From: Sulfurimonadaceae bacterium
GTDB taxonomy: Bacteria; Campylobacterota; Campylobacteria; Campylobacterales; Sulfurimonadaceae
Assembly: GCA_041571435.1 (NCBI GenBank)
Contig: JBFFUI010000008.1
Location: 1-64,000 of the forward strand
Direction of reading: 5' to 3'
DNA: 64,000 bases
This document shows, piece by piece, positions 1-64,000 of the stretch. Position numbers and translations under genes: made by a program. Every line of letters begins with the position of its first letter. Positions within the stretch are counted from its first letter, which is position 1. The notes beneath the pieces were generated by a model. That model saw nothing but the letters and a program-made list of their open reading frames with translations, was not told where the DNA came from and searched no databases.

Positions 1-115
1 CACAATCAAGGCTTATTTCGCCCTTGAGAGTAGCACCATCTGTGATGATGGTGGTGTTTGAATTTGTTTTTGCAGGTTGTGATCCCGCGTTATCGTTGCT
101 ACTAAAGATTGCCAT
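1..115 (-). CDS. ccmA: Bactofilin (CcmA-like polymer-forming cytoskeletal protein), 5' part only; runs off the window edge
   Basis: Not in the ORF track. ATG at 115 reads MAIFSSNDNAGSQPAKTNSNTTIITDGATLKGEISLDC, resembling the Helicobacter CcmA N-terminus (MAIF...TIIA.GT.IKGEL.LD). It lies directly behind a Csd1-type M23 gene. Confidence 0.85.
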   Translation of the reverse strand, partial: MAIFSSNDNAGSQPAKTNSNTTIITDGATLKGEISLDC

Positions 116-954
116 GGTACTTTTGTTTCCTTTTCAAATATAGTTGTGTAGTTTTCCATATCCCACTTAATGAACCAGAAGGGATTGAGTACCCGCTGAA
201 TATACCGGACCTCATAGTGAAGATGCGGCCCGTTACTCATACCGCTATTGCCGCTCAATCCTATTATGTCACCTTTTTTTACATACTGTCCGGCTTGCAC
301 CAACAGCTTGTTTAAGTGGCCGTAATAGGTCTTGAACCCGTAGTTGTGATCCAGAATAATAAGGCGTCCGTACCCACTTGTTTTATGGTTGCCTGAATAT
401 TCTATTACCCCGTCAGCCGTGGCATGGATCTCGGTACGCATTTCCGCACGAAGATCAGAACCGCGGTGAAACTCTTTTGTGTGGACAGTGGGGTGAATAC
501 GGTAGCCGTATTTACTCGTAATGCCTTTGTATGCTACTGGAGAACCGCTTGGAATATGTTTAAGCAGTGCGGCACGCTGTTCCGATGTCAATTTGGCGAT
601 CTCGACACGTTCGAGCAGTGAGTTCTCATCTTCACTAGCAAGACCGATAAGCTGCTCTATATCACCCAGACGGTCAGAAACGGCAGTCAGTTCGTCATGT
701 TTGGCAGCAAGATCTGTTTCTGCTTCGACAATGGCATTTTGCAGCGCACTGTTATGTTGTTCCAATTCAACTTTTTTCTTATCGATCTCGTCAATAGTAG
801 CATTCAGGAAAATAATCAGCATAGCACCGATGGCAATAAGAGAAACCGTACCTGCGGCAACATACAACACGACTTTTTTGATGATCTGATGCAGGTTGTA
901 CTGTTTCATCCCATTAGTATCATGGATAGTAACCGTAAATTTACTATGAGGCAA
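13..954 (-). CDS. csd1: M23 family peptidoglycan endopeptidase (Csd1-like cell-shape determinant)
   Basis: N-terminal TM helix, coiled coil and M23 motifs HRGSD and GPHLHYEV; followed by a bactofilin gene. TTG start. Confidence 0.85.
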   Translation of the reverse strand: MPHSKFTVTIHDTNGMKQYNLHQIIKKVVLYVAAGTVSLIAIGAMLIIFLNATIDEIDKKKVELEQHNSALQNAIVEAETDLAAKHDELTAVSDRLGDIEQLIGLASEDENSLLERVEIAKLTSEQRAALLKHIPSGSPVAYKGITSKYGYRIHPTVHTKEFHRGSDLRAEMRTEIHATADGVIEYSGNHKTSGYGRLIILDHNYGFKTYYGHLNKLLVQAGQYVKKGDIIGLSGNSGMSNGPHLHYEVRYIQRVLNPFWFIKWDMENYTTIFEKETKVPWQSLVATITRDHNLQKQIQTPPSSQMVLLSRAK

Positions 955-1202
955 GGCGCATTTCCATTACTTGTTTTTCCATATTTTTTTTGCAGGGAGT
1001 TCAATAGACGGCAGGTCTATTACACTGGGCAATAAACGGCGGCAGGCATACATCTGTCTCAAGGAAACTCCAAAATCTGATGCACAAAAATGTACATTCT
1101 TTTCTATTTAATCAACTATATTTATATTTGATTGCAAGAATTATACCCATTTTTACCTATTAAGTGTTAGATACACTGCCTAAGTTTTATTCGATGATAA
1201 TA

Positions 1203-2738
1203 TCAGAGCAGTTCACATTCGCTTATTTCACCGTTGAAATAACGAATTAACGCTTTTGTATTCACACTGTTTTTTGCCCCTTGATAGAGATTCTCTTCTA
1301 ATTGAAGTAAGGCTTTGTCTACGACATCACTCTCTTTCTTATAAGGTAGCAGTAGTTCGAAAAGTTCCCTGTCATTTTTTGCTTTTTTGATCTGCTGCGC
1401 GATAGGTTTTACAACATCTTTTTGAGGATCACGCTCTGATCGGCTACGCATCATCAGCCAGGTAAAGAGACCACCGATAAGAAAGCCGACCGCTGCGGCA
1501 TAAAGGAGCTCTCTCCAATCGTTCTCTTGAACGGCTGGCGTCTGCGGAACAGGTTTCTCTTTGATTGTCTCAGCCACTTCAATCTTGCTTTTTGATGGGC
1601 TCGTCGGCACAGCTGTCTTGGCGACACCGCCAGTCACCTCGATCGCTATCGGCTCGCTCTTTTTGACCACCTCTTTCTGGCTCTCTCGGTCAACATAACG
1701 GAGTGTAAACGACGGAATGGTGTACGAACCGTCTGCGATGATAACGATCTTCTGCTCAAAGCTTCCCAGGTAATCCTCACCTACCACCCGGGCTTTGATC
1801 TTAGGTTCGTTTGCGTAGATTACCGCCCCTGCTACGTCAAGTGAATACTTTTGAATATCGTCAATATTGCCGACGCCGTCAATCGAAATCGTGAGGTTCA
1901 GCGGCTTGTTGGCAGCGACCGTTGTCTTATCCACTTCCGTTTTGATGTTAAAATCACCGTAGAGTTCCAGATCGTCCGGCAGGACCTCGACCTCGAGGCT
2001 CGATCCGTTGGAAACCACCTGGCTGACGCGAAGATTGCGGCCGAAAGCGTTGTCAAAGAAAGGGTCGAATCCGCGGCGTGACTGTACATACTGCCCTACT
2101 TTGGCAAGAACGGGCGGGATATTCAGTGTCCCGCTTTTTTGGGGGAAAAGCAGGTAGCTGTGAGTTTCGGTGGCGTACTCCCCCTCTACTCCCTGTTGGA
2201 CACCGTCGATCTTTTTAACCCAGAAATCCTCGAACTTCGGCTCCTCTATCTCCAGCTTGTCCACTGTGACGCCCGGTTTTTTCTTGAAAACAAGGTCGAA
2301 GCGCACCGCTTCGCCCACGTGAGCGCTCTTTTTTGAGAGGCGAAGGTCAAGAACAACCGGCGCGCTCTTCTCCTGTGAGGGTTGAACGATATTGACCTTG
2401 ATAGTTCTGGTCATCTCCACGCCCCCGTCCACCAGTACTTTGTAACTCGGGATCTCCAGAGAGGCTTTCGGTCTGAATGTGTAGCTTTTGGAAACCGTTG
2501 TTTGATACTTCCCGTTGATGATACTGATATTTTTCGAGCCAGAGGTGCTTAGCACCGGATTACCTTCTATAGAGGTAATCATCGGGAACTCGACATCACT
2601 CCCACTCACCGAGATCGTATAAGTCACCTGGTCACCTTCGTAAAGGGCTCTTTTGTCGACGTTCACATCGACCCCGGCAAATAGTATAAACGGCAGCAGC
2701 AGTAGCAGTACTATCCTACCAAGCGGTTGTCTCTTCAT
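1203..2738 (-). CDS. batD: BatD-family exported/membrane-anchored protein
   Basis: Signal peptide, beta-rich repeats and a C-terminal TM helix; last gene of a moxR-DUF58-VWA-VWA-TPR operon. Confidence 0.8.
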   Translation of the reverse strand: MKRQPLGRIVLLLLLPFILFAGVDVNVDKRALYEGDQVTYTISVSGSDVEFPMITSIEGNPVLSTSGSKNISIINGKYQTTVSKSYTFRPKASLEIPSYKVLVDGGVEMTRTIKVNIVQPSQEKSAPVVLDLRLSKKSAHVGEAVRFDLVFKKKPGVTVDKLEIEEPKFEDFWVKKIDGVQQGVEGEYATETHSYLLFPQKSGTLNIPPVLAKVGQYVQSRRGFDPFFDNAFGRNLRVSQVVSNGSSLEVEVLPDDLELYGDFNIKTEVDKTTVAANKPLNLTISIDGVGNIDDIQKYSLDVAGAVIYANEPKIKARVVGEDYLGSFEQKIVIIADGSYTIPSFTLRYVDRESQKEVVKKSEPIAIEVTGGVAKTAVPTSPSKSKIEVAETIKEKPVPQTPAVQENDWRELLYAAAVGFLIGGLFTWLMMRSRSERDPQKDVVKPIAQQIKKAKNDRELFELLLPYKKESDVVDKALLQLEENLYQGAKNSVNTKALIRYFNGEISECELL

Positions 2739-3516
2739 CTTGAGCTCCTTCTGTTTTAAGTGGTACCATCAAGGTTCTGATACCCCGTTTGTCTAACATC
2801 TTCTCATATTTACGTTCCTGCATGTCGCTGATCGGCTCCTCTTTTGCTTCACCCTCTTTCATCGCCTTCGTCTCTTCTTCAGAGGCATTATCTTTTGACG
2901 CTTTATCTTCTTTGGCCTGTTTCTCTTTTTCGTCTTGTTCGCTTTTCGTGTCGCTCTGCTTCTCTTGCTGTTCTTGCTTGCTCTTTTCATCGGACGTTTG
3001 GTCATTTTTTTGCTGATCATTCTTTTTCTGCTGATCTTGACCGTTTTGGTTCTGCTTTTGCTGGTCCTGATCATCTTTATTCTGATTTTTCTGATCTTTC
3101 TGATCCTGTTTCTGCTGCTCTTGTTTCTGCTTTTTCAAGAGCTCGAGGTTGAACCGGGTATCTTCATCTTCACCCAGTTTTAGTGCCTCTTCATACGCAG
3201 CAATTGCTTTATCGACCTGTTTGGTGTTGGCGTAGGCATTGCCCATATTGTGCAGTGACTTTGCCCGAAGTTCAGCTTTTTTGACCTGTTCAAACTGTTT
3301 CAGCGCCTCTTTGTACTTTTTATCTTTGTAATAGGCATCACCAAGGTTATATATAAGATCATCATTTTTATCGTCGATCGACTCATAGAGTGCCGCTGCC
3401 TCACCGTATTGTGCATTGGCATACGCCTCTTTCGCTTTTTCGAGTGTTCTGAAATCCAGCAATCCACCAAAGAGCGTACTCCCCATCAACAGCGTCAGAG
3501 CCACAGACTTAAGCAT
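2716..3516 (-). CDS. batC: BatC-like TPR protein with Q/K/D-rich low-complexity tail
   Basis: Signal peptide, TPR helices (YNLGDAYY, HNMGNAY) and a Gln/Lys/Asp-rich linker; position in the bat operon. Confidence 0.8.
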   Translation of the reverse strand: MLKSVALTLLMGSTLFGGLLDFRTLEKAKEAYANAQYGEAAALYESIDDKNDDLIYNLGDAYYKDKKYKEALKQFEQVKKAELRAKSLHNMGNAYANTKQVDKAIAAYEEALKLGEDEDTRFNLELLKKQKQEQQKQDQKDQKNQNKDDQDQQKQNQNGQDQQKKNDQQKNDQTSDEKSKQEQQEKQSDTKSEQDEKEKQAKEDKASKDNASEEETKAMKEGEAKEEPISDMQERKYEKMLDKRGIRTLMVPLKTEGAQDEETTAW

Positions 3517-4480
3517 CTTTTCTCCTTCTTGAAGGAATGGAATAAAGTGTGATAAAGAGCAGAGTCAAGCCAACTGAGAGCGGATAGTAGAAAAGCTCTT
3601 TTTCATCTTTTAGGGTGGACTCCTCCTCGTTTTTCTCACTAAAACGCTGCTTTATCGCCTGTGCCAAGGCGTCAATATCGTTTGTTTTCAGCGAATACTC
3701 CATATACGCACCGCCACTCTGCAGGGCAAGGGCTTTGATCTTCTCGTTAATACGCACGACGACGATGTCCCCGTTTTCATCCACCAAGGCACCGTTTTTG
3801 TTCGGGATGATGCCCCCTTTGGCTGTACCGATGTTGTAGACAAAGACAACGATGTTGTGCTCTTTTGCATACGCAATCTCTTTAGAGAAGTCGCTGCTAT
3901 CGCCACCATCACTAAAGAGAACAAGCGCCTTTTTTTCGCTCTCTTTCAGGAGATCATCCGTCACTTCCATGGCATTTATCACCGAAGTCCCTTTCAGGGT
4001 TACCGTGTCCAGGTTCATGTTGTTTACCAGATACTCAAGTGTTGCAAAATCTTCCGTCAATGGCGATATCAAAAAGGCCTTGGAGCTGAAGCCTATGACC
4101 CCTATTCTCGCCTCTTGTATGTCACCGCTGAACGCATGGAATTTCTTCTTTGCAAGCTCCAGACGGTTTGGATAGACATCATTGGCAAACATTGAACGTG
4201 AGATGTCAAAGGCGGCCATGACGTCGATGGTACTTGTGCTCACCTTGATCTCGCCGTTATCGATATAAGGACGAGCCAGTGCGAGAATCATCAGGGCTGC
4301 AGCGAAGAGCAGAAGCGTCTGTTTGACAATCGGGCGTAAAAAACTGCCCGTACCTTGCAGCTTTTTCAATATTTCTGCATCAAAGTAGCGACTGAGGCTT
4401 TCCCCTTTTCTAAAAAGTATCACGGCAAGTGGCAGAAGCAGGAGCAGCAGAAGAAGAAATTCAGGTGATTTAAACTGCAT
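3509..4480 (-). CDS. batB: BatB-like von Willebrand factor A domain membrane protein
   Basis: MIDAS motif DISRS, plus SDG and flanking TM helices. Start moved to the ATG at 4480 (MQFKSPEFLLL), which overlaps the batA stop. Confidence 0.85.
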   Translation of the reverse strand: MQFKSPEFLLLLLLLLPLAVILFRKGESLSRYFDAEILKKLQGTGSFLRPIVKQTLLLFAAALMILALARPYIDNGEIKVSTSTIDVMAAFDISRSMFANDVYPNRLELAKKKFHAFSGDIQEARIGVIGFSSKAFLISPLTEDFATLEYLVNNMNLDTVTLKGTSVINAMEVTDDLLKESEKKALVLFSDGGDSSDFSKEIAYAKEHNIVVFVYNIGTAKGGIIPNKNGALVDENGDIVVVRINEKIKALALQSGGAYMEYSLKTNDIDALAQAIKQRFSEKNEEESTLKDEKELFYYPLSVGLTLLFITLYSIPSRRRKDA

Positions 4481-5366
4481 AGCGTCTCCTTCTGGCAACT
4501 ATGTAGATGAACAGTACCGCTATTGCTGCACCCAATGGGTACTGATAGAAGTAGTGTTTTTTGACATATCTGTTGGCTTTAATCTCACTTTTTTCCAGTG
4601 AGTCGATCTCATCATAGATCGCTTTGATCCGCTCGCTTGTACGTGCTTCATAGAACCTTCCGCCTGTCTCCTGAGCGATCTTTTCCAGGACAGCGGGGCT
4701 ATAATCACCTCTGCCACCGACACCGATGACATAGACTTTGATAGCGTACTTCTTTGCCGTCTTGATTGCAACATCGAGCGGGATCGTCCCCGCATTGTCA
4801 ATACCGTCCGTCAATAAGATAGCGACCTTCTCTTTTGAGCTGGAATCTTTAAACAGTTTGGCGCTCATAAAGAGTGCTTCGTAGAGTGACGTACGCTGTT
4901 TCCCGGCAACACCGACCCCGATCTTCTGCAGAAGCTCACTGATACTCTTTTTGTCATAGGTCAGCGGAACAGCCACATAGGCAAAGTCGGCAAAGATGGT
5001 CAGCCCCAATTTATCGTGTTCACGCTTTTTCAAAAAATCCAAGACAATCTCTTTGACGATCTCAAACTTGTTGAACTGCTCCATCGAACCGCTGGCATCC
5101 AGCAGCAGCGAGATCTCATACCCTTTGTCGTTCTGTACAACGATCTCATCTTCTTCAATCGGACTTGCAAGCGCCGTGATCAGCAGTAAGATTACAAGGA
5201 ACTTCAGTGTGTTCATCAGAAGGCTCTGCTTCTGCGCTACCTTTTTTAACATCGGCAGGTTTGGCAGGATCAGCTGCTGACGTTTTGCTTTGCAAAAGCG
5301 CTCACAGACAAAAAAGAGCACCACCAAAACAAAAAGGAAGGGGTATTCAAAGACAATATTACCCAC
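4470..5366 (-). CDS. batA: BatA-like VWA domain membrane protein
   Basis: N-terminal FEYP...TM, MIDAS motif DASGS, LLTDG and a C-terminal TM helix. Confidence 0.85.
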   Translation of the reverse strand: MGNIVFEYPFLFVLVVLFFVCERFCKAKRQQLILPNLPMLKKVAQKQSLLMNTLKFLVILLLITALASPIEEDEIVVQNDKGYEISLLLDASGSMEQFNKFEIVKEIVLDFLKKREHDKLGLTIFADFAYVAVPLTYDKKSISELLQKIGVGVAGKQRTSLYEALFMSAKLFKDSSSKEKVAILLTDGIDNAGTIPLDVAIKTAKKYAIKVYVIGVGGRGDYSPAVLEKIAQETGGRFYEARTSERIKAIYDEIDSLEKSEIKANRYVKKHYFYQYPLGAAIAVLFIYIVARRRRYAV

Positions 5367-5742
5367 GGACTGCCTCCTTGATAAACGTCTCCATCCTGCT
5401 TTTCAATGCAGCATCAAGCTCTGGCACCTCTTTTTTGAACTTGTACCTCTCCAACGCTTCCAGAATCTGCTCCAGCTCTCGGCGCTGATCGTCGTTGACA
5501 GCATAGTGTGCCAGATGGGAGAAGGCATAGGCACTCTCTTTTGCATCACCGAACTCAAACTTTTCAAGCAGTGCCATCGCCAGTTTTTTCTGTGTCATCG
5601 GCTCTTTTTTGGTCAGATACTTGTACAAAAGTACCGCCAAAAGCAGCACAGCGACAAGCAAGAGACCCGTAATTCCTAAAAGATAATAGAATGAATAGTC
5701 TGTCACCTCGACAAGCCCTTTAATATCGCGCAGCTCTTCCAT
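5359..5742 (-). CDS. Small membrane protein of the bat operon (DUF4381-like)
   Basis: LRDI motif followed by a single TM helix; typical slot between DUF58 and batA. Confidence 0.7.
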   Translation of the reverse strand: MEELRDIKGLVEVTDYSFYYLLGITGLLLVAVLLLAVLLYKYLTKKEPMTQKKLAMALLEKFEFGDAKESAYAFSHLAHYAVNDDQRRELEQILEALERYKFKKEVPELDAALKSRMETFIKEAVRG

Positions 5743-5744
5743 AA

Positions 5745-6575
5745 TTAATGCCTAAACAGTGTGGAGAGCTTGACAAACGGCTCTTCATCGGTATAAATTT
5801 TTGTGTATCGGATACGGTGCTGGTCAAAATGCATCACCAGTTTCTTGTCATGCAACGCTATACTCTTTTTATACGCGTTCAGGATCTTTGGCGAGAGCAT
5901 GAACTCTTCGTTCTTCATCGTGTTGGGATCGATCAGGTCCATCTCGCCAAAGAGCTTCGGTTCCTCTTCAAAACGGTCGCGTACCATCACGGCAAAGACC
6001 TCATGTTTGTTCAACAGCGAGAGGTCAAGGTCACCGTAAAAATCGCCAATGACAAAAATAAGTGATTTTCGTTTTATCCGTTCGTTGACATACTGTACAA
6101 AAGCAGTAAAATCACTCTCTTTTTCCAGCGGATCAAGGCTGAGTGCTTTCTCCAGTGTGATGTGGAGTGAACCCATCTTCTTGGTCGGCGGCATAAAGAA
6201 CTCCTCTCTGTCCGAGAAGAACAGTGTACTCAAACGGTCATCGTTCTTAATGCTCGAATAAGAGAGGAGGGCCAGGATCTCTGCCATCAGCTCCTGCTTA
6301 AAACGTTTCGTACCGAAATAGATGCTGCCGCTGACCATAAAAGCGACCACGATGTTGAGTTCGCGCTCTTCATTAAAGAGATTGACAAAAGGACGTCCCG
6401 ACTTTGCGGTGACCTTCCAGTTGATCTTGCGGACATCATCGCCGATCTCATACTCTCGTAACTCTTTAAAGTCGAGCCCATTGCCTGAAAAAAGTGATGG
6501 TGAACCACCCGCATTCTGACCAAAGATGTTACGTCGGGTCTTGATGAGGATCTCTTCGGTTTTATCGAGGAACAA
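5745..6575 (-). CDS. DUF58 family protein (MoxR-associated)
   Basis: G.GLDFKELREYEIGDDVRKINWKVTA motif; follows moxR. Confidence 0.9.
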   Translation of the reverse strand: MFLDKTEEILIKTRRNIFGQNAGGSPSLFSGNGLDFKELREYEIGDDVRKINWKVTAKSGRPFVNLFNEERELNIVVAFMVSGSIYFGTKRFKQELMAEILALLSYSSIKNDDRLSTLFFSDREEFFMPPTKKMGSLHITLEKALSLDPLEKESDFTAFVQYVNERIKRKSLIFVIGDFYGDLDLSLLNKHEVFAVMVRDRFEEEPKLFGEMDLIDPNTMKNEEFMLSPKILNAYKKSIALHDKKLVMHFDQHRIRYTKIYTDEEPFVKLSTLFRH

Positions 6576-6584
6576 GCGCTCTCC

Positions 6585-7532
6585 CTACGGCAGTTTAATG
6601 GTTTGAAGGATCTTTGTCACAATATCATCAGCGCGTACACCGGCTGCCTCCGCCTTGTAGTTCAGGATAATACGGTGACGCAACACACCATGCACCACAT
6701 CGGCGATATCCAGCGGTGTGACAAAGTCATTGCCGCGGATGTACGCTATGGCTTTGGCCGCTTTATAAAGGTTGATCGACGCACGCGGGCTTGCCCCGTA
6801 TTCAAGGTACTCCGCAATACCGTTCACCCCGTACTTCTCAGGCTCGCGTGTCGCATAGATAAGTTTGACGATATAGGCCGTGACCGCGTCATCAATATGC
6901 ACCGTTTCAACATCCTCTCGCATGGCAATGATGTCGGAAGCATCGGCCACCTTCTCAATGACGCCGAAGTTACGGTTGGCCACGCGGTTGACGATCTCGA
7001 TCTCTTCGTCAAAACTGTTGTAGTCGACATTGACCTTCATCATAAAGCGGTCAAGCTGCGCTTCCGGGAGTTGGTATGCCCCTTCCTGTTCGACGGGGTT
7101 CTGTGTCGCCAGTACCAAAAACGGTTCATCCAGTCTGAAGCTCTCTTCTGCGATCGTGATCTGTTTCTCCTGCATCACCTCCAGAAGTGCAGACTGCACT
7201 TTCGCCGGGGCACGATTGATCTCATCAGCCAATAGCAGGTTGGTAAATGCGGGACCGTGCTTGATCTTGAACGACCCCTCTTTCTGGTCATACATTTCGG
7301 TGCCGACAATGTCACTCGGCAGAAGGTCAGGTGTGAACTGTACCCGCTTAAAATCAAGCCCAAGGGCTTTTGCCAGTGCATTGATCGCTGTCGTCTTTGC
7401 CAGACCCGGCACCCCCTCGACCAAAATGTGACCGTCGCTGATCAGTCCGATCAACATTGCATTGATCAGCTCTTCCTGGCCGACCATAACCTTTTTGACT
7501 TCATTTTTTATCGCATCTATCTTTGCTTTCAA
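6585..7532 (-). CDS. moxR: MoxR family AAA+ ATPase
   Basis: Walker A GVPGLAKT, RVQFTPDLLPSD, DEINRAPAKVQSALLE, ATQNPVEQEG. Confidence 0.95.
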   Translation of the reverse strand: MKAKIDAIKNEVKKVMVGQEELINAMLIGLISDGHILVEGVPGLAKTTAINALAKALGLDFKRVQFTPDLLPSDIVGTEMYDQKEGSFKIKHGPAFTNLLLADEINRAPAKVQSALLEVMQEKQITIAEESFRLDEPFLVLATQNPVEQEGAYQLPEAQLDRFMMKVNVDYNSFDEEIEIVNRVANRNFGVIEKVADASDIIAMREDVETVHIDDAVTAYIVKLIYATREPEKYGVNGIAEYLEYGASPRASINLYKAAKAIAYIRGNDFVTPLDIADVVHGVLRHRIILNYKAEAAGVRADDIVTKILQTIKLP

Positions 7533-7661
7533 AACAATCCTTTATGAGCTGCAGTGTAGGTGATTCACCGAAAGTTTGCAAAGATTATAATCCTGCATCA
7601 CTAATATTCAGTAAACACTTATGTGGTGTATTTTGTACTAAAGTCCGATCTTGTGCGAAAG

Positions 7662-8075
7662 TTACATGCCCATCACGGTCATAATGATTTCACGCGAACC
7701 GCCACGGTCACGATGTTCACCCAGATATATCCCCTGCCAGGTGCCGAGGTTAAGTCTGCCATGGGTCAAGGGTACGGTCACCGAACTGCCCAGCAGTGAT
7801 GCTTTAAGGTGCGCTGGCATATCATCACTGCCTTCATAAGTATGGATGAAATAGTGTTTGTCGTCACAGGTCGCATTCATAAATGATTCCATGTCGGTTC
7901 GAACGGACGGATCAGCATTTTCATTGATGGTCAGTAGTGAAGCGCTGGTGTGTTTGATGAAGATATGGACGATGCCGTTATGCAGATTGCACGATTGCAA
8001 CGCTTTCTCGACCTCATCGGTTATCAGATGAAAACCACGTGGATAAGGTCTCAATTTTAGTGTTGTCTGGAACAC
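7662..8075 (-). CDS. yjbQ: YjbQ/UPF0047 family protein (secondary thiamine-phosphate synthase)
   Basis: HTSASL.INENADP, H..EG.DDMPAH.K and LGTWQGIYL.EHR motifs. The GTG at 8075 follows GGAGAGAGG, so the start was trimmed from the ORF track. Confidence 0.9.
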   Translation of the reverse strand: MFQTTLKLRPYPRGFHLITDEVEKALQSCNLHNGIVHIFIKHTSASLLTINENADPSVRTDMESFMNATCDDKHYFIHTYEGSDDMPAHLKASLLGSSVTVPLTHGRLNLGTWQGIYLGEHRDRGGSREIIMTVMGM

Positions 8076-8221
8076 GCCTCTCTCCCGTATATTGAATAGT
8101 TTATTGTAACCAACTCTGACGGGAACTTTCACGGTTGTTTAAACCTGAACATTATATGGATTCTTTCATAATAAACGCTGTTTTAGAAAGTATATAATAG
8201 AAAATAGTCAAAGGAGAATAA

Positions 8222-8317
8222 ATGGATCTCTCTATGTTCACTGAGCTCAATACATGGTTGTATCTATCACCGGTTATTGTCGTCATACTCTATTTTGCAC
8301 TCTCTTTTTGGAAATGA
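8222..8317 (+). CDS. Putative 31-aa single-pass membrane microprotein (MDLSMFTELNTWLYLSPVIVVILYFALSFWK)
   Basis: AAGGAG Shine-Dalgarno just upstream of the ATG, TATAAT -10 at about 8193-8198, and a hydrophobic core. Below the ORF-track size cutoff. Confidence 0.6.
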   Translation: MDLSMFTELNTWLYLSPVIVVILYFALSFWK

Positions 8318-8428
8318 CAGGTCTAAAACTATGATAGTTTGATAACTTTTCCAAACTCTTAGTACCTCTATTTTTCACGTTTTTTTGGTAAAAACCAGTA
8401 TCACTTTACATTCAGAACAGGTTGAATA

Positions 8429-8785
8429 ATGGCACAACAACTTTCAAAATTACATGTACGTTTTATTCAAATGCAAAAACATTTTGTTCTGCAGCGCAGT
8501 GCTGACAGTAATAATGAGACACTTCCCCTCCAACAACTTTATATCAAGAGCAATAGCAGTTTTTATTTAGCTAATTTCGCTGACGATATCGATGACGGTA
8601 CGATCGTGCAGCTCTCTTTTAAAGAGAGCAATGACTATCTGTCATCGCTGAGATGCACGCTCAAAACAAAATGTATTGAAAGAGGAAGTGATGAATATAA
8701 AGAGGCTCTGCTCTTTTTTAATATGGATGCATCAGCTGTTAAACAGCTGCTTCTACTCACAATTGAGACGGTAGAGGCAAAATAG
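8429..8785 (+). CDS. Hypothetical protein, weakly resembling the pyridoxamine 5'-phosphate oxidase-like split-barrel family
   Basis: The N-terminus (MAQQLS...FIQ.QK.FV) recalls that family, but motifs are weak. Confidence 0.45.
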   Translation: MAQQLSKLHVRFIQMQKHFVLQRSADSNNETLPLQQLYIKSNSSFYLANFADDIDDGTIVQLSFKESNDYLSSLRCTLKTKCIERGSDEYKEALLFFNMDASAVKQLLLLTIETVEAK

Positions 8786-8871
8786 TGTACGGAGAACGTA
8801 TTTGTATTGAAGTAGTAACGTTGAAGCAGCAGCCGGAACGCGCCCGGCTATCAAAGGGTAGCAGTAGATGC

Positions 8872-10050
8872 CTAGTGGCAGCCACATCCTGTTCCGCAGC
8901 TTTCGCCGCCGGAAGCCGGTTGCGTTTCTTGTTTCGGTGTAGCACCTGTTGAACACGCAGATACGCCCGGAGGTGTCGTCGGTTGGATCGATTGGTTGTC
9001 TACACCGCCCTCTTCGTTGATCTTCTCGATCGTTGCCCAGATCGATTCAGCGGCTATCATAAAGCGTTTCGCTGTCTCAGATTCCGGCGCGAAGTAGGTA
9101 ACCGGTTTACCGGCATCGCCACCGCTACGGACAGCGGGTTCGATAGGGATCTCCGCGATCACTTTTGTATCAAACTCTTCTGCCATCGGCTGTGTCGTAC
9201 CTTTGCCGAAGATGTCATACTCAACACCGGTATCCGGCGCGATAAAGCCTGACATATTCTCAACGATACCCGCGATAGGGATGTTCAGTTTTTTGAACAT
9301 ATCTAGTGAACGGCGGGAGTCATCCAGAGAGACAGTCTGCGGTGTAGTAACCGTAACACCAGCAGTAACCGGTACGGACTGTGCAAGCGTAAGCTGTGCG
9401 TCACCCGTTCCTGGAGGCATATCGATAACTAGACAGTCGAGTTCAGACCAGAGGATGTCACGCAGGAACTGCTCGATCGCTTTCATGATCATTGAACCGC
9501 GCCAGATCAGTGACTGACCCTCTTCCATCAATGAACCCATTGACATCATCTCTACACCGTAGGCCTGGATAGGAAGAACTTTGTTACCGTTGACTTCCGG
9601 TTTGACATTCTCTACACCCATCATACGAGGGACGTTCGGCCCGTAGATATCGGCATCGAGAAGACCAACCTTCTTACCCTGCATTGCAAGGGCGATAGCC
9701 AGGTTGACAGATGTCGTTGATTTACCGACCCCGCCTTTACCCGAGCTGACCATGATAAAGTTCTTGACCTGCGGTGCGATATTTTTACCCTTTGAAGAGC
9801 TCTCGCGAGGCATCTTAGGCGCTTGAATGTTAACTGCAACATCTGCTGCACCTTCACGTTTAAGGGCTTCCGTCGCTTCGACAGTAATCTGATGTGCCAC
9901 TTCCGGTGCACTTGATGTGATCTCGACAGTGAAACTGACGTCTTCACCGTTTACTTGAATATCTTTAACAAAACCGAATGTAACGATATCTTTGCTGAAA
10001 CCCGGGTAGATAACAGTTGCTAAAGCTGATTTTACTTTTTCTTCAGTCAT
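8872..10050 (-). CDS. mrp: Mrp/ApbC (NBP35-family) Fe-S cluster carrier ATPase
   Basis: N-terminal DUF59-like domain, SGKGGVGKST, DADIYGP, DMPPGTGD, ENMS, and a Cys-rich C-terminal tail. Confidence 0.95.
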   Translation of the reverse strand: MTEEKVKSALATVIYPGFSKDIVTFGFVKDIQVNGEDVSFTVEITSSAPEVAHQITVEATEALKREGAADVAVNIQAPKMPRESSSKGKNIAPQVKNFIMVSSGKGGVGKSTTSVNLAIALAMQGKKVGLLDADIYGPNVPRMMGVENVKPEVNGNKVLPIQAYGVEMMSMGSLMEEGQSLIWRGSMIMKAIEQFLRDILWSELDCLVIDMPPGTGDAQLTLAQSVPVTAGVTVTTPQTVSLDDSRRSLDMFKKLNIPIAGIVENMSGFIAPDTGVEYDIFGKGTTQPMAEEFDTKVIAEIPIEPAVRSGGDAGKPVTYFAPESETAKRFMIAAESIWATIEKINEEGGVDNQSIQPTTPPGVSACSTGATPKQETQPASGGESCGTGCGCH

Positions 10051-10163
10051 AAATTCTCCTATAGATTTTTTACTATTAAAATTCTAGCGCAATACAATTA
10101 AGATAAATATTGTCTTATTTAAAAGCGGACTTCTTTTAAGTTCACTTTTACATAGCGCAAGTG

Positions 10164-11546
<1,383 letters not shown>

Positions 11547-11769
11547 CTATTCTCCTGTGATGGCAGCAACGACATCGTCGCAACTTACCATCAAATAATA
11601 ATCGTAATATAGTCGGTAAGACTGAAATAGCCTCACTACTCTATAAGTAAGGCAAAAAGTTTCAACTCTACTTAATTTTGCAATACTCTTTATTTTAGCG
11701 ATGACATTATAATCTAGCGTTCCTCTATATAAGATATAACCATCTTCACCCTTTTTCCTCTCAATTATG

Positions 11770-11840
11770 AGTTACAAATTGTTACTAATATAAAAACCAA
11801 AAGATAAAAGAAAGCTTTTGACGTGTATAATTTCGTAACA
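11770..11840. promoter_or_regulatory. Cluster of HP1021/CemR-box-like heptamers around the ispDF-cemR promoter
   Basis: AGTTACA at 11770, TGTTACT at 11780 and CGTAACA at 11834 flank a TG-TATAAT-like -10 at about 11826-11831. The reported HP1021 box is TGTT(A/T)C(A/T). Confidence 0.5.
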
Positions 11841-11863
11841 GTTTCTAAGGAACAGGAGTCTTT

Positions 11864-12985
11864 TTGTCTGAAATAACGCTTATCTTGTTAGCTGCTGGGA
11901 GTTCCAGTCGCTTTGGACTGCCTGTTAAGAAGCAGTGGCTCCGTATAGACCATGATCCCTTGTGGCTATTTGTCGCAAATCAATTCCAACAAACTGCGTT
12001 ATTTAGTAACATCATCGTCACTGCACATAAAGAAGAGGTGCCTTTTATGGAAGGGTTCTGCGACTATAAAGTCGTAGAAGGCGGTGAGACACGTCAGCAG
12101 TCACTGAAGAATGCACTTGAAACGGTCACGACGCCCTATGTGCTTGTCAGTGATATCGCTCGCGCCTGTATCGACAAAGCGTTGATAGAGACGCTGATCG
12201 ATGCCAAAAAAGTTGCCGATGTGCTTGTTCCGGCTCTGAGTGTGCAAGACACCGTCGTCTATGACAGCAGTACCATTGACCGCGATCTTGTCAAACGCAT
12301 TCAGACACCGCAGCTCTCAAAGACAGCCGTCTTGAAAAAAGCGCTTCAGACCGATACCGAGTTCACGGATGAAAGTTCGGCTGTTATAGCGAACGGCGGG
12401 TCACGCTACTTCATCGAGGGCTCCGAAGATGCCCACAAAATAACCTTCGCCCATGATCTGACAAAACTTCCGTGTATCAAAGCGCCCTCCTCTTCAACAC
12501 TTGTCGGAAGCGGTTTTGATGTACACGCTTTTGAAGCCGGGCGAGAGATGGTGCTTGGCGGGGTCAAAATCGATACTGATTATGGTTTTAAAGCCCACAG
12601 TGACGGCGATGTCGCTATTCATGCCCTTATTGATGCCCTGTTAGGCGCCGCCGGACTGGGCGACATCGGCATGCTCTTTCCGGACAGTGACGACACCTAC
12701 AAAGGCATCGATTCAAAAGAGCTTCTCCGTACGACCGTGCTTCGACTACACCAGTTTGGGCTTATTGTGGTCAATGCTGACATTACCATCGCCGCAGAGG
12801 CACCTAAACTCAGTAAATATAAAAACGAGATGCGAACAACCTTGGCGCAGATTTTGCAGGTACCGACTTCGCGTATGAATGTCAAAGCGACAACAACAGA
12901 AAAACTTGGCTTTATAGGCCGTAAAGAAGGCGTCGGCGTTATGGCCAGCGCGACATTAAACTACTATGATTGGACACAGAAATAA
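11864..12985 (+). CDS. ispDF: Bifunctional IspD/IspF (MEP pathway)
   Basis: LAAGSSSRF...KKQW (IspD) fused to GFDVHAF...HSDGDVAIHA (IspF). TTG start after AGGAG. Confidence 0.95.
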   Translation: MSEITLILLAAGSSSRFGLPVKKQWLRIDHDPLWLFVANQFQQTALFSNIIVTAHKEEVPFMEGFCDYKVVEGGETRQQSLKNALETVTTPYVLVSDIARACIDKALIETLIDAKKVADVLVPALSVQDTVVYDSSTIDRDLVKRIQTPQLSKTAVLKKALQTDTEFTDESSAVIANGGSRYFIEGSEDAHKITFAHDLTKLPCIKAPSSSTLVGSGFDVHAFEAGREMVLGGVKIDTDYGFKAHSDGDVAIHALIDALLGAAGLGDIGMLFPDSDDTYKGIDSKELLRTTVLRLHQFGLIVVNADITIAAEAPKLSKYKNEMRTTLAQILQVPTSRMNVKATTTEKLGFIGRKEGVGVMASATLNYYDWTQK

Positions 12986-13876
12986 ATGCGTATATTAATT
13001 ATTGAAAATGAGATCTATTTGGCACAGAGTATCGCTGCAAAACTGAGCGAACTGGGTCACACTTGCGACATGAGTTCATCGACGCAAGACGCACTTAAGC
13101 GTATCCCTTACGATGTCATTCTCCTTTCAACAAACATCAATGACCAGGACATCTACCCTGTCATCGATGCCTATAAAGATGCCGTTGTCATATTGATGGT
13201 CTCTTACATCTCCAATGACACTGTCTCGAAGCCGTTAAGTGCGGGTGCCAAAGATTACATCTTGAAGCCGTTTATGATCGAAGAGCTTATCCGCAAGATC
13301 GAACATTTCCAGGACTATGAGCGCCTTAAACGCCAGAATGCCACCTACCAGCGTTATCTAAAGCATGTTTTCAACGGCATCAACATTGACGAAAACCTTG
13401 AAGATATTGAGGTCCCTATCTTTATCTCCAGCAACTTTCAAAAATACACCGATGCTTTTGCTTTCTCCTACGCTGAGATCCACAATAAGACTCTCCATTT
13501 CGTCTCACTGGCGAACAGCGACGCCTTCAGTGAGATCGAAAAACTTTCTGCAAGCACTTTGATCTACGCCAATGATTTTCAAGCCGTCAAAAAAGCGGAT
13601 AAAAAAGCATTTTTTGAGCTGATCGAAGGGCGCGAAGCGATCATTTCAAGTACCGACAGTATCGATGAGGATATGGATTACACTGTAGTTGAGATAAAAA
13701 GTGACAACAACGTCTTTGAACAGGGCGATATTCTCCCTATCGAAGACTATGTCAAATATATTGTGTTAAATTATCAACACAAGTTCCCTGATACTGAGCT
13801 CTCCAAGAAGCTAGGGATATCTCGTAAAAGTCTCTGGGAGAAAAGAAAAAAATATGGCATCATCAAGAAAAAATAA
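12986..13876 (+). CDS. cemR: Atypical response regulator, HP1021/Cj1608 (CemR) orthologue
   Basis: Receiver domain with Ser at the phospho-Asp position (DVILLSTNI) and a C-terminal Fis-type HTH (ELSKKLGISRKSLWEK). Lies directly after ispDF, as HP1021 and Cj1608 do. Confidence 0.85.
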   Translation: MRILIIENEIYLAQSIAAKLSELGHTCDMSSSTQDALKRIPYDVILLSTNINDQDIYPVIDAYKDAVVILMVSYISNDTVSKPLSAGAKDYILKPFMIEELIRKIEHFQDYERLKRQNATYQRYLKHVFNGINIDENLEDIEVPIFISSNFQKYTDAFAFSYAEIHNKTLHFVSLANSDAFSEIEKLSASTLIYANDFQAVKKADKKAFFELIEGREAIISSTDSIDEDMDYTVVEIKSDNNVFEQGDILPIEDYVKYIVLNYQHKFPDTELSKKLGISRKSLWEKRKKYGIIKKK

Positions 13877-15044
13877 CACCCTCTATATTGATCAGGAAGC
13901 CCTCTCCGCACTTGCTTTATTAAAAGCGGGTCTGCTCTACCCCGTCACCTCCCTAATGAACAAAAAGCAGACGATGGACGTCCTGGAGACAGGCACGTAC
14001 AACAAGAAGATATTCCCTTTCCCTCTCATCCTGGCACCAAGCGGCAAGATAAACGAAGAGGTTCTAGCCGAGGCTGAGACCGGTGACAGACTCACCCTTG
14101 TCTCTGAAGATGTGGAGGTCGGCCACCTTATCGTCGAAGAGGTCTTTGAGATCAACCCGAAAGAGCGTGTCCGCCAGATCTACGGAACAGACAACCTTGA
14201 ACATCCCGGTGTCAAAGCGACCTATTCGAGGCTGGGTAATACGGCCGTTAGCGGTGATTTCGAGATCGACCTTTCGACGATAACGCAGCGCAAAAAAGAT
14301 ATCGAAACAGCCAAACAGCGTATAGGCGCACAGCATGTCACCGCTATTATGATGGGGGCCAACCCTCTGCACCGTGCACATGAACGACTTATCCGTCAGG
14401 CTTTGGATAAAACTGACCTTGTTGTCATCTTTTTACTAAAGCCCTTTAACAGTACCGATCTGCAGTTTGATCTGCGCAGCGAAACACTGACCTATTTTGT
14501 GCAGAACTTTTTACCGACAAACCGCGTTATCGTCGTACCATTGGAGAACAGCTACATCTTTGCCGGCTATAACGAAGTGATCATCGATTCTATTGTTGCC
14601 AAAAACTTTGGGTGCAATCGCTTGACAATCGGTCAGAACCATGCCGGTGTCGGTATGTACTATGATCAGAATACAAACAAATCGATCATTGACAAATTGA
14701 CAGGACTCGACATTGAAGTCGATATCGCTTCTGAATATGTCTACTGCAATGTCTGCAAGACACTTGTCAGTACCAAAACCTGCCCGCATGGTCAGCACCA
14801 CCATATCTCATATCATTCAGACTCTATCCTTGAACTCATCAAACTGGGTCTCTTGCCACCTGCGGTCTTGATGCGAAAAGAGATCGCAGCCATCATACTG
14901 TCACATCTCTTTCCGGATCGTTTTAAAAACCTTGAGAAGCTCTACTACGACATCATGCCGGTAACCGGTCTACTCGAAGAGCATACCGAGAAAGATTTTT
15001 ATATAGAGTTGATGAAGCTCTATCAGACCACCTCTCTAACGTAA
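13854..15044 (+). CDS. Sulfate adenylyltransferase-like protein (Cj1609-like, degenerate active site)
   Basis: ATP-sulfurylase layout with NPLHRAHE, GQNHAGVG and the Zn motif CNVC...CPH; the canonical QTRN and GRDHAG motifs are altered. Confidence 0.8.
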   Translation: MASSRKNNTLYIDQEALSALALLKAGLLYPVTSLMNKKQTMDVLETGTYNKKIFPFPLILAPSGKINEEVLAEAETGDRLTLVSEDVEVGHLIVEEVFEINPKERVRQIYGTDNLEHPGVKATYSRLGNTAVSGDFEIDLSTITQRKKDIETAKQRIGAQHVTAIMMGANPLHRAHERLIRQALDKTDLVVIFLLKPFNSTDLQFDLRSETLTYFVQNFLPTNRVIVVPLENSYIFAGYNEVIIDSIVAKNFGCNRLTIGQNHAGVGMYYDQNTNKSIIDKLTGLDIEVDIASEYVYCNVCKTLVSTKTCPHGQHHHISYHSDSILELIKLGLLPPAVLMRKEIAAIILSHLFPDRFKNLEKLYYDIMPVTGLLEEHTEKDFYIELMKLYQTTSLT

Positions 15045-15108
15045 TTGCCGTCAAGAGAGCAGAAGCTGATTTTCACATAGTGAACTGCTTGCACCATAAA
15101 GGACAATA

Positions 15109-15624
15109 ATGAATTGGTTTTTTCTCACTGTATTTTACAGCGGTCTTGCACCTAAAGCTCCGGGAACCGTAGGGACCATAGTCGCACTGCCTATAGGGGT
15201 AGTGATCTTGGCCTACTTAGGTCCGCAGACACTTTTTTTAGCGGCATTGCTGTTGACGCTCGCCGGCGTTAAAGCGGTCAACAAGTATCAGGAGAGCTCA
15301 AATACACACGATGACGGACGTATCGTAATCGATGAGCTGGTCGGAATGTGGTTGGCACTCTCTATAGCGCCGGGTATCTATACACCGTTGGACGAACTGC
15401 TTGTACTTGAAAACGGTATGCTGATCCAAATCGTTTTAAGTTTTGGCCTATTTCGCTATTTTGACATCAAAAAGCCCTCTATCATCGGCCGTATAGACCG
15501 TGAAGCACCGGGCGGCTACGGCGTAATGTTCGACGATGTCCTAGCAGGTATCGCAGCAGGTATACTAACGGCTATTATTTGGCAAGGTATTTTGGTCTCA
15601 GGCGTGATCGAGTATCTCAAATAA
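15109..15624 (+). CDS. pgpA: Phosphatidylglycerophosphatase A
   Basis: APKAPGT.GT, IVIDELVG, FRYFDI.KP and GVMFDDVLAG motifs. Confidence 0.95.
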   Translation: MNWFFLTVFYSGLAPKAPGTVGTIVALPIGVVILAYLGPQTLFLAALLLTLAGVKAVNKYQESSNTHDDGRIVIDELVGMWLALSIAPGIYTPLDELLVLENGMLIQIVLSFGLFRYFDIKKPSIIGRIDREAPGGYGVMFDDVLAGIAAGILTAIIWQGILVSGVIEYLK

Positions 15625-15661
15625 GCTGTGACGCTGCTTCACCTCTCTTCTTTATAACACT

Positions 15662-16996
15662 TTAGTTGGCCGCGTTTCCGGCCACGTTGAGCGGATCCCA
15701 TGTTTTGGAGATCGGCGGGGCATAGCAAAAGTCCATCATCCCAAGCTCTTCCGTCGTCATCTTCGCTTTTATCGCCATAGCAATGACATCGATACGGAGT
15801 GCCGCACCTTTTTTGCCCAGGATCTCGCCCCCTACTATCACTCTGCTCTCTGCTTCATAGACAAGTTTGATGTAGATGTCTTGTTGATTCTTGTAGAACG
15901 CTGACTGATCTTTATCTTTGACAAAAACAGTCTTGCATGCCAGCCCCATCTTGGTGGCATCACTCTCATTGATCCCGGTAATCGCTGCTTCCAAATCCAT
16001 CACTTTAACACAGGCTGAGCCCAATGAGCCTGGGTACCATGCATGACCGCCGGCCATGTTCTCTCCCGCAACACGTCCGAGTTTGTTCGCACCGGTAGCC
16101 AGAGGAATGTAGACATCATCTTTTTTGACAATATGCGGTACAGTGGCACAATCGCCTGCGGCATAGACATCTTTTAGAGTTGTCTCGGCTCTCCCGTTAA
16201 TGACAATAGCACCGTTTTCCAAGGTCTTGATACCCGTGTTTAAGACAAACTCCGTATTGGGTTTAAAGCCGGTAGCAATAACGACCAAGTCTGTTTCATA
16301 ATTGTTTTTATCCGTCACGACACGCTGCACTGTTGTCTCACCTTCAAAACCTTTTACACCTTCATTCAAGACCAGTTCAACGTCGTGTCCAAGCAACTCT
16401 TCATGCATCATATCCGTTATGCGTTCATCAAATATACGGTTGAAGACACGCGGCCCCCTTTGGATCAAACGCACCTTTTTACCCAGGTTTTTCATCGCTT
16501 CGACCACTTCGATCCCGATAAAACCGCCGCCGATAATAGTGACATCTTTTACCGTATCACTCTGTACAAGCGCTTTGAGTCTTTTACCGTCATCCAACTT
16601 GGTCAAGGTAAAAATATTTTCCAATCCTATATTATCAAAAGGCGGTTTAATGACATTTGCCCCTGTTGCGATCATCAATTTGTCGTAGTGGTGTGTCGTC
16701 ACATTTGAACTGCGCAAATCTTTGACCTGCACCGTTTTATCGTCTGCTGATACCGAGAGGACCTGATGTGCTGTCTGTACATCGATACCCGCATCACGCA
16801 TCTGTTCAACCGATCGCGCCAACATGGTATGTTCATCCTGAAAAAAATCACCTACATAATAGGGAAGACCGCAAGCCCCGAAAGAGACGATCTCACCCAT
16901 CTCATAGACTGTTATCTCAGCATCTTTTGCAAATCGTCTCGCTTTTGCCGCTGCACTCATCCCTGCGGCGATACCGCCAACAATAATAATTTTCAT
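15662..16996 (-). CDS. cdr: CoA-disulfide reductase / NADH oxidase family flavoprotein (no rhodanese domain)
   Basis: GGIAAGMSAA FAD motif, redox Cys in SFGACGLPY, GGGFIG NADH motif, YIPLAT and C-terminal YAPP. Confidence 0.85.
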   Translation of the reverse strand: MKIIIVGGIAAGMSAAAKARRFAKDAEITVYEMGEIVSFGACGLPYYVGDFFQDEHTMLARSVEQMRDAGIDVQTAHQVLSVSADDKTVQVKDLRSSNVTTHHYDKLMIATGANVIKPPFDNIGLENIFTLTKLDDGKRLKALVQSDTVKDVTIIGGGFIGIEVVEAMKNLGKKVRLIQRGPRVFNRIFDERITDMMHEELLGHDVELVLNEGVKGFEGETTVQRVVTDKNNYETDLVVIATGFKPNTEFVLNTGIKTLENGAIVINGRAETTLKDVYAAGDCATVPHIVKKDDVYIPLATGANKLGRVAGENMAGGHAWYPGSLGSACVKVMDLEAAITGINESDATKMGLACKTVFVKDKDQSAFYKNQQDIYIKLVYEAESRVIVGGEILGKKGAALRIDVIAMAIKAKMTTEELGMMDFCYAPPISKTWDPLNVAGNAAN

Positions 16997-17183
16997 AATA
17001 TCGTTACCCTTTTATACTCTATATGTCCTATTATAATACAAAACGTACATAGATTGACGCTGTTAATAGCAGACGGTGGTCTGATCAGAAATAGTTTAAT
17101 GTACTAATGGGTGAATAATTATCTGTGTGTTATGTTGAAGATGGGGAAAAAGGAGGGTTGACGTGCGGAAATCTGATCGTAGC

Positions 17184-17438
17184 TTAGAGATTAAGCTTCC
17201 AGAAGTCGTTGAGTTCCGAACGCAAGCGTTCAAGAACCTGTTCACGTGTTTCGGTGTTGTCAAAAGCAAGCATTTTAGCCAATTCAGATGCACTGAGGCG
17301 CTCTGTATAATGCTTTTCGACGTACTTCATCGCTTTTGCATTGAACTTTTTGGCGATCGAAAGTGATAGTTCTTTGTCAAATGCGATGGTATCTGGGTGT
17401 TCATTGTTGATTAATACTAAATATCCAATAGGTCTCAT
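17184..17438 (-). CDS. Hypothetical 84-aa protein with an AraC-HTH-like segment
   Basis: ATG ORF with its own TAAGAT -10-like site upstream. AMKYVEKHYTERLSASELAKML resembles the first helices of AraC DNA-binding domains. Confidence 0.55.
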   Translation of the reverse strand: MRPIGYLVLINNEHPDTIAFDKELSLSIAKKFNAKAMKYVEKHYTERLSASELAKMLAFDNTETREQVLERLRSELNDFWKLNL

Positions 17439-17584
17439 AAACGTAATCTTAGCAAAAAAAAGTGCATTTGGCTAGAGGTAAAGGAAAATTTGTGCTAATT
17501 TTTGCTAATGATGCCAGAAATATGAGACTCAGACATCTATAATTACTTCTAATAATAGCTGTTTGTCTGAAAAAAGGATGATGA

Positions 17585-18097
17585 TCAGATCATCATCGGA
17601 TCAAAAGTCGGCTCGATCTCTTCGTAGTCTGCAACAATCTGGTCAAACATTTTCTGTGTCTTTTTGGCCTTCGCAATCTGGGCGTCAAAAATCTTTCTCG
17701 ATGACGGGAACGCGTCAGCTAGTTCCGTATAGATCATTATACGCCCGTTAAGGTGCTTGTTGAATTCTGTAAATGCTTTACTGAGAAATTCACGTTTTGT
17801 CGTATGACGGAAAAGCGCTTTGAGCATCTTGTCGCGCTCTTTAATAGGGATCGACTCGTCGATGCCGTCAGCAACACGTTTAAGATCGATACGTGAAAGA
17901 TAGACACCGCTCTGACTCGGTGCAAGCAGCTTCTCCTGCAGTTCATCTACAAAAGCCGGATACGGCTCTTCATCGACTGCATCACCACGGTCCGGGTTCT
18001 CTTCAGTGTCACAGCTTCCGTCTTCACTGATCTCACATTTGTCGCGTACAAACTTGTCAAATTCTGCTCTTAGTTCGTCCATGTTGCCATTGATCAT
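17585..18097 (-). CDS. Hypothetical acidic helical protein, last gene of the psr-like operon
   Basis: AAGGA RBS, 12-nt gap to the upstream gene, and coding-like composition. Confidence 0.75.
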   Translation of the reverse strand: MINGNMDELRAEFDKFVRDKCEISEDGSCDTEENPDRGDAVDEEPYPAFVDELQEKLLAPSQSGVYLSRIDLKRVADGIDESIPIKERDKMLKALFRHTTKREFLSKAFTEFNKHLNGRIMIYTELADAFPSSRKIFDAQIAKAKKTQKMFDQIVADYEEIEPTFDPMMI

Positions 18098-18109
18098 TAT
18101 TATTTCCTT

Positions 18110-18868
18110 CTAATTATTTTTTATAAAATTGTAAGCGTTTTTTGTCAAACGCTCCAGTTGTGCCTCATAGCCTATATATTCGACATCGAGTTCATTCGCA
18201 CGCTGACGAAGTGCAGAGATCTGCTTCGCATTTTTAAGGTCAATACAAATTGGCGGCAGCTTTGCCACCTTTGCCAATGAGCTGATCGTCGAGGCGTCAA
18301 TAACAGCGTCATAGTCACTCAGATCGCATGCATCTGTCAAACGGTTGATATCGATCGATACACTCTCATTCATGGCCATCAATGACTCGACATATTCATG
18401 ATAATAGAAAAGAGTATGCTCTCTCTGTGTCAATGCTATCGCCTTTGCCAATGCCCCTGCACCGATTACAGCGATCTTTCTCGCCTGTTTTTCATCAAGC
18501 AGTTCAAAAAGAGATTGTATCGCAATAAAATCGCCGATAAGCTTTTTATCTTTCACTAAAACCACATCACATGCGCCGCACGCTTTGGAAAGTTCACTTT
18601 GAATGTCTACGATCTCAGCGGCATCTTTTTGATACTCGGCGCCGATGAAAGCACCGCTTAACTGAGCATCACGCATGTTGGAGAGTGTAAAGTAGAAATC
18701 GTCTTCGCGAATGTTCATCGGGATCATCATCGCATCATCACCCGCAGCTTTGAAAAGACGGTTTACACTCACGGACAGACGGTTTTGCTGCGCCTCTTCG
18801 GCAATAAAACCGAACAGTTTGGTCTGACGGCCGATCTGGTTGGATTCGTTCATACTGTCAACACTCAT
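18110..18868 (-). CDS. Shikimate dehydrogenase (AroE)-fold protein with degenerate catalytic motifs
   Basis: TKLFGFI start and GAGALAKAI Rossmann motif are kept. HSxSP, NVTxPxK, GAVNT and NTD are replaced. AGGAG RBS abuts the ferredoxin stop. Confidence 0.75.
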   Translation of the reverse strand: MSVDSMNESNQIGRQTKLFGFIAEEAQQNRLSVSVNRLFKAAGDDAMMIPMNIREDDFYFTLSNMRDAQLSGAFIGAEYQKDAAEIVDIQSELSKACGACDVVLVKDKKLIGDFIAIQSLFELLDEKQARKIAVIGAGALAKAIALTQREHTLFYYHEYVESLMAMNESVSIDINRLTDACDLSDYDAVIDASTISSLAKVAKLPPICIDLKNAKQISALRQRANELDVEYIGYEAQLERLTKNAYNFIKNN

Positions 18869-18877
18869 ACCATCTCC

Positions 18878-19987
18878 TTACATATCATCTGAAATACCCC
18901 AAAGCTCTCGTGCCTCTTCTTCTTCACATTGGCACTGATAACACATCTTTGCACCGGCCAATGAGGTAAACAGACGTCCACACTCATTGCAGTTCTTTAC
19001 ATCAAACGTGACAAGATTCTGGACTTGCGGCTCAAAAAACTCTTTTATATTATACGCGTTGGAACGTGTCAGAGCATCCGTTTCGCACACATCATGGCAG
19101 ACATGGCACTTAATGCATAAAAATGGATCGAAATCGATCTTTGAATTACGGACGTTCGAGGTCAACGCACCCGTCGGACAGACACGGTAACACATCTGAC
19201 ATGCCGTACACTTTTCCAAGTCAAAAAGTTTTTGTGACGTAAAACTCAGTTCTGTCGCATCAACCACGTGATAGGTCGACGGTTTCTCTGCACGTTTCAG
19301 AGCGGTAAAGAGCAGTTTACGTCTGTCCGGAATACCTTTCTGTTTTAACTGTGCGATCTTATCGTTTGTGATGGTATGTTCAACCAGCTCGTCGGTCGCT
19401 ATCTCAACCTCACGGTCAAACTTCTGTTTTGCCGTTGCCGCATTTTTGAGTGTAAAAGCTCTGAAAAAGTCACGTCGTTCGCCTTCAGGTACGTCAGTCA
19501 TCTCCTCAGGCGTATACGCTCTGTTTTCCAGTCTGACAGCAGCACTGCTCTCCATAGCCTCGAGCACATAATTCGCCTCTTCGGCTGTTGATTCGATCTG
19601 CCCTCTGCAGGTGTGGGCGATATCACAGTTCTCACAATGTCCCATATCAAATGTTACGCCATTTTTTAACGAAGCCAGTGCGATGACATGCTCAACATTC
19701 AAAACAGAGATACACGGAACATTTTTGCGGCATGAGATCAGCGACTCTTCGCTTGAAGCGAATTCGAAAAAGAACTCTGTCAAACTGAAGTCATCTAGCG
19801 TTAATGCTTCGGAGGGACAGACACCTGCACATCCGCCGCAAGCAACGCATTTAGAAAAGTTTATCGCTGGTAGCCCGTCATTTATAACAATAGCATTGGT
19901 CGGACAGATGCGCTCACATTTATCACACTCGCTGAACTTGGCGAGAGAACGGATACAGGCAGACGTATTAAGAGCGATCGCTGCCAT
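18878..19987 (-). CDS. Polyferredoxin (multiple 4Fe-4S) accessory protein, PsrE-like
   Basis: Four ferredoxin-type Cys motifs (e.g. CVACGGCAGVCP, CTACQMCYRVCP, CIKCHVCHDVC), extra central Cys residues and a C-terminal CxxC...CxxC. Confidence 0.85.
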   Translation of the reverse strand: MAAIALNTSACIRSLAKFSECDKCERICPTNAIVINDGLPAINFSKCVACGGCAGVCPSEALTLDDFSLTEFFFEFASSEESLISCRKNVPCISVLNVEHVIALASLKNGVTFDMGHCENCDIAHTCRGQIESTAEEANYVLEAMESSAAVRLENRAYTPEEMTDVPEGERRDFFRAFTLKNAATAKQKFDREVEIATDELVEHTITNDKIAQLKQKGIPDRRKLLFTALKRAEKPSTYHVVDATELSFTSQKLFDLEKCTACQMCYRVCPTGALTSNVRNSKIDFDPFLCIKCHVCHDVCETDALTRSNAYNIKEFFEPQVQNLVTFDVKNCNECGRLFTSLAGAKMCYQCQCEEEEARELWGISDDM

Positions 19988-20616
19988 TATTCCGTAGCGA
20001 GGCTTTCATTGATTAGTTCGTTGTCGGAAAGCATAAACTCAAGCGCCATCTCAGCAGCATCATAATAGAGCGGTGTACGCGCTTCATACTTCATATTGAT
20101 CAGGTAGAGTGGTGCCCACTGCAGGAGATGTTTGTTCAAGAACTCGCTTTGCGCTTGCAAAAGGTGTTCAACCGCATTGGTATCACCCTCTTCCATCGCT
20201 TTCATCTGCGCTTCGCACAGATGATGCATAAACTCAAGTTCAACACCGATGTGGTCACTTGAAACAACACGTGCGATCTCATAGTCGACGATAAAGTCGT
20301 AGGCGCTGTACATGTCTGTTACCGGGTTAGCCCCGCCTGTTTCGATCTTTTGGTCGTCACGCGTGTAAAATGTCTCATAAGGGACAAGGTGCAGGACTGA
20401 AAGGTTCACAAAGTCTGGATTCAAATGTTCGCCCAAGAGCGCACTGTTTTGAAGAGTACTTAGTGGTTCCCACTTCTTTAGGTTTGGAAAAAACTCTAAG
20501 ATCTGATCGTCATTTTTGATCGTCGTCAGCATCTCGTCATCGAGCTCTTGCATAAGTATTCTTGAAAGTAGTGCATATATATTACTGCGTGCTTGTGTCT
20601 GTTCCATGCGTATCAA
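19987..20616 (-). CDS. TorD/DmsD-family redox-enzyme maturation chaperone, PsrD-like
   Basis: PYETFY, DHIGVELEFM and FLNKHLLQW motifs. Alternative start at ATG 20607. Confidence 0.9.
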   Translation of the reverse strand: MIRMEQTQARSNIYALLSRILMQELDDEMLTTIKNDDQILEFFPNLKKWEPLSTLQNSALLGEHLNPDFVNLSVLHLVPYETFYTRDDQKIETGGANPVTDMYSAYDFIVDYEIARVVSSDHIGVELEFMHHLCEAQMKAMEEGDTNAVEHLLQAQSEFLNKHLLQWAPLYLINMKYEARTPLYYDAAEMALEFMLSDNELINESLATE

Positions 20617-20648
20617 TATTCCTGAAAAAAATTATGGGGGATTTTAAC

Positions 20649-20671
20649 CAAGTAGGCTGAAAGCCTACTTG
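20649..20671. other. Perfect intra-operon hairpin between the catalytic subunit and the chaperone genes
   Basis: CAAGTAGGCT-GAA-AGCCTACTTG. On the sense (minus) strand the U-run precedes the stem rather than following it. Confidence 0.7.
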
Positions 20672-20681
20672 AAAAAAGAAG

Positions 20682-23600
20682 TTAGTCTTTGATCTCAACC
20701 GCGTAGGCTTTCTCTGAAAGAGCAACCCAAGGACGCTTGATATGACGCGGACGACGCCATTTGTTCGCTGTATTAAGAGGACGAGTAAGCTCATCTCTCC
20801 ACGCCTGGTATGTTTTGAAGTTATTTTCATAGTTGACATAGATGTCACCGATGTTGTCACCCGGTTGAGCAGGTTCCAAAATAACTTTCTGGTGCCAACA
20901 GTGCATACCCGAGATCGGATCCGGGTGCGTCGGTGCCACAGCATTTTGCCATGAACCAGAAAGACCGTCCCACCAGATGTTGTCACTGTCTTTGTTATAG
21001 GCAGCAAAACGCTTAGTATGGAAAGGTTTAATGCCTTCTACATAACGCATAAGACCTTTTTTACCGTCCATGACCATCTCGGCAGTCGGAACACCGAAGC
21101 TGTTCATACCTGCAGTACCGTCGTAATCTTCGATCATGATCTCTTGACCGATGCGACCTGCAGCTGCAGGGCTGTCTGCCATAAACTTAGGATCGTTCAT
21201 GTTACGCGGTACCGGCTGACCGTCAACTTTACCGTCTGTTACACCGTTAGGAATCGTTACAGAGTTTTTAAGTTTCCAGCGTCCACCATGGTGTGAACAT
21301 GCCAGTGTACCAGGAAGAACACCTTCAGTCGGTACGGCCATCGCTACGAAGTAACCGCTTTCAAGACCTGAAACCGTGTCAACGATACGGACACGGATCG
21401 CATCACCACGCTTGAAGCCTTGACGCTTCGCATCCGGAGTTGAGATCCAGATCGGGTCATGGTTTTGCGAGATCTCCATAAGGTGCTTAGAGTTCGCAGA
21501 ACGCGTGTGAATGTTGTATGGAAGACGGAATACTGTGTTCAATGCATACGAGTTCTCTTCAGTCATATACATATGGTTAACGTGAGAGACAATGTGAACC
21601 ATCTCCTCTTTCTCTTTCTCGTTACGAGGGTAGAAAGGAATCGCATACTCCGGCCATTTCCACTCGTCAGATGCGAACCACTCTGAGAAGAAGTCAAGTT
21701 TTTTGTCAAGTGTCGCAAAACCTTCCATCTTAACACCGTCGATCTCGATACCAATAGGTTTTTTACCATCATCGTATTTCCATGCGTCGCTGCCATGTGC
21801 TTTTGTTGTCATGACACCCGTACGCTTATCGATCTCGACATGATGTTTATTATATTTGTGACCGTGTGCGATGTAGTTTTCACCATCTTCTTTGATCACA
21901 CGCTCTTGTGCCGAATAGATATTGTTCTCTTCCATCCATGCACCGTGATCTCTCATGTACTCGTATACTGGGTACTCAGAGTCTTTGTAACGCGGGTCTG
22001 AAGTCGCTGTAGACTTCAGGTTCGGCAAGTTGTCACCGAACGCAGCATCGTACCATTCAGAGATCGTAACCGGTTTGCCTGGGTTCTTTTTAGACTCCCA
22101 CATTTTCTTGATACCAAGAGAGCCATCCGGATCGATGTAGTTAACACCCATGTCGAACCAGAACTCATTCTCTTCCCAAACTTCACCAAGACCAGCTTTG
22201 ATGTGTGCTTCAAGTGTTGCACGGTTAGGGTTTTTAGGTTTCCAACCTGCTTTCTCAAGCGCAACACGCATAACCGGCTGACGGAATGATGTCCAACGTG
22301 CCGGCATCGTCGCTTCAGAGTGCTGATCGTGACGCTCGCCGGCAAGACCAACTGGAAGTACGTAATCAACATGCCAGTTTGTTTCAGACCATACAGGAGA
22401 AAGGTTAAAGGTAAGTTCCATTTTGGACTCGTCTTTAAGCACTTCCAACCAACGGAAGCCGTCTGGGTTGATCCATACCGGGTTGTACATACGTGGGATC
22501 CAGACAGCCAGTTTCTGTGGAACGTTGAGTCCTTTTTTGATCCATTTGTCCTGCCACTCAGTATCGGTTAGAAGGTGTGGCAGAAGGTATGACATCTCAT
22601 ACGTAGAGAGAGGCCATTCAGGCGGCCAAGAAAGTTCATTCCAGACATCGACTTTAGGAACGTTTGCACCGCCCTTACCTTGACCGACAGTCGCAGCACC
22701 ACCCTTACCGGCAACAGAAATAACGTGCCAGTGGTGGAAGAATGTACCACCTTTAGGACCGATCGCACCGCGTAGACCAAGTGCAAGGTAACCTGTACGA
22801 CCTGAGACCCAACCACCACGGTTACCCGCAGCTGTTGCACGCCAGAAGTATGACGCGATAGAGGTGTCAGCCCAGAGGAACATGTCGTATAGTTTCTCTA
22901 GTTTGTACGCCGGTACATGCGACTCTTTAACTGCATAGTCAAGTGTATATGGTGCATAAATCTCTTTTAGCATTTCCATGTACGACTCAAAACTGCCATC
23001 TTTCGGAAGTGCAGAGATATACCCTTTTTTAACCATGAAGTTCAGATAATCTTTGTTATCCATCATCACTTCCCAGTTAAACCACTTCTTGACAAATGCT
23101 TTATTGACCTTGTCTTCTTGAAGCATACGCTGTACAAGATAGAGGTAGATTGTCGGTTCTGTACCTGGCCATGCTGCGATCCAAAGGTCTGCCATACCGG
23201 CAGAGTTAGACATACGCGGATCCATAACAACAAGTTTTGCACCTTTTTTACGTGCGTCAGCAATGTGACCTGCAGCCTGCTGGAAGTAGTGACCCGCATC
23301 GGCTGCGTGTGACGAGTTAAGGAAAACAAGTTTCGCGTTTGCCCAGTCCGGAGACGTACGGTCATCATTTGCCCACTGGATAGTCGGCGTACGACCACCT
23401 GAAGAACAGATGTTAGTGTGCGAGTTGAATGCATCCGTGTTCAGTGTTTCCCAGAATTTTCCGGTGAAACCGTTCTCGTTCGGACGACCGACGTGGAACA
23501 TAACTGATTTTTTAGAAAGCTCATCCCCAACACGTAGAGTGTCACCCATCTTCTTACCGATGGTTGTCATCGCTTCATCCCAAGTCGTACGGATCCATTT

Positions 23601-24101
23601 ACCTTCACCGCGCTTAGAGCCCGGAGCACGTTTGATCGGGAATGCTAGACGATCCGGATCATACATTTGAGACTGTGTCGCATAACCTTTAGCACAGTTA
23701 CGGCCACGAGAACCCGGGTGAAGCGGGTTACCCATATATTTTTTAACGGTAAAGGTCTTCTTATCGATCCATGCTGTCAGACCACAAGAGGCCTCACAGT
23801 TTGAACAGGCTGTCGGAACGATCGCGAAATCGTTGACATAGATACCATCTGGGTTCTCTTCGCTCTGTACACCGTGACGGCCGATACCACCACGTTTCCA
23901 GTCTTGGCCATCAAGCTCTTTAAAGTCTTCCCACTGATCCAACGGCGGATAGAATGATAGTGAATCAGGCGTGTTCGTAAATTTGCTTTCACTGACTGAT
24001 TCTGCAATGGCGTCAGTTGTGAAAACGCCCTTTGCAATTGCAGCGCCGGCAACAGTAAATGCCGCGCCTTTTAAAAATGTTCTTCTACTTTCTAAATACA
24101 T
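20682..24101 (-). CDS. psrA: Tat-exported Mo/W-bisPGD oxidoreductase catalytic subunit, polysulfide/tetrathionate reductase clade (PsrA/TtrA-like)
   Basis: Twin-arginine signal SRRTFLK, FS0 motif CSNCEASC...C, candidate Cys ligand in SHTNICSSG, and a C-terminal molydop-binding domain. The substrate is inferred, not shown. Confidence 0.8.
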   Translation of the reverse strand: MYLESRRTFLKGAAFTVAGAAIAKGVFTTDAIAESVSESKFTNTPDSLSFYPPLDQWEDFKELDGQDWKRGGIGRHGVQSEENPDGIYVNDFAIVPTACSNCEASCGLTAWIDKKTFTVKKYMGNPLHPGSRGRNCAKGYATQSQMYDPDRLAFPIKRAPGSKRGEGKWIRTTWDEAMTTIGKKMGDTLRVGDELSKKSVMFHVGRPNENGFTGKFWETLNTDAFNSHTNICSSGGRTPTIQWANDDRTSPDWANAKLVFLNSSHAADAGHYFQQAAGHIADARKKGAKLVVMDPRMSNSAGMADLWIAAWPGTEPTIYLYLVQRMLQEDKVNKAFVKKWFNWEVMMDNKDYLNFMVKKGYISALPKDGSFESYMEMLKEIYAPYTLDYAVKESHVPAYKLEKLYDMFLWADTSIASYFWRATAAGNRGGWVSGRTGYLALGLRGAIGPKGGTFFHHWHVISVAGKGGAATVGQGKGGANVPKVDVWNELSWPPEWPLSTYEMSYLLPHLLTDTEWQDKWIKKGLNVPQKLAVWIPRMYNPVWINPDGFRWLEVLKDESKMELTFNLSPVWSETNWHVDYVLPVGLAGERHDQHSEATMPARWTSFRQPVMRVALEKAGWKPKNPNRATLEAHIKAGLGEVWEENEFWFDMGVNYIDPDGSLGIKKMWESKKNPGKPVTISEWYDAAFGDNLPNLKSTATSDPRYKDSEYPVYEYMRDHGAWMEENNIYSAQERVIKEDGENYIAHGHKYNKHHVEIDKRTGVMTTKAHGSDAWKYDDGKKPIGIEIDGVKMEGFATLDKKLDFFSEWFASDEWKWPEYAIPFYPRNEKEKEEMVHIVSHVNHMYMTEENSYALNTVFRLPYNIHTRSANSKHLMEISQNHDPIWISTPDAKRQGFKRGDAIRVRIVDTVSGLESGYFVAMAVPTEGVLPGTLACSHHGGRWKLKNSVTIPNGVTDGKVDGQPVPRNMNDPKFMADSPAAAGRIGQEIMIEDYDGTAGMNSFGVPTAEMVMDGKKGLMRYVEGIKPFHTKRFAAYNKDSDNIWWDGLSGSWQNAVAPTHPDPISGMHCWHQKVILEPAQPGDNIGDIYVNYENNFKTYQAWRDELTRPLNTANKWRRPRHIKRPWVALSEKAYAVEIKD

Positions 24102-24113
24102 TGATATCCTCTC

Positions 24114-25022
24114 TTAACTCATAGGTAGTAGTTGTGGAATCATCAACCATACATGTTTGACAATCCATAGACCAGCTAACGCAAGGATAGCTGCTAATTT
24201 AAGAATGTTTTGGTTTTTGTTGACAATACTTAAGACCACTAGTACAAATGGAATGATGTAAGCAGTAACTTGACCGATCCAGAACATTGCCTGATACTCA
24301 CCACCATGTTTGATGTACTCAAGTACAGCTGCAACCTCTTCAGCTTTCATCGGTCCGAAAACCAACTCCGCCATATACATAATGAATGCCGCAAGTGCAC
24401 TGAACCCGAGGATGATGCTCAGGTCACGTTTCGCTTCTGATGACAGCTTGTTCATGAACGTGTCCATCAAAAGAACCGTAGCTGAACCCGAAAGCGTCGC
24501 TGCAAGTACCATCTGGGCCGACTCTGTCGGCATCTGCCATAGTTCACGTGCCGTTGCCTGTGCCATAAGACCTGCCGTATAAAGTGTTACAGGAATTGCA
24601 AGTACAGTTACCCATAGCAGTGTCTTGTCAAAGGCTGCATCGTCTTTTTTGATGAACGAAAGATAGGCAAGCAGGAACAATAGAGCGACAAACGCCGTCG
24701 CCATCCAAGCACCCACCGTAATCGCCGATGTAACATGCGGATAGAAGAAAATGTGCCACATTCTAAACGGCTGATGAAGGTCCGCCAGAGTGAACAACAG
24801 GAACAGGTGAATAAATACAATTGATACGACTGTAATCGGGAAACGGTAGCCGGCTGATTCATTCGGGTACTTTTTCAACAGGTAGAACAGCATAAAGATA
24901 ACACCTGTACCAATACTTTTAGCCCACATATTCATCGTAACCAGCCAAGGCCATACAATACCAGGAAGACCAACGTCCAATGTCACAACTGCATTAGTTG
25001 CTGCGATAGTTTCGTGTACCAT
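24114..25022 (-). CDS. psrC: NrfD/PsrC-family membrane anchor (quinol-interacting)
   Basis: About 8 TM helices, DLHQPFR.W, S.IT.GAW and RELW motifs. Confidence 0.9.
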   Translation of the reverse strand: MVHETIAATNAVVTLDVGLPGIVWPWLVTMNMWAKSIGTGVIFMLFYLLKKYPNESAGYRFPITVVSIVFIHLFLLFTLADLHQPFRMWHIFFYPHVTSAITVGAWMATAFVALLFLLAYLSFIKKDDAAFDKTLLWVTVLAIPVTLYTAGLMAQATARELWQMPTESAQMVLAATLSGSATVLLMDTFMNKLSSEAKRDLSIILGFSALAAFIMYMAELVFGPMKAEEVAAVLEYIKHGGEYQAMFWIGQVTAYIIPFVLVVLSIVNKNQNILKLAAILALAGLWIVKHVWLMIPQLLPMS

Positions 25023-25660
25023 TAGTGACCTCCTAGCGGCATTTTTGAAGTAATCTTGTTAAACAACGAGTGTCCTTCTACCCTGTGTGACGCAAGTGGG
25101 TTCAATGTAACGTTTCCGCCACCGACATAGTAGTGGTGCGGGTTCGTACCTTTTTCAGGTTTACGAACCTGAACATCACCTTGGTGCTGCATGATATACT
25201 TGGAGATGTTTGAAGTAGGGTCTTCAATATCACCGAAGATATTCGCTTCGACCGGACATGCGACAACACATGCAGGCATCATCGAAGAGGCAATACGGTG
25301 TGCACAGTATGTACATTTGTCGGCCGTCTGTGTTTCCGGATCGATATAGATCGCGCCATATGGACAAGCCATAACACAACCCGCACAACCGATACAACGT
25401 TCTTTGTCAATATTGACAATACCGTTTTCGATATAGTGAAGTGCACTGACCGGACAAATACGTTCACACGGTGCATTTTCACAGTGGTTACAACGAAGTG
25501 GTGTAAATGTACGTTTCGTTTCCGGGAACGTACCTACATCAACATACTTAACACGAAGACGCCATGTAGAAAGAGGAACTTCATTCTCAACCTTACATGC
25601 GATCTCACATCCCTTACAACCCATACACAGGTGTAAGTCAACGAGGAAACCTAATTTCAT
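25022..25660 (-). CDS. psrB: Four-cluster Fe-S subunit (NrfC/PsrB/TtrB type), no Tat signal
   Basis: CMGCKGCEIAC, CNHCENAPCERICP, CIGCAGCVMACP, KCTYC...PACVVACP and GTNP; AAGGAG RBS. Confidence 0.9.
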   Translation of the reverse strand: MKLGFLVDLHLCMGCKGCEIACKVENEVPLSTWRLRVKYVDVGTFPETKRTFTPLRCNHCENAPCERICPVSALHYIENGIVNIDKERCIGCAGCVMACPYGAIYIDPETQTADKCTYCAHRIASSMMPACVVACPVEANIFGDIEDPTSNISKYIMQHQGDVQVRKPEKGTNPHHYYVGGGNVTLNPLASHRVEGHSLFNKITSKMPLGGH

Positions 25661-25692
25661 CCATTCTCCTTGAGCCAGATATTAAAAGTAAT

Positions 25693-25709
25693 AGCAATCA
25701 TTATGCCAA
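25693..25709 (-). promoter_or_regulatory. Sigma54 (RpoN) -24/-12 promoter for the psr-like operon
   Basis: The minus strand reads TTGGCATAATGATTGCT: exact GG-N10-GC spacing, close to YTGGCAC-N5-TTGCW. Predicted +1 near 25682, about 22 nt before the ATG. Confidence 0.7.
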
Positions 25710-25810
25710 CTAATGCACGTCAAAAGACATGCTTATAATTGGCACTATGGGGCTACACGCTACGTTGATACTACCTGACAAAAGGTTAACTGAAACTAAA
25801 AAATTAGTGA

Positions 25811-25828
25811 TGAATTGTAAAAAATTCA
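25811..25828. promoter_or_regulatory. Candidate upstream activating sequence (inverted repeat)
   Basis: TGAATT-N6-AATTCA, about 130-145 bp upstream of the predicted sigma54 start. Confidence 0.35.
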
Positions 25829-25963
25829 ATGACATGGGAAAAAAGGGAATAGTCAGTTTTGCACATATAACAGGGAATTGATTATAATATTTTATAAATT
25901 TGAACAACTGCGAGATACAGCTGATTTATATGAAGATGAGGGGGGGGTGATAAATGAAGGAGG

Positions 25964-26455
25964 CTACTCCTCCTCATCGCCCTCTTCTTCGATATAGTCG
26001 TCAGGATTTGCTAGACAGTCAAGACCGTCCGCATGTTTTTCAACGCCAGCACCGTATTCGTATGTCAGCTCGCCGCCATCTTTGCCTTGTTGCAATATCA
26101 TAGCTGATGCGCCTAACAGTAAGACAACTGCCAATGCCTCAAGCCAGAACTTCTTCATCTGGCAACCTGCAAAATTAACCACTGCGATGACACCCATCGC
26201 GATGGCAAGGTAAAGACCAAGTGTCTTATGTTCAACCAGCTCTTCTTGGCCTTCTGTACTCAAGAGAGGATAGACGTCCGGTCCAACCTGTGAACCGGTA
26301 TACCATGCCGCGATCACACCAAGTGCCGCTAAGACCAGAAAACGTGCAGAGATCTTTGACATCCCTTCACTGCGTGTGATCATATAGCTTAGACCAAGAA
26401 CGAGGGCCACTAGGGGAAGAACGATTGCAAAATGCGCTGCTGCTGGATGTAACAT
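25964..26455 (-). CDS. DUF2231-family membrane protein (putative heme-binding)
   Basis: LHPAAAHF.I.L start, four TM helices, conserved EH and GGEL.Y..G. Start at ATG 26455 after AGGAG. Confidence 0.8.
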   Translation of the reverse strand: MLHPAAAHFAIVLPLVALVLGLSYMITRSEGMSKISARFLVLAALGVIAAWYTGSQVGPDVYPLLSTEGQEELVEHKTLGLYLAIAMGVIAVVNFAGCQMKKFWLEALAVVLLLGASAMILQQGKDGGELTYEYGAGVEKHADGLDCLANPDDYIEEEGDEEE

Positions 26456-26554
26456 AGTACATACTCCTGTATTTGTATTTGAGAGTATCATACACAAAAC
26501 TTATAGCAATGTAAATAGAAATCGTTCAAAAGTAAAAGAGTTAGAAGATTTTGT

Positions 26555-26581
26555 AAAAAACAGTCGACGCGTTATCGACTG
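26555..26581 (-). terminator. Rho-independent terminator of hisD
   Basis: Minus strand CAGTCGA-TAACGCG-TCGACTG followed by TTTTTT. Confidence 0.75.
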
Positions 26582-26600
26582 CGTGGAAGAAGGAATTCGG

Positions 26601-27893
26601 CTATTTGTCCATTCTTACGCGGACCGACTGCTCGTGTGCCGTCAAGCCTTCCGTATTTGCGATCAAGGCGCATGCTTCACCGATCTCATTGATCGCGGCA
26701 TTGGAAAAGGCGATGATCGATGACTTTTTCATAAAGTTCTCAACACCGAGCGGCGAGTAGAACTTCGCAGTACCACCGGTCGGCAGGGTGTGGTTCGGAC
26801 CGGCCACATAGTCCCCTATCGCTTCCGGGGTGTTGTGCCCCAGGAAGATCGCACCGGCATGTTTGATGCTTGGCAGCAGTTCAAATGGGTTGTTCGTTGC
26901 CACTTCGAGGTGCTCCGGAGCGATCTCGTTCATCAGCGCTATCGCCTCTTCCATCGTTTCGGTGATGATGATAGCACCGCGCTCTTCGATCGACTTGCGT
27001 GCGATCTCCTGACGCGGCAGTTTCTGCAGCCATTTTTCGATCTCCATCTGAACCTCTTCGGCTATTTTCAGTGACGGTGTGATCAGGATTGATGAGGCCA
27101 TCTCATCATGCTCTGCCTGTGAAAGCAGATCGATCGCCATGTGGTTCGCGTTGGCACTTTCATCTGCCAGCACACCGATCTCGCTCGGTCCCGCGATCAT
27201 ATCGATATGTACTTCGCCGAAGACCATCTTTTTTGCCGTCGCGACAAAGATGTTACCCGGACCCGTGATGACGTCGACTTTAGGGATCGTCTCTGTGCCG
27301 TAGGCCATCGCCGCGATCGCTGACGCACCGCCGACCTTGTAGACATCACTGACACCGCAAAGGTGACATGCCGCCAGCAGAAGTTCGTTTGGCTCATTGT
27401 CCGGTGTCGGTGTACAGACGATGATCTTTTCGACACCCGCGACCTGCGCAGGAATGACGTTCATCAGCAGTGACGATGGGTATGCCGCTTTACCGCCCGG
27501 AATGTAAAGACCGGCACTGTCGACTGGCGTCACTTTTTGCCCAAGGATAGTACCGTTGGCCTCTGTATCAAACCATGACTTCGGCAGCTGCTTTTCATGG
27601 TAGGCTTTAATACGGTCATAGGCCAGGTGAAGTGCCGCTTTCAACTCGCCATCCAGCTCTTTATATGCCTTTTCCATAGAAGCCGTATCGATCTTGAGAT
27701 CAACATCTGTTGCCGGTGTCCAGTTGTCGAACTTGGCAATGTGCGTTTTGAGGGCACTGTTCTTGTCGGCTTTGATCTCATTGATAATACCGCCAACAAT
27801 ACCGGACACATGTTCGATGTCCATCTTGCCACGCTCCAGCAGTTCGCTGAAAAGTTCGTTAAAGTCTGCGTCACTTGTCTTTGTAAAAATCAT
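26601..27893 (-). CDS. hisD: Histidinol dehydrogenase
   Basis: YIPGG.A.YPSS, GPGNIFV, DMIAGPSEI, SQAEHD, APEHL and GPNHTLPT motifs. Confidence 0.98.
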   Translation of the reverse strand: MIFTKTSDADFNELFSELLERGKMDIEHVSGIVGGIINEIKADKNSALKTHIAKFDNWTPATDVDLKIDTASMEKAYKELDGELKAALHLAYDRIKAYHEKQLPKSWFDTEANGTILGQKVTPVDSAGLYIPGGKAAYPSSLLMNVIPAQVAGVEKIIVCTPTPDNEPNELLLAACHLCGVSDVYKVGGASAIAAMAYGTETIPKVDVITGPGNIFVATAKKMVFGEVHIDMIAGPSEIGVLADESANANHMAIDLLSQAEHDEMASSILITPSLKIAEEVQMEIEKWLQKLPRQEIARKSIEERGAIIITETMEEAIALMNEIAPEHLEVATNNPFELLPSIKHAGAIFLGHNTPEAIGDYVAGPNHTLPTGGTAKFYSPLGVENFMKKSSIIAFSNAAINEIGEACALIANTEGLTAHEQSVRVRMDK

Positions 27894-27996
27894 CTCATCG
27901 TCTCAATCGAGGATAGGTACCTCTTAAATTTAGCGCAATTATAGCAAAAATATCTGTCGCCCTCGTTATGTGCCGTTTGGCAGAGACCGACTTTGC

Positions 27997-29214
27997 CTAT
28001 TTTGACTCAACGTTGTTGGCTTTTTGCATCGCTTTGAACGCCTTTAATGCATGTCTGTCAAGCCGAAATTTGTATCGCCAGGTGATCAGCCTCTTTAATA
28101 CATACCCTAAAAACCCGGAGACTTTGATGGTATCAAAAAGCACGACGGCTGCATTATAACCGCCCAAGGCGACCATCATGCCTTGCAACCCAAAAGATAT
28201 ATGTTGCGGACGTTCACCTTTCAACTGCGCTTTGATATTTTGGACCACGACACCTGCCGACTGTTCTGCAGCATTTGCCGTAGCCGGAATGACATGACCT
28301 CCCGCATCGACCAGGGCCGCAACATCCCCGATGGCGTAGACATATTTATGGCAGGTCACCTGCAGCGTCTGATGCACTTCTACTTGCCCCTTCGCATTGA
28401 GCGTACAGCCCAATGACTTGGCCAAGGAGGACGCTTTGACACCGCCTGCAAAGATCATAAAGTCGAAATCAACACGGCCACCGTTGTTGAGGATGACCGC
28501 ACTCTCTTTCACTTCGGCAATACGCGTGTTGTAAAGGACCTTCACGTCAAGCGCTTCCAAACGTTGCTTCGCTTTTTGCTGAAGATAGGGGTTCGTACCG
28601 TCAAGAACTTTATCCCGAGAGGCAATAAGATAGATCTGAATACCCTCACACATTATTCGGTTGTCTTGAATAAACGCTTTGGCGTAGTTACCCATCTCAG
28701 CAGCGATCTCGACACCGCTCAATCCCGCCCCGCCGATGACGACATTAAAAGCTCTGCTGAACGGGTCATCTTCACTCTGCATACGTGCATACAGCTGCTT
28801 CTCAAACTGCTGTTTAAATTCAAACGCGCGTTTCAGGGTCTTGACCCCATGAGAGTACTCTCTCAGCCCGGGTATCGAAGCCGGAAAGTGGGTACGGCTT
28901 CCGGTTGCAAGGACAAGATAGTCAAAGGGTAACGATTCTTCCCCGCATAACACCACTTTTCGATTGAGATCGATCTCTTTTATAATCGCTTTTTTATAAC
29001 TGGCATTTTTATAGTGATCGCACAATGCGACGAGATCGACGGTGACATCCGTCAGTGTGACTTTGTTGGCAACGAGAGCATAGGCTTCGGTCTGAAGATA
29101 GTGATAAGGGTTCTGGTCGATCAGGAGAATTTCAAGCTCTTTGACACTGCTAAGACCCTGCATCGTACGTACCCCACCGTAACCGCCGCCGATAATTATG
29201 AGTTTTTTCTTCAT
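27997..29214 (-). CDS. ndh: Type II NADH dehydrogenase-like FAD oxidoreductase
   Basis: GGGYGG, LATGS, GAGLSGVEIAAE, YAIGD and ATANAAEQ motifs. Start at ATG 29214 (MKKKLIIIGG). Confidence 0.8.
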   Translation of the reverse strand: MKKKLIIIGGGYGGVRTMQGLSSVKELEILLIDQNPYHYLQTEAYALVANKVTLTDVTVDLVALCDHYKNASYKKAIIKEIDLNRKVVLCGEESLPFDYLVLATGSRTHFPASIPGLREYSHGVKTLKRAFEFKQQFEKQLYARMQSEDDPFSRAFNVVIGGAGLSGVEIAAEMGNYAKAFIQDNRIMCEGIQIYLIASRDKVLDGTNPYLQQKAKQRLEALDVKVLYNTRIAEVKESAVILNNGGRVDFDFMIFAGGVKASSLAKSLGCTLNAKGQVEVHQTLQVTCHKYVYAIGDVAALVDAGGHVIPATANAAEQSAGVVVQNIKAQLKGERPQHISFGLQGMMVALGGYNAAVVLFDTIKVSGFLGYVLKRLITWRYKFRLDRHALKAFKAMQKANNVESK

Positions 29215-29396
29215 CTTGGACTGTGCCTCAATAGTATGAAAATTCATAATAACGTATTTTCTGCTGATTTCAAAGTTTCAGAATCGCTAAGTGGTGATTT
29301 ACAGAGATTATTCAGGGAAGGGTAGCGGAGGAAAAGTGTCTATCGAGTCATCCTGGCAGGCATGTTTTACATCTGCCTGCAGGAGAGCTTATAATG

Positions 29397-29828
29397 TTAT
29401 TTGGAGCGTGCTTCGATTTTGAGTCGTTTGATGTACTCTTTTTTGACAATCTCGATCGCCATCAACATGTTCTTTGCGTCGATGGCACCCATGATCGGCT
29501 GGAACAGCGGCTCGCCTTTTTCATCCAAAAACCAGAGCGCCGGCGTTCCCGGTCGCCAGAGTTCCTGCGGTAGATAATCGCCCTCATCGCTGTACGATAT
29601 GACCGTAACAAAGTTTGCGTTGAGCTCATTGACGACACGCGGGTCCATCAAGGTCGTCTTGTCAAGCATGACACAGTACTTACACGCGTGACTCGACGAG
29701 ATAAAAAGTATCGGTTTGTTCAGCTTAGTTGCTTTGACCACACCCGACTTATAATCTTTTTCCCAATTGATCGGCGAAGCAAAAAGCATTGACGACAAGA
29801 TCACAACCATTAAAACTATTTTACGCAT
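29397..29828 (-). CDS. Exported thioredoxin-fold protein (SoxW/DUF255-like)
   Basis: Signal peptide, CKYC and the GTP cis-Pro loop. Confidence 0.8.
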   Translation of the reverse strand: MRKIVLMVVILSSMLFASPINWEKDYKSGVVKATKLNKPILFISSSHACKYCVMLDKTTLMDPRVVNELNANFVTVISYSDEGDYLPQELWRPGTPALWFLDEKGEPLFQPIMGAIDAKNMLMAIEIVKKEYIKRLKIEARSK

Positions 29829-29886
29829 CTATTTATTCCTTACTGTTATTACCGCAGATTGTACCATGTAATAGTAACTGGCCCGG

Positions 29887-30399
29887 CTATTTTTTTGTTT
29901 TTTTCAAGATCTCTTTGGCGATCGTCTCATAATCTTTGTCGCTGACATCGATGACAAGGTCGGCCACCGCCCGGTATTGCGGTTCGCGTTCATTGTAAAG
30001 CGCCTCTGCTTTGGCGATGTCCTGAAAGAGCGGTCGTTTTTTGAGTTTCTTCTCTGCATTCGGGTGGTCGATAATGCGGTGGTAGATGGTCTGAAACGGT
30101 GCATCAAGTAGTACTATAGTACCGACTTCATGGACCTTTGGAACTTTGAAAAAGCCGCCGCCTGTCGAGATGAGTGTGTTGTCAACACTCTGACGCAACC
30201 ACTGCCCTACACGCGCTTCCAGTGCACGGAAATACGGTTCACCCTCTTCTGCAAAGATCTTCTTGACCTTGCGGTTCTCCATGCTCTCGATGATGTCATC
30301 CGTGTCGATCGCTACCATGCCGCTCTGTCGCACGATCTCCCGTGCTACAGAGCCTTTGCCTACACCCATAAAGCCGATTAATACGATATTGTTTTTCAT
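29887..30399 (-). CDS. aroK: Shikimate kinase
   Basis: GFMGVGKG, DTD, GE.YFR, ISTGGG and RPL motifs. Start at ATG 30399. Confidence 0.95.
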   Translation of the reverse strand: MKNNIVLIGFMGVGKGSVAREIVRQSGMVAIDTDDIIESMENRKVKKIFAEEGEPYFRALEARVGQWLRQSVDNTLISTGGGFFKVPKVHEVGTIVLLDAPFQTIYHRIIDHPNAEKKLKKRPLFQDIAKAEALYNEREPQYRAVADLVIDVSDKDYETIAKEILKKTKK

Positions 30400-30641
30400 G
30401 GGCGTAGTGTAGCAGATAATCAACTATGAAGAGATAAAAAGGTTATCGTCACTACAAAAGAGACGATTATGCAAAGATCACTTTCAGATACATGAGAGCA
30501 GAAGGTGGTGCCAAGACTGCAGCCTACACAATAGCTATCCAACTGTTTTTATCATTTCACCTCCTTTTTTCCATGCTCTTTTATATTATTTTGGATTGTA
30601 GTAAAATAGTAGATGACAACCTCTAGACGAAGGTAAACACT

Positions 30642-30938
30642 ATGGAATTTTTTAATATTTCAACGCCTCTTGAAGGCAAGGAAACCATTACAGAGTTGCT
30701 GCAGTATAAAAATGTCACTATTAACCGCATCGTCTCTAATCGAATCGAAAATGGGCAGTGGTACGATCAGGAAGAGGACGAGTGGTTAATCCTCATTAAA
30801 GGTGCTGCCTTGCTTATGATCGACAATGAAGAGAAACGATTGAAAGCCGGCGATACTCTGTTTATCGCGGCGCATGAGCTCCATCGTGTCCTCTCCACCT
30901 CAGAAAATGCGCTTTGGATCACGGTGCATATCGCCTAA
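30642..30938 (+). CDS. Cupin-domain protein
   Basis: RIVS, WYDQEEDEW...G.A.L and GD..FI.AH..HRV motifs. Confidence 0.85.
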   Translation: MEFFNISTPLEGKETITELLQYKNVTINRIVSNRIENGQWYDQEEDEWLILIKGAALLMIDNEEKRLKAGDTLFIAAHELHRVLSTSENALWITVHIA

Positions 30939-30941
30939 GCT

Positions 30942-31889
30942 TTATTTTCCGTCCGTCACTGTTTTTGAAGCAGTCCTGTTTTCTTTATGCAGCGGTGAGC
31001 CGCTTTTGTACGGCACCTTTGCCGAGGGAACTTTTTTACTGGCACGCTGCAGGTGCAGGTCCTGATCGTCGAAAAAGATATGGGCATTGAATGCGGAGAG
31101 GACTTCGTCTTTGTTCAATCCCCCGAGAAAGAAAGCCTCATCAACCGTGACACCCCATGCCCGCAACGTCTGTATGACCCGTTCGTGTGCCGGCGAATTA
31201 CGCGCCGTCACAATGGCGATGCGTACCGGCGACTGCTCTTTGGGGAAGTGCTGCTGTAGATAAGAGAGGGTCATCAGAAGCTTGGCGAAAGGGCCCTCCT
31301 GCATCGGCGTATCGACATTGGCTTTTTCATGTGCCAAAAAGGCTTCAAGCCCTTGTGTTTTATAGATATGCTCGCTCTCTTCTGAAAAGATCACCGCGTC
31401 GGCATCAAAGGCGATACGGATCTTGTCCGTTTCGATATTCTGCCCGACCGGCGGTGCATACAGTACGGCCGCAGCGACACCGGAGTCGACTGCCGCCTGC
31501 ACATCCTCATCCGACTTTGAGAGGAAAAGATCCACATCAAATGCCTTGAGATAAGGCGAAAGCGATGTGCCGCCGCTGAAAGCGGCTCTGGAGATATCGA
31601 GTCCATAGTGGTTGATCGTATTAAAGACCCGCAGACCGGTGTCGGGCGAGTTACGAGACATCACGATCACCTCTACAAGCTTTTTACCGCTGATCGCGTT
31701 AAGGTTCAACAGCGCCTCGACCAGGGCGAAAGCCGTCCCTTTTTCAAGGACCTCTTTTTCGTTTTCGAACTGGTGGGCACGATAGGCTTCCAGTCCCTCT
31801 TTCATAAAAAGGTCATTTGAATCTTCAAGATCGAAAAGAGCGCGTGAAGAGATGCCGATCACCAAGATATCGCTAAGATCCAGCCCCAT
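30942..31889 (-). CDS. 5'-nucleotidase (cN-I-like HAD family)
   Basis: ISSRALFDL, SRNSPDTGLR, RIAFDADAVIF, VTAR and IFFDDQ motifs. Confidence 0.9.
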   Translation of the reverse strand: MGLDLSDILVIGISSRALFDLEDSNDLFMKEGLEAYRAHQFENEKEVLEKGTAFALVEALLNLNAISGKKLVEVIVMSRNSPDTGLRVFNTINHYGLDISRAAFSGGTSLSPYLKAFDVDLFLSKSDEDVQAAVDSGVAAAVLYAPPVGQNIETDKIRIAFDADAVIFSEESEHIYKTQGLEAFLAHEKANVDTPMQEGPFAKLLMTLSYLQQHFPKEQSPVRIAIVTARNSPAHERVIQTLRAWGVTVDEAFFLGGLNKDEVLSAFNAHIFFDDQDLHLQRASKKVPSAKVPYKSGSPLHKENRTASKTVTDGK

Positions 31890-31987
31890 AAACGCTCCTT
31901 ATTCAGTCAAAACAATCTTAGCGAAAAGAGACTAATAAAAGCATCTCTCTGTTATAATTGCGCTATCAAATTTGTGAGGTTATATCT

Positions 31988-33067
31988 ATGGCACATGGTA
32001 TTTTGGAATTGGTGAAACCGGGCGTTTTAAGCGGTGATGATGTTAAATTGGTTTTTGCAGCGGCAAAAGAGCAAGGGTTTGCACTGCCTGCGGTCAATGT
32101 AGTAGGTACGGACTCTATCAACGGTGTCCTGGAAGCGGCGAAAAATGTCAACAGCCCTGTTATCATCCAGTTCTCAAACGGCGGCGGACAATACTATGCC
32201 GGTAAAGGGCTCTCGAATGCCGATGAAAAAGCGGCGATCGCCGGTACCATCTCGGGTGCAATGCATGTGCACATGATGGCGGAGCTTTACGGCATTCCTG
32301 TTATCCTGCACACCGACCATGCAGCACGCAAACTCCTGCCATGGATCGATGCACTCCTCGATGCCGGTGAAGACTACTATGCGACACACGGCAAACCGCT
32401 GTTCAGCTCACATATGCTTGACCTCTCCGAAGAGCCTCTCGAAGAGAACATCGCGACCTGTGTCGAATACTTCAAACGTATGAACAAGATCGGTATGACG
32501 ATCGAGATCGAGCTGGGTGTCACCGGCGGCGAGGAAGACGGTGTTGACAACACCAACATCGACAACGCCCTGCTTTACACACAGCCTGAAGAGGTCTGCT
32601 ATGCCTACGAAGAGTTAAGCAAGGTCAGTACACACTTCACGATCGCGGCATCATTCGGTAACGTACACGGTGTCTATAAACCGGGGAACGTCGTACTGAC
32701 ACCGACGATCCTGGAGAACTCGCAGACCTACATCACCGACAAACACCACACGAAGCCAAAACCTGTCGATTTTGTTTTCCACGGCGGTTCAGGTTCATCT
32801 CTAGAAGAGATCCGCGAAGCGATCAGCTACGGTGTCATCAAGATGAACATCGACACCGATACACAGTGGGCCACATGGGACGGTGTCCGCCAATACGAAG
32901 AGAAGTACCATGACTACCTTCAGGGCCAGATCGGCAACCCGGAGGGTGACGACAAACCGAACAAAAAATATTACGATCCGCGCAAATGGCTGCGCGCCGG
33001 ACAGGAGACACTGATCAAACGTGTCGAGCTTGCCTTCAACGACCTGAACGCCCTCAACAGAAACTAA
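31988..33067 (+). CDS. fbaA: Class II fructose-bisphosphate aldolase
   Basis: HTDH, SHMLDLSEE, GGEEDG, GNVHGVYKPG, FHGGSG and KKYYDPR motifs. ATG at 31988. Confidence 0.98.
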   Translation: MAHGILELVKPGVLSGDDVKLVFAAAKEQGFALPAVNVVGTDSINGVLEAAKNVNSPVIIQFSNGGGQYYAGKGLSNADEKAAIAGTISGAMHVHMMAELYGIPVILHTDHAARKLLPWIDALLDAGEDYYATHGKPLFSSHMLDLSEEPLEENIATCVEYFKRMNKIGMTIEIELGVTGGEEDGVDNTNIDNALLYTQPEEVCYAYEELSKVSTHFTIAASFGNVHGVYKPGNVVLTPTILENSQTYITDKHHTKPKPVDFVFHGGSGSSLEEIREAISYGVIKMNIDTDTQWATWDGVRQYEEKYHDYLQGQIGNPEGDDKPNKKYYDPRKWLRAGQETLIKRVELAFNDLNALNRN

Positions 33068-33123
33068 AGACCTCTTCTACCCGTTCTCGTCATATGACGA
33101 GAAACGATTCCCAAACACCACTT

Positions 33124-34050
33124 TCACAGCTCTTTATGACGATAACGCTCCAGCATAGAGCTGTTACCTTTGACACCGCCTGTATGGATATAAAGTATCT
33201 CGCCTTCCAGAGTTGCCAGCACCTCAGAGAGCGCAATAAACATCTTGGGGGCATAGAGCAGATCAAACGTAATACCCTGCTTTAAAAAGTGCTGATGCAC
33301 CTCGAGGTATTCACTGTAAGGTTTTGCAAAACGGTAGTTTTTTTGTGTCTCGACGATACTAAGGTTTTCAGGCATAGCACCCAGAAAGAGCATCTGTTCT
33401 TGAAGATACTCTTTTCCCCCTATCAAGGGTGTTGTCATCACGGTGACATCGGGCAGTGCTGTCGCAAGGAAATAGGCCGTCGTCCCTGTACCCGACGGAA
33501 GGACAACGGTAAGCGCTTTGATCTCCGCTTCTTTCTTCCATGCTATAATCTCGTCTGCCAATACACCGACACCCTCTTTGGCACTAAGATCGGCACCGCC
33601 CTGCGCCAGAATAAGGTCATACTCATTGCGCCCCACCCGGCTGTCCGGTGTTGCAGAATATAACGACTCCACGACATCACGGTATTCTGCATGATTGAGT
33701 TCCAGCAGCTGCATACCGTCATCAAGCGCTGATCTCAGATTACCGCTGATGTTCTGCTTGAGTGTCGAGGAGAGCGCTTTGGTGATATAGAGAAAGTCCC
33801 AGCGTTTTCGTCGGCACATTGCAGCTATCGACGCCATCGCATTGGACTGGCTTCCGCCATAGGAGATCACATGTCGGTATTCGCTTGACGGGGTATTGAG
33901 TAAGAAGTGTAGTTTTCGGAATTTGTTGCCGCTCAGATTTGCATCGACGAGATCATCACGTTTGACGTAGAGCCTTCTGCCGCGAAATGTAAAGGCATCA
34001 ACAGCAGAAGGAAGGTTGATGTTATTTTCCGTAGGTGATCTTAGCAGCAC
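33124..34050 (-). CDS. ACC deaminase / D-cysteine desulfhydrase family PLP enzyme
   Basis: KRDD...SGNKFRK PLP-lysine motif, YGGSQSNAM, SGTGTT and HTGG. Start codon uncertain. Confidence 0.85.
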   Translation of the reverse strand: MLLRSPTENNINLPSAVDAFTFRGRRLYVKRDDLVDANLSGNKFRKLHFLLNTPSSEYRHVISYGGSQSNAMASIAAMCRRKRWDFLYITKALSSTLKQNISGNLRSALDDGMQLLELNHAEYRDVVESLYSATPDSRVGRNEYDLILAQGGADLSAKEGVGVLADEIIAWKKEAEIKALTVVLPSGTGTTAYFLATALPDVTVMTTPLIGGKEYLQEQMLFLGAMPENLSIVETQKNYRFAKPYSEYLEVHQHFLKQGITFDLLYAPKMFIALSEVLATLEGEILYIHTGGVKGNSSMLERYRHKEL

Positions 34051-34861
34051 TTTGAAGCGACTTCATCTTCTTTTCCATCGCTGCTTTGAATTTTTCCATC
34101 TTCAGCTTCTGTTCGATAAAGCTCTTGACCTCGTTGAAACCGAGTTTTTTGCCTTTGATCTTGTCTTCAAGATAGATAATGTGGTAACCAAATTGTGTTT
34201 TAACCGGAGTCGTAGTGATCGTGCCCACCTTCATGGCAAAGACTTTGTCATTGAACTCAGGTACCATCTGACCCTGAGGGAAAGAGCCAAGGTCGCCGCC
34301 CTTTGGACCGCTAGGACCGGTAGAGAACTTCTTCGCATCTTCAATAAACGCCTGCTTGAGAGCATCACCCTGCTTCCCTTTTAGACCGGCAATGATCTTG
34401 TCCGCTTCCGCCTCAGTCTTTACAAGGATATGACGGGCATGGACCTTCTCTTTTTCAACAAACTCATTGGCGTGCGAATCAAAATACTTTTTAATCTCGG
34501 CATCCGTCAAAGTGATCTTGTCAAACTGCTGCTTTTCCCACACCTTGGAGGCAAGCTGCTTTTCAACACGTTTCATCACTTCTGCAAGTTCCGCCTTATA
34601 TTCCGGTGATGTCAGTACACCGCTTTTCTTGGCATCGGCATACACGAGTTCCTGTGCGATCATCCCTTCGACGATACGTTTGCGAAGCTCGACCTGTTTC
34701 TCTTTAGGCAGGGTGTTAAAACGGCCTTGTGTACCTTCCATCAGCACTTGGTTAACCTCATCACTCGTGATCTGTGTACCATTTACTGTTGCAACAACTG
34801 CAGCTGCTGCCATTGAACTTAGTAGCGCTGTTGATACTAATACTTTTACTGCTAATCTCAA
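34022..34861 (-). CDS. peb4: PEB4/Cbf2-type periplasmic parvulin PPIase chaperone
   Basis: Signal peptide, HARHILV, GGDLG, MVPEF and KTQFGYHII motifs; near nth and fba as in Campylobacter. Confidence 0.9.
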   Translation of the reverse strand: MRLAVKVLVSTALLSSMAAAAVVATVNGTQITSDEVNQVLMEGTQGRFNTLPKEKQVELRKRIVEGMIAQELVYADAKKSGVLTSPEYKAELAEVMKRVEKQLASKVWEKQQFDKITLTDAEIKKYFDSHANEFVEKEKVHARHILVKTEAEADKIIAGLKGKQGDALKQAFIEDAKKFSTGPSGPKGGDLGSFPQGQMVPEFNDKVFAMKVGTITTTPVKTQFGYHIIYLEDKIKGKKLGFNEVKSFIEQKLKMEKFKAAMEKKMKSLQSAAKITYGK

Positions 34862-35045
34862 ACGAATTCCTTAGGTTAATATTATGAAAAGAGTATAGTC
34901 CCGCTTGTTAAACGGATAGTGAATAGCTTTGTAAAAAAGAGGGGATGCGGTTAATGAATCAAATGAATAAGTTGGCGAAGCGACATGCTCGCAAAAGCGG
35001 CGATGTTGACCGCTGCTGAAAATGCCGCTATTCGACAACGTGAAC

Positions 35046-37001
35046 TTAGGCGATCTGAACGTGAAGATGCTTTTCGAGGATATATTCAAGTTTGGCACGA
35101 GTCAAAGGCTTTGCCAGATAGTCATCGAGACCCTCTTGCAGGATGTTCTCTCTATCGCCTTCCATTGCCAATGCCGTCAATGCGATGATCGGCGTATTAT
35201 TCTTTGTTTTACGCTCTTTGATCTCCTGCGTGGCAAGAATACCGTTTTTGATCGGCATATCGATATCCATGAAAATGATATCAAACTCCTGATTCTCACA
35301 CATACGAACAGCCTCTTCCCCGTCTGACGCCACTGCCACTTTCATATCGTACTCCTGCAGCAGGATAGAGATAAGACGCTGGTTGATCAGGTTGTCTTCA
35401 ACCACCAAAGCACGGACTCCTTTTTGAGTCAGCTTCTCTTTTGCCCCCTCTGGTTCTTCCAGTTTGAAGGCCGCACTGACATGTTCGGCAATACGAGTCG
35501 GCAACAACGGTTTGTTGATCACGTAATCCACAATATGCGTGGTGCGCGTCTGCAGTTTTTCGCCGGCATCCAGGACCAGTACAACGCGGCACTTCTTATG
35601 ATAGCTACCAAGTTTCATCAGCCATGCAGACTGTTCTTGAGACGCTATGAGATAGAGCATATCAGTATCGTCATAGATCGTTTCGTCAAGGGTGTGCACT
35701 TTATCAACGTTCAGACCGAAACTGCGCAGATAGTTTGTCAGCAGATTGGCGTCATCGATCTTTTTGTCATCAAGCAGTGCTACCTTGACACGCTTGTTCT
35801 CCACCGTCTGGAATGCATTCTCTCTGGCGGCACTGAATGTCAGTGTGAAACTGAACTGGGATCCGCGTCCCACTTCAGAGGTGATCTTAAGATGGCCGCC
35901 CATCAGTTCGACAAGCCCGTGAGAAAGGCTGAGTCCGATACCCAGACGTTGATCAGCCTGATTGCCCGATTCAAACGGTGTGGTCACTTTTGCGATCTGG
36001 TCTTTAGGGATACCCTGACCGGTGTCGCGTACGGTAAAGCCGATCGTACAACGGCCTGACTCCGGCCACTTGAGTAGTTTGACTTCGACGATGACCTTAC
36101 CGCCTCTAGGGGTGAACTTTAAGGCATTGTTGATCAAATTATTCATGATCTGTTTAAGTTTACGCAGATCGCCCTGGATATAGGTTGGCAGTTTGGCTCC
36201 GACATAGAATGAGACACTGATCCCTTTGTCACGCCCTTCAGAGGTATAAAGCTGGGCCATCTCCTCCATCTCGGCAAAAAGGTTGAATTCGCTGTTGTTG
36301 ACTGTGAATCGTCCCCCTTCCATCTGTGAAAGGTCCAGAAGGCTCTCTATATTGGTCATAAGATTACGTGCGGATGAGTGGATCATATGGATATACTCAC
36401 TCTGGCTTTCAGTCGGATGCGTATGTTCCAAAAGTTCGACAAAACCAAGAATACCGTTCATCGGTGTTCTGAACTCATGCCCGATGTTGGCCAGGAACTT
36501 GGTTTTCATCTGTTCGATTTCACTTGTCTTGCAGAGTGCCTTCTCAAGCTCGGAGACATCATTCATCTGCACAAGATAAAGGTCGATCCCTTTCTGTTTC
36601 AGGAGGCGCACCTTGATGTTCATATGACGTTCGACACCGTCTTTGTCTTTGATCAGGACACGATAGCCTTCCACACTTTTGTTATCTTTGATGTAGTCAA
36701 GCCATTTATTTTCTTCATCCGTAAAGACCTCATCCGCCTCGCTCTCAAAAAGCTCTCTGATACTTTTGTGCTTCTTTCTGAAGTCTTCAATGTTCTCATA
36801 ATCAAAAAATGTGAAAAAGACTTTGTTAGCACCCAACCATCCGTTCTCTTTGGTATAAAAGAGCATAATTGAACTATCAAGATCCAGGATCTGATAAAAG
36901 AGGTCTTTACTGACAAAACCTTCTTTGTCCATCGAACCGGTCAGTGATGACTTTGGCTCTTGAGTAGAAAAGAGATTACTCATAAACGAAAATAAACCCA
37001 T
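35046..37001 (-). CDS. Cytoplasmic hybrid sensor histidine kinase (PAS-like, HisKA, HATPase, pseudo-receiver, receiver)
   Basis: HEFRTPMNGI H-box, NNALKFT, DTGQGI and C-terminal DIIFMDIDMP...KP; no TM segment. Confidence 0.9.
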   Translation of the reverse strand: MGLFSFMSNLFSTQEPKSSLTGSMDKEGFVSKDLFYQILDLDSSIMLFYTKENGWLGANKVFFTFFDYENIEDFRKKHKSIRELFESEADEVFTDEENKWLDYIKDNKSVEGYRVLIKDKDGVERHMNIKVRLLKQKGIDLYLVQMNDVSELEKALCKTSEIEQMKTKFLANIGHEFRTPMNGILGFVELLEHTHPTESQSEYIHMIHSSARNLMTNIESLLDLSQMEGGRFTVNNSEFNLFAEMEEMAQLYTSEGRDKGISVSFYVGAKLPTYIQGDLRKLKQIMNNLINNALKFTPRGGKVIVEVKLLKWPESGRCTIGFTVRDTGQGIPKDQIAKVTTPFESGNQADQRLGIGLSLSHGLVELMGGHLKITSEVGRGSQFSFTLTFSAARENAFQTVENKRVKVALLDDKKIDDANLLTNYLRSFGLNVDKVHTLDETIYDDTDMLYLIASQEQSAWLMKLGSYHKKCRVVLVLDAGEKLQTRTTHIVDYVINKPLLPTRIAEHVSAAFKLEEPEGAKEKLTQKGVRALVVEDNLINQRLISILLQEYDMKVAVASDGEEAVRMCENQEFDIIFMDIDMPIKNGILATQEIKERKTKNNTPIIALTALAMEGDRENILQEGLDDYLAKPLTRAKLEYILEKHLHVQIA

Positions 37002-37209
37002 CTGTAATTCCTATTTTGTGAATATGTTACATTTTAACAACCAATCATTTTAGCCAATAGAGTTAAAGATTTTCTAAAAAAGTGCCGATTATGCGCAAAA
37101 GATGTCCATACACTTACTCTTTAATGCTAAAATGGCTGCAAATATTTAACAATACTGCTCCCATTTCAAAAGGATAGCGGGCGGTACTTTACCAAAGAGA
37201 CAGCTAAAA

Positions 37210-37857
37210 ATGAAAAAAGCCACCAAAAAAGAGATCCTTGCCATAAAAGAGTCCTTTTTAGAACGTTACGATGCAGCCGTTACCGAGCTGACCTACTCCA
37301 ATGCCTTTGAACTTGTCATCGCCGTTGCCCTTTCAGCACAGTGCACCGACAAACGTGTCAACCTGCTTACCCCTGAACTTTTCAGAAAATACCCGGACCC
37401 CGTTGCACTGGCCAATGCCGATATCAACGACATCAAAGCCATTATCAACAGCTGCTCATTTTTCAACAACAAGGCAAAGAACCTGATCAAGATGGCCCAG
37501 CGTCTGGTCGAAGTCTATGACGGCAAGGTGCCGCTGGATGAAAAAGAGCTTGTCACTTTGGCCGGTGTAGGTCAAAAGACAGCCCATGTGGTGATGATAG
37601 AGTTTACCGGGGCCAACCTTATGGCTGTCGACACCCACGTTTTTCGTGTGGCCCATCGCTTGGGGCTCAGTGATGACGAAACAGCGCTCAAAACAGAAGA
37701 GACCCTGGTCAAAAAGTTTAAAACCGACCTGCATGCGCTGCACCAGGGGATGGTACTCTTTGGCCGCTACATCTGTACCGCCCAAAACCCAAAATGTGAC
37801 AGCGACTGTTTTTTACAGGAGTTTTGTAAAAGTAAAAAGAGCTTCAAAGCAAGATAG
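37210..37857 (+). CDS. nth: Endonuclease III
   Basis: LSAQCTD.RVN, L.GVG.KTA helix-hairpin-helix, VDTHV.R and C-terminal Fe-S Cys cluster. Confidence 0.97.
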   Translation: MKKATKKEILAIKESFLERYDAAVTELTYSNAFELVIAVALSAQCTDKRVNLLTPELFRKYPDPVALANADINDIKAIINSCSFFNNKAKNLIKMAQRLVEVYDGKVPLDEKELVTLAGVGQKTAHVVMIEFTGANLMAVDTHVFRVAHRLGLSDDETALKTEETLVKKFKTDLHALHQGMVLFGRYICTAQNPKCDSDCFLQEFCKSKKSFKAR

Positions 37858-37980
37858 AAGCTGGCAATAATCAGGAAAACGTCTCATCTTTGGTGCAGCT
37901 TTTGCAAAAGTGATCCTGAAGCTCCACTATGCCGTGCAAGAGAGTCAAGAGCTAGGCCGTTCACCGAAGATGTGCTCTTT

Positions 37981-38589
37981 TTAGAACTTGTATTGGACAC
38001 CGAGATAGAGCGTACCGATGAAATTGTAATAACTTCCTTGCCCGCTCAAATCGTTCACCTCTTGTGTCGTATCAAACTTACTCCAGTCTCCTTCATACGC
38101 AGCACGGAAACCCAGACCCCCTAAAGCACGCGGTGTGTAGAGCAGGCCAATTCCGTAATGCAGGCTCACAAAAAGATCGCGGTCATACACGGTACCTTTA
38201 TCGGCTGCCAGCCATAATACTCCTGCCCCGGCAATAACAAAAGGTCTCAGCTGGTTGTGCCAAAGGTCACTTCCGTAGTTCAGATAAACAGCTGTCGACA
38301 TCGGTGTGAAGGTCTCTATCGTCTCGCCGTTTTTGGTCACATCATATATGCCGTATCCGGTAAAAGAACCTTCAAGTGTCGCTTCATGGTTAAACTTGTA
38401 GCCTGTATAGAGTTTGTAGGCACCACTGACATCACTGAGTTCGCCCCCGATATCCGAAGCTGCACCGGCATCGTTATAGTAGGTCGCACCAGCACCCAGA
38501 CCGATAAAAAAACCTTCACCGTTGCGTCTCGCATCCAGTGTAAGCGGCAATAAAACAAGCAGTGTTAATGTCAGTAATATTCTCTTCAT
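37981..38589 (-). CDS. Outer-membrane beta-barrel protein (OmpA-like transmembrane domain)
   Basis: Signal peptide, alternating beta strands and C-terminal YLGVQYKF. Confidence 0.8.
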   Translation of the reverse strand: MKRILLTLTLLVLLPLTLDARRNGEGFFIGLGAGATYYNDAGAASDIGGELSDVSGAYKLYTGYKFNHEATLEGSFTGYGIYDVTKNGETIETFTPMSTAVYLNYGSDLWHNQLRPFVIAGAGVLWLAADKGTVYDRDLFVSLHYGIGLLYTPRALGGLGFRAAYEGDWSKFDTTQEVNDLSGQGSYYNFIGTLYLGVQYKF

Positions 38590-38628
38590 AGTTCCCTCTG
38601 ATTGTAAAAAATGTAGTGTAGCACTTTA

Positions 38629-39447
38629 TCACTTCTGCTTAACAAAGAAGAGGCGCGGGTCGACCATCGCACCGTTGAGTGAAACACCCCAATGCAGATG
38701 CGGGCCGGTAACACGTCCTGTCGCACCTACCTCCCCGATCTTTTCGCCTTTTTTGACAATCTGCCCTTTTTTGACGTCGAACTTGTGCATATGACAGTAC
38801 ATACTGACCAGTCCAAGACCATGATCGATAAAGATGACGTTGCCGTTAAAAAAGAACTCCCCCATCTCGACGATCTTACCGCCGAGCGGTGCTACGATCT
38901 TTGTACCGGTGGGTGCAGCCATATCGACCCCGCTGTGCGGACGGCGGGGTTTGTTGTTAAAGTAGCGGCGTTTGCCGAAGTCATCGCTGATCTTGACCTC
39001 GACCGGCTTGACCATGGAGAGGTCGCTGAACTTTTTCGGCGAAAACAGGGCTAGCGCTTTTCGTGAACGGCTAGATTCCTCTTTGATGCGCTGCATATCC
39101 TCTTTCAGAGGCGAGACCTTGCGCTTGTTTTTCATGTTGATGTACTGCTTTTCATACGCTTTGTCGTCGAGATAAAAAGAGTGGAACTGCTCTTTTTCGC
39201 CCTCTTTGATAGTCACCTTGTACGGCTCTTTGATTTTTTGGTTCAGCCCTATTCCCGCTACGATGAAATACTTATCTTGCACTTGCGATGGGAGTACCAT
39301 CAACTGACGTTTTCCAAGGTAGGCTTTCGGTTCGACCTTGCTTTCGACCTCCTGCACGATCACACCCCCTGGAAAAGGGGCATTTTCAGGCAGTACAAGA
39401 CCAAAGCCGTTAACAGCAAATAGCAGTATAAGCAGATTAATCTTCAT
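38629..39447 (-). CDS. M23 family peptidoglycan DD-metalloendopeptidase
   Basis: HSGVD, DHG.G..S.Y.H and GRVTGPHLHW motifs; signal peptide. Confidence 0.9.
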   Translation of the reverse strand: MKINLLILLFAVNGFGLVLPENAPFPGGVIVQEVESKVEPKAYLGKRQLMVLPSQVQDKYFIVAGIGLNQKIKEPYKVTIKEGEKEQFHSFYLDDKAYEKQYINMKNKRKVSPLKEDMQRIKEESSRSRKALALFSPKKFSDLSMVKPVEVKISDDFGKRRYFNNKPRRPHSGVDMAAPTGTKIVAPLGGKIVEMGEFFFNGNVIFIDHGLGLVSMYCHMHKFDVKKGQIVKKGEKIGEVGATGRVTGPHLHWGVSLNGAMVDPRLFFVKQK

Positions 39448-40711
39448 CCAGACTCCTCACAATATTTTGCAATGATAGATAGACACGCTCTACCGATGCA
39501 AGCTCCACTTTTTCACGGTTGGAGTGCGGGTGCATGATGTTCGGTCCGATGGAGGCCATTGCGATACCGGGATGCTTCTCTTTGATGATCCCGCACTCCA
39601 ATCCTGCATGGATGGCACCGTAGCTTGCCTTTTCGAACAGGTGCTTCGTCATATTCAAGACCAGGTCTGAAAAGCTGTTCTTCTCGGGTTTCCAGGGCGA
39701 GTAAAAGCCTTCCGACTCGACGTCGAACCCCTCTTTAGCAAAATAGGACGTAGTCTCACGCTCGAGTGCTATAAGCTCCTCTCTGTCCATGGAACGGCCG
39801 CTGAGTTGAACGCGCAAGGCCTCCTCAGAGCTCTCTATCAAAGCGAGATTAATACTGGTCTCGACAATGTCGAGGTCTCTGTTTAGAGCACGCACGCCGC
39901 TCTCAAAACCTGCCAGCATGGCGATGATCGCACAGCTCTCACCCATCACATCGGCCTCCTGCACGCCCAGATAGACGGCACCCTCGATTGTGGCTTCCTC
40001 TTCAAGACCGAAGACGATCTCCGCCTTTTTAGGGATGGAGTTACGGCGTTCACCGCCGCTTACCTTGACGATAAAGCTCTCGGTCTCACACAGTTTTTTG
40101 AAAAGAAGAGAGATCGCATTGGGAATGTTTTTGTCGATATCGACTCCCGAGTGCCCGCCGGCAAGACCACTGATCTCGTACGTGTAAAGATGCAGCTTCT
40201 TTTTTTGGCGTGTCAACGCTTTTGTGGCGATGATGTCAACACCCCCGGCACAACCGATGGTGACGACCCCCTCCTCCTCCGAGTCAAGATTCAGCAGGTA
40301 AGGGGTTGAAAGTTCCAGCTCCAGACCTCTCGCTCCCAGCAGTCCGACCTCTTCTTCAGCCGTAAAGAGGCAATCCACCTCAGCACCACTCTCCATCAGC
40401 GTCAACATCATCGCCATCCCCATACCGTTATCAGCACCCAGTGTCGAATCTTCGGCAGAGAGCCACCCTTCTGACTCTTTGAGTTGCAGAGGAAATTCGA
40501 CCCCAATGCAGACCATATCGTAGTGTGCCTGCAGCGTCATCTTCGCACCCTCTTTTTTTGCCAATATGTTTCCGACCGCATCCGTAGAGACCCGGTAGCC
40601 GTAGGACGAACATCTTTCTACAAGGTATGCTTTCATCGCTTCAGCTTCATAAGAGCAGTGCGGGATCGTACAGAGTGTATTGAAATGGTCAATAACTGTT
40701 GATACTGACAT
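39437..40711 (-). CDS. pepD: M20 family aminoacyl-histidine dipeptidase
   Basis: QAHYDMV, LGADNG, EEVGL, NLDSEE, GHSG and HAGLECG motifs. Start at ATG 40711. Confidence 0.9.
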   Translation of the reverse strand: MSVSTVIDHFNTLCTIPHCSYEAEAMKAYLVERCSSYGYRVSTDAVGNILAKKEGAKMTLQAHYDMVCIGVEFPLQLKESEGWLSAEDSTLGADNGMGMAMMLTLMESGAEVDCLFTAEEEVGLLGARGLELELSTPYLLNLDSEEEGVVTIGCAGGVDIIATKALTRQKKKLHLYTYEISGLAGGHSGVDIDKNIPNAISLLFKKLCETESFIVKVSGGERRNSIPKKAEIVFGLEEEATIEGAVYLGVQEADVMGESCAIIAMLAGFESGVRALNRDLDIVETSINLALIESSEEALRVQLSGRSMDREELIALERETTSYFAKEGFDVESEGFYSPWKPEKNSFSDLVLNMTKHLFEKASYGAIHAGLECGIIKEKHPGIAMASIGPNIMHPHSNREKVELASVERVYLSLQNIVRSLDED

Positions 40712-40719
40712 ATGCCATC

Positions 40720-41430
40720 CTACTTTATCGCGATAAAGGTCGCAAAATTGGCCCACCGGAAGATGCATTCGCAGTGCGAAAAACCGCAGCGCTCTGCCAT
40801 CTCTATGTTTTCTGCTTCCGTGTACGGGATCAGGACATTTTCCAGGGCTTCACGCTTCTGCGCTATTTCGTATTGACTGTACCCCTGTTCTTGTTTAAAA
40901 TCATAATAGCAGTCGATCAGCTCTTTGTTGAGCTTGGAGTTTGAACTCACCACCTTCTCACTGAAAATAAACGCACCGCCGCCGTTCATCACACCGCTGA
41001 TCTTTCTGATCAACTCTTCGCGGACAAGCGGTCGGATAAACTGCAGCGTGTAGTTGCTGATGACGACATCACAAGGCTGGTAATCATAGGAGAGGATATC
41101 TGCCTCTTTTACCTCAACATTCGAGTTAAACGCAAGGATCTTTTTTTGTGCCTGCTCCAACATCGATGGGGCATTGTCCAGACCGACCAGCCGGGCATCG
41201 ACCTCCAATGAGCGTTCGACGTCCAAAAGCGTTGACGCCGTAGAACAGCCAAGATCATAGACCAGACCACCTTCAGGAAGGTAATTCTTCGCAAACCGCT
41301 GTGTCAGTTTCATCGCCTCGGCGTAAAAGGGAACAGAGCGCTGCAGCATGTCGTCAAAGACTGCCGCTATCTCCGCATCAAACTCAAACTGTTTTGCTAT
41401 CGGCTTGTTAAATACTTCATCTTTTTTCAT
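40720..41430 (-). CDS. cmoA: Carboxy-S-adenosyl-L-methionine synthase
   Basis: FEFD..A.VFDDM..RSVP.Y, YDLGCST, YTLQF and KREALENVL motifs. Confidence 0.95.
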   Translation of the reverse strand: MKKDEVFNKPIAKQFEFDAEIAAVFDDMLQRSVPFYAEAMKLTQRFAKNYLPEGGLVYDLGCSTASTLLDVERSLEVDARLVGLDNAPSMLEQAQKKILAFNSNVEVKEADILSYDYQPCDVVISNYTLQFIRPLVREELIRKISGVMNGGGAFIFSEKVVSSNSKLNKELIDCYYDFKQEQGYSQYEIAQKREALENVLIPYTEAENIEMAERCGFSHCECIFRWANFATFIAIK

Positions 41431-41736
41431 AAAGATATTTTAGCGAATAAGTTGCAATATCGCTATGAATCCTACCCTGGAAAATTATGCGTCAAACGTC
41501 CGGGACTTTTATTGACAACACCTGCGACAAAGATATGACCTCTGTCTATGTGGAGTTTCTGCCCCAAATACCGGAAAAAGTGAGTAGTACCAGAACAGTT
41601 CTGGCGTTCTATAGCGCATTGTCACACTGCTGCAGGGCTGTGTAGAAAAGTACCTAAATCCAACTTTTTATTGTAAATTTACTTCTAAACAGGTATCGTA
41701 ATAATATATACTATAATAAACCAGAAGGGGTTTTAT

Positions 41737-43026
41737 ATGAAAACGATTCAATTGGGGAGTAAGAAATTCTTGTTAATGGTGGCCGCGTTGTTTGTGGTCA
41801 CATCGTTCATAGCCATTATGAGTAAGGGCTGCAGCGGAGACGGCAGCAGCACTAGTGGTGGCATATTTGTCGAGGCTCCGGGTGAACCGACGAATTTTAC
41901 GGTCGTAGCGACAGCCGCTGGTGGGGACCTCTCTGCCACGCTGGCCTGGTCGGCACCGACGACAGGCGGTGAGACGACCTCCTATGAGATCTATCGCAGC
42001 AATTCAGCCGACAACATTTTTGATCCGGCTAACCGCCTGATCTCCCTGCCGGCCACAACCTTTGAGTTCATCGACAATGCCGGGCTGGAGAGGGGCGTAA
42101 CGACCTACTGGATCGTCGCCGCCAAGAACGACGGCGGGGAGACCCCTACGCTTTCAGAAGGCTATACCCCTCCTGGCCACGGTGGGGGTGAAGTCGAAAC
42201 CTACGGCAACAACTTCGCCGCAGCGATGATCTTTGCCGACGGGTATGGTATCAGCGGACAGCAGATTACCGGGAGCTGGACGGAAGACAACCTTTCGCTC
42301 ATCGACTACGCTACCGGGCTGCGTCCGTCTGACTTGGAAGCCCCGACACAATTTCCGTACTTCGACGAGAACACGACATTTGAGCTAGGCGGCGTGACCT
42401 ACTACAAGCAGAAGACCGCCAGCACATGGCAGGGGGAATGGATAGACGGGTCGAACTCGCTGGTTGAACACAATGTTACGGCAGCGTGGGGCGACAACCT
42501 GATCAGCCAGACCCTGAACACCGAATCCATCGTCAGGGTCGAGATGGTGCTCTCCGAAGACCTGGACACCAACATGACCTCTTACAAGATGGTTTCGCTT
42601 TACGGTACTAAGGATGTTGAGATATACGGGACAGACGGCACAACCTACGAAAACAACAGCTCATTCGTCTTTGCTACCAATGCCCACCTGACGATTCAGC
42701 AAGTGGATGAAAACGGCACTGTGCTGGCGGAGGTGGAAGACCAGACGCTCTTCGACGGAAGCGTCCCAGACGGCCCGGGCAAATTCGGAGCTGAGATCAA
42801 TGTGGCCGGTAACCTTACGTACGGATACGTATGGGACCTCAAGCAAAACCCTGTCCCGGCGGGAACATATCGGATCACGTTCTCGCTGGACGGCACGTCA
42901 GTTCCTACAGGTACGCCGAACAACACCATTATCGGTTCGGTCGCAGTGCCAACCGAAGGAGACCCAAGCACATTCCCTGTGCTCGATTCCGAAACTTCTA
43001 CACACATCGACATTATCATCCACTAA
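41737..43026 (+). CDS. Exported acidic protein (possible lipoprotein) with a fibronectin type III domain and an unknown C-terminal domain
   Basis: N-terminal hydrophobic segment ending in KGC, FN3 pattern (P..F....L.W.AP...Y.IYR...L..G.TY...V.A.N..G), and visibly higher GC than its neighbours. Confidence 0.7.
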   Translation: MKTIQLGSKKFLLMVAALFVVTSFIAIMSKGCSGDGSSTSGGIFVEAPGEPTNFTVVATAAGGDLSATLAWSAPTTGGETTSYEIYRSNSADNIFDPANRLISLPATTFEFIDNAGLERGVTTYWIVAAKNDGGETPTLSEGYTPPGHGGGEVETYGNNFAAAMIFADGYGISGQQITGSWTEDNLSLIDYATGLRPSDLEAPTQFPYFDENTTFELGGVTYYKQKTASTWQGEWIDGSNSLVEHNVTAAWGDNLISQTLNTESIVRVEMVLSEDLDTNMTSYKMVSLYGTKDVEIYGTDGTTYENNSSFVFATNAHLTIQQVDENGTVLAEVEDQTLFDGSVPDGPGKFGAEINVAGNLTYGYVWDLKQNPVPAGTYRITFSLDGTSVPTGTPNNTIIGSVAVPTEGDPSTFPVLDSETSTHIDIIIH

Positions 43027-43194
43027 CAGCGACCCTTTCGGGGGAACAATCAGCAGGGAACGTTTCTGCCTGCTGAGCAGGTTAGCGATAAGAGATGAAG
43101 GCCCTTTGAGTGATGGACATAGGGCTCACGAATGACCTGCGTCAAGAACGCAAAGGCGAAAAATGGTTAAACTTGTCAGCAAAAAAAGTGTCGA

Positions 43195-43554
43195 ATGAGC
43201 ACGCTTGAAACAGTGATGATGGCGACCTTTGTTCTGGCCTTGGGGTTTAGCGGGTGGAAACTCTATGCTTTCCTGCCCACCAAACCTCTGAAAGATGATG
43301 ATACGACCTCTGTTTCCGTCGAAACGTTAAAAACGATAATGTATGATGTCATCCATTCAGGCGAACTTGACGAAGAGGCGATCGTCACCAAGATGAAAGA
43401 GCATCCGAAGTTTGACCATGACCACTTCTGGCGTTTTAACCATAACCGCCTAAAGCAGCTTTTGAACAGCCACTTTCTGGAGCATCCTCACCATCAGAAC
43501 ATTGAACATATTCATGACCACCTTACAGGTAAAGATCAGAGCGTATCAAAATAG
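43195..43554 (+). CDS. Hypothetical membrane-anchored protein with His-rich C-terminus
   Basis: N-terminal TM helix, HFWRFN motif and HFLEHPHHQNIEHIHDH; overlaps the 3' end of pyk convergently. Confidence 0.7.
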   Translation: MSTLETVMMATFVLALGFSGWKLYAFLPTKPLKDDDTTSVSVETLKTIMYDVIHSGELDEEAIVTKMKEHPKFDHDHFWRFNHNRLKQLLNSHFLEHPHHQNIEHIHDHLTGKDQSVSK

Positions 43555-44975
43555 TTCATCTCTGCTGAACGCAGGATCCGTATATTGTTGGTCGTACCCG
43601 GGACACCGACCGGATCACCCGCAGTCAAGACGTAGCACCCTTCGCGCTCAAGCACCTCGTCTCGAAGACCTTTTTTGATCACCTCGCTCATCATCTGGTC
43701 CAAAGAGCTTTTGCAGACCAAAAATGCAGGTGCAACACCCCAGACGATCGTCAAGGAGCGTGCCACACGCTCATCGTGCATGATAGCCAGAATAGGTTTC
43801 TTTGGACGATAGCGCGCCAGTTTTTTAGCCGATTGTCCCGAAGTCGTCAAGGCCAAAAGTGCATTGGCATTCAGGTTATCGACGAGCATCACGGCCGATT
43901 CATCGATCACATCCATCTCGTCATGCATCGTAAAACCTGAAAAACGACCGTACTGATAGATCTTTTCTGTCTCACGAATCGTGTTGACCATTGTCTCTAC
44001 TGCCAGAACAGGGTTGTGACCAATGGCACTCTCTTCGGAGAGCATCACCACATCCGTACCATCGAGAACGGCATTGGCGACGTCAGAGATCTCGGCACGT
44101 GTCGCCGTCTCGCTCTCCGTCATAGAGAGCAGCATCTGCGTGGCTGTAATAACAGGCTTACTCGCTTCGTTGGCCTTGTGTATCACACGTTTTTGAATCG
44201 CCGGCACTTCATAATACGGCACTTCGATACCCAAATCCCCGCGCGCGACCATAATACCGTCACTCGCATCCAAAATCTCATCGATGTTCTCTACAGCATC
44301 AAATTTTTCGATCTTGGCAAAGAGCTGCTGATGACCGCCATGCTGGTCAACGATCGCACGTGCGTTTTGCATGTCGGACGCATTCTGGACAAACGAGATC
44401 GCCATGAAATCGACATCGTTCTCAATACCCCACAACATATCTTCGCGGTCTTTCGGTGTCAACACATCGATACCGATACGTGTATTGGGAAAGTTGACGC
44501 CCTTGTTTGAAGAGAGCTTTCCGCTGTTTTGCACAACTGCAATGACCGTTTCACCAACACTCTCGACTTTGGCACGAATATTGCCATCGTAGAGATAAAT
44601 ATACTCGCCCTCTTTCATCTTAGGCAAAATGTCACTCTGGTTAATAGAGAGCTTGTAATGGTCCTCCTTGAGCTGTGCACCTACAATATTTTCCTTGACG
44701 AACTCCAGGATATCGCCATTTTTGAGCAGAAAATCATCCTCCAGCTTTCCGACACGTACCTTTGGTCCGCTGATGTCCTGCAATACACCGACAATAAGCC
44801 CTGTGTTTTTCATAGCCTGTCGTATCAACTGGAGAACACAGGAGTGATACTCATGAGTTCCATGCGAGAAGTTCATCCGAAAGACATTGACCCCGGCCCT
44901 GATCAACGCTTCCAATTGTTCCAGTGAATCTGATGCCGGTCCCACTGTTGCCAGGACCTTTGTTCTTTTTTTCAT
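43536..44975 (-). CDS. pyk: Pyruvate kinase
   Basis: RTK..ATVGP, RMNFSHG, KGVN.P, AKIE, MVARGDLG and ATQML.SM motifs. Start at ATG 44975. Confidence 0.98.
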   Translation of the reverse strand: MKKRTKVLATVGPASDSLEQLEALIRAGVNVFRMNFSHGTHEYHSCVLQLIRQAMKNTGLIVGVLQDISGPKVRVGKLEDDFLLKNGDILEFVKENIVGAQLKEDHYKLSINQSDILPKMKEGEYIYLYDGNIRAKVESVGETVIAVVQNSGKLSSNKGVNFPNTRIGIDVLTPKDREDMLWGIENDVDFMAISFVQNASDMQNARAIVDQHGGHQQLFAKIEKFDAVENIDEILDASDGIMVARGDLGIEVPYYEVPAIQKRVIHKANEASKPVITATQMLLSMTESETATRAEISDVANAVLDGTDVVMLSEESAIGHNPVLAVETMVNTIRETEKIYQYGRFSGFTMHDEMDVIDESAVMLVDNLNANALLALTTSGQSAKKLARYRPKKPILAIMHDERVARSLTIVWGVAPAFLVCKSSLDQMMSEVIKKGLRDEVLEREGCYVLTAGDPVGVPGTTNNIRILRSAEMNYFDTL

Positions 44976-45126
44976 CCCCTCTCCTTCATGCCTCAAGTTT
45001 GTAATTGGTACTATTCTAGCATTGTAAAGCAACCGGATGGTTACAATGAGACGGGCATAATTTAAAATATGCTAAAATCGACAAACGTATATTTACGATC
45101 TATTTTGTGTTAGTGAAAGGAAGCCT

Positions 45127-45786
45127 ATGCGTCTTAGTATAGACGAATATGCAAGTCGTTTTGAAGTCCCGATTGCAACGATACACAAGCAGCTTCGCAA
45201 CAGAGAGCTTGATTACAGTATCGACAATGGTGTTGTCTACATCCTGCTCTCAAGCACACCGGAGCCAAAACAGAAGACATCTGTGGGCACCATTATCGCC
45301 CTTTACCAAAAAGAGAACCAGCATCTCAAAGAGAAGGTCGAAGAGCTTGAGAAGAAGATCGATAGACTCATCGATGACAAGGAGCAGATGCTCAGAGAAG
45401 AGCGTAACCGTATTGAACATCTCTATCAGACAAAAGATGAGCAGCTCAGAACGGTACTGGAGCTTATGAATACAAAGATGCAGCTCGCTCAGCCTACAGC
45501 CAGAGAAGAAGCGACGAAAGATAACAGCGGCGTCGATATTGATGTCGACACCGATCATGATATAACTGTTGAACCTGACGATACCGACAGCGAACCGCAT
45601 AACCCACATAAGATCTCACTGCGCAGATACCTTAAAAACATCGGTCTTGAAAGTCACGAGAAACGTATCATCAAACGCCGTTTTGCCGGCGCATACGGAA
45701 GTGATATCAGAATTCTGCAGCATGGTGGCGAGTTTTATCTCGACCTCTCTAAATTCGACTACAGTGACCTGCTGAAAATCCATTAA
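45127..45786 (+). CDS. HTH plus coiled-coil protein (DUF3972-like)
   Basis: MerR/excisionase-like N-terminal HTH (SIDEYA.......I...LR), a long heptad coiled coil and a small C-terminal domain. Confidence 0.6.
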   Translation: MRLSIDEYASRFEVPIATIHKQLRNRELDYSIDNGVVYILLSSTPEPKQKTSVGTIIALYQKENQHLKEKVEELEKKIDRLIDDKEQMLREERNRIEHLYQTKDEQLRTVLELMNTKMQLAQPTAREEATKDNSGVDIDVDTDHDITVEPDDTDSEPHNPHKISLRRYLKNIGLESHEKRIIKRRFAGAYGSDIRILQHGGEFYLDLSKFDYSDLLKIH

Positions 45787-46038
45787 TTCAAAAATAAGAT
45801 TTCCTTATCATACTTATCGTTTTTGTTACTTTTCTTAACAACTTTCACCCCCTGTAGGCTCCGAACTGTGGGGGGTTTGTGAAAAAAAACAGCCGTTTCC
45901 AACGATTTCTTCCTAAATATTATAAAAAGAAGAAAACTTTAAGCTTAGAGAGTATAAAGTAGTCCTAGTTGAATCATTGAACCCCCTAATACAGGGGAGA
46001 ATTTGATGTCAAACATCTTGAAAAAAAGGGCATTTCGT

Positions 46039-46323
46039 ATGAATAAAGCACAATTCGTTGAACTCGTTCAAAAAAACGGTGACTACAAAACTAAAGTTGA
46101 AGCAGAAACTGCAATCAAAGCATTTACAGAATCAGTAACAGAAGCACTAGTAGGTAAAGAAGATATCTCTCTAGTAGGTTTTGGTAGCTTTGCAGCATCA
46201 CTTCAAAAAGGTAAAAGTGGTAAAGTACCAGGTACTGACAAAACTTATACTACTCAAGATAAAATGGTACCTAAGTTCAAAGCCGGTAAAAGTCTTAAAG
46301 ACCGCGTTGCTGCTGGAAAATAG
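46039..46323 (+). CDS. hup: HU DNA-binding protein
   Basis: MNKAQFV, L.GFGSF and PKFKAGK.LK motifs; strong codon bias. Start at ATG 46039. Confidence 0.95.
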   Translation: MNKAQFVELVQKNGDYKTKVEAETAIKAFTESVTEALVGKEDISLVGFGSFAASLQKGKSGKVPGTDKTYTTQDKMVPKFKAGKSLKDRVAAGK

Positions 46324-46332
46324 TCACCCCTT

Positions 46333-46352
46333 GTCACGCGCTTTAGCGTGAC
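46333..46352 (+). terminator. Hairpin downstream of hup (probable terminator)
   Basis: GTCACGC-GCTTTA-GCGTGAC shortly after the stop codon; the U-tract is weak. Confidence 0.45.
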
Positions 46353-46460
46353 CCCCTCTCTTAAACTTTTCAAATCCTTTTTTAACTGTTTATAAAACTA
46401 ATCTCTCTCCATTCATGCTGTGTTACAATCCGTAGATCTATCGCAATGCCGGAGGAAAAG

Positions 46461-46853
46461 ATGCCTAAAATAGTCAAATCTGCACAGCAGTGGCGTGAAA
46501 AGCTCTCTGCTGAAGCCTATGCCGTCTGTCGGGAGCATGGTACAGAGGCTCCTTTCAACGGCATGTATTACGATTGCCATGAAGAAGGCACCTACCGCTG
46601 CGTATGCTGTGATGCCCCACTGTTTCACTCTGAAACCAAATTTGACTCCGGCACCGGATGGCCCAGCTATTATGAAGCGATCGAAGATGCCGTCATCGAA
46701 AAAAAAGATGAGCGCTATGGCATGGTAAGGGTCGAGGTCTTATGTGCCAGCTGTGATGCCCATCTTGGCCACGTTTTTGATGATGGCCCGGAACCGACCG
46801 GCCTGCGCTACTGTATCAATTCGGTATGTTTAACGCTGGATGAAGAAAAATAA
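46461..46853 (+). CDS. msrB: Peptide-methionine (R)-S-oxide reductase
   Basis: GTE.PF, Cxx[20 protein letters not shown] and RYCINS motifs. GGAGG RBS before ATG 46461. Confidence 0.97.
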
Positions 46854-46938
46854 GAGACAAGCAAAGATGGTGATTACGATATAACGCTAAATGTCCCATC
46901 GTAAAAAGTTTCTGATTCTGTGTAGATTGTGTTGAACG

Positions 46939-46974
46939 CAGACTGAAAGCGCACTACTGTGCGCAAAGAGTCTG
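46939..46974. terminator. Nested stem-loop between the convergent msrB and OMP genes
   Basis: CAGACT-GAAA-GCGCAC-TACT-GTGCGC-AAAG-AGTCTG. Confidence 0.45.
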
Positions 46975-47007
46975 AGTCGGGTGTAAGATGCTCTGAAGAG
47001 AGAACTT

Positions 47008-47556
47008 TTAGAAGTGGAACTCGATGCCGGCACCGTAGTTTGTAATGCTTTCACCGATCACCGTATAATCGATATAGGCATCCAGATGTTGCATGATCGT
47101 AATGCCCCCGCCGATACCAGAAGAGAAAGTCACGTCACGTGAGTTGACAACATTATCGCCGCTATTGAAATATTCAGCACCGCCAAGATTCGGGAAGATA
47201 ATCCCGAAACGCGGTTTGACATAGATGATGTCCGTTACAGGAATACGGTAAACGGCATAGGTAGCCAATGTAGTCACATTGACTTTGTCGCGATCGTTAT
47301 TCGGCCCTTTATAATCCACTTTAGGATCAACGACAGACTTTGTCAACTCTACCTCGGCACCGAAACCTTCTAAAACCGCATCTAGCGTCATACCTCCGCG
47401 TGCCACGGCAGCCAGACCCATATCCCAATTTTGCACATTCTTCGGTACTGCTTCAAGTGCCACACCGCCGCCCGCGTAGAAACCGACCTCTGTTGCCATT
47501 GCACCAGTACTCAATACTGCTGTTGCTAAAAGTGCTGAAGTGAACTTTTTCATCAT
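47008..47556 (-). CDS. Outer-membrane beta-barrel protein (8-stranded type)
   Basis: Signal peptide MMKKFTSALLATAVLSTGAMA, C-terminal YGAGIEFHF and AAGGA RBS. Confidence 0.8.
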   Translation of the reverse strand: MMKKFTSALLATAVLSTGAMATEVGFYAGGGVALEAVPKNVQNWDMGLAAVARGGMTLDAVLEGFGAEVELTKSVVDPKVDYKGPNNDRDKVNVTTLATYAVYRIPVTDIIYVKPRFGIIFPNLGGAEYFNSGDNVVNSRDVTFSSGIGGGITIMQHLDAYIDYTVIGESITNYGAGIEFHF

Positions 47557-47640
47557 TAATTCCTTACTATTGATTAATATAATGCGCACATAGTAGCATA
47601 CTTTGCTATAATTATTTAAACTACCCACTTCTTGGAGAAC

Positions 47641-48216
47641 ATGATGAAGCTTCTACTATCACTTCTTTACACACTTAGCACGCTGGCTTTTGCAGATCTG
47701 CACGAAACTCTCTCAAAACCGGAGAAAATGAACACTAATCATCCTGTAGCCGTACTTGAAACGACTCAGGGAACGATCGAGATCGAGCTCCGTCCCGATT
47801 ATGCTCCTTTGGCTGTCGAAAACTTCAGCACCCATGTCAAAGAGGGGTACTACAACGGCCTTATCTTTCACCGTATCATCAAAGACTTCATGATCCAGGG
47901 CGGTGACCCTACCGGAACAGGACGTGGTGGACAATCAATCTGGAACAAACCTTTTAAAGATGAGTTTGCGCCTAATGTTACCTTCAACAAACGGGGTATC
48001 CTGGCCATGGCCAATGCCGGTCCTGGGACCAATGGAAGCCAGTTCTTCATCACGACTGCGCCGACGCCCTGGTTGAACGGCAGACATACAATCTTCGGTT
48101 ATGTTATAAAGGGGATGGATGTTGTCGATAAGCTGAATAATGTAGCGACTTCTGGCCGCAGCCGCGGTGACCGTCCGCTTGAAAAACAGACGATTTTGAA
48201 AGCCTATATGAAATAG
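47641..48216 (+). CDS. ppiA: Cyclophilin-type peptidyl-prolyl isomerase (exported)
   Basis: FHRIIKDFMIQGGDPTGTG, LAMANAGP.TNGSQFFIT and WL.G.HTIFG motifs; signal peptide. Confidence 0.92.
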   Translation: MMKLLLSLLYTLSTLAFADLHETLSKPEKMNTNHPVAVLETTQGTIEIELRPDYAPLAVENFSTHVKEGYYNGLIFHRIIKDFMIQGGDPTGTGRGGQSIWNKPFKDEFAPNVTFNKRGILAMANAGPGTNGSQFFITTAPTPWLNGRHTIFGYVIKGMDVVDKLNNVATSGRSRGDRPLEKQTILKAYMK

Positions 48217-48245
48217 GTTCTTACGCACGCAGGCAAGTACCCGTC

Positions 48246-49388
48246 TTAAATTTGCTTCAGACCTTTTTGTATCTTCAGGGCTTGCACATGCTCTTTTACG
48301 TCGTGAACACGCACTATCGCAGCGCCATTGCTAGCCGCTGCAAGGTGCAGGGCCAATGTACCGCCCAGACGCTCTGAGACATCTGAAGGATCGATCTTGT
48401 CGATCAGTGATTTGCGGCTGGCCCCGACAAGAAGCTGTTTTCTAAGTCGTAAAAAGTGTTCAAGATGGGTGATCAAGGTCAGGTTGTCATCCAGGCTCTT
48501 TCCAAAACCTATCCCGACATCCAGTACAATATCTTTGATCCCGTAAAGGTGTGCTTTGGCAATACGCTCTTGAAAAAAGGCGTAGATCTCATCCAAAATA
48601 TCATCGTATTCAGGCTTCTGCTGCATCGTCTCAGGTGTTCCCTTCATATGCATAATGATCACTTTGGCCTGAAACGCTGCAACCACTTCACAGAGTTCGT
48701 CACTTTCCAGGCCTTTAATATCATTGATAATGTGAAAGCCTCTCTCCAGAGCATACCGCGCTACCAAAGGCTGATAGGTGTCGATGCTGAACTCTGCCTG
48801 CTCAAGCAGTGCCGAGCCTTTCAGCAGGTCGATAATCGGTTTGACACGTTCAAGTTCTTCCTGCGCGCTCACCTCTTTTGAGCCGGGGCGGGATGAAACA
48901 CCGCCGATGTCGATGATCGCTGCCCCATCCGCTATCATCGTTTCGATCTTTTTCAGGGCGTCATCCGCTTTAAAGCGGCTCTTGTCAAAGAAGCTGTCGT
49001 CATTGGCGTTAATGACCCCCATCACCTGACATTGACGGGGCTTTTCTGTTTTGAGGATCGCCTGAAGCTGATGGGCGACTTTTTTGAGACCAAAAGGCTG
49101 TGTCAGCTCTTTGGTACTCAGTATCTTCATATGTTTTCTTGACGCTATCAGCAGGCAGTCAACATACTCATTCTCGGCAATAATCGTCCCTTTTGGAACT
49201 GCCAGCTCGGCACCGATCGAGAGGGCATCTTGTTTCAAAACATGGGCAGCTGGCGTTTTTAGACCTTTTATGCTCACCAGATAGATCGCTGCTTTGGCGC
49301 TCATAATATTAAGCCCGCCGGCATCAACGCCTATCGCTTTGAGATACTTTCTGACATCTATATCGGCAGACAACTGTTTAACTGTCAC
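48246..49388 (-). CDS. folP: Dihydropteroate synthase (Campylobacterota type with N-terminal extension)
   Basis: MGVIN...DSF, DIGG.SSRPG, D.GIGFGK, GASRKS and RVHDV motifs. Confidence 0.95.
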   Translation of the reverse strand: MTVKQLSADIDVRKYLKAIGVDAGGLNIMSAKAAIYLVSIKGLKTPAAHVLKQDALSIGAELAVPKGTIIAENEYVDCLLIASRKHMKILSTKELTQPFGLKKVAHQLQAILKTEKPRQCQVMGVINANDDSFFDKSRFKADDALKKIETMIADGAAIIDIGGVSSRPGSKEVSAQEELERVKPIIDLLKGSALLEQAEFSIDTYQPLVARYALERGFHIINDIKGLESDELCEVVAAFQAKVIIMHMKGTPETMQQKPEYDDILDEIYAFFQERIAKAHLYGIKDIVLDVGIGFGKSLDDNLTLITHLEHFLRLRKQLLVGASRKSLIDKIDPSDVSERLGGTLALHLAAASNGAAIVRVHDVKEHVQALKIQKGLKQI

Positions 49389-50007
49389 GTTTCACCTTTG
49401 GAAGAAATGTCATCAGAAGTGTAACGAGAATCGTCTGAAGGCGGCCGTTTAACTCAAGAAGCCGGTAACTGCGGTCGAAGATATCGATCTGTTGTTCACT
49501 GAGGCTAAGACCGTCGATGACCGTTGCCCTGTGATAAAGCGATTCGATCAGGGCTTTAGCCTCATGTTTGGCGAGGCGGTCATGGGCTTTCACAAAATCA
49601 AAGAGTGTCGAAAGGTCAAGGTTTTTGAGTTTGATGTCAAGCTCTTTGTGAAAAATGCTGGTCTGCTCTTTAATGATCTTCAATCGTGATCGTACTGTCG
49701 GAAGCAGTGTTGACTTGCTTTCCGTAATAATAATAAGTTCAATATTGCGAGGAGGTTCTTCCAGAAGTTTGAGCAGAGCGTTTTGTGAAAGAGTATTAAA
49801 AGTTTTGGCAGCCAGAACAAGATATTTTACCTCTTCTTCTGCAATGTATGCTTCTGCCATCACCGCCTTGGAGTCATCTATCTTAAAGTCATCGCGCACA
49901 AAACTGACAACACGATGCGGGGCCAACTCCTGCTGGAGTGTCGTACTTCTCTCTTCAATGTTGTCGCAGATTAAAATATGGCTGCCAAGCCCGCTACTCC
50001 TCGACAT
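49378..50007 (-). CDS. holB: DNA polymerase III delta' subunit
   Basis: QNALLK.LEEPP and LLPTVRSR motifs; conserved hobA-holB-folP order. Confidence 0.9.
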   Translation of the reverse strand: MSRSSGLGSHILICDNIEERSTTLQQELAPHRVVSFVRDDFKIDDSKAVMAEAYIAEEEVKYLVLAAKTFNTLSQNALLKLLEEPPRNIELIIITESKSTLLPTVRSRLKIIKEQTSIFHKELDIKLKNLDLSTLFDFVKAHDRLAKHEAKALIESLYHRATVIDGLSLSEQQIDIFDRSYRLLELNGRLQTILVTLLMTFLPKVKRDS

Positions 50008-50539
50008 TAACCTCTCCGAAGAGCACGGCATTTAGCGACTTGTCGAACTGACGGTAAAGCTGTAGCAGTTTTATATCCAAAAGCGGATCATACGAACGCA
50101 TCGTATAGGCATTTTGGTACTCTTCGTCCATCAGCCATAAAAAGCTTCTATCGTGGTTTTTCGGCAAGTCGGCTGCCTTGTCGTTTCCCCGACCGATATA
50201 CCAGAAGAAGTAGTCACCTTTGTACGAGAGGCTTAACATATCCTCAAGCATTTCAAGGGTATCACTGTTGATGGTGTTGTAGTTTGGATAGAGGCTTTCC
50301 ATACGGGCAAACGAGATCATTGGCCGGTCTGTTGACGCTTTGTTGATCGTATTGACAATATAATGTCCGAACCATTGACGGTCGTTATCGGTTACGACGA
50401 CAACACTTTTTCCATCCGTTATCTGTTTGAGTGCCTGTGCAATAGTAGCCGTCCATTCAAAACGGGACTCTTCAAGCCAAGAGAGCATTGCACCTTCGTC
50501 ACGAATGCTGTCAAGTGTCCATTTGATGAAGGCCTGCAC
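49994..50539 (-). CDS. hobA: HobA DnaA-binding replication regulator
   Basis: F..W.L..IR...SWLEE.R.EW, FWYIG and D..LLQLY motifs; lies between lysC and holB. Confidence 0.9.
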   Translation of the reverse strand: MQAFIKWTLDSIRDEGAMLSWLEESRFEWTATIAQALKQITDGKSVVVVTDNDRQWFGHYIVNTINKASTDRPMISFARMESLYPNYNTINSDTLEMLEDMLSLSYKGDYFFWYIGRGNDKAADLPKNHDRSFLWLMDEEYQNAYTMRSYDPLLDIKLLQLYRQFDKSLNAVLFGEVNVEE

Positions 50540-50546
50540 GTTAGAT

Positions 50547-51758
50547 CTACTTATCTAACTCGTAGGCGTTATGAAGTGAACGAACAGCAAGTTCGGAATA
50601 CTTCTCATCGATTACCATTGAGACTTTGATCTCAGATGTTGAGATCATCTGAATGTTGATGTTCTCCTGTGCCATTGTCGAGAAGGCTTTTGCTGCGACG
50701 CCCGTGTGCGACTTCATCCCGACACCCACGATAGAGACTTTACAGATGCTCTCGTCAAAACTCGCATCCTGGATCTCGTCTTTCTGACAGAAAAGCTCTA
50801 CGACCTTCTTTGCATCATTAAGCTCATTATGCGGCACCGTAAAGTCCATATTGGTCGAACCGTCATGACCGGATGTCTGGATGATCATGTCGACGTTGAC
50901 ATTGCTTTTCGCCAAAGCACCGAAAATATCAGATGCGATTCCAGGACGGTTGACAACGCCTTCAAGGGCGATACGGGCTTGGTTGCGGTCAAGTGCGATA
51001 CCGCTGACTAATGGTTTTTCCATGATATTTTCTTCCTTTGTAATAAGAGTACCTTCTTCATCTGAGAAGCTTGAACGGGTAACGAGGTTGACATTCAGTT
51101 TTTTAGCCAGTTCTACCGAACGGTTTTGAAGCACTTTCGCACCCAACGATGCCAATTCCAACATTTCGTCATATGAGATCCTGTCAAGTTTTTTGGCACT
51201 TGGTTCGATCCGAGGATCGGTCGTATAGATCCCGTCTACATCCGTATAGATCTCGCATAGATCTGCATCGATTGCACCGGCAACAGCTACTGCTGAAAGG
51301 TCAGAACCGCCTCGGCCAAGCGTTGTGACCCGTCCCTCTTCGTTAACACCCTGGAAACCGGCGATCACCAAGATCTTACCTTCTGCCAACGCATTTTTCA
51401 TCGGTGCCGGATCGATCCGTTCAATACGGGCTTTTGTGTGCACTGCATCGGTGATGATACCGGCGTGTCTGCCGCTCATCGATGTCGCATTGTGCCCCAT
51501 CTGATTGAGTGCGATAGAGAGCAATGCCGCGGTGACACGTTCACCTGAGCTCAGCACCATATCCACTTCAGAACGCTCAGGGTTCTCCCCGAAATACTCT
51601 GTATATCCGACTAACTTGTTCGTCTCACCACTCATCGCGGAGACAACGACAACGACCTGATGACCCTCTTTCACTGTTTTAGAGACACGATTCGCTACAT
51701 TTTGTATACGATCAAGATCGCCGACACTGGTCCCACCAAACTTCTGTACTATTACCAT
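50547..51758 (-). CDS. lysC: Aspartate kinase
   Basis: QKFGGTSV, TTLGRGGSD and TDVDGIYT.DPR motifs; two ACT domains. Confidence 0.97.
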   Translation of the reverse strand: MVIVQKFGGTSVGDLDRIQNVANRVSKTVKEGHQVVVVVSAMSGETNKLVGYTEYFGENPERSEVDMVLSSGERVTAALLSIALNQMGHNATSMSGRHAGIITDAVHTKARIERIDPAPMKNALAEGKILVIAGFQGVNEEGRVTTLGRGGSDLSAVAVAGAIDADLCEIYTDVDGIYTTDPRIEPSAKKLDRISYDEMLELASLGAKVLQNRSVELAKKLNVNLVTRSSFSDEEGTLITKEENIMEKPLVSGIALDRNQARIALEGVVNRPGIASDIFGALAKSNVNVDMIIQTSGHDGSTNMDFTVPHNELNDAKKVVELFCQKDEIQDASFDESICKVSIVGVGMKSHTGVAAKAFSTMAQENINIQMISTSEIKVSMVIDEKYSELAVRSLHNAYELDK

Positions 51759-52228
51759 TACAGTAACCCTTCTTTTTTGAAATGTTCTATAACCTGTTCA
51801 TAGACAGGCTTCTTGAATTTAGCCACCATATCCAGTACGGAATTCACATCGATATATTTGTGGTCTTTAAACTCTGGATATTCCGTTTCAAGATCAATCA
51901 GTGTCTCATCTTTGATACGCACAAGGAAATAACGCTGTGTCTGACCGTGGAAAGGGTACATCTTCTTAGCAACATGTTTTGGAAAATCGTAAGAGATCCA
52001 TTCCGGATGCTCACCGATCACTTCAATCTCTGCTGTTCCGATCTCCTCTTCCAACTCTCTGAAAAGTGCCTCTATAGGGGTTTCACCCTCATCTATTCCG
52101 CCTTGCGGGAATTGCCACATACCTGAAATGTCACTGCGCTCGGCCACAAAGACCTGTTTCTCATCAGGATAACTTGATGAGACAATAATTGCAGCAACAT
52201 TGGGACGGTACTTCTTAATATTACTCAT
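51758..52228 (-). CDS. rppH: RNA pyrophosphohydrolase
   Basis: YRPNV, WQFPQGGID.GE....A..RELEEE.G Nudix box and GQ.Q.YF. Confidence 0.95.
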   Translation of the reverse strand: MSNIKKYRPNVAAIIVSSSYPDEKQVFVAERSDISGMWQFPQGGIDEGETPIEALFRELEEEIGTAEIEVIGEHPEWISYDFPKHVAKKMYPFHGQTQRYFLVRIKDETLIDLETEYPEFKDHKYIDVNSVLDMVAKFKKPVYEQVIEHFKKEGLL

Positions 52229-52436
52229 AGTTTATATCTTTGTTTATACGGCACTTTTTATGACCTTAATTAGTATGCGTATTATAGTATGAAAGGTTTA
52301 AAATGGGATAAATATTTCTAAATAAACGTCTACTAAACGACGATACTGTTATGGAGGCAGAGCTGCAAACCTTTTATACGATTCGGTAGGGTAAAGACTA
52401 ACCCGGAACTAACCCAAAACCGACTAAACTACGTTT

Positions 52437-53489
52437 ATGTTATTATATATTCACATCCCTTTTTGCGACTCTAAATGCCACTACTGCAGCTTCAACTCGT
52501 ATGTCGATCTCTTCCATCTTCGGGAGCGTTACATGGAAGCGCTTCAAATACAGCTAAAATATGAGCTTGAGCACTTCGGTGTTAAAGCGAAGAGTATTGA
52601 GACGATCTTTATCGGCGGCGGCACCCCTTCAACCGTCAAACCTGATCTCTACCGCCCGCTCTTTGAGATGCTTCAGCCCTACGTCCAAGACGGTGCAGAG
52701 ATCACCTCCGAGGCCAACCCCAACAGTGCCACAGATGAGTGGCTTGAAGGGATGCATGCACTGGGAGTAAACCGTATCAGTTTCGGCGTGCAGAGCTTTA
52801 ATGACGAAAAGCTTAAAAAGCTGGGACGTGCGCACAAAGCAGCCGATGCTTCATCCGCCCTGATACGGGCGAAAAAAGCCGGCTTCAAACACCTCTCAAT
52901 AGACCTGATCTACGCAGTCGAAGGCGACACCAAAGCACTGCTTTCACACGATCTTCAAGAAGCATTTAAACTGCCTATCGATCATCTCAGTGCCTATGCC
53001 CTGACGATAGAAGAGGGAACGCCGTTTGCCTCCACACCCGATGTCGCAAACGAAAAACTTGCCTTGACGGAGTGGTTTTTAAAAAGCATTAAAGCCCGTT
53101 TCCCTACCTATGAAATTTCCAACTTCGGAAACTACCACTCTAAACACAATCTCGGCTATTGGCAATACAAAGACTATATCGGGCTGGGTTCCGGGGCTGT
53201 CGGCTTCCTGAAAGAGACCCGTTTCTATCCGACTAAAGATGTCAAAACCTATATAGAAAATCCGCTCGATATTCAGAGTGAACATCTTGACGAAGCGGCG
53301 ATCAAAACTGAGAAAATATTTTTGGGATTGCGTTCTGTTGTCGGTGTCTCTCAAGAGATACTCTCGGCACAAGAGATGAAAAATGCCCGCCTGCTGGTCG
53401 ATGAGAAAAAGCTGCTTTTTAAAGAGGGTACGTTCTATAATGAAGATTATCTGCTCAGCGATGAGCTGGCCCTTTTTATACTGCAATAG
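52437..53489 (+). CDS. hemW: Radical SAM heme chaperone HemW (HemN-like)
   Basis: YIHIPFC..KC.YCSF, GGGTPS, YEISNF and HN..YW motifs. Confidence 0.9.
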   Translation: MLLYIHIPFCDSKCHYCSFNSYVDLFHLRERYMEALQIQLKYELEHFGVKAKSIETIFIGGGTPSTVKPDLYRPLFEMLQPYVQDGAEITSEANPNSATDEWLEGMHALGVNRISFGVQSFNDEKLKKLGRAHKAADASSALIRAKKAGFKHLSIDLIYAVEGDTKALLSHDLQEAFKLPIDHLSAYALTIEEGTPFASTPDVANEKLALTEWFLKSIKARFPTYEISNFGNYHSKHNLGYWQYKDYIGLGSGAVGFLKETRFYPTKDVKTYIENPLDIQSEHLDEAAIKTEKIFLGLRSVVGVSQEILSAQEMKNARLLVDEKKLLFKEGTFYNEDYLLSDELALFILQ

Positions 53490-53583
53490 TCAATCGGGCA
53501 CTTTTATCTTTCGTAAAAAGTTTCACCCCTTTTTAAATATATCATCGATATAATCGCAAAAACTATAAACTTAGGCGGTCAAT

Positions 53584-54024
53584 ATGTTTGGTATGGGTTT
53601 TGCCGAGATCTTGATAATCGGTGTTATTGCTATCCTCTTTCTAGGGCCGGACAAACTGCCTGAGACCATGGTCCAGATCGCAAAATTCTTTAAGTCCGTA
53701 AAGACAACCGTCGCATCAGCAAAAAGTTCGATAGAAGATGAACTTCATCTTCAGGAGATCAAAGAAGAGGCCAACAACTACAAACGCCAGCTGGCTGAAG
53801 CCAGCAATGAACTCGGCCGTGTGAGCGGTGTCGAGGATCTTAAAGAGGAGATGCGCGACATCAAAAAAGATGCCCGTGTCGAGATAAATGAACCCGATGA
53901 AGTCGCTGCACCTGCCGCACCGAAGAAACCTGAGGTAGTCACCTTCGCCAAAAAATCAAAAAAACTCGATATCGAGACGCCCTCATCAGATGAAAAAGAA
54001 ACGAAACCAAGTGAGAATGCCTAA
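53584..54024 (+). CDS. tatB: Twin-arginine translocase subunit TatB
   Basis: MFGMGF.EI.....AILFLGPDKLP. Confidence 0.93.
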   Translation: MFGMGFAEILIIGVIAILFLGPDKLPETMVQIAKFFKSVKTTVASAKSSIEDELHLQEIKEEANNYKRQLAEASNELGRVSGVEDLKEEMRDIKKDARVEINEPDEVAAPAAPKKPEVVTFAKKSKKLDIETPSSDEKETKPSENA

Positions 54025-54863
54025 TGTTTGAAGATTTGAAACCGCATCTGGTTGAGCTGCGCAAACGCCTCGCCATCTCTGCCATCAGTATCGTCGTCGC
54101 ATTTTTTATCATGTTCTATTTCCATGAATTTCTTTTGGAGTGGATGATCGCACCGCTCAACGATGCACTTATTGAGGTGGGTAAGAAATCAATGCATGCC
54201 GCCGAAGGTATGGTAACGACCAATCAAGTCGGCGGGGCCTTTTTTGTCGCACTGAAAGTTGCTTTCTTCTCCGGAATACTACTGGCACTACCGGTTATTC
54301 TCGCACAGATCTGGATGTTTATCGCACCCGGTCTTTACGCCAATGAGAAAAAAATGCTACTGCCGTTTATCTTCGGCGGTACGATCATGTTTGCCGTCGG
54401 TGTTGCCTTCGCCTACTACATTGTCACACCTTTCGGTTTTGACTTTTTGATCACCTTCGGTAGTTTCAAATTCACACCGCTGATAAATATCGAAGATTAT
54501 GTCGGCTTTTTTACCAAGATCATGTTCGGTTTCGGACTTGCTTTTGAACTACCGGTCTTTGCCTATTTCCTGGCTCTTTTGGGACTTGTTGATGACAGAC
54601 AGATGATCGCCTTTTTCAAGTATGCCGTGGTCATTATCTTTATTGTTGCCGCGCTTTTGACGCCGCCTGATGTTCTCACACAACTCTTGATGGCAGGTCC
54701 ACTTATCCTGCTTTACGGCATCTCTATCCTTCTCGTAAAACTGGTCAACCCGGCTGAAGACGAGCCGGAAGAAGATGCCAGCGACGAAGATGGTGTTGCC
54801 ATCTTGAAAGATGCCCTCGGCATTGAAGATGACGATGCAGCCAGATCCACTCAAGACAAATAG
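54024..54863 (+). CDS. tatC: Twin-arginine translocase subunit TatC
   Basis: HL.ELRKRL, F..PGLY..E, FELP and LTPPD motifs; six TM helices and an acidic tail. Confidence 0.97.
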   Translation: MFEDLKPHLVELRKRLAISAISIVVAFFIMFYFHEFLLEWMIAPLNDALIEVGKKSMHAAEGMVTTNQVGGAFFVALKVAFFSGILLALPVILAQIWMFIAPGLYANEKKMLLPFIFGGTIMFAVGVAFAYYIVTPFGFDFLITFGSFKFTPLINIEDYVGFFTKIMFGFGLAFELPVFAYFLALLGLVDDRQMIAFFKYAVVIIFIVAALLTPPDVLTQLLMAGPLILLYGISILLVKLVNPAEDEPEEDASDEDGVAILKDALGIEDDDAARSTQDK

Positions 54864-55863
54864 TTACGACTTCACACTTCCGCCGGAGCTGATCGCCACA
54901 CGCCCGGTTGAACCGCGCGACCATGCGCGCCTATTGGTCTATGACCGTGCTACCGACACCATTACCCATTCACGTTTTGATGCGCTGGAATCTTTTTTGC
55001 CGAAAGAGTGTGCCATCATCTTTAACGATACCAAAGTGATCAAAGCCCGCCTCTACGGCCATAAAGAGAGTGGCGGCAAGTTAGAGATGCTGATCAACCG
55101 TCCTTTGGATGCCCACAATGTCAACGTCTACGTGCGCGGTAAGGTTAAAGTCGATACTGTTATCTATTTTGAAGAGGGGTTTACTGCCAAAGTCACCGCT
55201 TTACATGATGATGGCAGCCGCGATGTCCATTTCTTTCTAGATGACAAGGTCTTGCGTTTTGAGGAGGTCCTGCCTATTATCGATAAACAGGGACACATTC
55301 CACTTCCTCCATATATGCAGCGTGAAGATGCCAAAGAAGATGAAAATGATTATCAGAGTGTCTTCGCCCGCCATGAGGGTGCCGTGGCTGCACCGACTGC
55401 CTCGCTTCACTTTACATCAGAACAGTTTGAACGCATCTGCAAAAGTCATCCCCATGCATCCGTAACACTGCACGTCGGTGCTGGGACCTTCAAGCCCGTA
55501 GACAGTGAGATCATCACCGATCACCCTATGCATTCCGAATACTATAACATCTCCCCCGAAGCAAAAAAACTCTTTGACAGTCAACTGCCGCTGCTGTGTA
55601 TCGGAACCACTTCGACACGTACTATCGAATATTATGCCCGTCACCAAGGGCAGCTTTCCGGCGAGGCTAACCTCTTTTTACACCCCGGGAACAAGCCTTT
55701 GCGGGTCAACCATCTGTTGACAAACTTCCACTTGCCTCAGTCCACTCTGCTGATGCTTGTTGCCGCTTTCGTCGGTGTTGAAAAGACCCATCAGCTCTAC
55801 CAAGAAGCTATCAAAGAGAAGTACCGTTTCTACTCCTATGGCGATGCCATGCTGATCTTATAA
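54835..55863 (+). CDS. queA: S-adenosylmethionine:tRNA ribosyltransferase-isomerase
   Basis: YDF.LP.ELIA, FNDTKVI.AR, AAPTA.LHF, TNFHLP.STL and YRFYSYGD motifs. Start taken as ATG 54835. Confidence 0.97.
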   Translation: MQPDPLKTNSYDFTLPPELIATRPVEPRDHARLLVYDRATDTITHSRFDALESFLPKECAIIFNDTKVIKARLYGHKESGGKLEMLINRPLDAHNVNVYVRGKVKVDTVIYFEEGFTAKVTALHDDGSRDVHFFLDDKVLRFEEVLPIIDKQGHIPLPPYMQREDAKEDENDYQSVFARHEGAVAAPTASLHFTSEQFERICKSHPHASVTLHVGAGTFKPVDSEIITDHPMHSEYYNISPEAKKLFDSQLPLLCIGTTSTRTIEYYARHQGQLSGEANLFLHPGNKPLRVNHLLTNFHLPQSTLLMLVAAFVGVEKTHQLYQEAIKEKYRFYSYGDAMLIL

Positions 55864-55928
55864 AATAATTTTCAATCTCGCTTCCGTTTAAGTTATAACT
55901 TTCTATAATGTATCCACAAAGATGATGG

Positions 55929-57776
55929 ATGAACAGCTTACGAATTTTAATTGTAGATGATGAAAAGATCACCACTAATATTCTCTCCAGAATGCTTGAG
56001 GACAAGACCCATATCGAGGTGCTCACCTACCACAGTGCCCAAGAGGCGCTAAAGGCAGTCGAGAGCAGTCCATTTGACATCATTCTCTCAGACATAAACA
56101 TGCCCGGTATGAACGGTTTGGAGATGGTCAAAGAGATCCGTAAAAAAGACAAAGGTGTGAAGATCGCTATCTTTACGAACTTTGACAACAAACAATATAT
56201 GCTTGATGCTATTGAATACGGCGTCAACCAGTTCTTCTCCAAACCCTTTAAAAAAGAACATTTTCTTGACGTCATCAAGAACCTCTCCGATGAGATCCTA
56301 GCAAAACGTGAGACGGAGAGAGCCCTCAATCGCCAGCAGAACATTCTCCATTCGATCAAAGAGATGGCCGAGCATTTTTTACAACATGATGACTGGAACA
56401 TCACCCTCCACCAACAGATGAAGGCGCTCAAAGATGCGGCAGAGGCCTCATCAATATTTATCTTTAAAAACCTAAACCCGGAAAATCCTATTGTTGCGCA
56501 ACGTTATCTCTCGATCAACGATGACGTTGAAGCCTTTACCCCCAATCTTCTTCACTATAAAGCATTGAACCTTGAAGATTGGAAAAAGAGGCTCTCCCAC
56601 GATGAGTATATCAACGGTATTGTCGAAGATTTTAACGAGAAACAGCAGTATCTTCTACACTCCTATAAGATCAACGCTCTACTGATGCTGCCAGTTTTTG
56701 CCAACAACTGCTGGTGGGGCTTTTTGGGCATTGGTCACACACAGAAAAAACTGTTTGACCAGTCAAGTCTTGAGATGCTTGAAACCGTCGCCAGAATTAT
56801 CGGTTCAGCTATCAACAACCAAAAAAATCTACGTTCACATGAGATCCGCAGTGCTGTCTTTGAGCATACCGTTGACGGCATTGTCATTACCGATGCTGAT
56901 AACCGTATCGTCAATATTAACAAATCATTCAGCGACATTACCGGTTTTTCGCTACAAGATGTCTCTGGAAAAGATCCGAATATCCTGCAGTCCTCTATGC
57001 ATGATCCGCATTTTTACCAACAGATGTGGGAACAGATCAATACCAACGGGTATTGGCAGGGCGAGATCAAGAACCGCCGTAAAAATGATGAAGTCTATAT
57101 TGGATGGCTGAGCATCAACACTATCAGAGACAGTGAAGGTCATCTCCAGAACTATGTCGGTATCTTCTCGGACGTAACGGCACACCGCACCGACCAACTT
57201 GACTATGCCCACCTCGCAACACACGATGCGTTGACCGGACTGGCCAACCGTGTTCTGCTGAATGACCGCCTGGAACAGGCAATCAACCATGCAAAACGCT
57301 TCAACAACGGCGTTGCCGTAATCTTCTGTGATCTGGACAATTTCAAGCCCATCAACGACAACTACGGCCACACTGCAGGCGACCAGGCTCTCATACACTG
57401 TAGCGACTACTTTAGCTCCGTTGTCCGTGCAGAGGATACGGTAAGCCGTTACGGCGGGGATGAGTTTGTTATCATTCTTGGCGACATCGAAGCCACGAGC
57501 GATCTCACTGCCGTCACCGAAAAGATCCTCAACATAACCAAGATCGCCTTTAAGATCGATGAGAATGAAATCACGTTAGAGATGAGTGCCGGGATCAGCT
57601 TCTATCCCCAGGATACTGATAACGCCGTCGAACTAATCGATAAAGCGGACGAAGCGATGTACAAGGCAAAAAAAGCCGGCAAGAACCAGCTTCATTATTA
57701 CAATAAACCACTTGACACGACGTTATTGCAGACAAGGCCCGACCAAAAAGAGATCGAGATTTGCTTTAACATATAG
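55929..57776 (+). CDS. Diguanylate cyclase with REC-GAF-PAS-GGDEF architecture
   Basis: Intact receiver (VDDE, SDINMP, KP), GAF-like region, PAS/PAC, RAED I-site and GGDEF. Confidence 0.9.
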   Translation: MNSLRILIVDDEKITTNILSRMLEDKTHIEVLTYHSAQEALKAVESSPFDIILSDINMPGMNGLEMVKEIRKKDKGVKIAIFTNFDNKQYMLDAIEYGVNQFFSKPFKKEHFLDVIKNLSDEILAKRETERALNRQQNILHSIKEMAEHFLQHDDWNITLHQQMKALKDAAEASSIFIFKNLNPENPIVAQRYLSINDDVEAFTPNLLHYKALNLEDWKKRLSHDEYINGIVEDFNEKQQYLLHSYKINALLMLPVFANNCWWGFLGIGHTQKKLFDQSSLEMLETVARIIGSAINNQKNLRSHEIRSAVFEHTVDGIVITDADNRIVNINKSFSDITGFSLQDVSGKDPNILQSSMHDPHFYQQMWEQINTNGYWQGEIKNRRKNDEVYIGWLSINTIRDSEGHLQNYVGIFSDVTAHRTDQLDYAHLATHDALTGLANRVLLNDRLEQAINHAKRFNNGVAVIFCDLDNFKPINDNYGHTAGDQALIHCSDYFSSVVRAEDTVSRYGGDEFVIILGDIEATSDLTAVTEKILNITKIAFKIDENEITLEMSAGISFYPQDTDNAVELIDKADEAMYKAKKAGKNQLHYYNKPLDTTLLQTRPDQKEIEICFNI

Positions 57777-58539
57777 TGATTATGCCGTCCTTGACAATGA
57801 TCTTTCCTTCCAGCTCATAGAGTGCGACCTTCTCTCCGTACTGTCTCAGCGCCTCTTCATAAGCGGGTGCGCCTTGGCAGAACTGCAAGAATTCATCTGC
57901 TTCAACCGCTTTGGCCTGACCATACTGTGCAACAAATGCATCAATGTCATAAATGACCTCGGCCTTACCAGCTTTGACCAGGTCCATGGTACCGTCACTC
58001 TCACCCATCCTATGGGCAAAGGTATAGATCTTTTTACCCATCGCCAGTGCATATTCAACACTGCGCATCGAACCGCTGTCACGCAACGCTTCAGCAACAA
58101 TCAGTACATCACCGAGTGCGACGACCATCTCGTTTCGCGACACAAAGCTCCATTTGGCCGCCAAGGTCCCCTCTTCGTACATGCTCAGCAGCAGCCCCTC
58201 TTCCTCGATCTTCTCAAAAAGTTCCCGGTTTGTCATCGGGTACCGGATGTCAAGTCCACACGGCATCACGGCGATTGTATTGGCATAGCCTGCTCCAAAA
58301 TGGGCCTGGCCGTCAACACCCATGGCCCCGCCACTGACAACAGTAACCCCGACAGCGGTAAGTCTGTGGGCCAGGTCAGCTGTCATCTGTCTGGTGTATT
58401 GCATCGGTGTTCGTGTACCGACGATACTGACCTTCGGTCTGTTCAGCAGGGCTGTGTTCCCGCGAAAGAAAATCTTTTTAGGCTCTTTTTTCATCGCTGA
58501 AAAGTGATGGAAATCCTCTCGGGGAAGCGTCTGTGTCAT
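57766..58539 (-). CDS. dprA: DNA processing protein DprA
   Basis: VSIVGTR, VSGGA.GVD..AH, F..RN and EA...SGS motifs. Confidence 0.95.
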   Translation of the reverse strand: MTQTLPREDFHHFSAMKKEPKKIFFRGNTALLNRPKVSIVGTRTPMQYTRQMTADLAHRLTAVGVTVVSGGAMGVDGQAHFGAGYANTIAVMPCGLDIRYPMTNRELFEKIEEEGLLLSMYEEGTLAAKWSFVSRNEMVVALGDVLIVAEALRDSGSMRSVEYALAMGKKIYTFAHRMGESDGTMDLVKAGKAEVIYDIDAFVAQYGQAKAVEADEFLQFCQGAPAYEEALRQYGEKVALYELEGKIIVKDGIITIC

Positions 58540-59510
58540 CGTTTTGTCAGCTTGTCGATTCGGACCAGCTCCACACTGTCGAATAGTGCTGTCGACTCTT
58601 TAAGCGCTTTAAGTGTTGCTTGATGCGGATGACAGATGGCAATGCATTTGCCGTATTTGTTGGCAATGCTGATAGCCTTCTTTATCTGCGCTTTGATAGC
58701 GTCGACATTGGCATCATGGTCTAAAAAGACATCCCGTGTCTGATACGGCATCTTGTACCGCTTCATCACCTGTTCAGCTTTGGTCTCAGCTGTCGTACGC
58801 GAGTCAATAAAACCGATCTTCTCAAGCCGAAGTGCAAAAATAAGTTTGTTCATTGCCTTAGCGTCCGAGGTAAACTTGCTGCCGGTGTGGTTGTTGATGT
58901 ACTCCACTTTGGGAAACTGCTGCTTGACTTTTAGAATGCGTTCAACGATCTTCTCTTTTGAATCGCTTGTAAGCAGTGTCGAGGTCTCAGGTGAGTTGAA
59001 ATTCATCGCTTCCATCGGCATGTGCACCATATAGTACGGCTCTTTTGCCGCCAGTTTTGCCGAATTCGGATGGCGGGAGGTCGGTGGTAGAAAAGACATA
59101 GTGACCGGAAGATTCAGACCTTTGATCTGTTTGACATCACCCGAAAATGAGACATCATCAAATATGATGGCCAGCTTCCCTTTTTTACCCTCTATTTTTT
59201 CAATTTTTTTCTCGATGTGGTTTGGCGGCGTGCTGCTGTTGCCATACTCATGCCGGGCTGTTTGGTTGGTCAGTCTTGATATCTTCTGCTGCAGTCTTTT
59301 GGTCTCTTTTTTATGTTCGGTGATGACACAGGCGCTCTCCTCTTTTGCCTGGTTGTATCCGGCGTAAAAACCGACCACACCTGCTGCGCTTAGTACCGAT
59401 ACAATGGCCAGCACCCAATACGAATAGTGAACAAAACGTTCTAGATCAAACCACTTCTTTGTCGATGATCTTTTTGTAGACTTTTTAGGGGTTGTTTTTT
59501 TCACTGCCAT
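58536..59510 (-). CDS. Divergent polysaccharide deacetylase family protein (YibQ-like)
   Basis: LAIIFDD, H.PME, NNHTGS, F.DS.T, RDVFLD and I.HP motifs; N-terminal TM helix. Confidence 0.9.
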   Translation of the reverse strand: MAVKKTTPKKSTKRSSTKKWFDLERFVHYSYWVLAIVSVLSAAGVVGFYAGYNQAKEESACVITEHKKETKRLQQKISRLTNQTARHEYGNSSTPPNHIEKKIEKIEGKKGKLAIIFDDVSFSGDVKQIKGLNLPVTMSFLPPTSRHPNSAKLAAKEPYYMVHMPMEAMNFNSPETSTLLTSDSKEKIVERILKVKQQFPKVEYINNHTGSKFTSDAKAMNKLIFALRLEKIGFIDSRTTAETKAEQVMKRYKMPYQTRDVFLDHDANVDAIKAQIKKAISIANKYGKCIAICHPHQATLKALKESTALFDSVELVRIDKLTKR

Positions 59511-59733
59511 AGTTACCTGTCATTTTTTGAGTGCTCTATTCTAATCTATATAGCGTTAGATGCGGATTAATGTGGCATTCTGCCTCAATAACTTGCCTAT
59601 ATCACCCAGGAAGTTTTAATACAGATTTATCGCCTCTGTAGTTAGGGTATTAATCGGAACAGTCCTTATATATTGTCATAAAATTAGCCAAAATATCACT
59701 GCACGTTGGTGAAAGATAAGTATAATGTGCACT

Positions 59734-60267
59734 ATGATTCGAAAAGTCTTTAAAAAACGAAAAAGAAGCAATGCGCTTGATGCTGTCATCACCAAATACA
59801 ATATTCCAAGAGAGTATCTCAGTGTCAACCGCAATGCTGTCTCAAAAGCGATCTTGGTAGGGCTTTTCTTTGGGTTTATCCCGATGCCGATGCAGATGTT
59901 GGCGGTCATATTTATGATACCGTTTATGAAGTTCAACGTCCCTATCGGTGTAAGTCTGGTCTGGATCACCAACCCTGTCACGATGCCCTTTATCTTTTAT
60001 GCAGAACTTATCATTGGTGACCTAATCATGCTTGAACCTGTCACACAGGACCTGGATTTCATGGTCGAGCTTTTTACGATGGACTGGTTTTCAACCGTTT
60101 TTCTTTCCAAACTGATGGAGATCATTGTCCCGATGTACATCGGTGCGTTTTTTACCGCCACAGTACTTGCTGTTAGCGGTTACTACAGCGTCCGCTACCT
60201 CTGGTGGCGCTCTGTCCACGAAGAGAAGTTACGCAAGGAAAAAGAGAAGTTTCACAGCGGAGAGTAA
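59734..60267 (+). CDS. DUF2062 family membrane protein
   Basis: GLF.GFIP.P.Q and N.P......WITNPVT motifs. Confidence 0.85.
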   Translation: MIRKVFKKRKRSNALDAVITKYNIPREYLSVNRNAVSKAILVGLFFGFIPMPMQMLAVIFMIPFMKFNVPIGVSLVWITNPVTMPFIFYAELIIGDLIMLEPVTQDLDFMVELFTMDWFSTVFLSKLMEIIVPMYIGAFFTATVLAVSGYYSVRYLWWRSVHEEKLRKEKEKFHSGE

Positions 60268-60433
60268 TTATATTTTCCTCTCTTCTCCTGATTAACAATC
60301 TATGCCTATACCTGTAGTAACAAGCAAAGCGATGTTCTGATAAGAATCATTTAAAGACTAAAAGAGTGGTGTAATTGCAAGAAGCATAGGGAGAAAGTGC
60401 CCTAGTGGACATGACGAGCGTAGTGACGATATC

Positions 60434-60469
60434 TCACTTGCAGTATGCCGGGGGCAAGCTGCAATGAGT
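60434..60469. terminator. Long stem-loop downstream of ilvC (convergent intergenic region)
   Basis: CTCA(C)TTGCAG...TGCC/GGCA...CTGCAATGAG inverted repeat. Confidence 0.5.
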
Positions 60470-60488
60470 AAAGTCATATATATATTTT

Positions 60489-61532
<1,044 letters not shown>

Positions 61533-61673
61533 CTACTTCGAGGTGAAAATTTCGCGGATTATATCCTAACTAAGTAAAAAAACAGTTTATAGGAAGCTTA
61601 GTTCCTCCAACTTGCACATATCTTTTAATTTATGCGTGATAGAATTCATCAATTAAAATTTCGGATATTAACT

Positions 61674-62324
61674 ATGAAAAAATTCAATCTTCTAAAAGAG
61701 ATTATTGTCATCTCGCGTAACGAGCTTCTCAAAGCGATCAACACTAATCAAGAGTTTGCAATTAACTATAAAGGCGAAGTGCTTGCTCCGCCCTATGCCG
61801 AAAAAGAGATCTTCATCTTCAAAGGCAAGGCAGAAGCGCCAAAAGTCTCTGCACTCAGTATGCCAAAACCACAGACAATTGCAGATATTCTGGGCAGCAA
61901 CTATAAAATCGTAGAAGATGAAGACCGTGTTCTCATCAAAGCCGGCGGCAACTGGCAAGCACTTATCGGTCTCAATATGCCGAACTCGGGATATGACGAC
62001 ACCACGGCTGACGGTGTCGCAGAATTTGCCGACAGGGAGATGGAGAACATCGGCTGGATGGCGACAGACTTCGAGATCGGTTACCGTGATATGGTCGAAG
62101 AGCTAGAGTCCAAAGTTGACGGTCTCGTCTTCTGTATCGAGCAGGAGGAGCCTTATCAATTCAGCGGTATGGGCTTTTTCTTTGATATTGAGGAAGCGAA
62201 AGAGTGTCTCTTTAACTACTGTCAGGCCATCGTCAAAGAGAAGATCGCCAATGACCCTCATTTCGCAGCAGACAACCTCACCGACGATGAGGAAGAAGCA
62301 GCGAAGTTCTTTCAAGCACTTTAA
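61674..62324 (+). CDS. Conserved hypothetical acidic protein
   Basis: Long ORF with coding-like codon usage, divergent from ilvC. Start at ATG 61674. Confidence 0.75.
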   Translation: MKKFNLLKEIIVISRNELLKAINTNQEFAINYKGEVLAPPYAEKEIFIFKGKAEAPKVSALSMPKPQTIADILGSNYKIVEDEDRVLIKAGGNWQALIGLNMPNSGYDDTTADGVAEFADREMENIGWMATDFEIGYRDMVEELESKVDGLVFCIEQEEPYQFSGMGFFFDIEEAKECLFNYCQAIVKEKIANDPHFAADNLTDDEEEAAKFFQAL

Positions 62325-62716
62325 TCGCCGTTAGCCCGCAGCCAGCGTTCCAAAATGACCTTGGCCGCGATCGAATCAACACGGCCGTCACGTTTGTACT
62401 TGATCGTACCCTTCATCATATCTTCTGCTTCTATTGAACTCCCCGCCTCATCCTGATAATAAAGTGGCCCATCAAAGTCAACCAGGTTCATAAAGTGTGC
62501 GACACGGCGGCACATCTCATCTTCTGAGCTTCCGCCCATCGGGATACCGACGACCACTGCTTCCGCTTCCCACTCTTCTATCACCTTTTTTACGGCAGCC
62601 GACGCCTGATTGCGGTTTTTCCGCTCTACTGCTTCAAGTGGGGTGACGATCCCCTGCCCTCCGCTGTAGGCAAGTCCGATACGTTTAAGGCCCAGATCTA
62701 TTGCAATGATCTTCAT
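62321..62716 (-). CDS. ruvX: RuvX/YqgF pre-16S rRNA nuclease
   Basis: IDLG.KRIG.A, VVG.P, DE..SS and DS.AA.VILE motifs. ATG at 62716, just after the mnmE stop. Confidence 0.93.
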   Translation of the reverse strand: MKIIAIDLGLKRIGLAYSGGQGIVTPLEAVERKNRNQASAAVKKVIEEWEAEAVVVGIPMGGSSEDEMCRRVAHFMNLVDFDGPLYYQDEAGSSIEAEDMMKGTIKYKRDGRVDSIAAKVILERWLRANGD

Positions 62717-62717
62717 G

Positions 62718-64000
62718 TCATTTTCCAAGGCAGAAAGAGCCGAACATCTTGTCCAGCATCTCGTCATTTTCAAACGGACGAGTGATCGATGCCATGGCAT
62801 GGATAGCCTGGTTCATGTGAAAAGAGAAGATCTCAAGGTCCTGATCCGCAAGTGGTTCGACCGCGTCATCGATCTCTGCCAAAGTCTTTTTGACGGCTTC
62901 GATCTGACGCGAAGAGATCAGCATCATCTCATCGGAGACATTCTGACTATCCATGATCGTCTTGAGTTTGTCTATCAGTTCACCACTGTCGGCTTTAGCG
63001 CTGATACCTATCGGTGAAAAAGCCTCAATGGCACGCTTATAAAACTTCTGCTCTAGATCCTGTTTATTGATGACACAGATAAAAGCTCTGTCCTTTTTGT
63101 GCGCCTGCATCAGTTCGATGATCTTCTCGTCTTCTTCATCAAGCACACGGCTTCCGTCAAAGATGGCGATGACGATATCACTCTCCTCCACGGCTTCGAT
63201 GGATCGTCCGATCCCGATACGCTCTATCTCATCACCCGCCTCACGAATACCCGCCGTGTCAACGATACGGATCATATGCGAACCGATCTTCACCTGCTCT
63301 TCGATCGTGTCACGTGTGGTACCGGCGATCTCACTAACAATAGCGCGGTTGTAGTTGAGCAGTGCGTTCAGCAGTGAGCTTTTACCCACGTTAGGTTTTC
63401 CGATCAGTGAGACTTTGAAACCCTGCATAAGTCCCCGGCGGCTCTCACTCGCCTGCAATGTACGCTGGAGGTTCTTGGAGATCTCACTCAAACGTGCCTG
63501 TATCTGCTCGATTAGGTCTTCAGGTAGATCCTCTTCGGCATAGTCGATGGTCACTTCCGAGTAGGCTAAAGCGTGCAGAAGCTGGTCTCTGACCTCTTCG
63601 ACATAATGTCGCAGTGACCCCTTCATCTGCTTGGCCAGGATCTTGGCGGCATCCTCACTTTTTGCTTCGATAAGTTGTGCAATAGCTTCGGCTTCAGTAA
63701 GATCGATACGCCCGTTCATGAAAGCACGTTTCGAGTACTCTCCCGGCTCGGCCAGTCTCGCCCCTGCATTCAGTGTCGCCTGCAGGATCTCCTGGGCAAC
63801 AACCATGCCGCCGTGACATTGAAATTCGACAACATCTTCTCCGGTGAAGCTTTTTGGGCCTTCAAAATAGATAGATACGGTCTCGTCGATTAATTCCTTA
63901 TCAGCATTGTAAAGCGGCGTCAAATGGGCATAACGCACCTTAAATGCATCGCGTTTCGTCAATGTTTTGGCAATCGAAAGGGCATTCTCGCCGCTAAGAC
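62718..64000 (-). CDS. mnmE: tRNA modification GTPase MnmE (5' end lies beyond the window)
   Basis: SFTGEDVVE...HGG, GKPNVGKSS, GTTRD, DTAGIR, NKQD and C-terminal FCLGK. The frame stays open to the window edge. Confidence 0.98.
   Translation of the reverse strand, partial: LSGENALSIAKTLTKRDAFKVRYAHLTPLYNADKELIDETVSIYFEGPKSFTGEDVVEFQCHGGMVVAQEILQATLNAGARLAEPGEYSKRAFMNGRIDLTEAEAIAQLIEAKSEDAAKILAKQMKGSLRHYVEEVRDQLLHALAYSEVTIDYAEEDLPEDLIEQIQARLSEISKNLQRTLQASESRRGLMQGFKVSLIGKPNVGKSSLLNALLNYNRAIVSEIAGTTRDTIEEQVKIGSHMIRIVDTAGIREAGDEIERIGIGRSIEAVEESDIVIAIFDGSRVLDEEDEKIIELMQAHKKDRAFICVINKQDLEQKFYKRAIEAFSPIGISAKADSGELIDKLKTIMDSQNVSDEMMLISSRQIEAVKKTLAEIDDAVEPLADQDLEIFSFHMNQAIHAMASITRPFENDEMLDKMFGSFCLGK

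Follow-up and report, generated by a model that had tools for sequence, protein, structure and literature searches.

The minus strand of the 64,000-nt stretch of DNA analysed here (the window) carries seven consecutive genes, of which the last two, coding for an AroE-like protein and a 170-aa acidic protein, are named hypothetical proteins in NCBI records. The question is whether these two genes belong to the molybdoenzyme system encoded ahead of them and what they might do for it. The seven ORFs were all judged to be real genes, and their strand and spacings are as originally described, with, in gene order, a 1-nt overlap, gaps of 12 nt and 65 nt, a 1-nt overlap and gaps of 9 nt and 12 nt. 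Our domain calls likewise agree with the earlier ones: an Fe-S subunit, an NrfD anchor, a Tat-dependent Mo-enzyme, a TorD protein, a polyferredoxin, an AroE fold and a family-less 170-aa protein. The gene set was thus correct, and so was its reading as a three-subunit CISM enzyme accompanied by chaperone and polyferredoxin, but the end coordinate first given for it, 25828, falls in a non-coding leader, the first gene beginning at 25660. The whole seven-gene order was found again in 13 loci of other genomes, from several genera and families, and is therefore not a chance arrangement. The locus is composed of two units, unit 1 (FeS-NrfD-Mo) and unit 2 (TorD-polyferredoxin-AroE-like-170-aa protein). 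Of the 'extended seven-gene operon' of the original prediction, the single locus is retained, while in place of a single operon we predict that there are probably two transcription units.

Unit 1 begins with a four-cluster Fe-S subunit of 212 aa (25022..25660, minus strand; Pfam Fer4_11, 78 bits) that has 16 Cys and lacks a signal peptide of its own. Its top NCBIfam match is TtrB (207 bits, cut-off 416), followed by ArrB (174 bits). The second gene (24114..25022, minus strand) codes for a 302-aa NrfD/PsrC-type membrane anchor (Pfam NrfD, 54.9 bits) with six or more TM-like segments in a hydropathy scan and no Cys. The third (20682..24101, minus strand) codes for the 1139-aa catalytic subunit of a Tat-exported bis-PGD molybdoenzyme, designated 'type A', in which Molybdop_Fe4S4 (PF04879, 40.4 bits) and Molybdopterin (PF00384, 49.9 bits) domains score above cut-off and a Molydop_binding domain (PF01568, 25.2 bits) slightly under its cut-off of 26.8. 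A twin-arginine motif, SRRTFLKG, at residues 5-12 marks a periplasmic Tat signal, and all 18 Campylobacterota orthologues examined carry the RR motif. The FS0 cysteines (99, 102, 106 and 136) place the subunit in the DMSO-reductase (bis-PGD, CISM) family. Cys232 aligns with a conserved Cys of Thermus thermophilus PsrA (2vpw_A), which we take to be the protein ligand to Mo in that enzyme. Judged by these sequence features, the Mo subunit is a member of the Psr/Phs/Sre/Arr/Ttr superclade with a predicted Cys ligand.

Within this superclade, the Mo subunit stays under every NCBIfam equivalog cut-off (PhsA, 124 of 694 bits; TtrA, 50 of 1750; ArrA, 60 of 1600). Compared to PsrABC/PhsABC (T. thermophilus 2vpw; Wolinella succinogenes), unit 1 has in common the FS0 motif, the aligned Cys and a haem-less NrfD anchor, and 2vpw_A is the best solved relative of the Mo subunit (E 3.9e-32). 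However, only residues 88-341 of the 1139 align with PsrA, the protein here is approximately 370 aa longer, and the gene order is B-C-A rather than the A-B-C of Psr/Phs. Assignment to the PhsA equivalog NF012032 was rejected, the match of 123.9 bits (against 694) being limited to residues 94-341. TtrBCA of Salmonella, whose genes are ordered B-C-A, shares that order with the locus, and in both cases the catalytic subunit is large; TtrB is also the best curated match of the Fe-S subunit. Tetrathionate reductase was nevertheless rejected as an assignment, since TtrA, TtrB (207 of 416) and TtrC (26 of 314) all fall below cut-off and unit 1 contains no Ttr equivalog. Related clusters in Sulfurimonas and Sulfurovum have been called psr in the literature (PMC10045233, PMC9122950, PMC12029903). 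From family and literature, sulfur respiration is a plausible function for the unit 1 enzyme, which would be haem-less, quinol-linked and facing the periplasm. Its substrate would, by family, be an inorganic sulfur compound (polysulfide/S0, thiosulfate or tetrathionate), with substrate and direction both inferred.

Unit 2 opens with a TorD/DmsD/NarJ-family chaperone (REMP; 19987..20616, minus strand), which scores 66.8 bits to PF02613 (Nitrate_red_del) against a gathering cut-off of 22.2, is a TorD-family member on that score, and is the sole TorD homologue in the genome. It is followed by a 369-aa cytoplasmic polyferredoxin (18878..19987, minus strand) with Fer4 repeats. This protein has 26 Cys, in four ferredoxin-type motifs and further Cys groups including a C-terminal CxxC...CxxCxC, and is devoid of signal peptide. 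The products of genes 4 to 7 are all acidic and none has a TM-like segment.

Operon-type homologues of the 170-aa gene were surveyed in 26 loci from other genomes. In 22 of these, the genes for TorD, polyferredoxin, AroE-like protein and 170-aa protein follow one another directly in that order; of the other four, three are truncated at contig ends and one is set apart. Several loci have overlapping start and stop codons. The cassette is separated from hisD-FeS-NrfD-Mo in locus L017 and in five genomes of a sister genus (G372, G216, G274, G347 and G248), by approximately 1 Mb in the closed, single-contig G372, and its four genes stay together in all six split genomes. This split arrangement indicates that genes 6 and 7 travel with TorD and not with the structural genes. 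Of 401 genomes surveyed from the phylum, 60 have the Mo orthologue, 72 a member of the 170-aa family and 52 the AroE-like gene. A comparison of these listings showed the 170-aa family in 59 of the 60 Mo-positive genomes and in all 52 AroE-like-positive ones. In the sole Mo-positive exception (G088), the contig carrying the locus (L043) ends within the polyferredoxin gene. One genome (G028) has the system dispersed on three contigs, one with FeS-NrfD-Mo, one with TorD and the AroE-like gene and one with the homologue of the 170-aa gene.

The junction between the two units was examined next to its counterparts in fused and split loci. The hairpin reported in the 65-nt gap is indeed present (20650..20670, minus strand), just 3' of the Mo gene stop, with an 8-10 bp stem and no U-tract. 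Taken with a 10-bp stem, a 91-nt slice folds at -17.2 kcal/mol (z = -2.2), an energy matched by 5 of 200 shuffles. Two other loci (L013 and L019) keep the stem, with substitutions in each arm. When the locus is aligned with five others, the conserved TorD start falls at ATG 20607, not TTG 20616, so the gap from the Mo gene to TorD measures 74 nt, and TorD is 206 aa long instead of the 209 aa called from 20616. Approximately 33 nt before this ATG lies a -10-like box, TTAAAAT, preceded by G (20641..20647, minus strand). The columns G.TA.AATC are invariant in six of six aligned sequences (three fused and three split loci), although a generic sigma-70 promoter scan did not call the box. Hairpin and box stand before TorD in fused and split loci alike, and we propose the conserved box as a candidate internal promoter for unit 2. 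At the other end of the unit, a terminator-like hairpin with a T-run overlaps the last gene's stop (17577..17597, minus strand).

Control of the locus by an enhancer-dependent system, as initially suggested, is not supported. A sigma-54-like -24/-12 match with one mismatch, TGGCATAATGATTGC (25694..25708, minus strand), lies 34 nt upstream of the first ATG and was judged non-functional; among 19 loci, only one other repeats the motif. The genome, whose completeness by marker genes is 100%, yielded no rpoN to a search that recovered the gene from the four control genomes that have it. Nor did the genome contain a convincing Sigma54_activat domain, the best match (27 bits) being a generic AAA+ protein.

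The last gene (17585..18097, minus strand) codes for the 170-aa acidic protein (pI 4.75), which consists of an N-terminal helix with a CX7C pair, an acidic linker and a conserved helical domain at approximately residues 45-160. The protein gave no Pfam or NCBIfam match and no Foldseek match at E <= 1e-3, and its Atlas clusters hold 'hypothetical protein' entries only. The best VIA Z score, 6.6, was to generic helical bundles, a fold that offers no clue to mechanism. The helical-domain family is unnamed and comprises 425 representative clusters. In 12 of its 16 longer members, which come from other lineages, PF02613 (TorD) sits N-terminal to the domain. Two metagenome loci (L050 and L052) have such a TorD-domain fusion gene after the gene of a Mo-subunit homologue that is full-length and shows 36% identity from end to end. 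The CX7C pair is missing from short and fused forms, so metal binding is not a trait of the family. Short paralogues are flanked by the gene of an LRV Fe-S protein and that of an Mrp/ApbC Fe-S carrier, and run divergently from a type-II DMSO-reductase (Tat Mo-enzyme) cluster equipped with a TorD and a polyferredoxin of its own (L030, L031, L046 and L048; in part L047 and L063).

To provide further insights into the TorD connection, a complex of TorD with the 170-aa protein was modelled. The model scored 0.92 (0.92, 0.92 and 0.91 in three runs) and the best control 0.01; of 80 solved complexes, 58 attain the mark applied to such scores, as do 2 of 110 mismatched pairs, counts that apply only approximately here, as our own alignments were used. 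The partner had a pLDDT of at least 75, and at least 69% of contacts were common to the runs. The modelled interface includes the family-invariant G64, Y123 and P131 and the near-invariant Y66 and D71, and fold searches found no related solved structure from which the complex could have been copied. The last two proteins look like TorD partners and not enzymes. Altogether, co-inheritance with TorD and the polyferredoxin, the TorD fusions and the modelled complex uphold the view that both genes are part of the system.

We consider it fairly probable that the two units encode a periplasm-facing molybdoenzyme and a cytoplasmic cassette for its maturation, in which the 170-aa protein acts as a co-chaperone on TorD. 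TorD-family proteins hold the apo-enzyme and its Tat signal until the cofactors are in place. Unit 2, probably from its own promoter, would provide this service to the unit 1 enzyme, with the helical domain of the 170-aa protein lying on the C-terminal helices of TorD, as modelled and as backed by gene fusion. The 1139-aa subunit, with FS0 and its Cys232 ligand, would fold and then be exported by Tat; the signal-less Fe-S subunit would be exported along with it, and both would dock on the NrfD anchor. Most speculatively, the polyferredoxin and the 170-aa protein might couple Fe-S supply or redox checking to the TorD-held apo-enzyme before export, a link to Fe-S delivery suggested by gene adjacency.

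A narrower version, which we regard as unlikely, would have the 170-aa and AroE-like proteins serve as TorD co-chaperones in Tat proofreading or Mo-bisPGD insertion only, unconnected to Fe-S clusters. The polyferredoxin would then act separately, in the manner of NapF, a cytoplasmic poly-Fe-S protein held to aid maturation of a Tat molybdoenzyme. The fusion, linkage and complex evidence is the same for both versions, and the absence of CX7C from short and fused forms suits the narrower one. However, the short paralogue recurs next to LRV and Mrp/ApbC genes, and a polyferredoxin follows TorD in both types of cluster.

The sixth gene (18110..18868, minus strand) codes for a 252-aa protein whose AlphaFold model (pLDDT 92) has the two-domain AroE fold, with TM scores of 0.63-0.78 to many AroE structures. 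Its top Foldseek matches are AroE and 5-ketofructose reductase (E 7e-17 to 1e-14), and it matches Shikimate_dh_N of Pfam below threshold. In AroE, the Lys of NVTxPxK and the Asp of NTD have catalytic roles. An alignment showed that NVTVPHK of the genome's own AroE, encoded elsewhere, is replaced by FIGAEYQ and that NTD is lost, with Gln in place of the catalytic Lys (Arg or Thr in relatives). A true shikimate dehydrogenase was rejected on these two residues and on a TIGR00507 score of 40.9 bits against a cut-off of 200.2. From its sequence, the protein is a pseudoenzyme, predicted to be catalytically dead. Many genera have a degenerate Rossmann half or none, and type-B loci lack it. In family f17, Mo and 170-aa genes occur in 8 of 8 genomes and an AroE-like match (E <= 1e-15) in one of them, and locus L026 has just a weak 121-aa match, which means that not every system needs the AroE-like part. 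Two genomes (G278 and G073) carry a polyferredoxin and AroE-like pair with neither TorD nor the 170-aa gene adjoining, so gene 6 may act apart from gene 7. Within the maturation cassette, this protein could be a catalytically dead scaffold that acts with the polyferredoxin through its conserved N-terminal half.

The original prediction had left a choice between maturation and redox-coupling factors. Maturation is the better reading of the data; redox coupling fared poorly, given the lost catalytic residues, the often absent Rossmann half and the distant cassettes. In its fullest form, genes 5-7 would constitute a cytoplasmic redox module passing electrons from NAD(P)H through the AroE-like Rossmann protein to the polyferredoxin, feeding or draining the membrane enzyme. 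Points in its favor are the 26 Cys of the polyferredoxin and a Gly-rich loop, VIGAGALAKA, retained in the genus of the window. The AroE fold, however, has no flavin site for splitting hydride into single electrons, and the anchor, with neither Cys nor haem-type motif, presents no apparent transmembrane electron path. Fusion of the last protein to the chaperone elsewhere and a cassette that can be 1 Mb from the enzyme genes also argue against such a module, which we find very improbable, although the Acidianus sulfur reductase also takes NADPH, with low activity, according to a passage in PMC5317093.

We hold it very improbable that the 170-aa protein is instead a regulator (an anti-activator or sensor partner) of enzyme expression. 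It is small, acidic and helical, its weak Foldseek matches to PadR-type regulators lack significance (E 1.3-2.5), and a two-component pair lies immediately downstream of the fusion gene in L050. Against this, Pfam and NCBIfam searches revealed no DNA-binding or signalling domain, and the frequent TorD fusion, the high-confidence modelled interface on invariant residues and the paralogue's place among Fe-S biogenesis genes all favor an assembly role. That the last two genes are unrelated downstream neighbours, tied to the system by no annotation, can practically be dismissed in view of the order and adjacency kept across families, the overlapping start and stop codons, the genome-wide co-occurrence with the enzyme and the TorD fusions.

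We know of no counterpart to the 170-aa domain or the AroE-fold pseudoenzyme among described accessory factors. A survey of REMP chaperones (PMC4464133) nowhere uses the words 'fusion' or 'fused' and has no description of a partner domain. The sulfur reductase Sre of Acidianus ambivalens and Desulfurella amilsii is described, in the passages concerned, as having Mo, Fe-S and NrfD-type anchor subunits together with an Fe-S protein, SreD, and an approximately 209-aa TorD/NarJ-like assembly protein, SreE, the D. amilsii locus tags running B, C, A, D, E (PMC8551704, PMC5317093). By that description, SreABCDE resembles the locus in its B-C-A order, Fe-S protein and TorD/NarJ-like gene, but places the Fe-S protein ahead of the chaperone, whereas TorD comes first here. 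The same passages report no sixth or seventh gene, and those of a review give the functions of SreD and SreE as unknown. The host belongs to the sulfur-oxidising Sulfurimonas-type bacteria, and its enzyme would be membrane-bound and periplasm-facing, encoded beside a four-gene helper cassette. A periplasmic Psr-like enzyme from the same bacterial family, psrA1B1CDE of Sulfurimonas sp. NW10 (Wang et al. 2021, Environ Microbiol), has two extra genes, D and E, as related in a citing paper (PMC10045233).

The seven minus-strand ORFs lie precisely where the original prediction had placed them, with the junctions that it had described: from gene 1 to gene 7, a 1-nt overlap, gaps of 12 and 65 nt, another 1-nt overlap, and gaps of 9 and 12 nt. 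In Pfam and NCBIfam searches, gene 1 was identified as a four-cluster Fe-S subunit (best curated match TtrB, with 207 bits against a cut-off of 416) and gene 2 as an NrfD anchor. Gene 3 codes for a 1139-aa bis-PGD molybdenum (Mo) subunit with the twin-arginine motif SRRTFLKG, gene 4 for a TorD-family chaperone (PF02613, 66.8 bits), gene 5 for a 369-aa polyferredoxin with 26 Cys, and gene 6 for a shikimate-dehydrogenase relative (AroE-like protein) matched below threshold. The product of gene 7 is a 170-aa protein (pI 4.75) without any Pfam or NCBIfam family. Within the 65-nt gap that separates the Mo gene from TorD is a hairpin with a 10-bp stem (-17.2 kcal/mol, z -2.2; its folding was matched by 5 of 200 shuffles). 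Another hairpin, terminator-like and with a T-run, overlaps the gene 7 stop codon. The conserved upstream neighbour is hisD, found in 14/19 related loci. An acidic-tailed DUF2231 membrane protein is encoded on the minus strand 303 nt upstream of the operon (26497..25964); since it is upstream in only 6 of the 19 loci having the FeS gene, it was dropped as a member of the system. Two Pyr_redox_2 genes flank the operon, one for a CoA-disulfide reductase (15662-16996), the other SQR/SelD-N-like (27997-29247).

The Mo enzyme is of an already known kind, a Psr/Sre/Ttr-type complex iron-sulfur molybdoenzyme (CISM). Its Mo subunit has cysteines 99, 102, 106 and 136 for the N-terminal Fe-S cluster (FS0), plus Cys232, which aligns with a conserved Cys of Thermus PsrA (2vpw, the best solved relative, E 3.9e-32) that we take to be the Mo ligand in PsrA; the alignment is limited to residues 88-341. 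Scores are far from the curated equivalog cut-offs (PhsA 124/694, TtrA 50/1750, ArrA 60/1600), and no TtrA or PhsA above cut-off was found in 14 control genomes. Among the best 120 matches in public records, near relatives (77-95% identical) are annotated only as 'molybdopterin-dependent oxidoreductase', the named ones coming from Sulfurimonas and Sulfurimonadaceae. In the window's genome, 100% complete by marker genes, it is the sole Mo enzyme of its kind, and TorD, NrfD and the products of genes 5, 6 and 7 are likewise present once each. The two other Mo proteins, one Fdh-alpha/NasC-like (685 aa) and one of 580 aa, are encoded elsewhere in this genome, in which no NapA-type enzyme or further Tat CISM was detected. 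The enzyme is its sole TorD-dependent membrane molybdoenzyme.

Mo orthologues (E <= 1e-100) occur in 60 of 401 phylum genomes: 31/34 in the window's family and 8/8, 13/20, 3/4 and 2/2 in four other families, with none in the two largest, host-associated families (0/118 and 0/158). Because it is near-universal in Sulfurimonas-type chemolithoautotrophs and was not found in the 276 genomes of the host-associated families, the enzyme is probably central to the sulfur energy metabolism of the former, a predicted role. The Mo subunit exists in two forms: type A (1129-1145 aa, 83-95% identity to the window's) carries a ~40-aa insert near residues 953-992, and type B (1094-1110 aa, 58-68% identity) is without it. 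All 18 Campylobacterota Mo subunits examined have the RR motif.

By gene content, the closest described system in the excerpts available is the sulfur reductase SreABCDE, in which Mo, Fe-S and anchor subunits are accompanied by an Fe-S protein, SreD, and a TorD-like protein of 209 aa, SreE. In Desulfurella amilsii the sre locus tags follow the order B, C, A, D, E; the functions of SreD and SreE are given as unknown in a 2021 review (PMC5317093, PMC8551704). Excerpts of other papers name related clusters in Sulfurimonas and Sulfurovum psr (PMC10045233, PMC9122950, PMC12029903), one of them citing a periplasmic psrA1B1CDE (PMC10045233). Section 3.10 of that paper reports a twin-arginine motif in 0/4 Sulfurovum PsrA proteins, in contrast to the 18/18 Campylobacterota N-termini of the enzyme family studied here. 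Should this enzyme be among the four Sulfurovum PsrA proteins, the difference might stem from a mis-called start.

The novelty is in the cassette formed by genes 4-7 and not in the enzyme. Neighbourhoods of 170-aa gene homologues were surveyed, with ORFs labelled by phmmer using the window's proteins. Twenty-six loci from other genomes have an operon-type homologue, and in 22 of these TorD, polyferredoxin, AroE-like and 170-aa genes are contiguous and in that order, which bears out the proposal that the last two genes belong with the system. Three of the other loci are truncated by contig ends (L024, L025, L064) and one stands apart (L022). The complete seven-gene order was seen in 13 loci. 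The cassette lies apart from hisD-FeS-NrfD-Mo in locus L017 and in five sister-genus genomes; the intervening distance is ~1 Mb in genome G372 (single contig), ~200 kb in G248 and ~14 kb in G347, and the two parts are on separate contigs in G216 and G274. The split occurs at the hairpin gap between the Mo gene and TorD. At the same junction, locus L015 has a ~3.2 kb insertion (7848-11058). Some genomes count against tight linkage. The genes are scattered across three contigs in G028, and G278 and G073 retain, at the syntenic site near Mrp, a polyferredoxin and AroE-like pair unaccompanied by TorD or the 170-aa gene, with a complete type-B cluster elsewhere in the genome. Remnant pairs of a polyferredoxin and a full-length AroE-like gene, without TorD, the 170-aa gene or structural genes, were noted at L065:8924-10781 and L066:8514-10639; like the window's genes, they have an Mrp/ApbC gene ~5 kb away, and the host genomes carry a complete type-B cluster elsewhere.

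At the genome level, co-occurrence was assessed by comparing by eye the lists of Mo, 170-aa and AroE-like positives among the 401 phylum genomes. The 170-aa family is present in 59/60 Mo-positive genomes, and in the lone exception (G088) the contig stops within the polyferredoxin gene (L043). It is also present in 52/52 genomes in which an AroE-like gene was matched (E <= 1e-15). The 170-aa family occurs without a Mo orthologue in 13 genomes; three of them (G291, G391, G292) are assembly breaks (L044, L045, L064), and the remaining 10, from two other families, have a short paralogue only. As counter-evidence, the AroE-like gene is detectable (E <= 1e-15) in only 1/8 genomes of family f17.

The original prediction of a single seven-gene operon stands as regards gene order, while the locus is probably two transcription units, since the point at which the cassette splits off combines the hairpin gap with a conserved box before the TorD ATG. 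In a DNA alignment of six loci (three fused, three split), a G.TA.AATC box is invariant in all six, ~33 nt ahead of an ATG (window position 20607) that is likewise invariant. We read this box as a candidate internal promoter, although a generic sigma-70 scan did not flag it. Enhancer-dependent control, also proposed, is unsupported. The one sigma-54-like element (25708..25694, one mismatch) recurs in only 1/19 other loci, and neither rpoN nor a convincing sigma-54 activator domain was found in the complete genome.

The AroE-like protein is a pseudoenzyme. Its structural model (pLDDT 92) matched many shikimate dehydrogenases (E 7e-17 to 1e-14, TM 0.63-0.78), and a true aroE is found on another contig of the genome (G000:C11:26984-27760; 212 bits against a cut-off of 200). 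Compared to this AroE, NVTVPHK is replaced by FIGAEYQ and the NTD Asp is gone. The Gly-rich loop is kept solely in the window's genus, and in type-B loci the protein is reduced to its N-terminal ~130 aa. Its conserved surface is in the N-terminal half, comprising IPMNIREDDFYF and E78-Y79. In a word-based search, named relatives were all from Campylobacterota and labelled 'hypothetical protein' or 'shikimate 5-dehydrogenase'. The proximity of a shikimate kinase gene (29887-30423, minus strand; 4 kb upstream of the operon) to the AroE-fold pseudoenzyme looks like coincidence.

The AlphaFold model of the 170-aa protein is a helical bundle (pLDDT 82.4) with no Foldseek match at E <= 1e-3 and no informative solved relative; the highest Z in a wide VIA-align search was 6.6, the matches being generic helical ones, and an Atlas search returned unnamed clusters only. 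A profile of 17 members (A1), in which G64, R88, Y123 and P131 are invariant, was run against 1.84 billion proteins and matched 425 representative clusters (E <= 1e-3), 122 of them with E <= 1e-10. Most clusters are 105-135 aa long and correspond to the C-terminal helical domain. In 12 of 16 longer members (195-344 aa, domain C-terminal), a TorD domain (PF02613) is found N-terminal to it, scoring E <= 1e-6 in 11 of the 12; the remaining four have no Pfam match. The TorD-fusion gene comes after a Mo-subunit homologue in L050 and L052, the metagenome loci with sufficient flank, flanks being too short in the other two. The L050 homologue is full-length and 36% identical, C-terminal extension included.

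When TorD (alignment A4) and the 170-aa protein (A1) were modelled as a complex, scores of 0.92, 0.92 and 0.91 were obtained, compared to 0.01 for the best control, with partner pLDDT of at least 75 and at least 69% of contacts common to runs. The mark used was passed by 58/80 solved complexes and 2/110 mismatched pairs, counts that are only approximate here because our alignments were self-made. On the TorD side, the modelled interface involves residues 161-203, in the C-terminal helices, and residues 76-89; on the side of the 170-aa protein it involves residues 55-71 and 119-140, including G64, Y66, D71, Y123 and P131. The model supports, short of proof, binding of TorD to the 170-aa protein. 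Gene 7 represents a widespread domain, a putative TorD partner, whose family has no name in any library searched, and genes 6 and 7 most likely are maturation factors tied to TorD. A full-text literature search for a partner of TorD/DmsD/NarJ-type chaperones (REMPs), a polyferredoxin or a shikimate-dehydrogenase-like factor gave nothing on point among the matches listed, and the words 'fusion' and 'fused' do not occur in a REMP survey (PMC4464133).

The short Campylobacterota paralogue is flanked by an LRV-repeat Fe-S protein and a Mrp/ApbC-type Fe-S carrier. In L030, L031, L046 and L048, and in part in L047 and L063, the resulting unit is oriented divergently to a type-II DMSO-reductase cluster (rhodanese, Tat Mo subunit, Fe-S subunit, EB_dh-cytochrome c subunit, TorD and polyferredoxin). 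A broader reading, which we hold to be rather unlikely as a whole, would be that the helical domain is an undescribed, multi-phylum class of TorD co-chaperone, found as a free protein, as a TorD fusion or in company with LRV and Mrp/ApbC proteins, that physically couples Fe-S delivery to TorD-held, Tat-exported apo-molybdoenzymes, with the AroE-fold pseudoenzyme and the polyferredoxin as Campylobacterota-specific adaptors. If so, CISM maturation would gain a missing step, in which Mo-cofactor insertion and Tat proofreading are coordinated with the loading of FS0 and other Fe-S clusters. The unexplained genes 6 and 7 are given testable roles, as a dead shikimate-dehydrogenase scaffold and a putative TorD-binding co-chaperone family; if these are confirmed, the complete four-gene cassette would be required to produce such enzymes heterologously, and REMP biology would acquire a new partner domain occurring far outside this phylum.

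Two further features of these neighbourhoods were noted. In L050 (30-9107), genes for a DUF1641 protein and a pyridine-nucleotide-disulfide oxidoreductase stand between the Mo homologue and the TorD-fusion gene, which is followed by an OmpR-type two-component pair. The type-II cluster (L030:3019-13714; also L031, L046, L047 and L048) is conserved in other Campylobacterota families and includes VWA proteins; its Tat Mo subunit is 958-1003 aa long and matches TIGR03479 with 773 bits, below the cut-off of 985.

Follow-up and report, generated by a model that had tools for sequence, protein, structure and literature searches.

What role could a protein with the fold of shikimate dehydrogenase (AroE) play in the operon of a respiratory molybdoenzyme? 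The question is raised by an ORF, here called AroE-like, on the minus strand of a 64,000-nucleotide stretch of DNA from a Sulfurimonadaceae bacterium (GCA_041571435.1, JBFFUI010000008.1:1-64000), which is referred to as the window. In minus-strand order, the genes around it encode a four-cluster FeS subunit, an NrfD-type membrane anchor, a molybdopterin (Mo) subunit, a TorD-like chaperone, a polyferredoxin, the AroE-like protein and a 170-aa protein (Table 1). A preliminary description, made from the sequence alone, had proposed that the AroE-like protein has abandoned shikimate chemistry for a service to its neighbours. We have followed this proposal through the fold, the active site, the conservation and the genomic distribution of the family.

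An AroE fold below the curated cut-offs

The AroE-like ORF starts with ATG, with an AGGAG located 6 nt upstream. NCBIfam aroE models match it with E-values from 2e-12 to 1e-10, at 41-47 bits versus cut-offs of 200-252 (40.9 versus 200.2 for TIGR00507, and 46.7 versus 252 for the best-scoring aroE model), and the Pfam family Shikimate_dh_N (PF08501) gives 23.1 bits for a gathering score of 27. The protein is certainly, although distantly, homologous to shikimate dehydrogenase and stays below all curated cut-offs. Its best solved relative by sequence is the Aquifex AroE structure (PDB code: 2hk9), found by HMMER with an E-value of 2.6e-7.

The AlphaFold2 model calculated from 75 relatives has a mean pLDDT of 94.2. 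All matches listed in a Foldseek search of the PDB with this model are chains of the shikimate/quinate dehydrogenase family, with E-values of ~1e-15, TM values of 0.65-0.77 and identities of 14-20%. The two-domain AroE fold, an N-terminal substrate domain (N-domain) and a Rossmann domain, is present. The N-domain carries the motifs A-Q-Q-N-R (residues 26-30) and P-M-N-I-R-E-D-D (residues 50-57), followed by E78 and the pair C100-D101, and the Rossmann domain carries the nucleotide loop GAGALA (nt 18446-18463), E158 at the end of strand beta-2, E161 and D173-I-N-R176. No signal peptide is visible on the protein, which would be cytoplasmic. The Nitrate_red_del family (PF02613) was not found by Pfam in this ORF; the adjoining ORF (19987-20616) matches it.

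Table 1. Features of the AroE-like gene and of the surrounding operon; positions are counted from the first nucleotide of the window.
Feature	Position	Strand	Length and basis
AroE-fold pseudoenzyme ORF	18110..18868	(-)	252 aa; ORF call, AlphaFold2 (AF2) and Foldseek
N-terminal (former shikimate-binding) domain	18485..18868	(-)	residues 1-128; conservation counts, N-domain-only homologues
CGAC (C97-G-A-C100)	18569..18580	(-)	CxxC in the AroE-like protein; read from sequence
Rossmann-type domain	18170..18484	(-)	residues 129-233; DSSP of model, column counts
170-aa acidic all-helical orphan	17585..18097	(-)	170 aa; 12 nt downstream of the AroE-like gene; AF2 pLDDT 82.5
Polyferredoxin, cytoplasmic	18878..19987	(-)	369 aa; Pfam Fer4, 4 stretches, E 5.8e-21; two 2x[4Fe-4S] domains
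TorD/NarJ-family maturation chaperone	19987..20616	(-)	209 aa; Pfam Nitrate_red_del E 2.7e-18
Mo (molybdopterin) subunit, Tat signal, Psr/Phs-like	20682..24101	(-)	1139 aa; Pfam Molybdopterin, Fe4S4, Molydop_binding
NrfD/PsrC-type membrane anchor	24114..25022	(-)	302 aa; Pfam NrfD E 1.4e-14
Four-cluster FeS subunit (PsrB-like)	25022..25660	(-)	212 aa; Pfam Fer4_11 E 5.2e-22

The shikimate dehydrogenase sites and the genuine aroE

The functional sites were compared using an HMMER alignment to the Aquifex AroE 2hk9 and MAFFT alignments with the AroE of the same genome. In both, HSxSP of the enzyme corresponds to QNRLS (residues 28-32), which replaces the substrate-binding Ser-x-Ser; NVTxPxK corresponds to FIGAEYQ (residues 74-80), with Q80 at the position of the catalytic lysine; and IGAVN, within AxxIGAVN, corresponds to CGACD (residues 97-101, nt 18566-18580), which replaces the substrate-binding asparagine of GAVNT. 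These three changes had been read by eye in the preliminary description and were recovered by the two alignment methods, as was the glycine-rich loop that it had reported as kept (GAGALA, residues 136-141). The catalytic aspartate, which it had likewise counted as lost, is a different case. The MAFFT alignment places F-I-A under the N-T-D motif, in agreement with a loss, whereas HMMER opens a 3-residue gap and pairs D113 with the catalytic aspartate. The column of D113 contains Asp in 42 and Glu in 12 of 75 relatives. Loss of the catalytic aspartate therefore depends on the alignment.

A canonical aroE is found on another contig, C11, of the same genome (G000:C11:26984-27760). Its 263-aa ORF reaches 212 bits with TIGR00507, above the cut-off of 200.2, and keeps HSRSP, NVTVPHK, NTD, GVVNT and GAGGTS; the AroE-like ORF, with 40.1 bits in the same genome search, is not the sole aroE-type copy. 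Among the 75 relatives of the AroE-like protein, only two have a lysine in the catalytic lysine column. Judged by these residues and by the separate aroE, the AroE-like protein is evidently not the shikimate enzyme of this genome, in agreement with the preliminary description. By operational definition it is a pseudoenzyme: a clear homologue of an enzyme family, with catalytic residues missing, that is yet conserved.

The same division is seen in a quick maximum-likelihood tree of 70 sequences, composed of the window protein, 16 representatives of its family, 14 remote representatives, the genome's own AroE, 2 proteins from the scanned loci and 36 other matches of 235-300 aa chosen from P0175-P0267. 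The 32 canonical dehydrogenases bearing the Lys/Asp pair, of which the AroE of this genome is one, group in a single clade (SH-aLRT 100, branch 1.14), and every dead-site protein falls on the opposite side of this unrooted tree. It should be mentioned that, for the remote-tier proteins (P0142-P0174), the link to the operon is provided by two loci, L092 and L093, whose proteins fall in their group in the tree.

Conservation in the AroE-like family

A word-indexed search returned 676 proteins at E <= 0.001. Among the best 120 of these 676, all named relatives are Sulfurimonas, Sulfurimonadaceae, 'Helicobacteraceae' or Campylobacterota records; eleven JGI names read 'shikimate 5-dehydrogenase' and all 11 NCBI/nr names read 'hypothetical protein'. 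The expectation that automatic pipelines would label such genes aroE was thus correct for the JGI names and incorrect for those of NCBI/nr. We regard the IMG-style label as wrong for this family; it could distort pathway reconstructions for sulfur-oxidising Campylobacterota. An exhaustive search of 50% representatives gave 156 proteins at E <= 0.001, of which 18 reached E <= 1e-30, and an Atlas search with the homologue P0119 returned Campylobacterota 'hypothetical protein' clusters first and ordinary Shikimate_dh_N clusters after them.

Conservation was counted in an alignment of 75 full-length members, hand-picked from the search lists with fragments excluded. N52, D57, G136 and E161 are invariant in all 75, and P50, I53, R54, D56, G72, E78, D101, D173, R176 and D187 are found in at least 90% of them. 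The new CxxC had been put forward as the functional novelty of the protein, on the understanding that it would be conserved in the family. The counts do not support this idea: the complete CxxC is present in 32/75 sequences, with a cysteine at the first position in 36/75 and at the second, C100, in 63/75. The pair formed by C100 and D101 is more frequent, at 61/75. The signature of the family is thus a rebuilt N-domain, with P-M-N-I-R-E-D-D, E78 and often C-D, and not the CxxC.

The Rossmann domain shows a mixed pattern. Its mean pairwise identity is 0.44, versus 0.53 for the N-domain (61 closer rows). The GxG of the nucleotide loop is retained in 43/75 members, and its second glycine is replaced in the other 32, in variants that include GATPLA, GINHYA and GVNPYA. 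Since E161, D173, R176 and D187 are invariant or nearly so and the end of beta-2 is acidic in 72 of the 75 relatives, the domain appears to be under selection in two-domain members and may bind a nucleotide. Such binding is possible for the window protein, which keeps GAGALA and E158, and the conserved Rossmann residues may leave room for a catalytic or redox role in the two-domain members. NAD(P) binding as a core property, as first suggested for the protein, is not supported, in view of the variable loop and of the absence of the whole domain from about half of the carrier genomes described below.

In one subgroup of 265-aa proteins (L046:9998-10795, P0106, P0119 and P0120) the C-terminus is extended by a conserved stretch whose last residues are HLEHDKSDM(K/R)F.

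A four-gene cassette that can be separated from the structural genes

The locus scan, with one genome per species, found 160 relatives, from which 80 loci were kept; all are Sulfurimonas, Sulfuricurvum or Sulfurimonadaceae-type records. In these 80 loci the AroE-like reading frames are intact, with 40-93% identity to the window protein. Where the flanking sequence is sufficient, the AroE-like gene is accompanied by the polyferredoxin gene in 77/78 loci, by the TorD-like gene in 71/74 and by the gene of the 170-aa protein in 70/73. Exceptions were noted: the AroE-like genes L045:9998-10756 and L062:5884-6615 occur without the TorD-like and 170-aa genes, and L058:4501-5313, from a symbiont bin, stands alone with the polyferredoxin gene also missing, its upstream 398-aa ORF being unrelated.

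The Mo subunit lies beside this cassette in just 10 of the 55 loci with enough flank. In the remaining loci the four-gene cassette is found by itself next to pgpA and the ATP sulfurylase gene, which are also its neighbours in the window. A Mo subunit of 80-84% identity is encoded elsewhere in the genome in all five genomes with a lone cassette that were picked by hand. The loci fetched around the Mo subunit gave a complementary picture, with the seven-gene order seen in 7/7 of them (seven genomes, six coded families); in one, L096, the sixth gene was assigned by ORF position and profile search rather than by tblastn. An eighth locus (G047), fetched around an AroE-like match far from the Mo gene, gave no tblastn match. 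Because the cassette is separable from the structural genes yet kept in the genome, a trans-acting biogenesis factor would fit better than a structural subunit. Maturation factors are expected as a trans-acting cassette beside a REMP chaperone, as in the TorD/NarJ, NapF, NapD and FdhD/E systems.

With regard to the other members of the cassette, the TorD-like ORF scores 57 bits with NCBIfam TorD, under the cut-off of 132. The polyferredoxin has extra cysteines, identified by eye, in its middle part (C86, C92, C118, C121 and C127) and in a C-terminal CxxC...CxxCxC. The 170-aa protein matches no Pfam or NCBIfam family. Its predicted fold gave nothing in a Foldseek search of the PDB at E <= 0.001, and in a VIA wide search (best Z 6.1) it gave generic helical hairpins only, with no convincing relative. 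Residues P60, G64, Y66, S68, D71, R88, M91 and Y123 are invariant in its 29 aligned homologues. A complex prediction for the AroE-like and 170-aa proteins, run without controls, gave a score of 0.01 and a mark of 0.32, which weighs in neither direction on whether the two bind.

Several features of the flanks were recorded alongside. The ATP sulfurylase gene and a 171-aa ORF occupy 13854-15624 on the plus strand; the latter is likely pgpA by position, with Pfam run on its counterparts in L016 and L046. Between pgpA and the cassette, at 15662-16996 on the minus strand, lies a gene for a 444-aa pyridine nucleotide-disulfide oxidoreductase with a dimerisation domain, CoA-disulfide-reductase-like by domain content; only L006, the closest locus, has it in this position. 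An 84-aa ORF just downstream of the operon (17184-17438, minus strand) matches no Pfam or NCBIfam family and is present, at 93-100% identity, in the seven closest loci only (L006-L011 and L013). A genuine shikimate kinase gene (29887-30423, minus strand; Pfam SKI E 5e-29) is located ~11 kb from the AroE-like gene and separated from it by unrelated genes; its presence could mislead context-based annotation.

The molybdoenzyme and its co-occurrence with the AroE-like gene

The best PDB match of the Mo subunit is Thermus PsrA (PDB code: 2vpw), with only residues 88-341 covered. A cysteine of the Mo subunit aligns with the PsrA residue that we take to be the cysteine ligand of Mo. The Mo subunit reaches no curated NCBIfam cut-off, the best model being PhsA with 124 bits versus 694, and the names of its public relatives are generic. 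Its sequence identity is 54-63% where it could be aligned whole in the fetched loci, and up to 90% in the nearest sampled genome.

Co-occurrence was counted in 301 sampled Campylobacterales genomes. The Mo subunit (E <= 1e-60) is present in 116 of them. A profile of both forms of the AroE-like protein finds operon-type matches at E <= 1e-13 in 112 genomes and canonical AroE proteins at E >= 1e-11, in ORFs of ~260-290 aa, so that the two groups separate cleanly. Both the AroE-like gene and the Mo subunit gene are found in 105 genomes, the AroE-like gene only in 7, the Mo subunit gene only in 11 and neither in 178; as these genomes are related and non-independent, the counts describe a pattern and are not a statistical test. 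All seven genomes with the AroE-like gene only are assemblies of at least 110 contigs, and the eleven with the Mo subunit only are without a strong AroE-like match. The suggestion that the protein serves the molybdoenzyme or the polyferredoxin is in line with these counts as well as with the gene adjacency.

A full-text search of the open-access literature gave no description of a molybdoenzyme operon with an AroE-like gene. In the parts covered of PMC12998232, PMC10045233, PMC4464133, PMC9948710 and PMC4584990, the molybdoenzyme is not identified.

Two-domain and N-domain-only forms

Comparison of the sixth operon gene among the fetched Mo-subunit loci reveals two forms of its product. Two-domain proteins of 234-280 aa are encoded in the coded families f4 and f19, whereas in f17, f6, f8 and two f1 genomes this slot of the operon encodes proteins of 117-159 aa that consist of the N-domain only. 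Weak Pfam Shikimate_dh_N matches were obtained for 5/7 of the AroE-like proteins from these loci. The Cys-Asp pair is kept in the short forms of f1, as well as in the f4 and f19 forms, and is absent from the three short forms examined in f17, f6 and f8. In MAFFT alignments the terminal helix of the short forms is paired with the interdomain helix, and not with the C-terminal helix, of the long form.

Short forms make up all strong profile matches in f5 (1), f6 (13), f8 (10), f17 (19) and f24 (3), and 9/24 of those in f1. A hand count gives ~55 short forms among the 112 carrier genomes, with the Rossmann domain missing in about half. The N-domain is the part present in every form of the AroE-like family, and the Rossmann domain is an optional module across the order. 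Split genes were also considered as an origin of the short forms and were rejected, there being no space for a second, Rossmann-encoding ORF between the polyferredoxin and 170-aa genes.

Proposed role and alternative explanations

The explanation that we favour, with some reserve, is that the AroE-like protein is a pseudoenzyme acting as a dedicated, non-catalytic accessory factor in the biogenesis of the Tat-exported, Psr/Phs-like molybdoenzyme, and that it acts through its remodelled N-domain. A descendant of shikimate dehydrogenase would have lost its shikimate chemistry and become an accessory factor of a quinone-linked molybdoenzyme that is widespread in Campylobacterales. It would be made together with the TorD-like chaperone, the polyferredoxin and the 170-aa helical protein, and its N-domain would bind a ligand or partner required during the loading of the apo-molybdoenzyme with cofactors and its retention for Tat export. 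The former shikimate pocket would have been rebuilt into a polar, largely acidic site formed by N52, R54, D56, D57 and E78, and by C100-D101 in many lineages. This pocket may be the working site; candidate ligands are a metal, a sulfur species, an intermediate of the cofactor or a segment of a protein. Instead of maturation, a role of the AroE-like protein in regulation or in the handling of substrate would also fit these observations.

We have also considered a thiol or metal relay, a narrowed form of the thiol or metal protein of the preliminary description: C100, located by D101 in the former pocket, would carry a persulfide or a metal ion and deliver it to the apo-enzyme, either to the Mo cofactor or to an FeS cluster, much as FdhD-type sulfurtransferases do. 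This relay would be a special case of the accessory factor. Sulfur handling is plausible for PsrA-like, Cys-ligated molybdoenzymes; the Mo subunit has a PsrA-like cysteine ligand, and C100 (63/75) and C-D (61/75) are common in the two-domain relatives and kept in the f1 short forms and the f4 and f19 forms. However, the CxxC occurs in only 32/75, C100 is replaced by V, I, Y or F in 12/75 two-domain relatives, the cysteine is absent from the three short forms of f17, f6 and f8 that occupy the same operon slot, and homology to known sulfurtransferases was not found. Such a relay is unlikely. Alternatively, the AroE-like scaffold could carry the molybdenum cofactor in its dinucleotide form (MGD or bis-MGD), or a precursor, and pass it on to the TorD-held apo-enzyme. 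The former NADP groove would then hold the GMP-pyrophosphate part, and the rebuilt pocket (N52, R54, D56/D57, E78 and C100-D101) the pterin-dithiolene-Mo end, with only the pterin-binding half retained in the short forms. We consider a carrier of this kind improbable.

Two further explanations were weighed. The two-domain form could be a neo-functionalised NAD(P)-dependent oxidoreductase, which would bind NAD(P)H and reduce or oxidise a new small substrate tied to the chemistry of the molybdoenzyme, other residues of the pocket having taken over from the Lys-Asp pair. The intact GAGALA of the window protein, the acidic end of beta-2 (72/75) and a Rossmann domain with conserved residues of its own are consistent with such an enzyme, and the closest structural neighbours include enzymes of altered substrate, e.g. 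5-ketofructose reductase (PDB code: 7col). However, the second glycine of the loop is replaced in 32/75 relatives, about half of the carrier genomes encode, in the unchanged gene slot, a protein that has no Rossmann domain, no general base is found at the catalytic positions, and the protein would be without a flavin or metal site for passing single electrons to the polyferredoxin. A new oxidoreductase is quite unlikely on these grounds. The loss of catalytic residues, together with domain loss in many lineages, could also be expected of a decaying, functionless remnant of a duplicated aroE. Intact frames at 40-93% identity over 80 loci, family-specific invariant residues, a fold predicted with high confidence, an operon position fixed across at least six coded families and the tight co-occurrence with the Mo subunit all speak against decay, which is already disfavoured and which we find hardly credible.

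An accessory factor acting through the N-domain would thus remain our preferred explanation. The present results link two unnamed things, a widespread uncharacterised molybdoenzyme and a four-gene accessory cassette. Two of the cassette proteins, the AroE-like and the 170-aa one, fall outside the maturation families described so far. Should the accessory function be correct, the known helpers of Tat-exported molybdoenzymes would gain a fold not seen among them before. The family would also provide a clean bacterial case of an oxidoreductase that has become a pseudoenzyme, in which naturally occurring two-domain and one-domain members reveal the half that matters.

Comparison with known systems

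Compared to AroE (EC 1.1.1.25; TIGR00507; PF08501 and PF01488), the AroE-like protein has the same two-domain fold and topology, homology over both domains and the glycine-rich loop at the same position. It differs from the enzyme by the absence of the catalytic lysine, the Ser-x-Ser and the asparagine, by a score of 41 bits versus a cut-off of 200, by the lack of ~11 residues from the loop that follows the VNTTS-type strand of the nucleotide domain and by the position of its family apart from the canonical enzymes in the tree. Its gene lies in a respiratory molybdoenzyme operon, and not with genes of aromatic amino-acid synthesis.

YdiB (1npd/1vi2), Ael1 (3pwz) and 5-ketofructose reductase (7col) are structural neighbours with similar scores, indicating that the scaffold tolerates new substrates. 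The classes represented by YdiB, Ael1, RifI, SdhL and 5-ketofructose reductase are enzymes that are not known to have lost either the Lys-Asp pair or the dinucleotide loop. In contrast, the AroE-like family keeps neither of these consistently and is often without the Rossmann domain.

The accessory proteins of Tat-exported molybdoenzymes, i.e. the TorD/DmsD/NarJ REMPs, NapD, NapF and FdhD/FdhE, have unrelated folds, and no member of those families is known to be AroE-like. The likeness lies in their genetic arrangement and cellular setting. They are encoded with or near the structural genes, have no visible signal peptide and can act in trans. For the AroE-like cassette, action in trans would match its placement, which in most Sulfurimonas loci is separate from that of the structural genes. 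Like the members of such accessory sets, the AroE-like gene is accompanied by genes for a TorD-like REMP and a NapF-like polyferredoxin.
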